Shown one piece after another: positions 1 to 64,000 of a DNA stretch of 64,000 nt; the first letter of the stretch is position 1, and each line of letters starts with the position of its first letter. The DNA lies in NCBI GenBank assembly GCA_964016885.1, contig OZ024740.1, positions 220,348,001 to 220,412,000 of the forward strand. The letters run 5' to 3'. The notes under the pieces were generated by a model. The model did no database searches, was not told the origin of the DNA, and saw nothing but the letters and a program-made list of their open reading frames with translations. Source of the DNA: Eledone cirrhosa. Lineage: Eukaryota. The position numbers were made by a program, and so were the translations under genes.

Positions 1-706
1 TACTGTACTTTCGGAACACTCACTTTCACTTCTGATTTGGTCACCCAGGTAACAGAAGCTATCTACAGTTTCCAAGGAACCCTCCAATAACTTGATAGAA
101 CTTACTGCTCCTGTGCATTGGCCACATGTAAAACCTATGTTCTTAGATAACCTACCTGAGATTCCACTATCTCTTGTGTACTCATAGTTATATATATATA
201 TGTATATATAACGATATAGAACTAGGACTTGGGTGGGGATTGGGGAGGTAGATCTAGGGATGGGGATGTCAGGTGGGATGTTGGGCATGGGTGGAGTGTT
301 CGGATGTATGTTTCAGCTCATGCACAGGGGAAGGCAGTTCTGTATTGTTGTATAACAGCAAGTGGTGATGAATATATATAGTAGGAGTGATGTATGTATA
401 ATATGATGTACAGTGGCATATCATCATCATCATCATCATCACCATCACCACCAATTTAAAATCACTTGGCAAAGAAGTGCCAGGAAATCCCAGTGGATGG
501 ATGGGAAGCCACAGTAGAGGTAGACCAAGAAAGACCTGGGCAGAGGTGAGATGAGCTAAGACTCACAGAGGGGATGAGAAAGGAACATAGCGAGTGGAGA
601 AATGCTGTGATGAAAAGGAACCATCCAACTCATGCAAGTATGAAAAAATGGACATAAAAACGATGATGATCATGAACTTTTCAGACTATGAAAATTTCAG
701 CCAACC

Positions 707-711
<5 letters not shown>

Positions 712-792
<81 letters not shown>

Positions 793-796
793 TGTG

Positions 797-829
<33 letters not shown>

Positions 830-852
830 ATATATATACATATATGTATATA
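712..852. repeat. (TA)n/(TG)n compound microsatellite
   Basis: Direct inspection. Confidence 0.95.
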
Positions 853-1254
853 TTTGCATTAGATGAATACGATGGGTAGGATATCATGTTTACAGTTAAT
901 CCTAAAGCTGTAATACATTTGGGATGAAACTTAAGTAGTTCCAAGAATAACTCCAAAACTAGCTCCAAGAATAGTTCCAAACTATGAGAAACTAACTACA
1001 CATTCAAGTAATTTACTCTTTTACTCGCTTCACTCATTCGAAGTTGTTTATATTGTTGTTCAGCCCAAAGTCAATCTCGATCAAGCAAAACTATGATGAA
1101 AGACAATTCTAGCCATTACCATGTTTTTTTTTGTTTTTGTTTTTGTTTTTGTTTTTGTTTTTGTATCCCCCCCCCCCTCACTCTCTCCAATATGTTGGGA
1201 GCCAAGGACCACATTATCCAATATGTCCTTTCTTTTAAGACGATAAGATGTGAT

Positions 1255-1539
1255 TTAACCCTTTTGATACCAAACTACCTGAAACTGTCCTTGGTTTTAT
1301 GATACAAAGCTGTTTATTTTAAAATGTTTAAAAACTTCCCATCATAATTTTATATTAGAAACTTTGTTAAGTTATATTCCAAACACCATATATATTTGTA
1401 TTACTAAATCCCTCAAAATTCTTGATTATTTTCAAAATCAATTGAAACAGATAGGCAGTGTTTCTTTATGTTTTTTTCTGTGGTTTTCTTAATTTATTTA
1501 TTTATTTTTTTTTTAGAAATATGGTAATGAAAGGGTTAA
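1255..1539. mobile_element. Third TTAA-MITE family; related copies at ~35270-35950, 52914-53153, ~58370 and ~59685
   Basis: TTAACCCTTTTGATACC...GAAAGGGTTAA ends, with internal sequence shared among copies. Confidence 0.7.
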
Positions 1540-1679
1540 GGTAGATTTGATTGTTATCTATAGCATGTCAAGTGAACATGAAGAAGCTCCTTTATTGAAG
1601 TTGCTTTGTGCCTTGCAAGGCTAAAGTGACTTTACTCTATGATGTCCCCTTTTGTTCAAGGAAACAAATCCAAGAGAGT

Positions 1680-2033
1680 AAATAGAAGAGAGTGGGGTGA
1701 GAGAGAGATGACAGGGGAGGACTTATGTGAGTGGAGTGATAAACAGAATGCTTGGAGTGGGAACATAGTAGAGGAGAGAGTAACTGGAAGGAAGTAAGTG
1801 CTGGAGGGTATATTGGGACAGAGAGAGAGAGTGCTGGAGAGGGTAATAGAGGAAAGGAAGAGAGAGAGGATGCTGAAGGAGGTGATGGAAGAGAGAGAGA
1901 GAGGGTGCAAAGGGAGGTAATGGAAGAGAGAGAGAGTGCTGAAGGAGGTAATAGAAGAGAGAGTGCTGAAGGGGTAAGGGAAGAGAGAGAGAGTGCTGAA
2001 GGAGATAATGGAAGAGAGAGTGCTGAAGGAGAT

Positions 2034-2093
<60 letters not shown>

Positions 2094-2110
2094 TGCTGAA
2101 GGAGGAGGTA
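1680..2110. repeat. GA-rich tract with a recurring GAGAGTGCTGAAGGAG motif and pure (GA)n
   Basis: Direct inspection. Confidence 0.9.
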
Positions 2111-2710
2111 ATAACTTAATACATATGTTAACACTACCTTAACTATTATTAACTGTAGTTAAGTTTGTCTTAACACATTTAATGTAAGAAACATTACATT
2201 GCAAACTAAAAATAATTCCGCACTGAAGAAGAAAAACAATATTATTCCATGGGCAATATTATTTTAATTAGTTTAATAAGTATGGGAGACAACTCCAGGC
2301 ATATTTCAGTATTGTTATAGCATCATCAGCAAAACATAACTTTCAGTATATTTGCTAAGATAGATAGATATTAGATAGACGGGGAGGTAGACCAAATAGA
2401 AACAAACTAAATTCTAAGTGCTTACTAATGTGTCCAAACACGGAAGAGCCAAACTCCCACTGTCATCGTTTCCATCTCTCTCGCCCTCCCCATGTCTCTC
2501 ATTTGAGGATATCTTGCCCTTTCTTTCTCACCAGCCTTGGAGGACCTACAAAGGATCATAACAACTGCTTTTCTCTCCCGAACTAAATAGCAAACAAAAA
2601 ATTAGATACTGCACTATTTTCCTGGAAAAGATTCTCAAATCCCAATGGCCTAGTCCATCTCACTGCAGGGAGTAACATAAATACATGTCACTGCTACAGT
2701 TACTCTAAAA

Positions 2711-2993
2711 CAGTCATGGGCAACCTGTGGCCCACAAAGCTTTCTGAATGGTTCACCTAAGTGAAATCTTTCTGATTTTTTTACCCCAACTTTTCAGTCG
2801 TAATTTATCTTTCTATCCTTTTTACAATCGAAGAAAACAACATGTACGAATTCTGAAGAAACAAATCTAAACAACCTGAATTACCACCATTTTTTTTAAA
2901 TGTGGGCATGAATGTAAATTAGCGCTTGCGGCCCGCCTGATGATGAGCCATATCTCATGTGGCCCGCTTCTCGAAAAAGGTTGCCCATGCCTG
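2711..2993. mobile_element. hAT (Charlie-like) MITE
   Basis: TIRs CAGTCATGGGCAACCT / AGGTTGCCCATGCCTG; perfect 8-bp TSD CTCTAAAA (2703-2710, 2994-3001). Confidence 0.9.
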
Positions 2994-3780
2994 CTCTAAA
3001 ACAACTCTATAGACCTCCGGCGCTTTCAACTATAAGTGTTCCAGATGTTCCATCTACAAAATAACCTACTCATTAAATTAACATAAGTGGCTGAGTATTC
3101 CACAGATACATGTATCTTTAATGTATGTAATTCACAAGATTAGTGCAGTTGCCATAATAAAATGCACCAAGTATGCCCTGTAAAGTGTTGGTGCTGGTAT
3201 CACAATAAAATGCACCCAGTACACCCTGTAGAGTTTTAGTGTTGGTACCATGATCAAATCCACTCAGTCCACTCTGTCAAGTAGTAATACTGATGTCACA
3301 AAAGACATACTAATGCTGGTATCCTATAAAACATTTGCTGTAAGGCTCATGTTAAGAAGAGCATCCAACGATAAAAACCATGTCAAATCATCCTCATCAT
3401 CATCATCGTTTAACGTCCGTGTTCCACGCTTGCATGGGTTTGGACGGGAGTTTTCCCACTTGAGGCAAGAGTGGTTGTCTTGCTCGCATAGGACTGTCTG
3501 GCGGGTTTTCTACAGCTGGATGCCCTTCCTAACACCAACCACGTTTACAGTGTGGGACTGGGAGGTTTTTACCGTGTTGCCTACACGGCCACATTACAGC
3601 GTGGACTGTGTGTTTTTTGTCGTGACACCTACACGATCTCATTTGTTTCGGCCTGGATGTTGTGGCACCAACATAACTTTACATTGAAAGGGGCGGTGTG
3701 GATGGGGTGGGGGTGGGGGGTGGGACGGGGGTGTATTTTGTTAGAGATGCCTACTGACTGTAGTAGGTTTTACTTTGTAT

Positions 3781-4090
3781 TTAGGTAAGGCGGGTCTTCT
3801 CTATTACTGAGTACCGCCAAAGGTCTCGGTCCAGTGACATTGTCTTGGAGAGGTGTAAGTGTGTGATGTCGGAGTTTATCAGCTCGTCCCAGGTTTTTCT
3901 AGGTCTGCCTATTCCGTGGCTACCATCTATCTTTATTGCCCTGCACTTTGTTATACAGCTGTCGTCTTTCATGCGCATCACGTGACCATACCAACGTAGC
4001 CTTCTCTCGAGTAAACAATATCTGATCCCTCTTATTTCTAATTTTTTCCTTAGTTTGTTTATGCTTTGCCGTTCAACATAACAAGTAAGG
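3781..4090 (-). mobile_element. RTE LINE 3' fragment; other decayed RTE 3' pieces at ~490-680, 40500-40760, 55130-55455 and 55590-56050
   Basis: ERRLRWYGHVMRM...GRPRKTW. Confidence 0.82.
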
Positions 4091-4552
4091 TTGGTCACTC
4101 TGACCCATTTGGTCTCAGGTCATGACAACCTGTTAGAGCCATGTCAGCATGGTAAAAGAATGTAAAATGGTGATGATGATGGTGGTGGTGCAACAAAGCT
4201 GGCCCTTTGAAATTACAAGTACAGTTGTCCTTTAAAGGTCTATAAGCACTACTCCCCACCACCACCACCACCACCGCTAACAACAACAGAGATTGACCTT
4301 TTCTTGCCTCTCAGTTTAGTCTGTGCCAATTCCCCTGAGACTCATCCCTTTCTCTTTGTTTACAAAGATACCATATAAAATTTATGTTTAACAACATTCA
4401 GCTTTAAAATAAAGCTGCATTAAATAAAAGATAACATTCTTATTTATTTTGTATTTATTTGTCAAAAGAGTTTGGTTCCAGTCATTTCATGTATGGCAAT
4501 GAATCTAAAAACATTTTCTTTATTTGTTTATAATTATTATTCTTCCAATTAA

Positions 4553-4739
4553 TAATGGTTTCTTATATAGGCACAAGGCCAGTAATTACCCAGTACATTA
4601 CTGGTACTTTATTTTATCGACCCTGTAAGGATGAAAGGCAAAGTTGACCTCGGCGGGATTTGAACTCAGAATGGAAAGGGCCGTAACTCTATGCGTCAAA
4701 GCATGACGTCTGACCCTCTACCGATACTGCCAATCCACC
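4553..4739 (-). mobile_element. Nin/Deu-like SINE abutting the Tx1 (ATT)n tail
   Basis: Same consensus as 10711-10897. Confidence 0.85.
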
Positions 4740-4762
4740 ATAATAATAATAATAATAATAAT

Positions 4763-6631
4763 TTCATTTATTAGCCACAAGGGCCGACATATACGGGACA
4801 ATACAATAGACGGGGACAGTGGGGGTTTACATATACAACATGTAAACAATATAAATAACAATAACAAAGTAACAAGAAAAATACAAGAAAAATTCCCCAA
4901 TAGGGGGGATGACCACCCAGGGTTCACTCAGGTACCCCACCAATCCTGAATGACCCGACGCTTCGAGAGCACCCGGGAAGGGCACCTCTCTCCTCCTCTG
5001 GCCACAAGGGCTGACATGTAGGGGACAATACAAAGACACGGACAATAAGCTCGAGTAAAAGTGCACAATGGCAAGACTAATTTAACAATGAAGATATAAA
5101 AATATAAAATAAACTATGCATAAATATAACAAAATAAATTCCCCTATAGTGGGTGGACGACCCAGAAGTGACTCAGGTACCCCACCAATCCTGAACCACC
5201 CTGCACTTCTAGGGCACCCGGGGGGTTGCGAAAGAGGTTATATGGTGGACCAGATTGAAAGGACTGAAGACAGACACTTTTCTCTTCGGCCAATCCCTCA
5301 TCAACTTCTTCAAGTTTCACCTGGAAAGGAAGGTGAGGGTGGAGAGAGAAGTGCTGCCCCACCCCCTCAGTACATTTGCTAAAAGGTGGATGAATGTGGT
5401 GAGAATGGGTGGATGAATGTAATTTGATGGGAGAGCACCCCTCTTCTCCTCAAATTAGCTAGCCTATAGGCACATAGTCAGAATAGGCCCATTCACATGG
5501 GCCATTCTTGCCACATTCACCTACCTTTTAGCAAATGTACTAGGGGGGCAGCACTTCTCTCTCCACCCTCACCTTCCTTTCCAGGTGAAACTAGAAGAAG
5601 TTGATGAGGGATTGGCCGAAGAGAAAAGTGTCTGTCTTCAGTCCTTTCAATCTGGTCCACCATATAACCTCTTTCGCAACTGCCACCAGACAGAGGAAAA
5701 TTGCCTGCTCTTCCAGGCCAAAGGAAAGCGGCAGGTCAATCTTCTCTATGGACTCAGCTGATAACCGGATCCATTCTACATGCGACAATAGCTGTTCAAC
5801 ATAACTCCACAAGTCAGTAATGCACGGACATTGGACAAGTGTGTGCAGAACGGCGCGGACAGGGCAAGGCACGACAATAAGGTGGTAATAGATGACGGAC
5901 ACAATGTACACATTCGCCACCTCCGCGCAACCTTTCAGTGATAGCTTCCTCACAGCCCATTTCTGGGTGAGACTGACTACCCTGCTCATTACCTCGTCCC
6001 AATTCTTTTCCACTTGGAGGTCTGGTCTGAACCAAACCCCGAACAACTTTACCGGTCCATCCGTCCAGCACCCGACGATGTTGTTGGACGGCATGGACTT
6101 GCCTCTCCAGGTGCCAAGCTGCAAGCCCACTGACTTTTCCGGGTTAAGTTTGGCTCCTGTCAACCTTTCATATTCCTTCAATAAGGTGCTGACCACCTCG
6201 ATCTCCGAGGTGTTCGACACCATCACGGTGATGTCATCCGCATAAGCTGACACAGCCTTTCCATGTCCCAGTTTGAGCGGGATGCCCTGCAACAGCTCCA
6301 GCTTCCGCAGTAAAGGCTCAAGAGTCAATATGTACAGAAGGAAAGAGAGAGGGCACCCTTGACGGACCAATCGGGAGAGCCGAAACTGTTCCGAGAGGTG
6401 GCCATTAACCTTGACCACCAAGCAAGTGCTGCTGTGCATTGCAGCGATCCAGCTTCTGAAGACAGGGCTGAAGCCAGCCGCTTTGGGGACAGCCTCCAGA
6501 TACCGATGGTCGACCCTATCGAATGCTTTCGATTGATCTAAATTGGTCAGTGCCCCACCGAAGCTAGGTTTTCACCATAGCCTCTCTATGATGTATTGCA
6601 TGAGGTAGAAGTTGTCATGTATGGACCTGGC
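4763..6631 (-). mobile_element. 5'-truncated, rearranged Tx1-like LINE (related subfamily), with duplicated 3'UTR and an inverted ORF2 segment
   Basis: ORF 5591-6439 (RQGCPLS, YADD, HTLVQC) is homologous to ORF2 at 26.8-28.5 kb with an internal deletion; the 3'UTR motif gccacaaggg occurs twice (~4775, ~5001); (AAT)n at 4740-4762. Confidence 0.88.
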
Positions 6632-7260
6632 TAATGAAATTATTGTGTTCAGTGCTCAGGTGCACTACAACTCATCAAAGGTGCATGTATAGTACATAGA
6701 ATAATGTTCAAATGTCAGGAAAATGAACAGTGTAGGAGTCATGAAATACATGCATGTGTATGGAGGGGGAATATTAGGAAGCATGGAGGTTTTAAAGGAT
6801 GCAGTGTCTCAACAGCTAACAACTGATGCAGGTAATTTGTTCCATGCTTCAGCAACTCTGAGCGTGAAAAAATGTTTCTGAAAGTCATGGGAGCTGTGCT
6901 GTTTTCTGACTTTGTTGGCATGCCCATGTGTGTTAGACACATGGAAATCAAAAAGGTGCGCAGGGTTGTTGTTTGCAAGATGGTTAATAATGTTGTGGGT
7001 GTTTACCAAGTCAGTTGCCAGGCGTCAGAGCTTCAATGTATCCATGTCCAGGGAAGCAAGGCGTTCAGAGTATGGTAGATGCCTGATGGAGGGTATTCGC
7101 TTGGTTGCACGTCCCTGAACAGTTTCCAGGTCGATGTTCTGAGCAAGATAAGGGTTCCAGACTGGTGATGCAAATTCTAAGTGTGGCCACACCATAACTA
7201 TATACAGCTTTAAATAGATAGCTGGAGAGCGGCAAACAAAGGTCTTGCTGAGTGATAAGG
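6632..7260 (-). mobile_element. CR1-clade LINE 3' fragment, same family as 33672-34460
   Basis: Near-identical to the 33.7-34.3 kb copy; ORFs 7025-7384 and 6809-7009 carry the CR1 C-terminal motifs. Confidence 0.88.
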
Positions 7261-7467
7261 TTTGCTCCTTTCCGAACCCTCTTTGGGATCTCAGGATAAC
7301 CAATCTTTGAGCATCCATCCCAAGCCTCCCAGGAAATGTAATAGGCCCATCGGCAATTTTTATGGCATGAAATGATGACTGCAATATATTTTTTTAACAA
7401 ACCCCTCTACCTAAGGGCTGAAAGTGTCCCTTATTAACTCATGCAAAGAATAATACATAATTATTAA

Positions 7468-7975
7468 ATCCCGCCGAGGTTAACTTTACCTTTCATCCTT
7501 ACAGGGTCGATAAAATGAAGTACCAGTAATGTACTGGGATAATTGCTGGCCTTGGCCCAAAAGTAGAAACAATTATTATGTTGAGAGCAGTGGATTAGCA
7601 GAATCAGAAGAATGTTTAGCAGCATAGAGTTATGGGCCTTTACGTTCTGTACCTAAATAAGAAACCATTATTATTATTAGCATTATTGTTTCTACTATTG
7701 GCACAAGACCAGCAATTACCCAGTGCATTACTGGTACTTTATTTTATCGACCTCGTAAGGAAGAAAGGCAAAGTTAACCTCAGCGGGATTTGAACTGAGA
7801 ATGGCAAGGGCCGTAACTCTATGCGTCAAAGCATGATGTCCGACCCTCTACCAATACTGCCAATCCACTGCCAAGGTTAACTTAGCCTTTCATATTAACG
7901 GGATCGATAAAATAAAGTACCAGTAATGCACTGGGTAATTGCTAGCCTTGTGCCAAAAGTAGAAACAATTATTAT
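7468..7975. mobile_element. Cluster of four Nin/Deu-like SINE copies or fragments in mixed orientation
   Basis: Copies at ~7468-7575(+), 7589-7675(+, internally deleted), 7685-7870(-), 7870-7975(+). Confidence 0.82.
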
Positions 7976-8117
7976 TGTGGGGGAGGGGCAAACATTGATT
8001 TTATTTAGAATTCATAAAACATAATCAAAAGTGAAATAGAAAGAGAAGGAAGAGACTGAAAAGAGAGAGGGGCAAATTCTACACCCATGGTTGGATAGTA
8101 TGTCTCCATTGGACCTA

Positions 8118-8830
8118 ACATCATCATCACCATCACCATCATCATCACCACCACCATCATCATCACCACCACCATCATCACCATCATCATCACCATCATC
8201 ATCATCACCATCACCACTATCATCATCACCACCATCATCACCATCATCACCACCATCGTCACCATCACCATCATCATCACCATCATCATCATCACCATCA
8301 CCACTATCATCATCACCACCATCATCACCATCATCACCACCATCATCACCATCACCATCATCATCACCATCATCATCACCATCATCACCATCATTACCAT
8401 CATCACCATCACCATCATCATCACCATCATCATCACCATCATCACCATCATCATCATCATACCATCATCATCACCACCACCATCATCATCATCATCATCA
8501 CCATCATCACCACTATCATCATCACCACCATCATCACCACCATCATCATTATCATCATCACCATCATCACCATCATTATCACCATGATCATCACCACCAT
8601 CATCACCATCATCACCACCATCGTCACCATCATCATCACCATCATCACCATCATCACCATCACCACCATCATCACTATCGTCATCATCATCATCACTATC
8701 ATCACCATAATCATCATCACCACCATCATCACCATCATCACCATCATCACCATCATCATCACCATCATCACCATCATCACCACCATTATCACCATCATCA
8801 CCATCATCACCATCATCACCACCATCATCA
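8118..8830. repeat. (CAT/CAC)n cryptic trinucleotide tract, the expanded tail of a minus-strand SINE
   Basis: Runs directly into caacattttacatcc..ttcatg, the reverse complement of the RTE-type tail. Confidence 0.9.
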
Positions 8831-8989
8831 GCAGCAGCAACATTTTACATCCCTTTTTCATGTTGGTCGTGGTTGGACAAGTTATTAGGCTCTGAGATTA
8901 GACAAGCCACGTGATGGGAGGGGCACATCTTGCCCATATATCCTATTTTTTCACATGATTTCTACAGTTGGATGCCCTTCCTAAAAGGC

Positions 8990-9885
8990 AACCACTTTAT
9001 TGAGTGTACTAGGTGCATTTTATCATGCTACCAGCACAATACTTTACAGAGTGTCTTGGGTGCATTTTATCCTTACATCAGTATAACCACTTTACAGAAT
9101 GTACAGGGTGCATTTTATCATGACACCAGCACCACCACTTTACAGAATGTACTGCGCAATACTTTACAGAGTGTCCTGGGTACATTTTCAGTACAACCAC
9201 TTTACAGAATGTACAGGGTGCATTTTATCATGACATCAGCACCACCACTTTACAGAATGTACTGTGTGCATTTTATCCTGACACCAGCACAACCACTTTA
9301 CAGAGTATACTGGGTGCATTTTATCCCGACACCAGCACAACCACTTTACAGAGTATACTGGGTGCATTTTATCATGACACAGGGCAACCACTTTACTGAA
9401 TATAATGGGTATATGTTATCATGACACCTGCACAACCACTTTACAGAGTGTACAGGATGCATTTTATCATGACACTAGCACCAGGGCTGGATTTAGACCT
9501 TGGAGTCCTGGGGCACTTCAGGTTTAGGGGGCAGGGGCTCATACACAAAAAAAAAAATAGAATACACAACAAACCCCCCAATTTTACATATCAAAGTTAG
9601 CTTAGTGCAAGTAATTGGAATTGAAAAGTTATACATACAGGTATTAAATAAAAAAGATTCTAACCATCCTAAAAATAAAAAAGCCAACTGAGGGCACAAA
9701 TAAATCGCTACAGCCATCACTGGTGCCACCCACACTCCCAACCGTGTTGCAGAGGGTCCTGGGCAATTGCCCCCTTTGCCTCCCATTTAATCTGGCCCTG
9801 ACCAGCACAACCACTTTACAGAATGTACTGAGTGCATTTTATCCTGACACCAGCACAACCACTTTATAGAATGTAATGGGTATAT
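8990..9885 (+). repeat. ~48-bp tandem array grown inside a SINE and split by a hAT MITE
   Basis: Unit ACCAGCACAACCACTTTACAGAGTGTACTGGGTGCATTTTATCATGAC. Confidence 0.85.
9482..9800. mobile_element. hAT MITE inserted in a ~48-bp tandem array
   Basis: TIRs CAGGGCTGGATTTA / TTAATCTGGCCCTG; 8-bp TSD ACTAGCAC/ACCAGCAC. Confidence 0.85.
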
Positions 9886-10025
9886 TTCATCTAAAAACTA
9901 ATTGTGAACAAAGAGCACAATCTATATATTTAAAACGAAAGTCTGGTGCTTATCCCAGTTTCTTGGCATTAAGCAACTGAGAGTACAAGACTTCCTCCTG
10001 GACAGGATGCCAGTCCATTACAGGT

Positions 10026-10239
10026 TTAACCCTTTAGCATTTAAACCGGCCTTATCCGGCCAGAATTCTCTCACCTCTTTCTGTTCAAACTGACTGTAAC
10101 TAGCCACTCATACTTATGTTAAGATATTGTTTTAAAAATTAGTAATATCAAAATCATATAGATTCAATATTATGAGATAAAGCCTTTACCCTGAAAATAT
10201 AATAGTAAATATAGAATAATGTGAATGCTAAAGGGTTAA
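10026..10239. mobile_element. piggyBac-type (TTAA) MITE, inserted in a SINE
   Basis: TTAACCCTTTAGCATT...AATGCTAAAGGGTTAA. Confidence 0.85.
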
Positions 10240-10540
10240 ATCCCCAACTACTGCTGGTACTCTTTTTCAGCTGAGTATACTGGACCAACATGAAATGAAG
10301 TGTTTTGTTCAAAAACACACAGTGTGCCACCTGGTCCAGGAATCATAAACCCAACACCCTAACCACTAGGCCACACACATTTATAATTTATATATGCTAT
10401 GGTTGAAATATCCTTAACTATCCTGCTAGATAAAAAAATTCTAACATGAAATTTTAAAAAAATCAGAGAGAGTCAGGATTGTTAAATTGTAGAAATATTA
10501 GATATCAAGAATTGATATCTTGTTTTGTTTTTTTAATATA

Positions 10541-11022
10541 CAAGGCTCAGCTGAAAAGTTCATAGGCTGACTATGAAGAAGTGATGCTAGTGCTGTGAAA
10601 TCTTGCATGCATTAATTTCAACTCTTTTTATTAATTATGTTGAAAAATAAACCTCATTTGGTCGTTCCATGAGAGTATCTTGGTCAGCCTATCATTAATT
10701 TCCATTCTTAGGGCGGTGGATTGGCAGTGTTGATAGAGGGTCGGACGCCATGCTTTGACGTATAGAGTTACGGCCCTTGCCATTCTGAGTTCAAATCCCA
10801 CAGAGGTTAACTTTGCCTTTCATCCTTACGGGGTCGATAAAATAAAGTACCAGTAATGTACTGGGTAATTACTGGCTTTGTGCCAAAAGTAGAAACAATT
10901 AATTTCCATTCTTATTAATAACTGCATCGTTTCTTTCTAGCGACTATATTGAAAAATAAACCTCATTTGGTCATTGCATGAGAGTATCTTGGTCAGCCTA
11001 TGAACTATTCAGCCGACCCTCG
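10541..11022. mobile_element. Tc1/mariner-type MITE interrupted by a SINE
   Basis: TA-flanked imperfect ~31-bp TIRs (..CTGAAAAGTTCATAGGCTGAC / GTCAGCCTATGAACTATTCAG..CCCTCG). Confidence 0.8.
10711..10897 (+). mobile_element. tRNA-derived SINE with Nin/Deu-like central domain; full copy with 17-bp TSD
   Basis: B-box GAGTTCAAATCCC; GCCTTTCATCCTTACGGGGTCGATAAAATAAAGTACCAG core; TSD ATTAATTTCCATTCTTA (10694-10710, 10898-10914). Confidence 0.88.
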
Positions 11023-11177
11023 TATGTATACAGATTTCTTGTTTGGTGGAATAGGGAGGTGTGATTGGTTAAATATCACCAAAGAAATTATATATAAAAG
11101 TAGATACTAGATATTAGAGGAGCAGAAGAATGGGTTTATAGCAGGCAGACATATTGTATGACTAATCATCTGCTGCT

Positions 11178-12491
11178 AAATGTGTGTGTGCATGCCTACA
11201 TGTGTGTGTGTGTATGTATCTTTATGTGTGTGTTGGTATATGTATGAGTGTGCATGTGTGTGTGTGTGTGTGTATGTCTGTATATGTTTGTGTGTTGGTA
11301 TATGTATGTGTGTTGGTATGTGTATAAGTGTGCATGTGTGTGTGTGTGAGTTGGTATATGTATGAGTGTGCATGGGTGTGTGTGTGTGTGTGTGTATGTC
11401 TGTATATGTTTGTGTGTTGGTATATGTATGTGTGTTGGTATGTGTATAAGTGTACATGTGTGTGTGTGAGTTGGTATATGTATGAGTGTGCATGCCTGTA
11501 TGTGTGTGTTTATATATGTGTGTTGGCATATGTATGAGTGGGCATATATGTGTGTGTGTGTTTATGTATGTGTTGGCATATGTATGAGTGGGCATATCTG
11601 TGTGTGTGTGTGTGTTGGTGTGTGCTTATGTGTACATATGTGTTTGTGAGGAGGGGTGTGTGTGTGTGTGCATGTGTGTGTGTGTATGTGTGTGTGCATG
11701 TGTGTGTGTGTGCATGTGTGTGTGTGTGCGTGTGTGTGAGCGTGTGTGTGTGTGCATGTGTGTGTGTGCATGTGTGTGTGTGTGCGTGTGTGTGTGCATG
11801 TTGAGAGGGATGGTATTTATCTTTGTGTGTTTGTGTGTGTAGGTGTGCACACACATGCTAGAGTGTTGATGTGTATGTTTATGTGTGTGTATGTATGTGT
11901 GTGTGTGGATTTATGTTAGCATGCATGCCTGTGTGTGTGTGTATCTGTGTGTGTGTGTGTGTATCTGTGTGTGTGTATCTGTGTGTGTGTGTGTTTGTGA
12001 ATGTGTGTGTGTATCTGTGTGTGTGTGTGTGTTTGTGAATGTGTGTGTGTATATGTGTGTGTGTTTGTGAATGTGTGTGTGTATCTGTGTGTGTGTGTTT
12101 GTGAATGTGTGTGTGCATCTGTGTGTGTGTGTTTGTGAATGTGTGTGTGTATCTGTGTGTGTGTGTTTGTGAATGTGTGTGTATCTGTGTGTGTGTGTTT
12201 GTGAATGTGTGTGTGCATCTGTGTGTGTTTGTGAATGTGTGTGTGTATCTGTGTGTTTGTGTGTTTGTGAATGTGTGTGTGTTTGTGAATGTGTGTGTGT
12301 ATCTGTGTGTGTGTGTTTGTGAATGTGTGTGTGTATCTGTGTGTGTGTGTATCTGTGTGTGTGTGTGTTTGTGAATGTGTGTGTGTATCTGTGTGTGTGT
12401 TTGTGAATGTGTGTGTGTATGTGTGTGTGTGTGTGCTTGTGAATGTGTGTGTGTATCTGTGTGTGTGTGTTTGTGAATGTGTGTGTGTATC

Positions 12492-12522
<31 letters not shown>

Positions 12523-13300
12523 GTGGGTATCTGTGTGTGTGTGTTTGTGAATGTGTGTGTGTATCTGTGTGTATCTGTGTGTGTGTGTTTGTGAATGTGT
12601 GTGTGTATCTGTGTGTGTGTGTGTTTGTGAATGTGTGTGTATCTGTGTGTGTGTGTGTTTGTGAATGTGTGTGTGTATCTGTGTGTGTGTGTTTGTGAAT
12701 GTGTGTGTGTATCTGGGTGTGTGTGTTTGTGAATGTGTGTGTGTATCTGTGTGTGTGTGTTTGTGAATGTGTGTGTGTATCTGTGTGTGTGTGTTTGTGA
12801 ATGTGTGTGTGTATCTGTGTGTGTGTGTTTGTGAATGTGTGTGTGTATCTGTGTGTTTGTGTGTTTGTGAATGTGTGTGTGTTTGTGAATGTGTGTGTGT
12901 GTTTGTGAATGTGTGTGTGTATCTGTGTGTGTGTGTTTGTGAATGTGTGTGTGTATCTGTGTGTGTGTGTTTGTGAATGTGTGTGTGTATCTGTGTGTGT
13001 GTGTTTGTGAATGTGTGTGTGTATCTGTGTGTGTGTGTTTGTGAATGTGTGTGTGTATATGTGTGTGTGTGTTTGTGAATGTGTGTGTGTATCTGTGTGT
13101 GTGTGTTTGTGAATGTGTGTGTGTATCTGTGTGTGTGTGTTTGTGAATGTGTGTGTGTATCTGTGTGTGTGTGTGTGTATGTGTATGTGTGTGGGTATCT
13201 GTGTGTGTGTGTTTGTGAATGTGTGTGTGTATCTGTGTGTGTGTGTTTGTGAATGTGTGTGTGTATCTGTGTGTGTGTGTATGTGTATGTGTGCATGTGT
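11178..13300. repeat. Complex (GT)n satellite with TTTGTGAAT / GTATCT punctuation
   Basis: Direct inspection. Confidence 0.95.
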
Positions 13301-13372
13301 CAGTATGTAGCTGTGTTGAAGTGTCAAATATACATGAAGTCAGATATATCTAAGGATTAATGATCCGGCTAA

Positions 13373-13865
<493 letters not shown>

Positions 13866-14114
13866 CTGTGCATGTGTATGTGTGTGTGTGCCTTATGTGT
13901 GACTATGAGTGTGTTTATGTGTATGTGAGAGTACTCGTGTATGTATGGTTGTGTGTGAGTGTGTCTGCGTGTGTGTCTATATATGTGTGTGTGTGTGTGT
14001 GTGTAAGTTACATTTGATGTATTACACACATGTGAATTCATATCCCTTATGGTTAGTCTTACAAAGTTGTGACACATCAGATTTATAGCAGAATGGGAAG
14101 ACTGCAGGTGTACA

Positions 14115-17100
14115 AATGTATGTGTGTATGTGTATATATATATATATATATATATGAATGTATATGTATGTATCATCATCATCATCATCATCATCATTTT
14201 ACGTCCACTTTTCCCTGCTTGCAAGGGTGGGACGGGAACTGATTCTGGCTTGATTTCTACAGCTAGATGCCCTTCCTAACACAAACCTCATATAGTGTAT
14301 ATGTATATATATGTATATATGTGTGTATGTATGTATGTGTGTATGTGTGTATATATATATATATGAATGTATATGTATGTATATATATATGTATATATGT
14401 GTGTATGTATGTATGTGTGTATGTGTGTATATATATATATATATATGAATGTATATGTATGTATATATATGTACATATGTGTGTATGTATGTATGTGTGT
14501 ATGTGTATATATATATATATATGAATGTATATGTATGTATATATATGTATATATGTGTGTATGTATGTATGTGTGTATATATATATATATATGAATGTAT
14601 ATGTATATATATGTATATATGTGTGTATGTATGTATGTGTGTATGTGTGTATATATATATATATATGAATGTATATGTATGTATATATATGTACATATGT
14701 GTGTATGTATGTATGTGTGTATGTGTGTATATATATATATATATATGAATGTATATGTATGTATATATATATATGTATATATGTGTGTATGTATGTATGT
14801 GTGTATGTGTGTATATATATATATATGAATGTATATGTATGTATATATATATGTATATATGTGTGTATGTATGTATGTGTGTATGTGTGTATATATATAT
14901 ATATGAATGTATATGTATGTATATATGGAAGACGATCGACTTTCGTCAAATCGGACCGAGGAAACAATGTTTCCGTTGGTCTTTCCAATTGCTAATACTA
15001 TCTATCGGTCGCAACTCCAGGTAGAAGGAGCAACGTGAAATAAAGTGTCTTGCTCAAGGACATAACGCATCGCCTGGTCCAGGAATCGAACTCACAACCT
15101 CACGATTGCGAATCCAATTCTCTAACCACTCAGCCACACGCCTTCACTATGTATGTATATATATGTATATATGTGTGTATGTGTGTATGTGTGTATGTGT
15201 GTATATATATATATATATATATGAATGTATATGTATGTATATATATGTATATATGTGTGTATGTATGTATGTGTGTATGTATATATATATATATATATGA
15301 ATGTATATGTATGTATATATATGTATATATGTGTGTATGTATGTATGTGTGTATGTGTATATATATATATATATATATATGAATGTATATGTATGTATAT
15401 ATATGTATATATATATGTGTGTATGTGTGTATATATATATATATATGAATGTATATGTATGTATATATATGTATATATGTGTGTACAAATGTATGTGTGT
15501 ATGTGTGTATATATATATATATGAATGTATATGTATGTATATATATGTATATATGTGTGTATGTATGTATGTGTGTATGTGTATATATATATATATATAT
15601 ATGAATGTATATGTATGTATATCATCATCATCATCATCATCATCATCACCGTTTTACGTCCGTTCTTCCACGCTAACATGGGTTAGACGGGTTGTCCTGT
15701 TGTGGGCAGTGTCTGGTCGGCTGGCCATGCCTTGCTCATACAGGAACTGATTTGGCTTGATTTCTACAGCTGGATGCCCTTCCTAACACCAACCTCATTT
15801 ACAGTGAGTGCTGGGTGCTTTTTCGTGGCGCCTACACGTCCACTTTACAGTGTGGGCTGGGTGCTTTTTTTCCATGTCGCCTACACGACCACCTTGCGGG
15901 GGGGGGGGGGGGGGGGGCATATTGTTTATATGCTTCAGCTTGTACCCATGGGAGGCCGGGTACTCTGTATTACTGCGTGACGCCAGAAGTCACGGTCGTG
16001 TATATATATGTATATATGTGTGTATGTGTGTATGTGTGTATGTGTGTATATATATGAATGTATATGCATGTATATATATGTATATATGTGTGTATGTATG
16101 TGTGTATGTGTGTATATATATATATATGAATGTATATGTATATATATGTATATATATGTGTATGTATGTATTTGTGTATGTGTGTATATATATATATATG
16201 AATGTATATGTATGTATATATATGTATATATGTGTGTATGTATGTGTGTATGTGTGTATATATATATATATATGAATGTATATGTATATATATGTATATA
16301 TGTGTGTATGTATGTATGTGTGCATGTGTGTATATAAATATATATGAATGTATATGTATGTATATATATGTATATATGTGTGTATGTGTGTATGTGTGTA
16401 TATATATATATATATATGAATGTATATGTATATATATGTATATATGTGTGTATGTATGTATGTGTGCATGTGTGTATATAAATACATATGAATGTATATG
16501 TATGTATATATATGTATATATATGTGTATGTATGTATGTGTGCATGTGTGTATATAAATATATATGAATGTATATGTATGTATATATATGTATATATGTG
16601 TGTATGTATGTGTGTATGTGTGTATATATATATATATATATGAATGTATATGTATATATATGTATATATGTGTGTATGTATGTATGTGTGCATGTGTGTA
16701 TATAAATACATATGAATGTATATGTATGTATATATATGTATATATATGTGTATGTATGTATTTGTGTATGTGTGTATATATATATATATATGAATGTATA
16801 TGTATGTATATATATGTATATATGTGTGTATGTATGTGTGTATGTGTGTATATATATATATATATGAATGTATATGTATATATATGTATATATGTGTGTA
16901 TGTATGTATGTGTGCATGTGTGTATATAAATATATATGAATGTATATGTATGTATATATATGTATATATGTGTGTATGTATGTATGTGTGTATGTGTGTA
17001 TATATATATGAATGTATATGTATATATATGTATATATGTGTGTAATGTATGTGTGTATGTGTGTATATATATGAATGTATATGTATATATATGTATATAT

Positions 17101-17488
17101 ATGTGTATGTATGTATGTGTGTATGTGTGTATATATATATATATGAATGTATATGTATGTATATGTATGTATATATATGTATATATGTGTGTATGTATGT
17201 ATGTGTGCATGTGTGTATATATATATATATGAATGTATATGTATATATATATGTATATATGTGTGTATGTATGTATGTGTGTATGTGTATATATATATAT
17301 ATGAATGTATATGTATGTATATATATGTATATATGTGTGTATGTATGTATGTGTGTATGTGTGTATATATATATGAATGTATATGTGTGTATGTATGTAT
17401 GTGTGTATGTGTGTATATATATATATATGAATGTATATGTATGTATATATATGTATATATGTGTGTATGTATGTATGTGTGTATGTGT

Positions 17489-17520
<32 letters not shown>

Positions 17521-18672
17521 GAATGTATATGTATATATATGTATATATGTGTGTATGTATGTATGTGTGTATGTGTGTATATATATATATATATGAATGT
17601 ATATGTATGTGTATATATGTATATATGTGTGTATGTATGTATGTGTGTATGTGTGTATATATATATATATGAATGTATATGTATGTATATATATGTATAT
17701 ATGTGTGTATGTATGTATGTGTGTATGTGTGTATATATATATATATGAATGTATATGTATGTATATATATGTATATATGTGTGTATGTGTGTATGTATGT
17801 GTGTATGTGTGTGTATATATATATATATGAATGTATATGTATATATATGTATATATGTGTGTATGTGTGTATGTGTGTATATATATATATATGAATGTAT
17901 ATGTATGTATATATATGTATATATGTGTGTATGTATGTATGTGTGTATGTGTGTATATATATATATGAATGTATATGTATGTATATATATGTATATATGT
18001 GTGTATGTGTGTATGTGTGTATATATATATATATATGAATGTATATGTATGTATATATATGTATATATGTGTGTATGTGTGTATGTGTGTATATATATAT
18101 ATATATGAATGTATATGTATATATATGTATATATATGTGTATGTATGTATTTGTGTATGTGTGTATATATATATATATGAATGTATATGTATGTATATAT
18201 ATGTATATATGTGTGTATGTATGTGTGTATGTGTGTATATATATATATATATATGAATGTATATGTATATATATGTATATATGTGTGTATGTATGTATGT
18301 GTGCATGTGTGTATATAAATATATATGAATGTATATGTATATATATATATATGTATATATGTGTGTATGTATGTATGTGTGTATGTGTGTATATATATAT
18401 GAATGTATATGTATATATATGTATATATGTGTGTAATGTATGTGTGTATGTGTGTATATATATGAATGTATATGTATATATATGTATATATATGTGTATG
18501 TATGTGTGTGTGTATGTGTGTATATATATATATATGAATGTATATGTATGTATATGTATGTATATATATGTATATATGTGTGTATGTATGTATGTGTGCA
18601 TGTGTGTATATATATATATATGAATGTATATGTATATATATATGTATATATGTGTGTATGTATGTATGTGTG

Positions 18673-18705
<33 letters not shown>

Positions 18706-19572
18706 GAATGTATATGTATGTATATATATGTATATATGTGTGTATGTATGTGTGTATGTGTGTATATATATATATGAATGTATATGTGTGTATGTATGTA
18801 TGTGTGTATGTGTATATATATATATATGAATGTATATGTATGTATATATATGTATATATGTGTGTATGTATGTATGTGTGTATGTGTGTATGTGTGTATA
18901 TATATATATATATATATGAATGTATATGTATGTATATATATGTATATATGTGTGTATGTATGTATGTGTGTATGTGTGTATATATATATGAATGTATATG
19001 TATGTATATATATGTATATATGTGTGTATGTATGTATGTGTGTATGTGTGTATATATATATATATGAATATATATGTATGTATATATATGTATATATGTG
19101 TGTATGTGTGTATGTATGTGTGTATGTGTGTATATATATATATATATGAATGTATATGTATGTATATATATGTATATGTGTGTATGTATGTATGTGTGTA
19201 TGTGTGTATATATATATATGAATGTATATGTATGTATATATATGTATATATGTGTGTATGTATGTATGTGTGTATGTGTGTATATATATATATGAATGTA
19301 TATGTATGTATATATATGTATATATGTGTGTATGTGTGTATGTGTGTATATATATATATATATGAATGTATATGTATGTATATATATGTATATATGTGTG
19401 TATGTGTGTATGTGTGTATATATATATATATATGAATGTATATGTATGTATATATATGTATATATGTGTGTATGTGTGTATGTGTGTATATATATATATA
19501 TATGAATGTATATGTATGTATATATCTGTATATATGTGTGTATGTATGTATGTGTGTATGTGTGTATATATG
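14115..19572. repeat. Large (TA/TG) compound satellite, ~70-80-bp unit starting GAATGTATATGTAT, interrupted by SINE pieces
   Basis: Direct inspection; source of the 888-1279 aa pseudo-ORFs. Confidence 0.95.
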
Positions 19573-20020
19573 TGGTATCTCAGGTTGCTCATGAGTGCTA
19601 CTGGTAACATGTAACCCAGTACAACCTATCACATGGTCGGGTCCTTGGTGACTAAACCAGCAAACCCACCAAGCTAGCTTGATGAGGAGGGTGATATTTG
19701 GACACACTGTGGGATGAAATACAAGACCCAGCAAAGGGCGGGGGAACTCAGCAGAGTCAACGGCCATCCAAATAGTAGTTTTTTTGTGGGGGGGGGGGGG
19801 GGGGGTCACCTGGGTGTGAAAGGCCCCCAGTTGTTGTCACAACACCTTTCTAGGAGAGGGAAACTTTGAAAAAAAACCTGTAGCTTCAGAAGCATCCGAT
19901 GATGTTGATCAGTTCTCCTTTTCGGGTAGTGTTTTCGATGCTCAGAGAGTGGGATTGGTCGAGTGCAAGGGCTTTCCTCTTTTAAAAATCCTTCAAAGCC
20001 CAGGCATTGCTTGTTCAGGA
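19573..20020 (+). mobile_element. Interspersed repeat resembling an RTE 5'UTR-derived non-autonomous element; second copy at 41170-41640
   Basis: Both copies share gagtcaa.ggccatccaaa, ttctaggaga.gg.aact, ccgatgatgttgatc, cagagagtgggattgg, caggcattgc. Confidence 0.55.
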
Positions 20021-20361
20021 TATGTTACAGGTTTGTGTGGTTGGCCATAGTCTAAAAGTGACCAAACTCTATAATCTGACAAGTGATTGCAATACTCTTA
20101 GCAGAGTTTGCAGCCATCATATATGTGTGTATGTATGTATGCATGTATGTATGTATACCACAATAAAGAGCACCCATTCCAGACTGTAACATGGTTAGCA
20201 TTAGGAATGGCATCCAGCTGTAGAAACCAAGCCAAAATACAGATCTGTATAAGCATAACATGATCTCCAGACCTGACTTATCTCATAATGCAACAACCCA
20301 TCTAACCCATGCAAACATAGAAAAATAGACATTAAATGATGATATATATATATATATATAT

Positions 20362-20814
20362 GACCTTAATGATTTTAGCTTTTAAAGAATCTCCCTTTTC
20401 TTTAATTCTATCGACCATGACTGACTCCCCACTGATCTTATAGACATCTGTTAGCTTAAGAGAAACTTAATGACAAGGAATGGTATGCCATCCGGAACCT
20501 GTTTATAGAATTCTGTCTGCCCTTGTTACTAAAAACATAAATAAATAAAAATAAACTATAGCTTTGTAGAATTAGCTTTTAATGAATTTTCAATCAACCA
20601 ATGACCTACACCCATCCCACTCCCCACCCTCTCCTACCACTTGTAGAGACCTATAAATACCATTTTTATTTTTTGATACCCAGATTCCTGATGATTTCTA
20701 AAGAATGAAACAGTTCTAGTCCTGTAGAATCTCATCTATATTAAAACTTTTATACTCTGCTATGTATTGAGTACCTTACTTACTGTGGTTACCTCCGATT
20801 CAACCCGGAATAAC

Positions 20815-20816
<2 letters not shown>
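20362..20816 (+). mobile_element. Probable Penelope pseudo-LTR/retrozyme-like remnant between two (TA)n tracts
   Basis: Contains the hammerhead at 20682 and a TATAAATA motif at ~20652; bounded by (TA)n like the PLE end at 61698. Confidence 0.5.
20682..20732 (+). ncRNA. Compact type I hammerhead ribozyme motif
   Basis: AGAUUC CUGAUGA U-UUC-UAAA-GAA-U GAA ACAG-uucuaguc-CUGU A^GAAUCU: 6-bp stem I, 4-bp stem III, GUA cleavage triplet; U.U at the base of stem II. Confidence 0.72.
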
Positions 20817-20855
<39 letters not shown>

Positions 20856-21339
20856 ATGTATGTAAATTAGTAGTGCCAAAAAAGCATCTAGTTCACCCTG
20901 TAAGATGGTAGTGCTGGTGCCAGGGGCTATGAAATAAACTCGATATACAAGCTGGTTGGTACTAGAAAGGGCATCCAACCCTAGAAAACTAAACCAAAAA
21001 CAGATTGTATGTGAATGACGTGGTCACCTGACTTGTCAACCCTCATAACATGACAACCCATCTAACCCATGCAAGCATAGAAAATAACTGTTAAATAGTG
21101 ATAATGATGATGATGATGGTGGTGGTGATGGCAATGGTGATGGCGATGATAATGATGGTAATGGTGATGGTGATGATGATGGTGATGATGATGATGGCAA
21201 TGATGATGATGATGAAAATAGGAACTCTTTAAAATGGATGGTTGCGTTTCATCAAACAAGAGGCAATTTGGGGAGAGTTGTTATCAAAAGGGTTCTTATG
21301 TGACATCATGACTATTTAACCTTTACTCTTCAACATATA

Positions 21340-21520
21340 ATTGTCTCTACTTCAGGCACAAGGCCAGCAATTACCCAGTGCATTACTGGTACTTTATTTT
21401 ATCGACCCCGTAAGAATGAAAGGCAAAGTAAACCTCGGCGGGATTTGAACTCAGACCGTAAAGGGACGTAACTATGCTGGAAAGCATGGCGTCCAACTCT
21501 CTACTGATACTGCCAAATGG
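21340..21520 (-). mobile_element. Nin/Deu-like SINE
   Basis: Reverse complement of the family consensus. Confidence 0.82.
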
Positions 21521-21574
21521 CTTCAGTACAGACTACCAGCTACAACTCATCATAGATGTGTTAACAAGGGGAAT

Positions 21575-22690
21575 ATCTATGAGGTAACTCAACCTGCAAC
21601 AAAATCCCTACCCTAAGAAACTAGACGTTACTGTGGTCACTCAACCTGCTAGGCATATCATCAAAATCCCTCCCTTAAGAAACTAGACACTACTGTGGTC
21701 ACTTAACCTGCTAGGCATATCATCAAAATCCCTCCCCTAAGAAACTAGACGTTACTGTGGTCACTCAACCTGCTAGACACAACAACAAAATCCCTACCCT
21801 AAGAAACTGGACCTTACTGTGGTCACTTAACCTGCTAGACACAACAACAAAATCCCTCCTCCCCTAAGAAACTAGACGTTACTGTGGTCACTCAACCTGC
21901 TAGACACAACAACAAAATCCCTCCCCTAAGAAACTGGACCTTACTGTGGTCACTCAACCTGCTAGACACAACAACAAAATCCCTCCTCCACTAAGAAACT
22001 GGACCTTACTGTGGTCACTCAACCTGCTAGACACAACAACAAAATCCCTCCTCCGCTAAGAAACTGGACCTTACTGTGGTCACTCAACCTGCTAGACACA
22101 ACAACAAAATCCCTCCTCCCCTAAGAAACTGGACCTTACTGTGGTCACTCAACCTGCTAGACACAACAACAAAATCCCTCCTCCCCTAAGAAACTGGACC
22201 TTACTGTGGTCACTTAACCTGCTAGACACAACAACAAAATCCCTCCTCCCCTAAGAAACTGGACCTTACTGTGGTCACTCAACCTGCTAGACACAACAAC
22301 AAAATCCCTCCTCCCCTAAGAAACTGGACCTTACTGTGGTCACTCAACCTGCTAGACACAACAACAAAATCCCTCCTCCCCTAAGAAACTGGACCTTACT
22401 GTGGTCACTCAACCTGCTAGACACAACAAAATCCCTCCTCCCCTAAGAAACTGGACCTTACTGTGGTCACTCAACCTGCTAGACACAACAACAAAATCCT
22501 TCCTCCCCTAAGAAACTGGACCTTACTGTGGTCACTCAACATGCTAGACACAACAACAAAATCCTTCCTCCCCTAAGAAACTGGACCTTACTGTGGTCAC
22601 TCAACATGCTAGACATAACAACACCCCACCACCCCACCACCCCACCCACTCAAAATAAAACTGGACCCTACTGTGGTTATTCAGCCAGGC
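21575..22690 (+). repeat. Minisatellite, 62-65-bp unit, about 18 copies
   Basis: Unit CTAAGAAACTGGACCTTACTGTGGTCACTCAACCTGCTAGACACAACAACAAAATCCCTC(CTC)CC; central copies nearly identical. Confidence 0.95.
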
Positions 22691-22732
22691 TTGGATGCTT
22701 GCAACAGAATAACCATGGTTAAAGACACCAAA

Positions 22733-23050
22733 GGCAGCGAAATAGCAAAGTCATTAGAATGTCAGATAGAATGCTTTGTTGTATACATTCTAGCTCTCTG
22801 CTCTCTGAGTTCAAATCCTGCAGGGGTCAACTTTGCCTTTCATCCATTTAAGATCGATAAAAAAAAAAGTACCAGTCTAGTACTGGGATCGATTTTTCCT
22901 CTATATCTCTTTCTTACTTTCTTTCTCACACTCTCTATTCTTCTCTGGAAAAAAACTGCTGTATTCAGACCCGGAGAGGAGATGGGCTCTGTCAGATTTT
23001 TTTAAATGCTCTAGAAACGCTATATGTCAATGCGGCACCTCTACAACTAC
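22733..23050 (+). mobile_element. SINE variant: Nin/Deu-like head plus a different 3' body; further copies at 42250-42555(-) and 43880-44180(-)
   Basis: Shared ctctggaa..ctgctgt.ttcagacc.ggagagg.gatggg body in three copies. Confidence 0.72.
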
Positions 23051-24485
23051 TAAGGGGTTACAAGACATATACATAAAGACACCAAAGAATCAGATACTGG
23101 TGTTAAACCAGGCAACAGTTTAAGTCTATCACATAAGAACACAGAACACGAAGTTCCAAGACAAATATTGCAAGGAATGTAACAAAAGGTTCTTACATAA
23201 AATTATGGTAGAAAGTTTTAATCTGTTGCCTAGTTTAACCCAACCACCTGGGCTTTGGATGCCCTTAGCAGAGTCCATTCTGTTGCAAGCATTTGGGTCA
23301 TGTCTCTGGTTTGAAGATACTTTTCTTCCTCTCTCCTTCCCTCCCATGAGTCTGGAAGAACTGAAAAAGAGTTAAATGCACTCCCCTTTTCCATCATATT
23401 GAAACAAAAATAAAAGTAAATATGAACACTTTGAAATTAGATGTTTTGTATTATAAAGCCATAGGCTTGATGTCAAAAAAATAACTTGTTAGAATTTTTT
23501 GTCTCTATTTCTATCATAAAATGATGTTTATATGGTGTAACAACAGTTTTGTGACTTCCTACATACCGATTTTGTAAGCACCTCTAACTTCTGATGGAGT
23601 TATAGTGGCACCATTGTGACATATGACATGTCTTGGGCACTTTTTAAACTTAGTAGAAACCACTCCTTCTCTAAGTTTGAACACATCTGATTTCTCCCAG
23701 AGAAGGAGAAAGAGGAAGTGAGAAAGCGATATACAGAAAGAATCGAACCACAGTATTAGACTGGTACTTTTTTATCAATCTTGAAAGGACAAAAGGCAAA
23801 GTTGACTTTGACAGGATTTCAACACAGAGCATAGAGAGCTGGAATAAATACCATAAGGCATTTAATCTGACACTCTAACAACTCTTCCAATTCACCACCA
23901 ATATTAGAAAGCAGAGTAAAATTAAATCATAGAAGTAATAGTAAAAAAGCAAAATACCAGAATATTTATAGGAAAACCTAGTTATCAATTCTCGAGTTAG
24001 CAGGCTATAACCTGAGCGAACTAAAATACAAACAATTTGGAAAACCAAGTTTCTTACCAAGTATTTTATTGCCAAAATGCTGGAAACCTTTTCTTTCTTT
24101 TTTTTTTATTGGAAATCACTCAAAACAGGAATTCGGCAGCCATTTGTAAAAACACCTCTTGCAAATCTTCTGTGTTGGACCTCTGTTAGTTTCAATGATG
24201 AATGTTCCAGTGGTATAAAAAACAGAAAGCCTGCTCATGAAATTAACATGAAAGTGGCTGAGCATTCCACAGACACGTGCACCCTTAATGTTATTGTCAG
24301 AGAGATTCAGTTTGACACAGTGTGTTTGCTTGCTGAGTGGAGAGGAGCAAAGTAAAATAAAGTGTCTTGCTCAAGGATGCAACACGTCACCAGGAATCAG
24401 AGCCATGACTTTACCAAATATTCTATATTCTAGCACAATAAATGAAAACTGAAAAATCACTGAAAATAATTAATACACATGACTG

Positions 24486-24522
<37 letters not shown>

Positions 24523-24637
24523 ATGGAATACTGTTAGCTTCTCGCTACAACAATTTCTATACTTTTCATTTATATATATATATATATATATATATATCAT
24601 CATCATCATCATCATCATCATCATATGTCTATATATA

Positions 24638-24689
<52 letters not shown>

Positions 24690-25265
24690 ACCCATGCTAG
24701 CAAAACGATGATGATGATGATGATGATGATGATATTGATATACATTGGGAGGGTCATGCTGTCAATAGAAACACACACACCTGTTGGTTTTCACTTCAAT
24801 TTATTATAAATTTCCAGTTGGTTAGTTTAATAAACAACCATCCAGTTGTCAAAGTAGCCAACTGGAAATTTATGATAAATTAAAGTGAAAACCAACAGCA
24901 TAACCCTATCAAAGTATAACAATATGTTACAATACACGTTTTCAAATAAGAATTCTTGCAAAACAAATACAAAAACGATATATATATATTTATATATAAC
25001 TGTTATATGTTATAAAACATAATTTTAATGTACAAAAATGTACAAATTTGGCATTAAGAAGGGCATCCAGTTGTAGAAACCAAACCAGAAACAGTTCTGT
25101 ATAGCCAAACATGATCATCTGATCTGACTTGACTCATAACAGAACAACTTGTCTAACTCCTGCTAGATTGGAAAAATGGATGTAAAGGGTGATGATGATG
25201 ATGATGATGATAAAATGCTGAAGGGAGGTATGACTAAAGCCTTGAGTCAGTCTGGCTAACTTATT

Positions 25266-25450
25266 GTTGGCAGTATTGATAGAGGTTCGGACACCATGCT
25301 TTGCGGCATAGAGTTACGACCCTTTACGGTCTGAGTTCAAATGCCGGCGAGGTTCACTTTGCTTTTCATCCTTACAGGATCAATAAAATAAAGTACCAGT
25401 AATGTACTGGAATAATTGCTGGCCTTGTGCCAAAAGTAGAAACAATTATT
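25266..25450 (+). mobile_element. Nin/Deu-like SINE
   Basis: Family consensus. Confidence 0.82.
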
Positions 25451-25531
25451 TAATATCGCCTTGAGTGAGACATAAACAAGAGAACAGTAACTCTGATTAA
25501 GTACTGACCAGGAACAGAGCTGGATTAACTA

Positions 25532-25780
25532 TTAACCTTTTAGCATTTACATTACTCTATATATATACTATTATATTTTCACAGTAAAAGCTTTACCTTA
25601 CATACTTATCTCTCATGATATCGAATCTATGAGATTTTGATGTTATTTATTTTGAGTACAATACCTTAACATCAGTATGAGCAACTAAATACAGCCAGTT
25701 TGAACAGAAAGAGGTGAGAGAATTCTGGCCGGATATGGCCAGTTTAAATGTTAAAGTGTTTAAATGCTAAAGTGTTTAAA
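25532..25780. mobile_element. piggyBac-type MITE, same family, single internal unit, degenerate right end
   Basis: TTAACCTTTTAGCATTTACATTACTCTA...; body matches 38930-39338. Confidence 0.75.
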
Positions 25781-26029
25781 TGCAAAATAAGAAATTGCTT
25801 TTTTATTTAAATTAAATATATTTGTCATTAAAATAAAATGTTTTTTACAGCTTTTATACAAGGAAGGGTGGGGGGACTATAAACTTTTAAGTGTTTAAAG
25901 CTTCAAAAGGACTTCATCTGGTGGTGATCAGAAGGTAAGTAACTCAGATGAAATACTAACTTGGTTCATAACAACACTTTCAAGCCATGCAAGCAGGGAA
26001 AACAAACGTAAAATTATGATGATAATGAT

Positions 26030-26322
26030 GATGTGTGTGGTTTTGTGAGTGTATGTGTGTGTATGATCATGTATGCTTGTGTATGCCCCTGTGTGTGTGC
26101 CCCTGTGTGTGTGTGTGTGTGCGTGCCTCTGTGTATATGTGTATCAGTGTGTGTGTGTGTGCGTGCCTCTGTGTGTTTGTGTGCCTCTGTGTGTGTGTGT
26201 GCCTCTGTGTATATGTGTATCAGTGTGTGTGTGTGCGTGCCTCTGTGTGTTTGTGTGCCTCTGTGTATATATGCCTCAGTGTGCATATGCATCTGTGTGT
26301 GTGTGTGGGGGGGGGGGGGGGG
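26030..26322. repeat. (GT)n-based repeat with GTGCCTCT punctuation and poly-G
   Basis: Direct inspection. Confidence 0.9.
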
Positions 26323-26481
26323 TTCTGTCTATCTATTACACCTTAAGAGCTAAGGTTATAATGTGAACATACTGAAGAATAATATGCAGGATTAATTTGT
26401 CTCTGTTCCTCTGTCCACCTTTACTGTAGTGACACTGACACAACATCTCCACCTTCTAGCGCCAATTACTTAGACTCTGTC

Positions 26482-26526
<45 letters not shown>

Positions 26527-26767
26527 TTTTCTTTATTAACCACAAGGGTTTACATAAAGTAGACATTAAGGACAATACAGGACAATACAGGACGGTACAA
26601 ATGGGCATTTCTGCGTGTAAAAAACAGAGGATGAAATAAAATAACAAAGAAAAATTCCCCAATAGGGGGGAGACTTCCGAGGGACATTTGTGGAGAAAGC
26701 CCATTAAAAGACCACAGTGACCCTGACCACCAGGGCAAGTGCCCTCTCCCAGTTTTCCACCCTTAAT

Positions 26768-29700
26768 TTACAGACACATACTTAGAGAAGGCCCATTCAT
26801 TCGGACCATACTTGCTTCTCTCACCCATCTTTCAACAAAATGCTGGGAAGAGAGCACTACCCTCTCTACCCTGATTTTCCTTTTCAAATGAAATTTGAAA
26901 AAGTTAATCAGGGCATCACCGAAGAGGTAAGTGCTCATCTTCAGCCCTTTCAAACGTGTCCACCATACTATCTCTTTCGTCATGGCCACCAGACAGATAA
27001 AAACTGCCTGCCCTTCCCGGCTAAAGGAAGAGGGCGGGGCAATCCTCACGATGGACTCAGCTGATAGCTGGATCCGTCCTACACATGACAGCAGGTGTTC
27101 GACATAAACCCACAAGTCAGCAATGCTCGGACACTGGACGAGTGCGTGCAGGACGGTTTCGTCGCCCTGCGCACATCTCGGACATGCCCAGCTGACGGCA
27201 CCTCCATGCCTGTAGAGTTTATCCCGAACTGGCAAAGCTCCCCGGTAGCACTGCCAGGCCAGGGATTTCTGGAAGTTGTCCATAGGCCCCGGCCCGAAAG
27301 TCCTTCCGAAGAGATTGGCTAGTTGATTTTCGTCGACGCCTAGAGTTTCTCCAAGTACGTCGTCGCTCTTCCCCTCCACTAATCCCCTATAGAACGCCAA
27401 GGTGGAGTTTCCACTGATCACATTGCCCAATTGGTCGAGGGCTGTGAGCGCCTGAAGGCATTCCAGTCTCCAAGCGCTCCCTCTCGGTCTTCACTTGACC
27501 CAGGACTGCAGCTCCGTCAAGGAGACGAGCTGGGGAAAAACGTGTCTAGCAAACGGCGACCACACCTGATCACCGTCGAGGAAGAGGTGGAGATGTCGTA
27601 GCCTGAGCGCGTGTCTGCGCATCATCAGCCACGGCATACCCAGCCCTCCACGTAGCGGGTGTTGACAACAGATGGACCACCTGACCATTGGAGCACGTCC
27701 CTTCCACAAGAAGCGAAAGAGCAAACGCTCCAGCGCAGTCAGGCGGGGCTTAGGACAAGGTACGACGGTCAGGCGGTAGTAGATGACGGACGCGATGTAC
27801 GCATTCGCCACCTCCGCTCGACCTTTCAGGGATAGCTTCCTCTCGGCCTATTTCTGGGTGAGAGAAGCCACCCTGCTCGTCACCTCGTCCCAGTTTTTGT
27901 CCGTCTGGAGGTCTGGACCGAACCAGACCCCTAGCAATTTAACCGGTCCGTACGTCCAGCGCCCGACGACGCTGTTGGACAGCATGTACCTGCCTCTCCA
28001 GGTGCCGAGCTGCAGGCCCACTGACTTTTCCTGGTTGATCATTGCTCCTGTCACCGCTTCGTATTCTCTTAGTGTAGTGCCAATCGCCTCAATGTGTTTG
28101 GCGTTCGACAACACTACGGTGACATCGTCCGCATATGCTGACACGGATCTTCCGCATCCTAGTTCGCGCGGGACCCCCCTCAACGTCTCCAGTTTGTGCA
28201 GTAATGTTCGAGAGTCAATACGTACAATAGGGATGAGAGGGGACATCCTTGGCGGACCGAGCGCATGATGTTGAACGGTTCCGAAAGGTGACCGTTCACT
28301 TTCACCACAGAGCAGATGTCGCTGTGCATGGCAGCGATCCAGCCTCTGAAGACGGGCCCAAAGCCAGCTGCCCTCAGGACTGCCGCTATGTAACGATGGC
28401 CGACCCTATCGAAAGCTTTCGACTCATCTAAATTGATCAAGGACCCATCCGTGCCAGGTTCCCTAGCTACCCTCTCTACGATGTATCGCATGAGGTGGAG
28501 GTTGTCGTGGATGGATCTGTCGGGAATGGCGCATGTCTGTGCCTCTCCCACCAGACCACCAACGACAAGCGCCAACCTCTTTGCTAGCACCTTTGCCAAA
28601 ATCTTGAACTCTGCGTTTAGCAGAGTTATGGGCCTAAAATTATCTATGTTATCCCCCTTGTTCGGATCCTTTCTCAGCAGCGCCACTGCTCCTCGGCTCA
28701 CAGAGCTGGGAATTCTCCCGTTCTGTTGCCAGTTGCAGTAGACGTCCGCCAAGAGGCCTCCGGACAAGTCTGGCATTTGTACGTAAAGTTCATAGGGCAG
28801 ACCATCCAAACCAGGCGATTTACCCCTTGTGCAGCCAGTCATTGCCTCCCGTACTTCAGCGGTTGTTATCGGCTTTTCGCAACACTCCGCCTCAGTGGCC
28901 GAAAGCCGCGGCAGTCCGTTGAGGCAGACACTAAAGTCCATCCCTCGATCCGGCCCGCCACTACCCCCGAACAGTTGAGCAAAGTGTCGCTGAAAAGCCC
29001 GGGATCGAGTAGCATGCGCCCGTCGTGGTCCACCAAAGACCGGATCGTGGCTTTATTGCCCCGACGCGCCTCCGCCACTCGGGCCCATTGAACGGCTTTC
29101 GTCCCCTCGTGTCTGAGAGCACGCACCCTAGCTCTGACAACGCAGCCTTCGTGCTTTGCATTGAAGAATTGGTCAAGGGCCAATTTCGCCGCAAGTACGT
29201 CGGTCGCGATGTCTTTGCTAAGCGCCTCGTCTAATTTTTTAACTAATTCTCCCTCTGCTCTATTTTTCTCTATTGCTAAAGCCTTACTAAACCTAATGGA
29301 CTCTATTCTAATTGCTCTTTTCAGAGCAAACCACCACTTGTTGTTGACGATGGCCCCCGTCAACGCCCGCTTAACTAGTTCGCTAATCCGGTCTCTGTAG
29401 GCCTTGCGCGCTGGTAAGGACGCGTTTAGCTTCCAGTAGCCGGGTCATCGTCTATGAAGCCTACCTAAGTCAAGTACACAGATCACGAATTTGTGGTCCG
29501 TGTAGCTGACTATCTTGAATTGTGGACAGCCTATGCTAGACCTATCTATTTCCCTACAAAATACTCTATCTAGATATGATCTGGATGACCCTATGCAATT
29601 TGTCCAAGTCCACATTGGTACATTCGGGAAATCCATTCGGTACCTCTCAGACAGTTCAAAACGCCTGAGCAGGTTGGTGAGACTCTTGCACCCTCCTTCC

Positions 29701-30173
29701 CTATCCACTAATCCCACACAATCCCAGCGTGCATCTAAGATCCCGTTCCAGTCGCCCACTAACACTAAAGAGCGGGACGTTCCAAGAAAGGTCTCCAGAC
29801 GCCGGAAGAAGTCAGGCCGCCCTGCTCCTGTCGGGGCATAGACGGCCACTAACCTGAAAGCTTGCCCGTCTCCGCTGGTCACGTCCAGCACCACCAACTT
29901 ACCTTCTGGGTCCAGGAAGATGGCCCGTATGGCAAGATCCAAACCTCTCCGAAAAAGCACAGCAACTCCTCCCCCCGATCCCGGACGGCTGGGAGATGCG
30001 TACACATCGTAGCCACCGAAGATCGGTGCGAAAGCCCGTGCTTCGGAGATTCTGGTCTCGCTGATGGCCACTACATCTATGTTTAGTGACCTGAGGTCGT
30101 TGAGCAGGTGGCCCTGCTTCCATGACGACCCCAAGCCACGCGCATTTATACTGCCTATTCTGAGTGAGGTCAT
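26768..30173 (-). pseudogene. Tx1-like ORF2: AP endonuclease + reverse transcriptase + C-terminal CCHC finger, disrupted
   Basis: APE motifs SINARGL, ISETR, VGDWN, YLDRV, TDHK; RT motifs KSPGLDG, FRPITLLN, KAFDRV, RQGCPLS, YADD; CPRC..ETVLHALVQC; in-frame stops at 29445, 27848 and 27491 plus two frameshifts. Confidence 0.93.
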
Positions 30174-30207
30174 GTTGAAAAGGAGTGGAAAAGATGGGAA
30201 AGACCAC

Positions 30208-32186
30208 TTACCTTACTTCTCGTAGGGGAAGGATGGTTTTTCCATCCTTTTCACTGCTTGTGGCCTCCTCAGGAAGGATGTCCTTATAAATCCTCCTGGA
30301 GAGTGCTTGTCGGAAGTCTCCGATGTCTTTGGGGAATTTTTTTTTTAGTGTCATGTACGTTTTCTGTGTGATGCGAGTGATTTGTATGTGTGGAGGTGGT
30401 GTGAATTTTTGGGTTGTTGTGTAGTCTTTTTCTGTGATGCTGGTGTTGTGTTGGATGTAGTGTAATAATTGCTTGTTGTTCAAATTTAATGCTGTGTAGT
30501 GTGTATCGTTTTGGTTGTTTTGTTTTGTTTGCGTTTGTTGTGGGTTTGTTTCTGTTTCGCATTTTGGTGACTTTTGTGGTGTAGGTGATGGTGGTGTTGG
30601 GGTTAATGATGGTGATGGTGTTGGTGTTTGGGTTGATGGGGTTGGTGATGCTGGTGTGGATGGTGGCATATCTGTCCTAACTTTTTTGTTTGTTAATTTA
30701 TTTGTTTCCCTCTGTATTTTGTTTTTGGAGGGGGAAGGAAGAGAATTTTTTCTTTTTTGGTTTCTTTTTTTTTTTCCTGATACCGTTTCCCACTCCTCGT
30801 CGTCACAATCTGTCTCCAGTTGTGATAGGCCGGGGAGTGGAAAATCCTCCACAGGCGTTAGTTTTGGTTGTGGCGTGGTGGATGGTGTAGGCGCTGATGC
30901 TAGTTCTGAAGCGTTGGGTGGTGGTGGTGTTGGTTTTGCTGGTGGTGGTGGTGTTGGTTTTGCTACTGTTGCTGTTATAGTTGCTTCTGTTGTTGCTGCT
31001 ACATTTGTTGCTGCCATCTCTGCTACTGGTGGTGTTGATGGTTGTGTCACTGGGGTGGGTAGGAGAGGTGGTCTCAACCTTTTAGCCTGAGGGCAGAAAG
31101 CCCTTAGGTGGGTTCCTTTACCACAAACGACACACCTAGGCCTTCTGCCCTCGACAATTACGGTGAGGTGGCTGCCGTCAGTGAGGTCTATTACCTCTGG
31201 GATCTCCTCAATGCTTTTTTGGTCCGCTTGGATCAGGAGCTCCATCCCAGATCCGGACCAGTTCTCCTGCTTTTCTTTTGCTATTGCTATTATTTTTGTG
31301 TTGGCTCGATGCCGGCGAGGACGGCCGCTATTAGCCAGGGAATTTCGATGGCCGGTGGAACGTGGGTCACCCTGATCTTTACGAGTCTCTGGCCACAATA
31401 GCTTGGGACGAGTGTGAAGTCGTCACTTCTTAATGGGGCCATGGAGTGTTCTCTAGCCTCCTCTGGTGTTTCAAAGAACACGTCCACAGTTCCATACTTC
31501 TGCCCACGTCTGATGTGGGTTTTTCTTGCCCACACATGTCCCAAAGCTTTTTGGATTTGGGACTCGGATGCCCGTTCCACTCGGCGCGATTTTACATTTA
31601 TTGTTCGATACGACATGGTGCATAGGCGCCGATGCTCCATTTTATTAGGTGGGGGGGTGAGGCTGACCCTGTACCCATCTTTCTTTACCATTTGTTTGGC
31701 ATTTTCTAAATCCTCCTGAGTTACCGTAAATGCTTCGAACTGTTTTGCTACTCTGGGAAAACTGAGGGTGGTTTTTTTAATGTCATTGTTGTTGTTGTTG
31801 CTATCGTTATTTTTGTTATTATTAATTTTAGTTTCAGTTGTGGTGGTGGTGACGTCAGTCGTCTTTGGTGGGGAAGAGTCCATTTTGCTTGATTTCATTT
31901 CGACATCACGAGTTAATTTATTTTTTTCTTCTTTTGTTTCTGTTGTCGCGGTGTTGGTGGGGGTGGTGGTTGTCGCGGTGGTGGTGGTGGTGGAGGCTTT
32001 AACACCTGCAGTCATTGGTAATGGCGGGAAATGAATGTCTGCCTGAGACAAATTTAAAATATTGCTACTGCTTATATTTTTTTTAGTGTTGGCAAACGTA
32101 GTAACATTTACAATGGTGGTGTCGGTGTGAGGTGCTAATTTGTGAGAAAGGCTTTCAGTTGCTTGGTGCAGTGGTGAATTAGCCAT
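30208..32186 (-). pseudogene. Tx1-like ORF1 (gag-like), one frameshift near 31300
   Basis: ORFs 31290-32186 and 30208-31398 overlap out of frame; zinc knuckle CVVCGKGTHLRAFC (CX2CX4HX4C); Pro/Thr-rich tail and basic KKKRNQKRK stretch. Confidence 0.85.
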
Positions 32187-32396
32187 TTTTTTTTCAAAGA
32201 AATTTTTTGATAATCATAAAAGTTTAAATTTTGGGCACAAGGCCCCAATCATTTTGGGTGTCCTTTTCGGAAAACAATGTATGTGCGCTTATATATAGTT
32301 AACAATAAAAATTTTCCATAAATGGCAATTTTTAACAAACGGAAATCACAAACCTTTGCGGAGCTCACGATGATACGATTTACTACGTAGGTCACC

Positions 32397-32430
<34 letters not shown>

Positions 32431-32431
<1 letters not shown>

Positions 32432-33671
32432 ATGCACAGAATGCATCACCCTAAGGAAGATACAGATAGAATATATCTCCCTAGGAAAGAAGGAGGACGT
32501 GGATTAATCCAGTTAGATATTGCGTTGAAAACTGCAACAATTGGATTATCTACATATCTAAGGGAATCACATGATTGGATGATCAAACTCGTTTTGAAAC
32601 ACGAAAGCATCAAAAGATCATACTCCATTACAAAAGATGCACAAAGATACAGTAATGAACTACAAATATCAGAGGTTCCATTTACTGCTGAAATGTAAAA
32701 CACAGAAAAAGCAAAGCAGGTAAAAGTAACTGTAAAGAAAGAACTGCTACAGAAACTAGCTAAGAAATGGCAAGAAAAGCCTCTGTATGAAAAATACCGA
32801 GAAAGAGCTAACAATCCTGATGTTGACAAAACTTTAACCCATCAGTGGTTGGCATCCTCTGGACTGAAATCGGAGACTGAAGGACTGATTATATCAGCAC
32901 AAGATCAGTGTCTGCCAACAAAAAATTACCAAGCCAACATAATAAAAAATGGATGCAACCCATTATGCCGTGTATGTAAAAAAACAACCAGAGACCATTG
33001 ATCATATAATTTCAATGTGCAGTCCTATAGCTCCACCCGAATACCTAAACAGGCACGACAGAGCTGCACAATACATACATTGGATAATGTGTAAGCATTT
33101 TGACCTGCCTCATCAAAAGAATTGGTGGGAGCATCAACCACCTCCCATACTTGAAAAAGATCACATCTCAATCTTGTGGAACTTTAGCATCCAAACAGAC
33201 CGAAAAATAGATGCAAATAGACCTGATATAATACTGAAGGACTTTAAAAAGAGGGTATGTCTGTTAATTGATATGTCCGTTCCAATAGACAAGAATGTAT
33301 CTATAAAAACATTTGAAAAATTGAGCAAGTATAAGGACCTGGAGATAGAAATTGGAAAAATGTGGAAATTGAGAACTAAAACAATACCAGTGGTTGTAGG
33401 TGCTCTAGGAATGATACCTAAGGGGTCTAATGATTACTTATCGCAAATCCCAGGAAAATAGGAGAAATACAAAAGATAGTACTAATGGGAACTGTCCATA
33501 TACTAAGGAAGATTCTGTCAATATAAGTACATCACAAGTCTAAACACCTAAAGATGCATGTGTGTTTATCTATGTTCTTTCTTGAACATGGTGGACCTTG
33601 TTGTCTCTTGAAGTCACTGGTTGTGACTTGGTGATAACTCGTATGAACATAAAGCAAGATAAATGCAACTG
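32431..33671 (+). mobile_element. 5'-truncated Dong/R4-clade non-LTR element (RT C-terminus, CCHC finger, restriction-like endonuclease, 3'UTR)
   Basis: HHPK..RIYLPRKEGGRGL; IISAQDQ; CRVC..ETIDHIISMC; RHD; RPDII..D.SVP; K..KY; IPVVVGALG; starts right after (AAT)n and ends in TAATAATAA. Confidence 0.88.
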
Positions 33672-34460
33672 TAATAATAAAAATGAAATTATTGTGTACA
33701 GTGCTCAGGTGCACTACAACTCATCAAAGGTGCATGTATAGTGCATAGAATAATATATAAATGTCAGGAAAGTGAACAGTGTATTTGTCATGATATATAT
33801 GTGTGTATGGAGGGGGGATATCAGGTGTAGTGTTGGCAAATTTCAGGAAGCATGGAGGTTTTAAAGGATGCAGTGTCCTGACAGCTAACAACTGATGCAG
33901 GTAGTTTGCTCCATGCTTCAGCAACTCTGAGCGTGAAAAAGTGTTTCTGAAAGTCATGGGAGCTGTGCTGTTTTCTGACTTTGTAGGCATGCCCATGTGT
34001 GTTAGACACATAGAAATCAAAAAGGTGCTCAGGGTGGTTGTTGGCAAGATGGTTAATAATCTTGTGGGTGTTTACCAAGTCAGTTGCCAGACGTTGGAGC
34101 TTCAATGTATCCATGCCCAAGGAAGCAAGGCGTTCAGAGTATGGTAGATGCCTGATGGAGGGTATTCACTTGGTTGCACATCCCTAAACAGTTTCCAGGT
34201 CAATATTCTGAGCAAGATAGGGGTTCCAGACTGGTGATGCAAATTCTAAGTGTGGCCGCACCATAGCTATATACAGCTTTAAATAGATAGCAGGAGAGCG
34301 GCTGACAAATGTCTTGCTGAGTGATGCTAAGACACACTCAGCATTCTAGACAATTTTAGAGATGTACTTTGTCCAATGCAAATCGCTGCTGACAGTAATG
34401 CCCAGGTCACATTCACAAGAAGAGTTCTTGATATTAGTGTTGTAGAGGGAGTATGTGGAT
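33672..34460 (-). mobile_element. CR1-clade LINE 3' fragment
   Basis: RPHLEFASPVWNPY, RATK, YSERLASL, FF..RV.EAW.KLP motifs; 3'UTR hairpin AGTGC-ACCTGA-GCACT then ATT tail. Confidence 0.88.
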
Positions 34461-35376
34461 GCTCTCTTCTTTCACCATCTTGCTATTCTCTCATTCTTTT
34501 CATCCTCTTGGTCATGTTACCTTTCACTCTTAACATCATATAATGATGCAGCTAAAAATATATACAACCAATTTATTAATTCAAAAGTTCATAGTATCTT
34601 TATTAGTAGACACATCATTGGAGAAATTTGCAGTACTAAAGTAAAGACATACATTTTTAATGTGAAGTAGACAGTGCTGTTTTGTGCTTTTTGAGAATGT
34701 CTTGCTAATGGGGTTTTATGTGGTACAGGATGTGAAGAATCAAAAGAATTGAAAATATGTTGAGTGGAAAGAAGTTCTTAGCTTTAAGGTGAGCATGATA
34801 ATATTTCTAGTGCTGGTGCCATGATAAATTTACCCAGTACTCTCTGTATGGTGATTGATGATCAAACGAAAGCAATGTAGAATAGTGAGGGCTCTTCAGT
34901 TTTGGTGGGTACAAAACAACCTCACTAATGTTGATGTCACGATAAAAGTTACTCAGGACACATTTAAAGAAATACCAGAATTCCTACTGAATCATGAAAA
35001 GATATTTTTTTCCTGTTTTTTCTTCTTATATGATTTGTTTTTTCTTTTTTCTTGTAAACAAATCCATCTTTATAATTCTATTATTGTGTTTCAGGAAATT
35101 CCCACTGGAAATTGTTTCCTATTACCTTTCCCAGATATAAAAATATTTAAAATTTAGGTTGGGTGAAGGAATAAGAGTGATCTGATGTCACTACTAATGT
35201 AAGAGAAAGGAAATAGCTAGAAGTGAGAATTAAAATCGGTTAAGAAATTGGTACCAAAAAGGTTGATCCTCATCATACCAAACTTCCTAAAACCATTCTT
35301 GTTTTATGATACATATCTGCTCATTTTTTAAATGTTCATACTTTTATTAAAACTCTCCATTATAATTTTATTTAAG

Positions 35377-35560
35377 TGGATTGGCAGTATTGGTAGAGGG
35401 TCGGTCGCCATGCTTTGCAACATAGAATTACAGCTCTTTATGTTCTGAGTTCAAATCTCACCAAGGTTAACTTTGCCTTTCATCCTTACAGGGTCAATAG
35501 AATAAAGCACCAGTAATGCACTGGGATAATTGCTAGCCTTGTGCCAAAAGTAGAAACAAT
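35377..35560 (+). mobile_element. Nin/Deu-like SINE with ~17-bp TSD, inside a TTAA MITE
   Basis: Flanks ATTATAATTTTATTTAA / ATTATAATTCTATTTAA. Confidence 0.82.
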
Positions 35561-36724
35561 TATAATTCTATTTAAGAAATATTTGTTAAGTAATGTTTCA
35601 AACATTAGCTTACTAATGAAAATGTTATCTCATTTCATTCTTCAAACTTTCAAAATTAATTGATACACATAGGCAACCGTGTATATCTCAGTTATTGGAA
35701 TAGGTACATCATATTTCTGCATGTCATAAGAATTGACTACTTGTAAAAGGGCTGGTGTCAGGTAGAGCATCTGGCTGTAAAATTCTGTCTCTAAAATATC
35801 CTGTCCAACCCATGCCAGCATAAAAAATTGGATGTAAAAGTAATGGTGGTGGTGGTGGTGGTGGTGGTGGTAATGATGATGATGATGGTGATAATGATGA
35901 TGATAACAAGGCAGTGTATTTCACTAGAAGTACAGTAACAAAAGGGTTAGCAGGAGTTTTCCATCTGTTAATTCTACAGCTCTTACCATATAAAGTCTAA
36001 GAAAGAGCATTTTGTCATAGTTTCATTACTTTATTACTTTCAATTAAACACATCAGAATAAAATGGTAGTTTACAAGATTTTCTGGCAGTGTTTGTAGCT
36101 ATTTAAGCACAAATAAATCATTATACTGAGGATGTGATACTGAAAATATAATGGGATTTTAAACTGGTATATATTCTGGTTAATTTACCATGTTAAAGGA
36201 CAGCAATGAGTTCAGCTGTGGCAGAACCACATCTAGCCAAACTTTGTAGCTGACACTCTTGTGGACACAATAAGAAGAAGAAGCATGTTAAATATTGTTC
36301 CAGTTCTCTGAACTATGAGTTCAAAGCCCATTAAGAGCCACTTTGTATTCCACCCTTATATGCTCGATAAATAAAGTACAATCCTACTACTAATGTAATC
36401 CTCTCTCTCCTCCCAGTTATTTCTTCCGGAGAGTTCCACTAGATCAGAGGAGAGAGGATCAAGAGAATGTCTGAGTCTCTTCCTGACTACATGCACCCCT
36501 AAAACCTTTAGTGAAAACATGGTTCAAACTACCAAGTCATACTCAATTGTAAGTGATGGCTGTAGTTTTATTGTGCTACATTTGCATGGCAGAGTTGTTA
36601 AGAAACTTGTTTCACAATCATAAGAGCCCAGGTTCAATCCCCATGGAATTTAGGGCATCTTCTGTAATCTCAAGTCAACCCAAGCATTGATAATACAATT
36701 GGCTAAATGGAAATGATGCCTCTG

Positions 36725-36729
36725 TGTGG

Positions 36730-36777
<48 letters not shown>

Positions 36778-37580
36778 ATTTATCTCTGTTTGTGTGCTGG
36801 TATATGTATATGTGTTTGTATATGTTTGAGTGTGCATGTCAGTGTGTGTGTATGTATATGTGTTTGTATATGAATGAGTGTGCATGTCTGTGTGTGTGTA
36901 TGTATATGTGTTTGTATATGAATGAATGTGCATGTCAGTGTGTGTGTATGTATATGTGTTTGTATATGAATGAGTGTGCATGTCAGTGTGTGTGTATGTA
37001 TATGTGTTTGTATATGAATGAGTGTGCATGTCAGTGTGTGTGTATGTATATGTGTTTGTATATGAATGAATGTGCATGTCAGTGTGTGTGTATGTATATG
37101 TGTTTGTATATGTATGAGTGTGCATGTCAGTGTGTGTGTATGTATATGTGTTTGTATATGTATGAGTGTGCATGTCAGTGTGTGTGTATGTATATGTGTT
37201 TGTATATGTATGAGTGTGCATGTCAGTGTGTGTGTATGTATATGTGTTTGTATATGAATGAGTGTGCATGTCAGTGTGTGTGTATGTATATGTGTTTGTA
37301 TATGAATGAATGTGCATGTCAGTGTGTGTGTATGTATATGTGTTTGTATATGTATGAGTGTGCATGTCAGTGTGTATGTATGTATATGTGTTTGTATATG
37401 TATGAGTGTGCATGTCAGTGTGTGTGTATGTGTATGTGTTTGTATATGTATGAATGTGCATGTCAGTGTGTGTGTATGTATATGTGTTTGTATATGTATG
37501 AATGTGCATGTCAGTGTGTGTGTATGTGTATGTGTTTGTATATGTATGAGTGTGCATGTCAGTGTGTGTGTATGTGTGTA
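36725..37580. repeat. (GT)n followed by a 48-bp minisatellite, about 16 copies
   Basis: Unit TGTGCATGTCAGTGTGTGTGTATGTATATGTGTTTGTATATG(A/T)ATGA(G/A). Confidence 0.93.
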
Positions 37581-37800
37581 TTAAATAAAGGGAAATGATT
37601 GAAAGCCCATCAAATAGGATACATCTGCAACTCAAAGGACCAGTTCGTTATATACTGTATCATGTTGATTCTACTTAAGCATTAAATTAAGAGTATTCAT
37701 ATCTGTGGAATACTCAGCCACTCATACACTAACACAATTGAATAAATAGAAATGATGAGGAATCCTATCAAATAGGATATCCTGATATTTGTACATTATT

Positions 37801-37970
37801 CCGGTAGAGGGGCGGACGCCATGCTTTACAGCATAGAGTTACGGCCCTTTACAGTCTGAGTTCAAATCCCGCCAAGGTTAACTTTGCCTTTCATCCTTAC
37901 GGAGTCGATAAAAAAAGCACCAGTAATGCACGAGGATAATTGCTGGCCTTGTGCCAAAAGTAAAAACAAT
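37801..37970 (+). mobile_element. Nin/Deu-like SINE, 5'-clipped
   Basis: Family consensus. Confidence 0.8.
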
Positions 37971-38189
37971 TGTTCTATGTACTATACATGCATCTTTGGC
38001 CTGGTCATTCTCTGCCACATTGCCTGTATGCCTATGGAGCCAGCCATATAACAGTTTACTACTACCTCTGCTGGCAACATACTGTCTGACTAGAAACTTG
38101 TCACTTTTTAAGAGAACATCCCATGAGACTCCTCACACAACACAGAAACCTTATTGAATGCTATATTCATTTGTGAATACTATAATCAA

Positions 38190-38753
38190 CTATCAGTGGT
38201 TCCCAGCGTTGCACGGGATAAGGTATTGTGAAATATATAACTGCCTTAGCTAAGCTTAGTATTGCCACAACCACGGCTGGCAAAGAAGAAACGGTCTGGT
38301 GGTACGTAAGTAAGCAACACTATGGCTTAAAACATGAGGAAGAAGTTGTGTGCACTTACCAACTGTTTGGGGAATGAGTATGAGATTTGTCTTGAGCAAG
38401 GATGACAGAATAACCGGAGGCAGCAGACAGCCAGACATTCAGAGATATTATAAGGGCGCGTTCTGACGTAATGCAAACAGCTAGAGACACAGACAGATAT
38501 TATAAGGGAGCGACGTTATATGTATGTATCTATCTAAAAAGAGAAAGACTAAGAATTATAGAGAGAGATTGCTAAATCACCTAATGCGGTCCCTAGGGCA
38601 TTGAACATTTGAAATTTTTTTGCTCAGAACACTCCCTGAAATATAAGTATTACATGTGTAAAGTTTGAAAACAGTCGGTTGGGTGCTTCTTTAGTTTTAG
38701 GGATTCAAACTCACACACACACAGACAGACATCCTCAGTTTTATATATATAGA
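38190..38753 (-). mobile_element. Non-autonomous Helitron
   Basis: Minus strand: A|TCTATATATATAAAA 5' end; subterminal hairpin CCCGTGCAACGCTGGG (38202-38217); ATAG|T (CTAG variant) 3' end. Confidence 0.7.
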
Positions 38754-38929
38754 TGATTGTATTTACGATTCAAAGTAGTCAAATTTTTTTTTTTATGTGA
38801 AGTAAAGCTATATATTAAACCAGAATTGTTGGTACTTTTTGTGTTCACCATTTCCTCCACAAAATATAGACATCACTTCACATCTGCAACTCAAAAGAGC
38901 CAGTTTATTAATTCTATTTGGGGATTACA

Positions 38930-39338
38930 TTAACCCTTTAGCATTTACATTACTCTACATTTACTATTGTATTTTCACGGTAAAGGCTTTACCTCACATA
39001 GTATTTACATTTCTCTATATTTACTATTGTATTTTCACGGTAAAGGCTTTATCTCACATGGTATTTACATTTCTCTATATTTACTATTGTATTTTCACGG
39101 TAAAGGCTTTATCTCACATAGAATTTACGTTACTCTACATTTACTATTGTATTTTCACAGTAAAGGATTTACATCACATAATTATCTCACATAATATGGA
39201 AGCTATGAGATTTTGATGTTATTTATTTTGAGAACAATACCTTAACATCAATATGAGTGGCCGGTTACAGCCGGTTTGAACAAAAAGAGGTGAGAGAATT
39301 CTGGCCGGATAAAGCTGATTTAAATGCTAAAGGGTTAA
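38930..39338. mobile_element. piggyBac-type (TTAA) MITE with an internal 4 x 60-bp tandem expansion
   Basis: Same TIRs as 10026-10239; 60-bp unit repeated over 38941-39180. Confidence 0.88.
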
Positions 39339-39378
39339 AAACATACATGTCTGTGGAATTCTCAGCCACATATACACC

Positions 39379-39840
39379 TACCATATTCTGAACACCTTGC
39401 TTCTCTGGGCATGGATTCATTGAAGCTCCGACGTCTGGCAACTGACTTGGTAAACAAAATTATTAACCATCTTGCCAACAACAACCCTGCGCACCTTTTT
39501 GAATTCCATGTGTCTAACACATGTGTTAGACAACAGCACAGCTCACATGACTTTCAGAAACATTTTTTCATGCTTAGTGTTGCTGAAGCATGGAACAAAT
39601 TACCTGCATCAGTTGTTAGCTGTCAAGACACTACACCCTTTAAAACCTCCATGTTTCCTGAAATTCACCAAGCTACACCTGATATCTCCCCTCCATACAC
39701 ACGCACACATGTATATCATGAGTCATACACTGTTCACTTTCCTGACATTTGTACATTATTTCATGTACTATACATGTACCTTTGATGAGTTGTAGTGCAC
39801 CTGAGCACAGTACACAATAATTTTGTTATTATTATATTAT
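39379..39840 (+). mobile_element. CR1 3' fragment with ATT-rich tail
   Basis: MDSLKLRRLATDL...EAWNKLP; 3'UTR gagttgtagtgcacctgagcac then ttattattat. Confidence 0.85.
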
Positions 39841-42769
39841 TTATTTTAATACAATGAGTAGATATTTCAGTTGATGAACAGAAGTACTCATCATCAAAAC
39901 TGAGTGTCCATTTACTTTATATTTATAAATGATTCTCCCATTCCTATTATTTGAAACATTACTACTGAAATAATACAGCTATTACCCTTCTGTGTTGATG
40001 TTCATATTTGAACTTTATTCGGGTTTTTTTATCGTTTTAGAAGCTATGAACATTAGATTTTTTTTTTTAAATAGCAAACTAATTACTGTATTTCCTACAA
40101 AAAAAAAACATTCCATAAACTATTACCAAGTTATTCCTATGTGACTCTATACTTAAAAGCTGTTCAGTTTTTCTTACTTTTTGTTTGTTTTTATGGTTTT
40201 ACTTTCGTTTTTGTAATTGTTTTTATGGTTTTTCTTTTTTTTTTTGCTAATTTTTATTTTAGCGGTTTCTTTCTCATCTCACCCTGGAGACTGTTTGATA
40301 TAAATAACTGACAGTTTCATTTACCAGACTAACAATCTGTGACAAGGGAATAGGCTAAGGGTGAAGAAACTCTACTAAATTTCCCAAAAACCACTTTGTG
40401 GAAGAAATTACTACATTTCTCAGGAAGATTTCAACTGCTGCTAGCTACAAAAGGTTTTTTCCTCAAGGGCAGACAGTATGCTGCTTGTGAACAAACAGCA
40501 ATACTGCATAGAAGTAAGGCTCGGGCACTGTGTGCAGAGGACCTACGAAGATTGGAAAGAAATTAAGCTTGCTCCAATGGATGTATAATAGTAGTGTGCA
40601 TGAACAACTGAGAGAGAAACTGAGCATAAGAGGGATCAGATGAGGTGTGAAAGAGAGAAAATTATATTGGTATGGACATGTGGTGCCTATGAAGGATGAC
40701 AACTGTATCAAAAGGTGTAGAGTGCTTGAAGTTGAAGAAAACTATGAAAGAGGAAGACCTGCTCTCCTACAGTCATGCCACCAAAACAAAAACTACTTAG
40801 GCCACCCTGTATGGAGATCATGCTGATGACAATAAAAAGCACCCACTCAACTCCATAAAGCAGTCATGCTGGTGACATGACTAAAAACCTAGTCCACCCT
40901 GTAAAGTGGTCATGCTAAAGACACAACAAAAAAGGCACCCACTTCACTGCTAGATGGTCGTTTTTGTGACATGATAAAAAGCGTCCAGTCAACACTGTAA
41001 TGTGGTTGGCATTAGGAAGGCCATCCAGTCATAGAAACCAAGCCAGAAACAGTTCCATATGAGCAAGACACAGTCACCTGACCTGACTTATCTCACAATG
41101 AGATGACTCAGCTAACCCATGCAAGCATGGAAACTAGACGTTGAATGTTGATGATGATGATATATGTATGTAGGGCAAAGAACTCATAAGAGTCAATGGC
41201 CATCCAAAAGTGTGTAAATATGTATATACACATGTACATATGTATGTATATGTGTATATGCATGGGTGCATGTGTATGTATATGCGTGGGGACAGAAATA
41301 GTCAGGTTGGACACCCAATCGCGCGGTTAAACCACTGGGAGTGAAGGGCTCCTAGCCTTTGTCAGGGTTTCTTCTAGGAGAAGGCAACTCAGGAAACTGG
41401 GATAACTCCGATATAAAACCTGCGGCTCGGTAGTTACCGATGATGTTGATCTTTTCTTCTTTTCGGGTTATAGCTACTGTTGTTCAGAGAGTGGGATTGG
41501 CTCAGTGCACAGTCTTTCCTCACTTTAAAAAATATCTTCACGCACAGGCATTGCACGATAGAATTAATTAATAATTATTAATAATGGTATATCGTGCAAT
41601 GGCCGTACTCGATAACGAGGAAGCAGCCATCATCATGTATGTAGGCAGGCAGGTATATATATATATAGAGGGAGATGGGCAGAAAGACAAACAGTCAGAT
41701 AGATAGACAGATAAACCAGAAGCAGGCTGTCAGAGAAGGTAGATTTCTAATGTGGAAGATGTACAAGAGTAGTTAACTGTAATAGTGCAAATGAAATAGA
41801 TTCCTTTAAATGCCCAGAAGACTTTTGTTACCTATGTGACCTAATTAGCAGAGGAGTTGGGTGTTCTGAAAGCATAGTTACCAGATTAAGAATAGGTATG
41901 ATGCATGGATAGAGTTGTATGAAGCATGCATATATTCTAGTACAACACCGGTTGTTATCGGTGACAAGATATAAGGGAAATAACTCTGCATTGAGCTAAC
42001 AATAATCATAGGCAATAGTTATCTCCATTTACCACAAAAGACTATGAGGCCCTTTTACAGACCACATCAATAATAGATGACAGTGACGTCATCATTCCTG
42101 GCTGGCGACTTCAATAGACGTGTTGGTAACACCAGGATGGCTACTTTGGGAGTGCATGGTGGCTATAGATATGGTTTAAGAAATGAAGAGGTATCAAGGA
42201 TCCTAGAATTTTGTGATTCAAAAGACCTATAATCATAAATTTGCATGGTATGGTGCCATGACTCCTGAAGTTGTAGACATACAGCGTTTCTTGGGCATTT
42301 TAAACCTGGCGGTGCCCATCCCTCTCCAGGTCTGAACACAGCAGATTTCTTCCAGAGAAGGATAGAATATGAGAAAGTGGAAATGAGAAAGAGATATAGA
42401 AGAATCAACCCCAGTACTAGACTGGTATTTTTTTTTATTGACCTCAAAAGGATAGTCGACCTTGGCGGGATTTAAACAGAGAGCAAAGAGCCGGAACAAA
42501 TGCCTCAAAGTATTCTATATGACGTTCTAATAAACTCTACCAATTTGTTGCCTTTGCATAGATCACCATAAATTTGCATAAATTAACATAAATTATGTTA
42601 GACTGAAAATATTGGTATAAATTTTCCATAAATTACAATGTGTAAAAATTTGCATAAATTAGCAAATTCCCCAAGCATATGATGCATTTATAGAGGTTCA
42701 CTTGTTTTCAGAGAACTTTATCAAGATAGGGTTAAACATATAGCTGATTGGCCTACCATAATAGAACAA

Positions 42770-43580
42770 ATAAACCTCTATGTAGAAATAGCAGCCAAAT
42801 CTCCCTCGAATCAGTCATTCCTGTCTGAAAACAAGTCAACCTCAATGTGGTCGCTATCGATGTTAGAAATAGCAATTAAATCTCACCGTCGTCTGAAAAC
42901 TAGTTAACCTCTATGTGATCACTATACATGCCAGAAATAGAGGTCATGTATCCCTCAAATCTCATATTAACATCGTAGAACAAGCAAAGCTTAATCTGGT
43001 TGATACACAGGCTAGAAATAGCAGCAAATCACCCTTGACTCAATCATTCACATCTGAAAGTTTGTGAATGCCTGTGTAATTACTACCCATGCTGCAAATA
43101 GCAAGCATGTTTCACTTTTCCATCTGAACACAAGAGAACTTCTGTGGCAGCTATCCAAACTAGAAATAATAGTCAAATCTTCCTCAATAGCAGTTGAAAA
43201 TATACGAACATCTATACAATTGTTACACATGTTAGAAATAGCAGCCAAATCTCCTTCAAATCACTCATTACCACCTGAAAACAAGTGAACTTCAGTGTAA
43301 ATACTGCTTAACCCTAGGTTAGTCAGTTTCCATTAAAACAAGCTAACCTCTATGTGGATGCTTCACATGTTAGAAATAGCAGCCAAATCTTCCTCAAATC
43401 ATATATTACCATAATAGAATAAGCAAACTTTTGTGTGTTCAAGACACATGCTAGGAATAATAGTCAAATCTAACTCAAATCGCTCATTCCTATTGGCAAA
43501 CAAATGGGCTTCTATTTGATCATTAGACATGCAGCAAATAGCAACCAAATCTCTCTCAAATCACTCATTCCTGTCTAAAA
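42770..43580 (+). repeat. Degenerate tandem array, ~70-80-bp period
   Basis: Recurring TAGAAATAGCAGCCAAATCTCCCTCAAATC and AACCTCTATGTG, about 10 times. Confidence 0.75.
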
Positions 43581-44215
43581 GGAAAAAATATTTTAGAAGG
43601 AAATTACTGGAGATTTTCTATTTTTTAACACCAACTACTTTATGGAATAGAGTATTTTATGATGGCCCAACACTGGAGAGGTTATGTCCTCAGCAGGACT
43701 TAAGAATTCTCTATATCCTATGTTGTCTTCACTCAATACAGAAAAAAAAGATTAATTTGCAATGATAAAAATGATTTTATATATAGTTCCTATAAAACAT
43801 TTCTTTCAAAAAGAATAATATTGTATTAAATGTTAATGTTGAGTTATTCTTAATAATGCATGCATGAGCCCGTAACTCCTGAGGGAGCTGTAGGGACATT
43901 GTATTGATGTACAGCATTTCTAGTTTTTTTGTTTTTTAAACCTAGTGGAGCCCATCTCCTCTCCAGGTCTGAACACAACAGATTTCTTCCAGAGAAGGAT
44001 AGAGAGTGAGAGAATGGAAGTGAGAAAGAGATATAGTAGAAGACTGGTACTTTTTTTATTGATCTCAAATGAATGAAAAGATAAGTTGACCTCGGTGGGA
44101 TTTGAACTGAGAGAGAACAGAAACAAATACCGCAAAGCATTCTATCCAATGTTCTCACAACTCTGCTAATTTGCCACCGCTGTTCTTATGCATTATTTTA
44201 AACTATTAATCTTAT

Positions 44216-44396
44216 GGATTTGCAGTATCGGTAGAGGGTCGGACGCCATGCTTTCCAGCATAGTTACGTCCCTTTACGATCTGAGTTCAAATCCCGCTGA
44301 GGTTGACTTTGCCTTTCATCCTTACGGGGTCGATAAAATAAAGTACCAGTAATGCACTGGGTATTTGTTGGCCTTGTGCCTAAAGTAGAAACAATT
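44216..44396 (+). mobile_element. Nin/Deu-like SINE with TSD ATTAATCTTAT
   Basis: Family consensus; direct repeat on both flanks. Confidence 0.84.
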
Positions 44397-47300
44397 AATC
44401 TTATCTTTAGCGATAAATATATTTTTTTATATTCACCTATATCACAATAAAATGCACTCAGTATGCTGTTGTGGGTGGTGTTATGAAGGGCATCCAACCA
44501 TAGAAACCATGCCAAATGTGGCACTAGAATCAAGAAATAATTTCCAAACCTGTCTAGTCTCAAACCATAACCTGTCTAACCCATGCCAGCATGGAAAGCA
44601 GACATAAAACGATTACGATAATGACATTCCTTTTCAGTGGGAGATCAAATTAATTGAAATATAACATTGATGTAAATAATAATTATTATTATTTTGTCTT
44701 GTTTTCTATGCTGGCATGAGTAAAACGGTTGTTACACCCCAAGTCAGCTTTTAATTAGAGTTACTGCCTTCCTAGATGTTCCACTTTTAGCATGATTTCT
44801 ATGGCTTGGTGTTCTTCCTAACACCAACCACTTTACGGAGTATACTTGGTGCATTTTATTTTGGCACTAACAGTAGAGAGGTTGTCAAGTCCTGAACATA
44901 ACTAAAGAGTCTTCTCTATTCTATGTTGTCTCCATCAATCACCAACTACTTTACAGAGTGTACTGGGTGCATTTTGTTTTGGAACTAACAGTGGAGAAGT
45001 TGTCATGTCCTAAACAAGATTCCTCTCTATCCTACATTGTTTCCAGTCAATCACCAACCATTTTACAGTACACAGGCACCATCAGTAGAGAGGTTGCAGT
45101 GTCCCTGGCAAAGCTAAGACATTTTCTCCACTCTACATTGTCTTTGTTCTTTGAAGCCAAACATGATCAAAAGTGTGATTAGGAGAGGAAGGAAACAATG
45201 GCCAGTGTGACAAAAGAGACAAAAGAGGGGGGGGGGGCTATAGATATAAGTATGAAGGAGGAAAACAGTGATAGGGTGGTAGGGGGGATGTAGAGAGACA
45301 ATTGTTGCTACATGTTGGTTGGTTGGTAATAGTGGGTTTGAGGAGGGCTAGGAAAGAAACATGAGCAGCATGAAGGGATAGCAATAGAAATATGTTATAT
45401 AAGTGATGAATAGCAGCAGAGATATGGATGGATATGAATGTGATGTAGATATATGTGAAAAATTCATCTCTAAAATGAGGTTAATAGTCAAGAAATATAT
45501 AATCTTATGTATATTCTATTAAATTTATCAGTTGTCTTTTGTGTTATGTATATTTTACAGTTTAATATTATTTAATTATCTTAAGGAGAAACTGTGTATA
45601 TCTTGTATACTATAACCCAGCATGTCATAAGAAGCAATTGAAAAGGTTGGTACCAAGAAAGGCATCCAGCTGTAAAACATTGCCTCACTGAGGTCCAGAT
45701 GATCAATGTGAAATCTGGGATGGGATCTGCTAGGTTAACCTCTGCTTTAACAGGAAAAATGGCCTTAAAATACTTGTTGGCATCTCAAATAGAGAATGAA
45801 TCTTAATACTTTATGTGTGAGGTGCTACTACAAACAATGCTCTAAGCAACTTCATTTGAAAATATATACAAAACCTGCATTTTGAGATATATTTGCATCC
45901 ACTTTTCCAGGCTGACATGGGTCGGATGGGACTTTTGAGTCAGTGTCTTATGGACAGATGCTCTTCCTGACATTAACACTTTTAGTCACTACTTACAAAA
46001 TGCATGAAAACAGTGTAACTAGTCTAAAATCTCGGATATACACAGTATATTAATAAATAAGTATCAACAACAATTAGTATAACTGAAATAAAGAAATAAG
46101 TGGGTAAACTTTAAAATATTCAATTGGTGATGGTTCTTTTTAATAGAGCTTCCAATTAAATTTCTATGATTGATATAACAAAAACAAAAAATAAAACTTT
46201 CATTTATAATTTCAAAATTTCTTTACATCAAGTTTAACAATTCTGAGTTGTTCCTTGACAGGTTTCTTCTCAGAGAGCTGCCTGTCTGACACATTGATCC
46301 CCATCAACAACTAACTCTTTTCAAGATGCAATATTTTCAATACTTAATCAAAATTTTCAAGCTCTGTATATGAGCCAGGATGTGATGTTTTCGACCGACT
46401 GTTAAGTTTATGTCACCAAGAAATTTTCCTTGCCCTATCGGCGACACCAGTGTCGTGTCTTGTTTATTTATTTCTGTGCATAGGTAATTGAACAAAGAAC
46501 TGTAGTTTATAAATTTCTATTCTGACACAATGAAGCACAATAAACTGTAGAACTGAAGCTAGCATATAATAACACTGAATGTAATTCTGTTATGACAGAA
46601 AGAATTGTGTACTCCTCAAACCGTTAAACTGTACTTTGAACCTGTTGGATAAAATTGTGTATCCCCCTTAAGCTGAAGCATAATATATAGGCAAAAAACA
46701 CAAGCACACTTGAAACACGGGATTAAACAATTATACAGCACTTGTTAGATAACACTCAATATGAGTTCAATACACGACACCTTTTGTAATCATACCATTC
46801 TAGAAATTAAAGTTAATTGTGAATTCTAAAGAAAATATAACTGAAAAGGCAACTAATTTCATTGGAAGGAAAATAGTTTTATTTAAGAAATGAAGATGAT
46901 AATTCTTTGGGTTACAAAACATGAAAATGTTCAGAGCAATTTCCAAGCTGATTAAGATAATAATAATCTTAAGTTGAATCAAACCTAATGATCAATAAAA
47001 TATGCTTTGGGGATTTTTCTTTGCTTTCTATTAATTTTACAACTCTCTACCAACCAACATAAACTTGTGGAAAAAATGAGAGCTTATATAAAATTAAATT
47101 GAGAGCAGAAGAGATTATAAGTATATCTATTTCTGAGATTTTAAATTTGTTTTAAAGAAAAATTCTAAATAAAATATTATTTGAATAACTAAACAAATAT
47201 TTTAATGGATATGTCCTAGAAAAAAAATACCCAATTATATAGACATTTAGTTTCATAAGGATAAATTCAATACACTAAACTAAAAAAACATTTTAAAAAA

Positions 47301-48111
47301 TTACAATAAACCCTCAGTTTAACAGATTAATAGGGAGGAAGGTGTGTCCATTAATTCTGAAATTTCATTAAATCCAAAGTAACCTGGAGGTCATTTTTAT
47401 TATTTTTTATGTAAAAAATAAAACTTCTAATATAATGTACATGGATGCACAATATAAAATTATTCAATTATAATAAAGAATATGTAAATTTTACTTCACT
47501 TTTTAACAGTGCAGCTGAAGAGTATTTTGCCATGGCTGTGGTGGTAGTACATACAGTATTGTATATTATTTGGTCCATTAAATCCGAAATCAATTAAATT
47601 GGGTTTTGTTAAACCAAGGGTTTATTGTATTTCTTATTTTAGTTTATGAAATGATTTTAATTTAATAATATTACTAAAGTAATCTTTTGAAAAATGATAT
47701 TCAAGAATGTCTTGGAATTATTTATATTGAAAACAAAATCATAATAAACATTAGCTATTTCATATTATCAGTTATTATTTTGTCTTAAAAATAATAAATT
47801 TGTTTCAATATTAAGACAGTAAATATACTTTATTTCTTACATTTGTTTGTAAATAACAAAAAGACTGTAAAATCAAACATATGGATGTTTCCTTTGAGGA
47901 AGAAAATATGAGATAATATTTTTTCCAAGACTACATTATCACAGTTACTGTTTTATTGATTAAAATTCTGCTCTAAAACATTATGGAGCTTGGCTTTCAG
48001 AACAAATATTTAATCAAATGTTCCACATTATTGAAACACATAAATGCAATAATTGAAAAAATTAATGATATTATTAATGTTATGGTAATTGCTTTGGTTT
48101 TTAGTAATACT

Positions 48112-48330
48112 TATGGTTTCTAATGTAGACACAAGGCCAACAATTTGGCAGGAGAAGAGGGAGGGAAAGTCAATTAAATCGACCCCTGTATTTGACTGGT
48201 ACTTTATTTTATCAACCCCCGGAAGGATGAAAGGCAAAGTTAACCCCAGCAGGATTTGAACTCAGAATGTAAAGAGCCATAACTAAATACCACAAGGCAT
48301 TTTGTCCGACACTAACGATTCTGCCTATCC
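48112..48330 (-). mobile_element. Nin/Deu-like SINE (older subfamily) downstream of the GLG1 stop; similar copies at 23750-23900 and 54300-54512
   Basis: gaaggatgaaaggcaaagttaacc...ggatttgaactcagaatg. Confidence 0.78.
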
Positions 48331-49297
48331 AATTAAAATAAATTATATGTAATAATATTCTAACGTTTTGTAAATTTTGATGTGACAATTTTGTTTGTGT
48401 CTGTAATAATCAGAAATAAACAGACATCAAAATACAAAAGGAACTTGGCTGAGTATACTTAAAATATAGGTGCTATCTATTTTTATCTAAATGAATAAAT
48501 AAATAACATGAGAAAATTTAAATCAAACCTTTTATTTGTTTTAGCTTAATAGGTAGAAATGTAAAGAGCTTTTTTTTTAAATATATTTTGTAAAGTTTGT
48601 TTAAATGTTTCTAACAATAGTTGACATCCAAATATGCAATCACAATAACATTTGGTGTCAGAAGTTTTTTGGGGTTTTTTAATTATTCAAAATTTAATGC
48701 CATAAATTTATACAATCTTATTTGAATATTTATATTAAAACTTATTTTGCTTCATAAGATTTCATTGAAATACTTTCAAACCATAATTTTAGTCAACATA
48801 CTGGAAATCTTTAATGCATTTGATCAGGGGACTTTTTTTCTTTCTTTTTTTTTAAAGCAAGACTGAATATTTACAAAATTTTCAGGAATATAATTTTAAA
48901 AAAAAATAAAGAACACAATTAGTAATTGTGTAAGCATGTGTGTGTAAGGGTGGTGTGAATGTGTGTATGTGTGTAAGTGTGCCTCCCCAGTAATAATTAA
49001 AGAAAGAACACACAAAAAAAAAATGTACATAATGAAAAATAGCTACATATATAAAAAAAAAATCAAGACATTTTACATTTAATTTTGTATTCTTTTTTAA
49101 CCATTCACACATTTCTTTCAAAATTTCATATTAAATTAAATTAAATTCAACAATGGAGACAAATAATATGGCACAAACAAGGTAAAACATATTTTTGCAG
49201 CAGCACAGCTATGTTTGTTCTCATTAAGGGAAGGAAAAAAAAAAAAAAAAAAAAAAATCGGAAAAAAAAAAATCTAATTATTTACATAAAAACTGTT

Positions 49298-49465
49298 CTA
49301 TTTATTTTTTAGTTCAGCTCGTTGACGTTTCGTAACTCTACCACATGTAAGACCAGCAATGAAAATAAATCCAATGAGTGTGATGATAACTCCAAGAAAA
49401 TAATATTTAGCTGGAGAACTATGCATTTCGGAAACAATTTCTTTAAAACTTTCTGGAGGAGCAAC
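49298..49465 (-). CDS. GLG1: GLG1 terminal coding exon: TM helix, short cytosolic tail and TAG stop
   Basis: VAPPESFKEIVSEMHSSPAKYYFLGVIITLIGFIFIAGLTCGRVTKRQRAELKNK*, 168 nt, preceded by TTTTAG acceptor. Confidence 0.96.
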   Translation of the reverse strand, partial: VAPPESFKEIVSEMHSSPAKYYFLGVIITLIGFIFIAGLTCGRVTKRQRAELKNK

Positions 49466-52400
49466 CTAAAATTAGAAAAAGATAAATAATTCAGGGTGAG
49501 TTTAAATGCTGTGTATCATCAACATTTTACATCTGTTTTCCAGGTTGGCATGTGTTGGACAAATTGTTAGTCTGTGACTAGACAGGTCTGAGAGACCACA
49601 TCTTGCCCATACTTTCCATAGTTTCTAATATCAATCACTTTACAGGATTTACCAGATGCATTTATAAGACATCAACACTACCAGATTAGAGTGTATTGGG
49701 TCCATTTTATTGCAATATCAGCACTATAAAAATTCTCATAAACATAAAACAATAGAGGTAATTCGAGTTAATAATCGAATAATTAAGCTTAGATTAGTTG
49801 TAGGCAGGAGACTACTGACAATCATCTCTGCCTATGCTCCCCAAGCAGGCCTAGGCAAAGAAGAGAATGACTGCTTTTATGAGCAACTTTTACAAACAGC
49901 CGCAATGACAGAGTACGGAGACATTGTTATGCTAGCAGGGACCTTCAATGGTCATGTTGGACAGCTCCAGGATGGTTACACTGGGGTACATGGTGGGCAC
50001 AGTTATGGCTCAAGAAATGAAGGAGTGAGACTTCTTGAATTTTGTGATGCAGGTACATTGACTATTTGCAACACAAACTTCCAGAAGCCTGCCAATCACC
50101 TAATAACCTACAAATCTGGTGAGCACATAAGCCAGATTGACTTCTTACTAGTTAGGCAGCGGGACAGGCAGATAGTGTCTAATACCAAGGCATACCCTGG
50201 GGAAGAATGTACACCACAGCATCGGTTAGTTGTTAGTGATATCTCAGTAAGAAAGAGATGGAATGAGACATACAGGAAGGTATGGAGAAAAAAGGTATGG
50301 AAGCTAAAAGACCTTTCACTAAAATACAAATTTAGGAAAGCCCTTCAAGATGTGTATGACGAAAAAGAAGACAATTTAGAGACATATGACATAGATAATA
50401 ACTGGAATTTCTTACGTGACAACTTACTGCAGGCTACTGATGAAACTTGTGGCTGGAGCAGAGCTCCAACCAGACAGAGAGTGACCTGGTGGTGGAACAG
50501 CACAGTAGATAAGGCCATTAGAGACAAAAGACTAGCATGGAAGGCTTGGAAAAAAGGTGGGAGTAAAGAATACAGCCGGTGTACTTAGCACGCAGGGAGG
50601 CTGAGAGTAGGTTTGCCAATGTTCTGCGACGGGAAGATCAGAGGCGTGCGGTGTTCCACATTGCAAGGCAGTGTGTCAATGCAAATCAGGATGTTGTTGG
50701 AGATAAATGTGTCCAGAATGATGCCAGTGTACTTAGTGTCATGAATGATCAGAAAAAGGAGGCCTGGAAATGTCATTATGAGAGATTGATGAATGTGGAG
50801 ATGAATGGGAGAGAGAGAAATTACCCTCAGTAGATCTGACAGAGGGACCAGCTATTGAGATTGACGAATATAGGGTCCAAGAGGCGATTAAAGAAATGAA
50901 AAATGGTAAGGTTGCTGGACCATATAGTTGCTGAGATGCTGAAGGTATCAGAGGACATAGGCACTAAACTGGTTGCACGCATCATCAATCAGGCTATATA
51001 TGGTGGTGTTATACCCAAAGACTGGTGCAGCAGTATTCTCATAAATTGCTACAAAGGTAAAGGGGATGCTCTGGAGAGGAGCAATTATAGGGGTATAAAA
51101 CTGATGGATCAGGTTATGAAAGTGGCAGAAAGGATATTAGCACAACTAATTATAGAAAGGGTGAAACTAGATGAGATGCAGTTTGGTTTTGTGCCTGGGA
51201 AAAGTACAACAGATGCCCTCTTCTTGGTGAGACAATTACAAGAGAGGTTCTTAGAGAAAAATAAGCCCCTATACTTAGCCTTTGTTGACCTAGAGAAGGC
51301 CTTTGATAGGGTACCCCGATCTGTCATCTGGTGGTCCCTAAGGAAGGTGTTGAGGAATGGCTTGTGAGGACAGTGCAAACTTTGTACAGAGGTGCTGTCA
51401 GTAAAGTCAGGGTAGGAATAGAGTTTAGTGAGGAATTCCAGATACAAGTAGGAGTACATCAAGGTTCGGTCCTCAGCCCGCTCTTGTTCATTATAGTCCT
51501 CCAAGCCATAACAGAGGAGTTTAAGACTGGCTGTCCATGGGAACTTCTCTATGCTGACGATCTGGTTCTTATGGCAGAATCAGTAGAGGAGCTAGAGAAT
51601 AAATTCTGGCTATGGAAACAGCAGTTGGAAGCAAGAGGATTGAGAGTGAACCTAGCTAAGACAAAAGTGTTGAGTAGAAAAGAGGACAAAACTCTGATTC
51701 CGTCAAGGAAATGGCCATGTTCGATATGCAGAAAAGGAACTGGCATAAATTCTATAAAATGCACACAATGCAGATCCTGGGTACACACGAGATGTAGTGG
51801 GCTAGCAGGCAAACTAACAGGTAGGGAGAAATACGTATGCAGTAGATGTACAGGGAACTTAGACAGTAGAAGTCGCATTGATAGACACATTTTTCAAATG
51901 CAGGCAGGTGCTATAGAAGTGGTGGATAGCTTCCGGTACCTAGGAGATCAGATTAGCATGAGAGGGGAGTGTTCCAAGGCCATAGTATCTAGAATAAGGA
52001 CGGGTTAGAAGTTTAGGGAGTTGCTTCTGCTGACGAAGAAGGGTTTCTCTCTCCGTACGAAAGGCTGGTTATATGATGCCTGTGTGAGGAGCGCGATGCT
52101 GCATGGTAGTGAGACACGGGCAGCAACTGCAGAGGATATGCGACTGCTGGAGAGAAATAAGGCAAGCATGCTCTGTTGGATGTGCAATGTCAATGTGCGT
52201 GAACGACCCAGCATGGATGTGTTGAGAGGGAAACTGTGTCTGAGAGTGATAGAATGTAGTGTACGAGAGAGGAGACTGCAGTGGTATGGACATGTGATGC
52301 GCATGGAGGATGACCGATTGGTGAAGAACTGCCAGGAAATGCCAGTTGAAGGAAGACGTGGTAGAAGTAGACCACGAAAAACATGGGCGGAGGTGGTGAA

Positions 52401-55400
52401 GCTCACGGTGGAGATGACGAAGGACCGTGACAAGTGCTATGCTGAATAAGACCCGTCCCACCCTTGCAAGCAGTGAAAAGCAGATGTAAAATGATGATGA
52501 TGACAGCCTGACCAAAGAGTCCTTTCTAAGGGCTGGACAGATTGGAGAACAACTCACTAGAACATTTCAATTTTTGGCATGGTTTCTATGGCCAGATGCC
52601 CTTCCTAACACCAACTGCCTCCCAAGGTGCCTTTTATCATAGCACCAATATTAGAGGGGTTATTATGTACTCCGCAGGACTAAACTATGTGTAAATAAAT
52701 AAGGTGAACAGACAGAATAACCTGGGAAATCTTCTAAATATCATTAAAAAAAAAAATGAGAAAGTACTCACATGAGCGGCATACTCCCACATCTCTTTTC
52801 TTTGTTGTAATCTTTCACTACATTGATGAGTCAGTTGTAATTTATTCTCAAGAGCAGATAACAGACATGACATTTCTATAAATATAAACAAAAACGTAGA
52901 AGACATATTTTTATTAACCCTTTAATGACTGCATTTCTAATGAAATACACTCTATTTTAATTAATAAATGAAGAATTTTGAAGGATTTACTAAAAAAATT
53001 ATTTATTTCATTACTAAGACAGTAACTTAATCTAAGGTTCTTATATAAAATTATGTTGGAAGATTTTAATTCAAATTGGAAACCTTTAAAATGGGTGGTT
53101 TTATTTCATAGAATCAGAGCCTGTTTTGGCCAGGTTGGTAACAAAAGGGTTAAATAATTACATTTTAAGCTCATAGAAAATGTTAAGAAATAACTGCAAA
53201 TACTGTTAATTGCTATAAATAATAGCTTACAAAATCAGATAAAATACCCCTATGGATGGGAAAAAGTGGCCAGCAGCAACTACGGAAAATCAAACTCCAT
53301 ATTTTTCAAATACCGGCTGATTGCTCTAACCATTGTGCTAAACCACCTCTGATAACAACTGTATGTAAAGCATCAAACTTTCAAAATGAAAGTGCTGAAG
53401 AATTATGAAGCTCATAGAAAATGTAAGAAACTCAGACACAGAAATAACTAGATTTTACAAAGGAAATATGTTTTAAATGCAGCAAGCAAAGATTATAATT
53501 GAAATAGAAAAGGAGTGTTTGAGGACTCTGCCCCAACCACCCTCTGAAGAGGAGATGTAAAAAAAATTAATCCAGCAGCAGCTATAAGAATATTCAGTGT
53601 AAGATTACAAGTCATTAAAAGTTTTAAGCCTTTTTGAATGTTTAAAAAAATATTTGCTAAAGTGAAGGCATGGCTGTGTGATCAAGGAGTTTATTCCATA
53701 ACAACTGCACAGCACCGTGAGCAAGTGTTTTCTATTATAGCTTTAAATTGACCAATGCTTTGTGAGCAAAACTAGCAGATGGAAACTACAGAACCCGATC
53801 ACATGCATGCATGTGTGTATCTGTGTTTACGTTTGTGTCTGTCATGTTCATGTCGCATAACTTAGTAGTTTGACAAAAAATGAAACCAATAAAATAAGTA
53901 TCAGGTTTGAAAAAATAAGTACTGGCTCAATATAATCGACTACACCAAGGCAGTATTCCAGCATGGCTTCAGTCTAATGACTGAAACAAGTAAAAGAATA
54001 AAAGACTAGAATGTTCAAAAGCCCATAAGACCACTATAATTCCATGACTTGGCCTTGTGTTTTCTGTCTCAACTACTTTTTACTGAGCTATCAATGATAA
54101 TGCTGTCTACATCAATGCAACTTATTCTTCAACAATTTTCTTAATTCACCTTACACACTCAGTTAATAACTTATATAATAAATCTCTGTATGTTTAGCTC
54201 CCACTGTCTCTGTCAAATCAATCACACCTACCATAAATATTGTTTGAATATTAAACTGATGAGAATGAGGGTGAGAATAATGACAACATATATAATTTAA
54301 TGAATTCTACTTTTGGCACAAGACCAGTATTTTGAGGGGAAGAGAAAGTCGATTACATCAACCCTAGTGCTCATTTGGTACATTATTTTATTGAACATGG
54401 AAGGATGAAAGGCAAAGTTGACCCTAGCAGTATTTGAACTCAGAATGTAAAGAGATGGAAAAAATGCTTCAAAGCAGTTTGTTTGACATGCTAATGATTC
54501 TGCCAATCCACCTTCCTCACAATATATATTATTTAATATATATATTAAAATGTTTAACTCTTAACATCCTGTAATGATTTAATAATAATAATAATAATGA
54601 AATATTGTGTACAGTGCTCAGGTGCACTACAACTCATCAAAAAGTGTATGTATACATAGTACATAGGGTAATGAATGTACAAACGCCAGGAAAATAAACA
54701 GTGCATGAGTCATGATATACACGTGTGCATGTGTATGGAAGGGGTACATCAGGTGTAGGAGAAAATATCTAAAAACAGGTTTATTAATTCAAATGTTTGT
54801 ACTATCTTTACTACTCGTTGTGAACATTTGCAATATTAGAATAAAAAACTTTTAATTCCTCATGTGATGTAGTCATACTGTCTTGTACTTTTCAACAATG
54901 TCTTGTTAATATGTTTTGATGTGGTACAGGATGTTAAGAATTAAAATTAAGTTTTATACATACGTTGTCCCATTCCTTGTTGAACTTTCTGGCAATAAAC
55001 CTGAATATCTCTTCTGCAAGCTGTATGTAAAACGGGATCGACATGTATGTCTGAAGAACCTTCATAAATGATTCGAGCAATTTCCTGAAATAAAAAAAAA
55101 AATACAAGTGTATTTTAGAAAAGGGCTTTTGGAGTAATTTACCCGACAGAGTGTGTAGCTCAGAGATCAAGGAGTTATTCCAGATAAAACAGAAACTCCT
55201 CCGAATTGAGAGATGACAGCTCCGATATTATGGATATGTGGTCAGAATGTCTAAGGAAAGAATTGCTGGATTGATTTTATGGGCAAAATCAACTGGCAGG
55301 AGACAGAGAAAAAACTCAGAACAAGACGGTTGGATAGCATCCATGAACCCAGCTGGTCATGCTTAGGGATCCAACCAAATCAACTGGAGACAGGTGCTTC

Positions 55401-58400
55401 TGACAGGACCTGCTGGAAGGCATGTTTGAGGACTCTGCCCCTGTGATCTTCCTAGTGCTGCTGCTGCCAGTGGTGGTGGTAGTGGTGGTGATGATTAGGA
55501 AGAAGTGGTGGTGATGATTAGGAAGAAGAGTTAATTTAGATAAGGAACAGTAGCTAAAATAAAAACAAAGGAGCAGTAGCTAGAATAAGAACAGGGATTC
55601 TGTCTATGAAGAAAAGGTAAATTGTATGATACTTTTATATGTTGTACAATGTTAAATAGTAGTGAGATGTGGCCAGTGAGTGCCGAGGATGTGAGAAGGC
55701 TAGAAAGAAATGAATTTGGCATGCTCTGCTGGATATGTCATATAGATGAGAAAAGAGAACAAGTGTGTATAAGAGAACTCAGGTGTTAGTGTACAAGAGA
55801 GAAAACTGCACTTGTATACACATATAATGCATATAGATGAAGTCAGTGAGGAAAAGAAGTGTCAGGAATTTTAAGTGAAAGGAAATCAAGGAAGATGAAG
55901 AACAAGGAAGAAAACTGATTCCAATATACTGAATCTCACAAAAGAGATAAAGGAATGCAACAAGCAGTGATATGCTGTTGTGTTGGAGAGGACCTTTGTA
56001 ATCTATGCAAGCATGGAACATTGTATACCAAAATGATAATGGTAATGATAGCAATATCTAAATAAAGATATAACACAAACCTTGACACACATCTTATTTT
56101 TAATGAAACCTTCTTTCAATTTATCTTTCAGGCATTCTGAAATGCGCCCTTTTCCATTATCTTCAACTTCGTATGGCACATTACCTCTTTTGTCAACATC
56201 TTCTAAACAATACAGAGTGATCTACAAGCAACAATGAAAAAACATTACATTAGATGTAGAGAAAACTTTATAAAAGGTTATAGCAAAAACCAATTCTTAG
56301 CAAATATCCAGTAACTGAACAATATTTTAAGGTCATTTTCCCTGCTAAAGCAGGGTTTCATCTTATAGGTCCCATGACCATACATTTTTCTCCCATTTTC
56401 CTAACATTTTCATCCCTCCCTCACAAATCCTTTTGCTCTCAGCCTCACACACACACACACTTCTAAACATACAGAGAAAAAAAATGAATGTGACAATGTA
56501 AAACTTACTTCCTCGTGACAAGCCTTTGCCAAAATAGGGTCTTGTTGATAATCCAAAGCAGCTTCTTTAATAATTTCCTCTATCTCATATTCACAATTTT
56601 TTGAAAGCATCTATAAAATTTATAAAACATTTCATATTCAGTTCAATTTTTATTTGATTAATGGGGAAACATTTGTTTAACGAAAAATTTGGAGGGATTT
56701 ACTAAAATGTTTGTTTCTTTAAGATAGTATTTGTAACAAACTTAATGAAAGATTGTTATATAAAATTATATTAGGTTTTAATTTAAACAGGAGCTCTTTA
56801 AAATTAGTGATTCTGCCAGACAGAAGCAGAGACAGATTGGAGCAGGTTGATATCAAAAACATTAAATCTGAAAAAATAACTTACTTGATGAACAAACTGT
56901 TTTTTTAAACAATTAATGACTTTGCCTTCAAGCTCTTGATCTTTTTTGTAACTGGTTATTATTTGAAAACAAAATTTATTAATATCCATTCTACAAGATT
57001 GCTGAAGTTGAGGATTTAGGCGATAGTCTAAAAAAGAAATTGTACATTTGAAATTAATTTTGATTTTGGGAGACACAATATTTAATATATAAAAAAATAA
57101 TGCAATTAAAAAGATGTTTAAATTAATCAGAATTTTAGGGTCACAATTGTTGCTTTTAACAAGATATCATCATTTTACACCTGTTTCCCATATTGTCATG
57201 AGTTGGAAGGGTCATTACAGACCAAATTAGTACTTAATCAGAACTACTGTCTTCCTAAATGGGTCAGTAGACTATGTCTCATTCAATATGTTCTGTTTTG
57301 GCAGTTTCCACAGCTGGTTGCCCTTCCTAATGCCAACCACTTTACAGAGTGTACTGTGTGGATTTTATGGTAACACCAGCTCTAGAGAGATTGCTCTGAC
57401 CTTGATGTGACTGAAGATTCCTCCCTATTATTATTTGCATGGTTTCTATATATTTCAAATATCAATTTTGCCAATGAAATTCCTCAGCTCTGGACATTAT
57501 TTAGATCAACATCACTATCACTGTTTAACGTCCATTTTCCAAGCTAGTATGGGTTAGACAAGTTGTTGCATTGTGAGACAAGTTAGATCAGATGACCATG
57601 TCTTGTTCACACAGAACTGTTTCTGGCTTGGTTTCTACAGCTGAATGCCCTTCCTTACACCAACATTTAGTGTTTAGATCAATTAAATAAGACAGTGGGA
57701 TATGCTTGGTCATGTGCTACACATGAAGAGACTAATGGGATCCTATCGAGTGGCAGCCAGAAGACATGGAGTAGTGAGTAATAAGCAAAGCAGACCTGAC
57801 AAAAGTTAGTACAGGTTTGTTAGGGAGGACCTGGCAGATATGGACCTAGCTTGGGAGCAGGTTTATGACAGGGCTTGCAACTGTGCTGGATGGCAATCTC
57901 TCATTTTTCAATGCTCTATACAGAGCAAGAGAAACTAAACAAGAAAAGTAAATATCTAAATACTTCTATCACCAAGCTCTGACAAAATGACTTCGGTATC
58001 TTTATTATACTCCCAAAAATAAAAATATTTAGACATGGCTTAACTTATATGGCTTTAAGTAGTGTCATTCATATTAAAAATGAAAATAAAATTATTTTTC
58101 CAAAAATACAACTAAGATCACAATTTCCTGAGAAGTAAAAATTGCTTAAAACCTACCAGTATTCTGAAGTTTCTGTCGCTGAATAACAATTTGTCTACAT
58201 TGTGGATCGAAGTCTTCATCATTCTTGTGTTGTTTCAAACAATATAAAATTTCTGAAACTTTATAGTTATTGCAATAATGCTAGAAAAAGTGAAGTTAAA
58301 AATACATTATATTACATTGCCAAAATTAACAAAATATAAATAGTTCAACACAATAAATATATTTCTAATCCTTTTAATATCAAACCAACTGAAACATCCC

Positions 58401-60978
58401 GTGGTTCTACGATACTAAACTGTTTATTTGAAAGAGTTCATAGTTATCAAAAAAACCTTTAAGTTATATTCCAAACACCAATTTAATGAGAAAAAGGTAA
58501 TTCTAATAAATCCCTCCAAATTCTTATTTTCATGGGTTGGATGACACATATTTTTTCAAGGCAGTTTTTCAATGGCTAGCTACCCTGCCTAATTCCAATG
58601 CATACTTATTTTTAAGCATGATATACACTGCTCATTTTGTAGGACTTAAACAAATATCACAACTGGCTTGAAATAGTGTTTATATGAAGGCGTAAAGAGA
58701 AAGACAGACATGTACATATATACAATGAGCTTCCTCACAGTCTACCAAATTCACCCACAAGGTATTCATGAACACATTGGTGTTGGAAAGGCCTGAATCC
58801 AATTGCCTGGGGTCCTAGTTCCCTCTTAACCAATTGCTTGGGCTGACCTCTGGTGAGAACAATTTTAAAATCCGTACCACTGGACTTTTTATGCCAGTTT
58901 TCCATGCTGGCATGGGTTAAGCAAAACCATACTTTATTTTAAACTATGATATATACTGTTCACCTTTGCCAATCCAGTTAGCTATGATACATAAACAACC
59001 ATCACTGCTTGCATCACACACGCATGCGTTATTATATCATGTTTTGATAAATGAACTAAAATTAAGTAAAATTGAATGAGCAGTACTCACTTTAATCATT
59101 TTCTTGCAAACTATTTTCAAACTATAATCAATGCTGTTATCTATACTGTCAGCTTTCTGTATAGAATAGAAGAAAATAAAAGGAAATGTCATAAATTTCT
59201 TTAAAATAATTAGACAGTTGAAAAGATAGGGTGGTCTTAGTGGATAGCTGGGTGAAGTTAGTGTGGTTAATGTTCAGGAGACAAAGGATTATGAAAGAAT
59301 TAAGTAGTCAGGGGTGGGTGAAACACAAGAGAGAGCAAGAAACAATGAGTATATAAAACATACTAACCTCTCTTTTAAAAATAACCTTATGGCAACTATC
59401 AGAGAGACGTGGTTGGTGTTCTTTTAGGCATTCAATGATCTAGTTATATAAAAAATACATAGCAATTAATAACAGTCAATATCATTTTTTTTAATGATAA
59501 ATAAGAAAAATAATTTAAAATAAAATATTTTTAATTTTATATACAGGTTCGCTGCTTTTTAACACCACATTTCTCCTTAAAATTGAAGTATTGATATAAC
59601 TGAAAATGAGTAGTGGGTAATTTGCATAAAGAAGCTTTAACCCATTCCTTAAATGAGTAGTGGGTAATTTGCATAAAGAAACTTTAACCCATTCCTTACC
59701 ATATTTCTAATAAACAACATTGTCTATAATTTTCAAACTGTTTTGAAAGTTAAGAATTTGGAGAGACTTAGTAATATAACCAATTTTCATGAAATAACCT
59801 GGTGTTTGGAGCAGAGTAGGTCACCCACGTGAGTAAACCCCATGATTTAGAATGGCTGTTTCAACACATCTCCATTGCTATCCTCTGGGATAATGCTTTC
59901 TCTATTGTATTGGTTGGAACTATGAAGAAACTGGTGCCTGGAGTTCTGCACACCAGAGAGCATTCTCTCATAATGTCCAGGCAAGTATCATTGGGTAGTA
60001 ATAGTATAGGTTGCTGACATCTACATCTGTCAACACACACACCTTTCATGTTTGGGATGTTTCTCGACAATGGAGATTATTGGAAGTTTCTTACAGAAAA
60101 CTATGATGATGACAACAGGAAAAATTAAAATAAGATATATATTTACTTGAGCATTTCCTGGAGCTTTATGAGCACAAAACTTCTTTCTGTCCAATTCACA
60201 TGCCTTTTTTAACTCTGGGTCTAAATTCAAGCTTTCACTCTATAAAATATATACATAAAAAGAAAAAAATGAAATAAAAAAAAATTTATTTAAAAAGAAA
60301 AAGAAAATATTGGTCACGTAGAACAAAATTTATTCTTAATCAAAAAACTGTTGTAGTATGGCTCACACCCAAATAGGTTTAGCCTGCCTCCTATAAGATT
60401 TCTTGGGTGTTTTAATAATAGGGAGTCTCAGTTCTATCATGTCACTCTTTTTATGGTGACAAGAAATGGGATGTAAAATCAGAACATAAGAGCTAGAACA
60501 AATACCACATAGCATCCTGTCCAAGATATAATTAGATGTTAAAAGATATTAAAGAATCAACTTCGCTTGTTTGTTTTCTTTCCCAGTTTAACTCTTATCA
60601 TCCTGTAATGATTTGAACAAAAGGTTTGTTAATTCAAATGTTTATCATGTCTTTATTGGTATAGTGGACAGATCATTGTGAAAATTTGCATTATTAGAGT
60701 CTCTGACAGTAATTTTTAATATGATGCTGTCATAACACTGTTGTGTACTTTTCAAGAATGTGTTGCAAATATAGTTTTATGTAGTACAAGGATGTTAAGA
60801 GTTAATATATGATTGACAGGAATAAATAACAAGTGATCTGGGTAGTAAAAAAGTGCTGCTTACTCTTTGTAACAGTTCAACTCTGAGTTGGTGTCGACAG
60901 TCTTTATCAATGCGATGTTTTTCATCTAATAATGTGTCATTGCGAACATGTTCACTTAGGCAGGCAATAACATCAGGC
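49298..60978 (-). CDS. GLG1: Golgi apparatus protein 1 (GLG1/CFR/ESL-1/MG-160), last 11 coding exons; gene starts beyond the window's right end
   Basis: Manually spliced exons 60864-60978, 60147-60239, 59368-59439, 59091-59156, 58157-58280, 56885-57027, 56509-56610, 56081-56221, 54964-55084, 52772-52875, 49298-49465 join in frame (1249 nt) with GT-AG introns. They give Cys-rich GLG1 repeats (DYRLNPQLQQSCRMDINKFC, DIHVDPVLHTACRRDIQVYC), a TM helix and the tail GLTCGRVTKRQRAELKNK*, matching the vertebrate GLG1 C-terminus (GLMCGRITKRVTRELKDR) as I recall it. Confidence 0.96.
49745..52503 (+). mobile_element. RTE-clade LINE, 5'-truncated and frameshifted, antisense in the last GLG1 intron
   Basis: APE (SAYAPQ, FNGHVG, SQIDF, PQHRLVV), RT (NYRGIKL, DLEKAFDRV, HQGSVLSP, YADD), internal C..C/H..C finger, RRLQWYGHVMRM, RPRKTW; (ATG)n tail. 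Confidence 0.93.
52772..52875 (-). CDS. GLG1: GLG1 penultimate coding exon (MSCLLSALENKLQLTHQCSERLQQRKEMWEYAAH)
   Basis: 104 nt, phase 1/0, TAG...GTGAGT. Confidence 0.93.
54580..54757 (-). mobile_element. Short CR1 3'UTR with intact (ATT)n tail, inserted in a TTAA MITE in a GLG1 intron
   Basis: (AAT)n followed by gaaatattgtgtacagtgctcaggtgcactacaactcatc. Confidence 0.8.
54964..55084 (-). CDS. GLG1: GLG1 internal exon (EIARIIYEGSSDIHVDPVLHTACRRDIQVYCQKVQQGMGQ)
   Basis: 121 nt, phase 0/1, CAG...GTATGT. Confidence 0.94.
56081..56221 (-). CDS. GLG1: GLG1 internal exon (ITLYCLEDVDKRG...GRISECLKDKLKEGFIKNKMCVK)
   Basis: 141 nt, phase 0/0, TAG...GTTTGT. Confidence 0.92.
56509..56610 (-). CDS. GLG1: GLG1 internal exon (MLSKNCEYEIEEIIKEAALDYQQDPILAKACHEE)
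   Basis: 102 nt, phase 0/0, TAG...GTAAGT. Confidence 0.93.
56885..57027 (-). CDS. GLG1: GLG1 internal exon (DYRLNPQLQQSCRMDINKFC...CLKKQFVHQ)
   Basis: 143 nt, phase 1/0, TAG...GTAAGT. Confidence 0.93.
58157..58280 (-). CDS. GLG1: GLG1 internal exon (HYCNNYKVSEILYCLKQHKNDEDFDPQCRQIVIQRQKLQNT)
   Basis: 124 nt, phase 0/1, TAG...GTAGGT. Confidence 0.92.
59091..59156 (-). CDS. GLG1: GLG1 internal exon (KADSIDNSIDYSLKIVCKKMIK)
   Basis: 66 nt, phase 0/0, CAG...GTGAGT. Confidence 0.9.
59368..59439 (-). CDS. GLG1: GLG1 internal exon (IIECLKEHQPRLSDSCHKVIFKRE)
   Basis: 72 nt, phase 0/0, AG...GTTAGT. Confidence 0.9.
60147..60239 (-). CDS. GLG1: GLG1 internal exon (SESLNLDPELKKACELDRKKFCAHKAPGNAQ)
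   Basis: 93 nt, phase 0/0, AG...GTAAAT. Confidence 0.92.
60588..60805. mobile_element. Second TTAA-MITE family; further copies at ~34525-34743 and ~54554-54944
   Basis: TIR TTAACTCTTA(A/T)CATCCTGTA...GGATGTTAAGAGTTAA. Confidence 0.8.
60864..60978 (-). CDS. GLG1: GLG1 internal exon (PDVIACLSEHVRNDTLLDEKHRIDKDCRHQLRVELLQR)
   Basis: AG acceptor at 60980-60979, GTAAGC donor; VRNDTL motif of GLG1. Confidence 0.92.
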
Positions 60979-61336
60979 CTAACAAATGTTAAAAAATAAA
61001 GACTTTAATAGAAGACATTCTTAAACATTTAGCATGAGGGTCAACAAAAGTCTAAATCATTTATGTATGCACACACAATGCCTAAGCCAATGTATATGTA
61101 TACATTGTGAATACAACCTATTCCAATAGCAACAGTCAAACCACTTCTTAGTCTTCTTGATTCCATTTTTAAAGTATTTGCATTTACATAAAAAAATCTC
61201 CAATCATAATCTTATGAACAAACCTCATTTAAGTCATACAAGTTGTAGCCCAGGTTTTCCTTAGGGCATACAGAAATGCATGCATGCAGTTTTTCCACAC
61301 ATGATCATCGTCATTTTAGGTATATATATACACACA

Positions 61337-61662
61337 TCATCATCATCATTTTATGTCCACTTTTCCCTGCTTGCAAGGGTGGGACGGCAACTGATTCTGG
61401 CTTGATTTCTACAGCTGGATGCCCTTCCTAACACCTCATTTTTACAGTGAGTGCTGGGTGCTTTTTTGCCGTGGCACCTCCATGACCACTTTGCAGTGGA
61501 ATGGACCCCAGTCCCTATCATCTCATTTCTACAGCTGAGTAAACTGGAGCAATGTGAAATAAAGTGTCTTGCTCAAGGAAGCAACACATCACCCGGTCTG
61601 AGAATTAAACTCACAACCTTTCGATTGCAAGGCCAATGCTCTAACCACTAAGCCATGTGCCT

Positions 61663-61665
<3 letters not shown>
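61337..61665 (-). mobile_element. Composite SINE: tRNA head + CORE-like box + Meta-like domain + RTE-derived (ATG)n tail
   Basis: Minus strand: tRNA-like head, TCCTTGAGCAAGACACTT, GTTAGGAAGGGCATCCAGCTGTAGAAA, CACCCTTGCAAGCAG.GAAAAG..(ATG)n. Fragments of this group at ~3390-3670, 8830-9010, 14173-14290, 15020-15148, 15622-15900, 20150-20345, 20860-21220, 25070-25212, 35745-35905, 40780-41160, 44440-44620 and 57500-57665. Confidence 0.75.
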
Positions 61666-61698
<33 letters not shown>

Positions 61699-61917
61699 GG
61701 GGTAACAGATTATTGTTATAGGTAGTCCACTTAAGTGTAGTCCAGTTATGGTACTCCGAGTAGTGGATGATATCAACGCTTGGCTAAGTTTGACTCAACA
61801 AGGCGTTTCCATAGTGATGTTGCGAGTACGCTGTAATTCCTATGTTGTAAACACTTGGAGTAGTGATAAATCAGGAAAGAAGAGTGACACGGTTTGCTAT
61901 ACAAAAAAGGTTTTTAA

Positions 61918-62038
61918 TCTCATTGCTGACAATTGTTTCTCTGAACTGGTAGGTCTAGAGATCGCTACCCGCTTGTTTTCACATTATTTGATCACCAATA
62001 CAAAGTTATAACCAGTCAATTCATCAGAGCTTGTGAGA
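61918..62038 (-). ncRNA. Type I hammerhead ribozyme motif (Penelope minimal type, palindromic helix III)
   Basis: UCUCA-caa-GCU CUGAUGA [stem II UUGACUGGU...ACCAGUUCAG] GAAAC-AAUU-GUC^AGC-aa-UGAGA; ACAAUUGU palindrome; A.A mismatch at the base of stem II. Confidence 0.8.
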
Positions 62039-62807
62039 ATGAAAGGAATATACAGGCATGGCTACTATATATAGTAGTAATGGCATTCAATCAGAACAAT
62101 AACAACAATACTAACAATGCTATCAATAAATTATTTGAAATAATCACAACATCAATCTAGGTGGGAAGTATAGTATATCTACGATTTTAGCGTGTAAGAC
62201 TAGCTGACATGAGGCAGATGTATAAAATTGACATGTAAAAGCTGTCATGGGGTGTATTATATATAGTGTAAAGATAAGCCGGGGGCTTTAAACAATGTAG
62301 GTCTGGTGGCCGTAAGAATCATTTATTATCTGACAGATGAAGAATTTATCACTGTAGTGAGGATAGTAATATTTGTGTGGTCTATATTAGATGAAAGGGT
62401 TGTCAATCTTTCTCATCATCAATAACATACATGTATAAGACAACATTAACAGAGTAGCAATATAATAGGCAAGTTAATACAGAGGTTAAGGAGGCAATAT
62501 ATATATATATATATATATAAAGAGAAAACATGCTGACTACAATTATAACAGGAGGAAGGTAAAGTTCTGCTGTAGTAGTATTTTGAAATGTTCTTGGATT
62601 TAGGTTCATTTGTTGAGAGTCAAGGGTGAGTAAGTTGTGTTGACAGCAGCTGAGAAGAGATATATTTATGGGTTGATAAGGTACTTACAGACATTAGTGT
62701 GGTATAGAATTAAGAAGGCTAGAATGTACTTAATGATTATATTTCTGTGGTGGTTCGTGCAGTATAGTGGGTATCCTAAGTTGAAAGCTAAGTTACGTCG
62801 GTTCGAT

Positions 62808-64000
62808 TCACGGAGGCTTAAATCTTGTGAATTTAGTGGCGATCCTGTGTCTGCAGAAGATTGATCTTTCTAACTTGTTGTTGAGTAGCCTTTTTACATT
62901 TCTAAGGATATATAGTAATTCTAGATCACAGAGCCTACAGTGGGACATACCGGTACTGTAGGTCTTTGCAGCTGACAACCTCGACCAGTTGATACTGTAG
63001 TTGGTGTTATTGTCCTTAAGTTCCCAGATTTTTGGGGCGAGGGTTGTAGAACCCATAAGTGCATGATTTTTCATCGAGTGTCTGTGCACATACCATCTTT
63101 TTTTAAAAGTACCTGCGGTGGATCCAATGTAATGCCAAGTGGAGTTGTCTGAGTTGACCGTACATATGTACACTAGGCTCGAATCAAGGCATCTATTTGC
63201 CAATGGGCACCTATCCGGTAGGTGACAGTTACAGTTTGAGGTGTTATTTCGTGCAGCTTCCACACTGCTATAAGTGGGTTGTGATTCATGCCCGTTGGGG
63301 TTTTGCTGCTGCGTGCTTGTATGCGGTTGTGATACTGTGATGTGTTTATGTTTATAATTTGGTGCTATGTTGCGCATAGATGGGGCGGATTCCATAGAGG
63401 TATTTCTATGGTTGATCTTGCGTATGTGCGATTCTATATTTGCTGCCGTAGAGCATGAGAGTTTTATAGTTTTTCTATTGAGTATTTTATGATATCTGTG
63501 TGAAATAGGGAAGTGTTTATCTATTAGTTTAAAGAATGTAGAAGGCAGTCTAGTTTTTACAAGAGTTGAAGATTGGATTGAACCATAGGTATTTTCTTTC
63601 TCTGATTCTTCTATTGTTTCTAGGGTTTACATTATTGGTGTTTGGACCGCTTACTCTAGGTGCTACGTGCCTAACTCTATGTCTAGTCCTGTTACCTCTA
63701 TTTTTGTGTGAGCGGTTGGTGTAATTGCTAGTAGGTTTGTTTAAGTTGTCTTTATTCGCTATATACTGCAGTTTATCTTTATGTCCAGCCCTATGTAATG
63801 CTGCTTTATAATAGTTAGCATGTTCATTAAAAATTTCTAGGTTTGAGGATAAGCGGGATATTCTAAGGAATATACTACGTGCTATGGATCTGATTATGGA
63901 TTTGGGGTGGTTTGAGTTATAACTAATGTAGGCCAGATTCTCATTATTTTTGTGGAAGGGTTCTATTAATCCCGTATTTAGATTTAGAGTCACATCTAGA
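62808..64000 (-). pseudogene. Penelope-like RT C-terminus + GIY-YIG endonuclease, one frameshift near 63570
   Basis: ORFs 63550-63993 and 62808-63395 are linked by an open stretch VKTRLPSTFFKLIDKHFPISHRYHKILNRKTIKLS in the downstream frame. Confidence 0.88.

What the first reader, a model, noticed from the sequence alone, without database searches (positions are those of the whole stretch)
4553..7260. Second independent nest: Tx1 subfamily joined to a CR1 (ATT) tail, with a SINE in the same tract
Seen: on the minus strand CR1 ends ...CAATAATTTCATTA and is followed directly (6632/6631) by a 5'-truncated Tx1-like ORF2, its 3'UTR, (ATT)7, then a SINE head. Geometry and orientation match the 26-34 kb nest, but this Tx1 copy is diverged and differently truncated, so it is not a segmental duplicate. 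Both Tx1 copies in the window sit in CR1 tails. Inference: a strand-oriented (ATT)n-specific Tx1 family, which I do not recognise as described for cephalopods.
Basis: partly seen in the sequence, partly recalled or inferred. Interest (0 to 1): 0.72.

Follow-up and report, generated by a model that had tools for sequence, protein, structure and literature searches.

The report
Retrotransposon family targets ATT microsatellites
Across this genome, probably an octopus's, copies of a Tx1-like jumping gene sit directly behind runs of the repeat ATT and always face the same way, likely because their own cutting enzyme picks that repeat, which adds a new target to a known kind of repeat-seeking element.

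Summary
The nest is real and the strand-specific (ATT)n targeting holds genome-wide, but the CR1 tail is incidental. In two young subfamilies, 56 of 78 sampled 5' junctions follow an ATT run of 9 nt or more on the element's strand, and none follows AAT. This includes 18 of 38 truncated copies. CR1, which also ends in ATT, scores 0 of 28; background is about 0.1%. Empty sites confirm the run pre-exists: 26 of 30 copies of an RTE 5'UTR run are empty, and four Tx1 copies with different truncations occupy that same site. CR1 flanks only 1 of 78 copies. Corrections: the window element is two fragments (subfamilies A and B), its own 5' junction keeps one ATT, and a Dong-like piece separates CR1 from the 26-32 kb copy. 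Readable duplications are about 13-20 bp and mostly begin ATTA. The SINE shares these and a CUUGU-loop 3' hairpin, so Tx1 likely mobilises it. Endonuclease choice and Tx1-clade membership are inferred, not tested. This scan noted the same targeting and hairpin before at other loci of this genome.

The parts
6633..7256 (-). CR1-clade LINE, 5'-truncated 3' fragment; tail reduced to one ATT unit
   Evidence: translation with CR1-type C-terminal motifs (recalled label) and 90% match to 33682-34325; other CR1 copies end in several ATT units
5853..6632 (-). Tx1-like subfamily A, 5'-truncated ORF2 (RT domain)
   Evidence: 91.7% to subfamily A reference positions 3876-4657; Pfam RVT_1 E 4e-18
5430..5852 (-). 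Subfamily A ORF2 C-terminus and start of 3'UTR, after a ~590-bp internal deletion
   Evidence: reference positions 5246-5665, 90.8%
5225..5408 (+). Inverted duplicate of the ORF2 end (rearrangement private to this copy among those compared)
   Evidence: reference 5596-5419 reversed, 92.9%; self-match
4999..5222 (-). Subfamily A 3'UTR, ending just after the terminal hairpin (5012-5000); polyA signal and tail missing
   Evidence: reference 5664-5897, 88.5%; sequence
4763..4998 (-). 3' end (236 bp) of a second, older-looking subfamily B
   Evidence: 73% to A reference; 85-94% to loci L032-L060, many of which continue upstream into Tx1-like ORF2
4773..4785 (-). Terminal hairpin GGCC-CTTGT-GGCT of the B fragment
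   Evidence: sequence; pair counts across copies
4740..4762 (-). (ATT)7 run between the B fragment and the SINE
   Evidence: Tandem Repeats Finder
4557..4739 (-). SINE with A-box/B-box-like head (recalled motifs) and terminal hairpin TGGC-CTTGT-GCCT at 4581-4569
   Evidence: abundant repeat, 93-96% hits; duplications; hairpin; no Rfam family
26526..32396 (-). Full-length, frameshifted copy of young subfamily C (ORF1 with CCHC knuckle; APE-RT-zinc finger ORF2)
   Evidence: 97-99% hits to its 3' end
32397..32430 (-). (ATT)11 at the 5' junction of the C copy
26482..26525 (-). (ATT)14 at the 3' junction of the C copy
32431..33660 (+). 5'-truncated Dong/R4-like element (restriction-like endonuclease) in the same ATT run, opposite orientation
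   Evidence: CCHC and RPD..D motifs in translation; family label from recalled motifs and PMC3812793 passage on Dong/TAA

Best explanation
This is a stack of insertions by an L1-group, Tx1-like LINE family whose copies sit directly behind (ATT)n runs in one orientation; its APE endonuclease likely nicks the (AAT) strand at about 5'-ATAAT/R-3', and the freed end would prime reverse transcription from an RNA likely recognised by a CUUGU-loop 3' hairpin. Shown: orientation, 5'-junction enrichment, pre-existing empty runs, 13-20-bp duplications mostly beginning ATTA, and the covarying hairpin. Inferred: the nick site, pairing of a short AUU(AU) RNA end with the primer, hairpin binding by ORF2p, and trans-mobilisation of the SINE. 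Each insertion leaves ATT on both sides, so tails of Tx1, SINE, CR1 and Dong become landing pads. Young subfamilies A and C mostly use long runs; old subfamily B and the SINE mostly use short ATTA(T) sites. In this window, A likely entered CR1's tail and B entered A's tail, each with loss of target bases at the 5' junction, and the SINE used the same tract.
For: 5' junction rule (9 nt or more of perfect ATT ending within 6 nt): A 25 of 39, C 31 of 39, AAT 0 of 78, CR1 0 of 28, background 0.09-0.15%; Fisher p 3e-12 overall and 8e-6 for truncated copies alone. Empty sites: 26 of 30 RTE 5'UTR copies hold a bare ATT run, and four A copies occupy it with truncations at 825, 3067, 3233 and 3678. Readable duplications: SINE 15 of 30 (null 4 of 150), B 6 of 23 (3 of 150), C 4 of 39 (2 of 150), CR1 1 of 26, a TA repeat. 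Dong neighbours are opposite in 37 of 37 flanks; Tx1 neighbours are co-oriented in 22 of 24. Hairpin stems: AACC/GGTT in 38 of 39 C, GGCC/GGCT in 24 of 36 A, GGCC/GGCC in 13 of 23 B, TGGC/GCCA in 22 of 30 SINE; loop absent from 26 of 26 CR1 ends. ORF2 has APE, RT and zf-RVT domains with APE motifs present; best solved relative is human L1 ORF2p, E 5e-54. Tx1L endonuclease nicks almost only its own target (PMC1950540, passages).
Against: Truncated copies pass less often than full-length ones (18 of 38 vs 38 of 40, p 2e-6). An extra sample from A's 3' end passed 1 of 8 (three of these are internal deletions whose true 5' end was not reached). Old subfamily B passes 3 of 23 and the SINE 6 of 30. 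The window's own junction fails the rule. Samples are top-scoring hits, not random draws. A's readable duplications (3 of 36) do not exceed the null (16 of 150). No biochemistry; PMC1950540 (abstract) says factors beyond nicking specificity shape L1 integration sites.
Confidence: 0.68

Rival explanations
1. Targeting is real but is set mainly by RNA-DNA pairing: a loosely A/T-specific endonuclease nicks widely, and only nicks whose 3' end can anneal to an (AUU)n read-through tail are extended. Long read-through, perhaps also at the 5' end, would favour long runs.
For: Duplications begin with the same letters as the element's tail. Full-length copies have runs far more often than truncated ones, as expected if co-transcribed 5' AUU helped finish integration. 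SINE and B, with the same hairpin, use short sites.
Against: CR1 has an ATT tail and shows 0 of 28, though it uses a different enzyme. L137 and L153 have no added ATT between element end and duplication, so long tail pairing is not required. Truncated copies cannot carry a 5' extension, yet 18 of 38 sit behind runs.
Confidence: 0.26
2. No active targeting: ATT runs are the element's own tail or 5' read-through, and stacks arise by chance, template jumping or survival in repeat-rich DNA.
For: 18 of 78 upstream flanks are co-oriented Tx1 sequence, which template jumping could also give; L260 has a 9-nt tail remnant inside a longer duplication.
Against: Empty paralogous sites hold the run already; random truncation points sit behind runs; strict polarity; 30 of 78 upstream flanks match none of the eight repeat references used.
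Confidence: 0.05
3. The family specifically targets CR1 3' tails.
For: Both nests in this window lie in a CR1 tail tract.
Against: CR1 upstream of 1 of 78 copies; Tx1 behind 1 of 30 CR1 tails, the window's own.
Confidence: 0.01

Closest known systems
Kibi (TC)n and Koshi (TTC)n of teleosts; crocodilian Tx1 families in (TTCC)n/(TTTC)n (PMC4494074, passages and section 15; PMC3812793, passage)
   Same: APE-type L1-group LINE inserted into a microsatellite; more than 20% of flanks are the target, the criterion used in PMC4494074
   Different: Target is (ATT)n, not a pyrimidine-only repeat; host looks like a cephalopod; kinship to Kibi/Koshi was not tested
Dong (R4 clade), TAA-specific (PMC3812793, passage)
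   Same: Same microsatellite; the two share runs in this genome
   Different: Dong-like copies here carry restriction-like endonuclease motifs and face the other way in 37 of 37 flanks
SINEU / Tx1-Mar of crocodilians (PMC4494074, passages)
   Same: SINE assigned to a Tx1 partner by shared target preference
   Different: Here the SINE also shares a covarying 3' hairpin, and the target is ATTA(T), not a Mariner element
Stringent LINE/SINE pairs with a 3' stem-loop: ZfL2-1/ZfL2-2 (PMC4176376, passages); maize LINE1-1_ZM lineage (PMC3472496, passages)
   Same: Variable stem with conserved loop near the 3' end, shared by LINE and SINE
   Different: 4-bp stem with CUUGU loop in an animal L1-group element; binding untested
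L1-Tx1 families in cephalopod repeat catalogues (PMC13282606, part 1 of 3 and term search; PMC8967140, passages)
   Same: L1-Tx1 is listed; 13 recently active families in Octopus vulgaris
   Different: No target analysis in the text seen ('target' 0 occurrences in PMC13282606); supplements not seen

Membership tests
L1 group non-LTR retrotransposon | ORF2 with APE endonuclease, RT and C-terminal zinc finger | tested here: met
   Pfam PF03372, PF00078, PF13966; human L1 ORF2p E 5e-54 over residues 9-857 versus R2 E 6e-17
L1 group non-LTR retrotransposon | 5' truncation and 10-20-bp target-site duplication | tested here: met
   truncation points spread along the element; duplications of 13-21 bp where readable
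Tx1 clade | RT phylogeny groups it with Tx1L, Keno, Kibi, Koshi, Dewa | not testable with these tools
   no named Tx1 reference came back; the tree of unnamed relatives only groups A, C, P0001 and P0002 (quick tree)
Tx1 clade | ORF1 with a CCHC zinc knuckle (recalled as typical of Tx1 and absent from mammalian L1) | tested here: met
   C-x2-C-x4-H-x4-C in ORF1 of A and C; no Pfam hit for ORF1
Target-specific LINE (criterion of PMC4494074) | One sequence type in more than 20% of flanks | tested here: met
   A 25 of 39, C 31 of 39; B only 3 of 23 by the long-run rule
Target-specific LINE (criterion of PMC4494074) | Endonuclease nicks the target specifically | not testable with these tools
   needs an in vitro nicking assay
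Kibi/Koshi | (TC)n or (TTC)n target | tested here: not met
   junction runs are ATT; works like them but is not filed as a member
Dong/R4 | Restriction-like endonuclease C-terminal to RT | tested here: not met
   the Tx1-like ORF2 has an N-terminal APE; the neighbouring opposite-strand element has the motifs
Stringent SINE/LINE pair | Shared 3' stem-loop with compensatory changes | tested here: met
   four stem variants around one loop, 16-17 nt from the end in A, C and SINE
Stringent SINE/LINE pair | LINE ORF2p binds the hairpin and mobilises the SINE in trans | not testable with these tools
   needs binding or trans-complementation assay

The most novel reading that the evidence does not exclude
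One LINE lineage is caught evolving microsatellite specificity: from a 5-bp ATTAT preference (old subfamily B, and the SINE it carries in trans) to near-exclusive use of long (ATT)n runs (young A and C). It uses the strand opposite to Dong's, and it is the carrier of a dominant octopus SINE through a CUUGU hairpin, so the pair seeds its own landing pads genome-wide.
Probability: 0.35. Interest if true: 0.66.

Novelty: new variant of a known kind. Interest (0 to 1): 0.5.

Why it matters
It adds (ATT)n to the targets known for APE-type LINEs in the papers I could search, where TAA was listed only for Dong. Subfamilies with loose and tight preference in one genome make a standing question testable: whether endonuclease loops or RNA pairing create microsatellite specificity. 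It names a likely carrier for a very abundant SINE and explains why ATT runs here collect stacks of elements. The concept itself (Tx1-type microsatellite targeting, stringent SINE pairs) is established, so it is an extension and not a new kind.

Tried and rejected
CR1-tail specificity: rejected. Segmental duplication of the two nests: rejected (76% identity, different subfamilies). Non-independence: L070, L075 and L095 share both flank types and a full-length 5' end; counting them once gives 54 of 76. Clade placement: two protein searches, a cluster look-up and the Atlas gave no named Tx1. Expression: no RNA holder listed. Empty site of this very locus in other runs: contigs were swamped by repeats, uninformative. 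Rfam: only sub-threshold chance hits, one from the internal inversion. Kojima and Fujiwara 2004 was not held and the supplements of PMC4494074 were not readable; its Fig. 3 target list, Repbase entries and the supplements of the octopus papers could already record an ATT-targeting family. Searches that found no such report. Dropped rows: two CR1 loci whose 5' end was not reached; six B loci with unresolved ends (L035, L042, L044, L054, L055, L060); of the 13 rows, one repeat of L095, two sub-hits and two loci without a 5' end. B junctions and seven C junctions were set by hand; the B element-end position is offset, so its 12-nt distance is not used.

Full report
Observation. The Tx1-like part is not one copy. 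Against a reference built from 13 long relatives it is a 5'-truncated subfamily A copy with a ~590-bp deletion and an inverted 184-bp piece. Its 3'UTR stops just after the terminal hairpin and is joined to the last 236 bp of another subfamily, B. At the CR1 junction one ATT unit remains and the A at 6632 fits both sides. The copy at 26526-32396 is a third, young subfamily, C (97-99% hits). It is flanked by (ATT)11 and (ATT)14, and a Dong/R4-like piece in opposite orientation separates it from CR1. The host is a 3.0-Gb genome; that it is an octopus is my inference from the repeat mix and the earlier notes.

Family. ORF2 has APE, RT and zf-RVT domains, its best solved relative is human L1 ORF2p, and ORF1 has a CCHC knuckle. 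That makes it L1-group and Tx1-like. Membership of the Tx1 clade could not be tested because no named reference sequence was available. Among the long copies checked, none had a complete ORF2 (longest 1042 codons, with a deletion).

Genome-wide test. I fetched the 39 best relatives of A and the 39 best of C and located each 5' junction. The rule, written after I had seen the junctions and then applied to every class alike, was 9 nt or more of perfect ATT on the element's strand ending within 6 nt of the junction. A passed 25 of 39 (full-length 12 of 14, truncated 13 of 25) and C 31 of 39 (26 of 26, 5 of 13). None of the 78 had AAT. CR1, whose copies also end in ATT, passed 0 of 28, and background was 0.09-0.15%. 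Truncated copies alone differ from CR1 at p 8e-6. Against this: an extra sample from A's 3' end passed 1 of 8, old subfamily B 3 of 23 and the SINE 6 of 30. Several misses are later breaks or degenerate runs, and several abut another element's 3' end with the run lost, like both junctions in this window. The samples are top hits and lean to young, long copies.

The run is there before the element. Four A copies share one flank, the 5'UTR of an RTE-like LINE (label from recalled motifs), with four different truncation points. Of 30 copies of that RTE site, 26 are empty and hold a bare ATT run. The other four carry Tx1-A (one of my query copies), an opposite-strand Dong-like element, a short Tx1-C and a SINE end. 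Upstream hosts of the 78 copies were Tx1 20, Dong 15, SINE 8, RTE 4, CR1 1 and none of these 30. So the target is the run, whoever supplied it.

Cut site and partner. Where the target is not pure ATT, duplications of about 13-20 bp can be read. They were found in 15 of 30 SINEs, 6 of 23 B and 4 of 39 C, against 4, 3 and 2 of 150 in mismatched pairs; 12 of the 15 SINE duplications begin ATTA, and the base before them is C in 8, T in 5, A in 2. This points to a nick near 5'-ATAAT/R-3' on the other strand, comparable to L1's 5'-TTTT/AA-3' (PMC1950540, passages). The exact offset cannot be fixed, because AUU at the RNA end could be copied. Only 5-14% of ATTAT sites start a run of 9 nt or more, so the SINE and B fit a short-site preference while A and C are much tighter (p 2e-6 and 1e-6). 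All three subfamilies and the SINE end in a 4-bp hairpin with loop CTTGT and different, compensating stems; CR1 does not. I noted the end resemblance and hairpin before the look-up that showed earlier agents had too. The endonuclease hairpin loop that Repanas et al. tie to specificity is WTNR(M/I)GSSR in A and C, the same length as L1's.

Mechanism. Most likely the endonuclease selects the AAT strand, a short AUU end pairs with the primer, and ORF2p grips the RNA hairpin; all three steps are inferred. The main rival is selection by RNA pairing, which the excess of runs at full-length 5' ends keeps alive. Passive accumulation and CR1 specificity are excluded.

Known versus new. Microsatellite-targeting Tx1 families are known for (TC)n, (TTC)n, (TTCC)n and (TTTC)n (PMC4494074, passages and section 15), and TAA is listed for Dong (PMC3812793, passage). 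Octopus catalogues list L1-Tx1 and Dong-R4 without target analysis in the text I saw (PMC13282606, part 1 of 3 and term search; PMC8967140 and PMC9115989, passages). PMC4640811, PMC3747384 and PMC4758252 (passages) added no ATT case. Eight searches found no ATT-targeting Tx1 or Tx1-SINE hairpin pair, but Repbase, the 2004 paper and supplements were not seen.

Noticed in passing
L235-L264, 1640-1700 in element orientation (RTE-like LINE 5'UTR): A young RTE-like LINE carries an (ATT)n run in its 5'UTR and so spreads landing pads; 4 of 30 copies are already occupied by Tx1, Dong or SINE sequence.
   Followed up: partly
L260, about 1615-1865 in element orientation: A short Tx1-C insertion with a ~27-bp duplication starting at ATTAAT outside the pure run, and a 9-nt tail remnant of another subfamily at its 5' junction: second insertion or template jump.
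   Followed up: no
L175, L180, L191: A subfamily with C-type ORF2 but a different 5'UTR and ORF1 (swap just upstream of ORF2); all three also start right after (ATT)n.
   Followed up: partly
window 32228-32248 (-): A second CTTGT-loop hairpin (GGGC/GCCC stem) in the 5'UTR of subfamily C; subfamily A lacks a paired one.
   Followed up: partly
L071, 1100-1334 in element orientation: Inverted 5' end of a subfamily A copy that includes upstream ATT and a piece of another Tx1 3'UTR, which could reflect a transcript starting in the flank.
   Followed up: no
window 50900-52008 (+): Another broken RT element in which an RT segment is followed in frame by a PHD finger (Pfam).
   Followed up: no
L063, L078, L085 upstream flanks: Another unidentified repeat with a degenerate ATT/GTT run hosts three near-full-length A copies.
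   Followed up: no
window 10715-10900, 35376-35561, 44215-44396: Three SINE copies with clear 10-17-bp duplications beginning ATTA.
   Followed up: yes
window 8119-8830, 11183-13300, 14300-19571, 21607-22623, 36803-37575: Long simple-repeat and minisatellite arrays; the long ORFs over them look like artefacts of low complexity.
   Followed up: no
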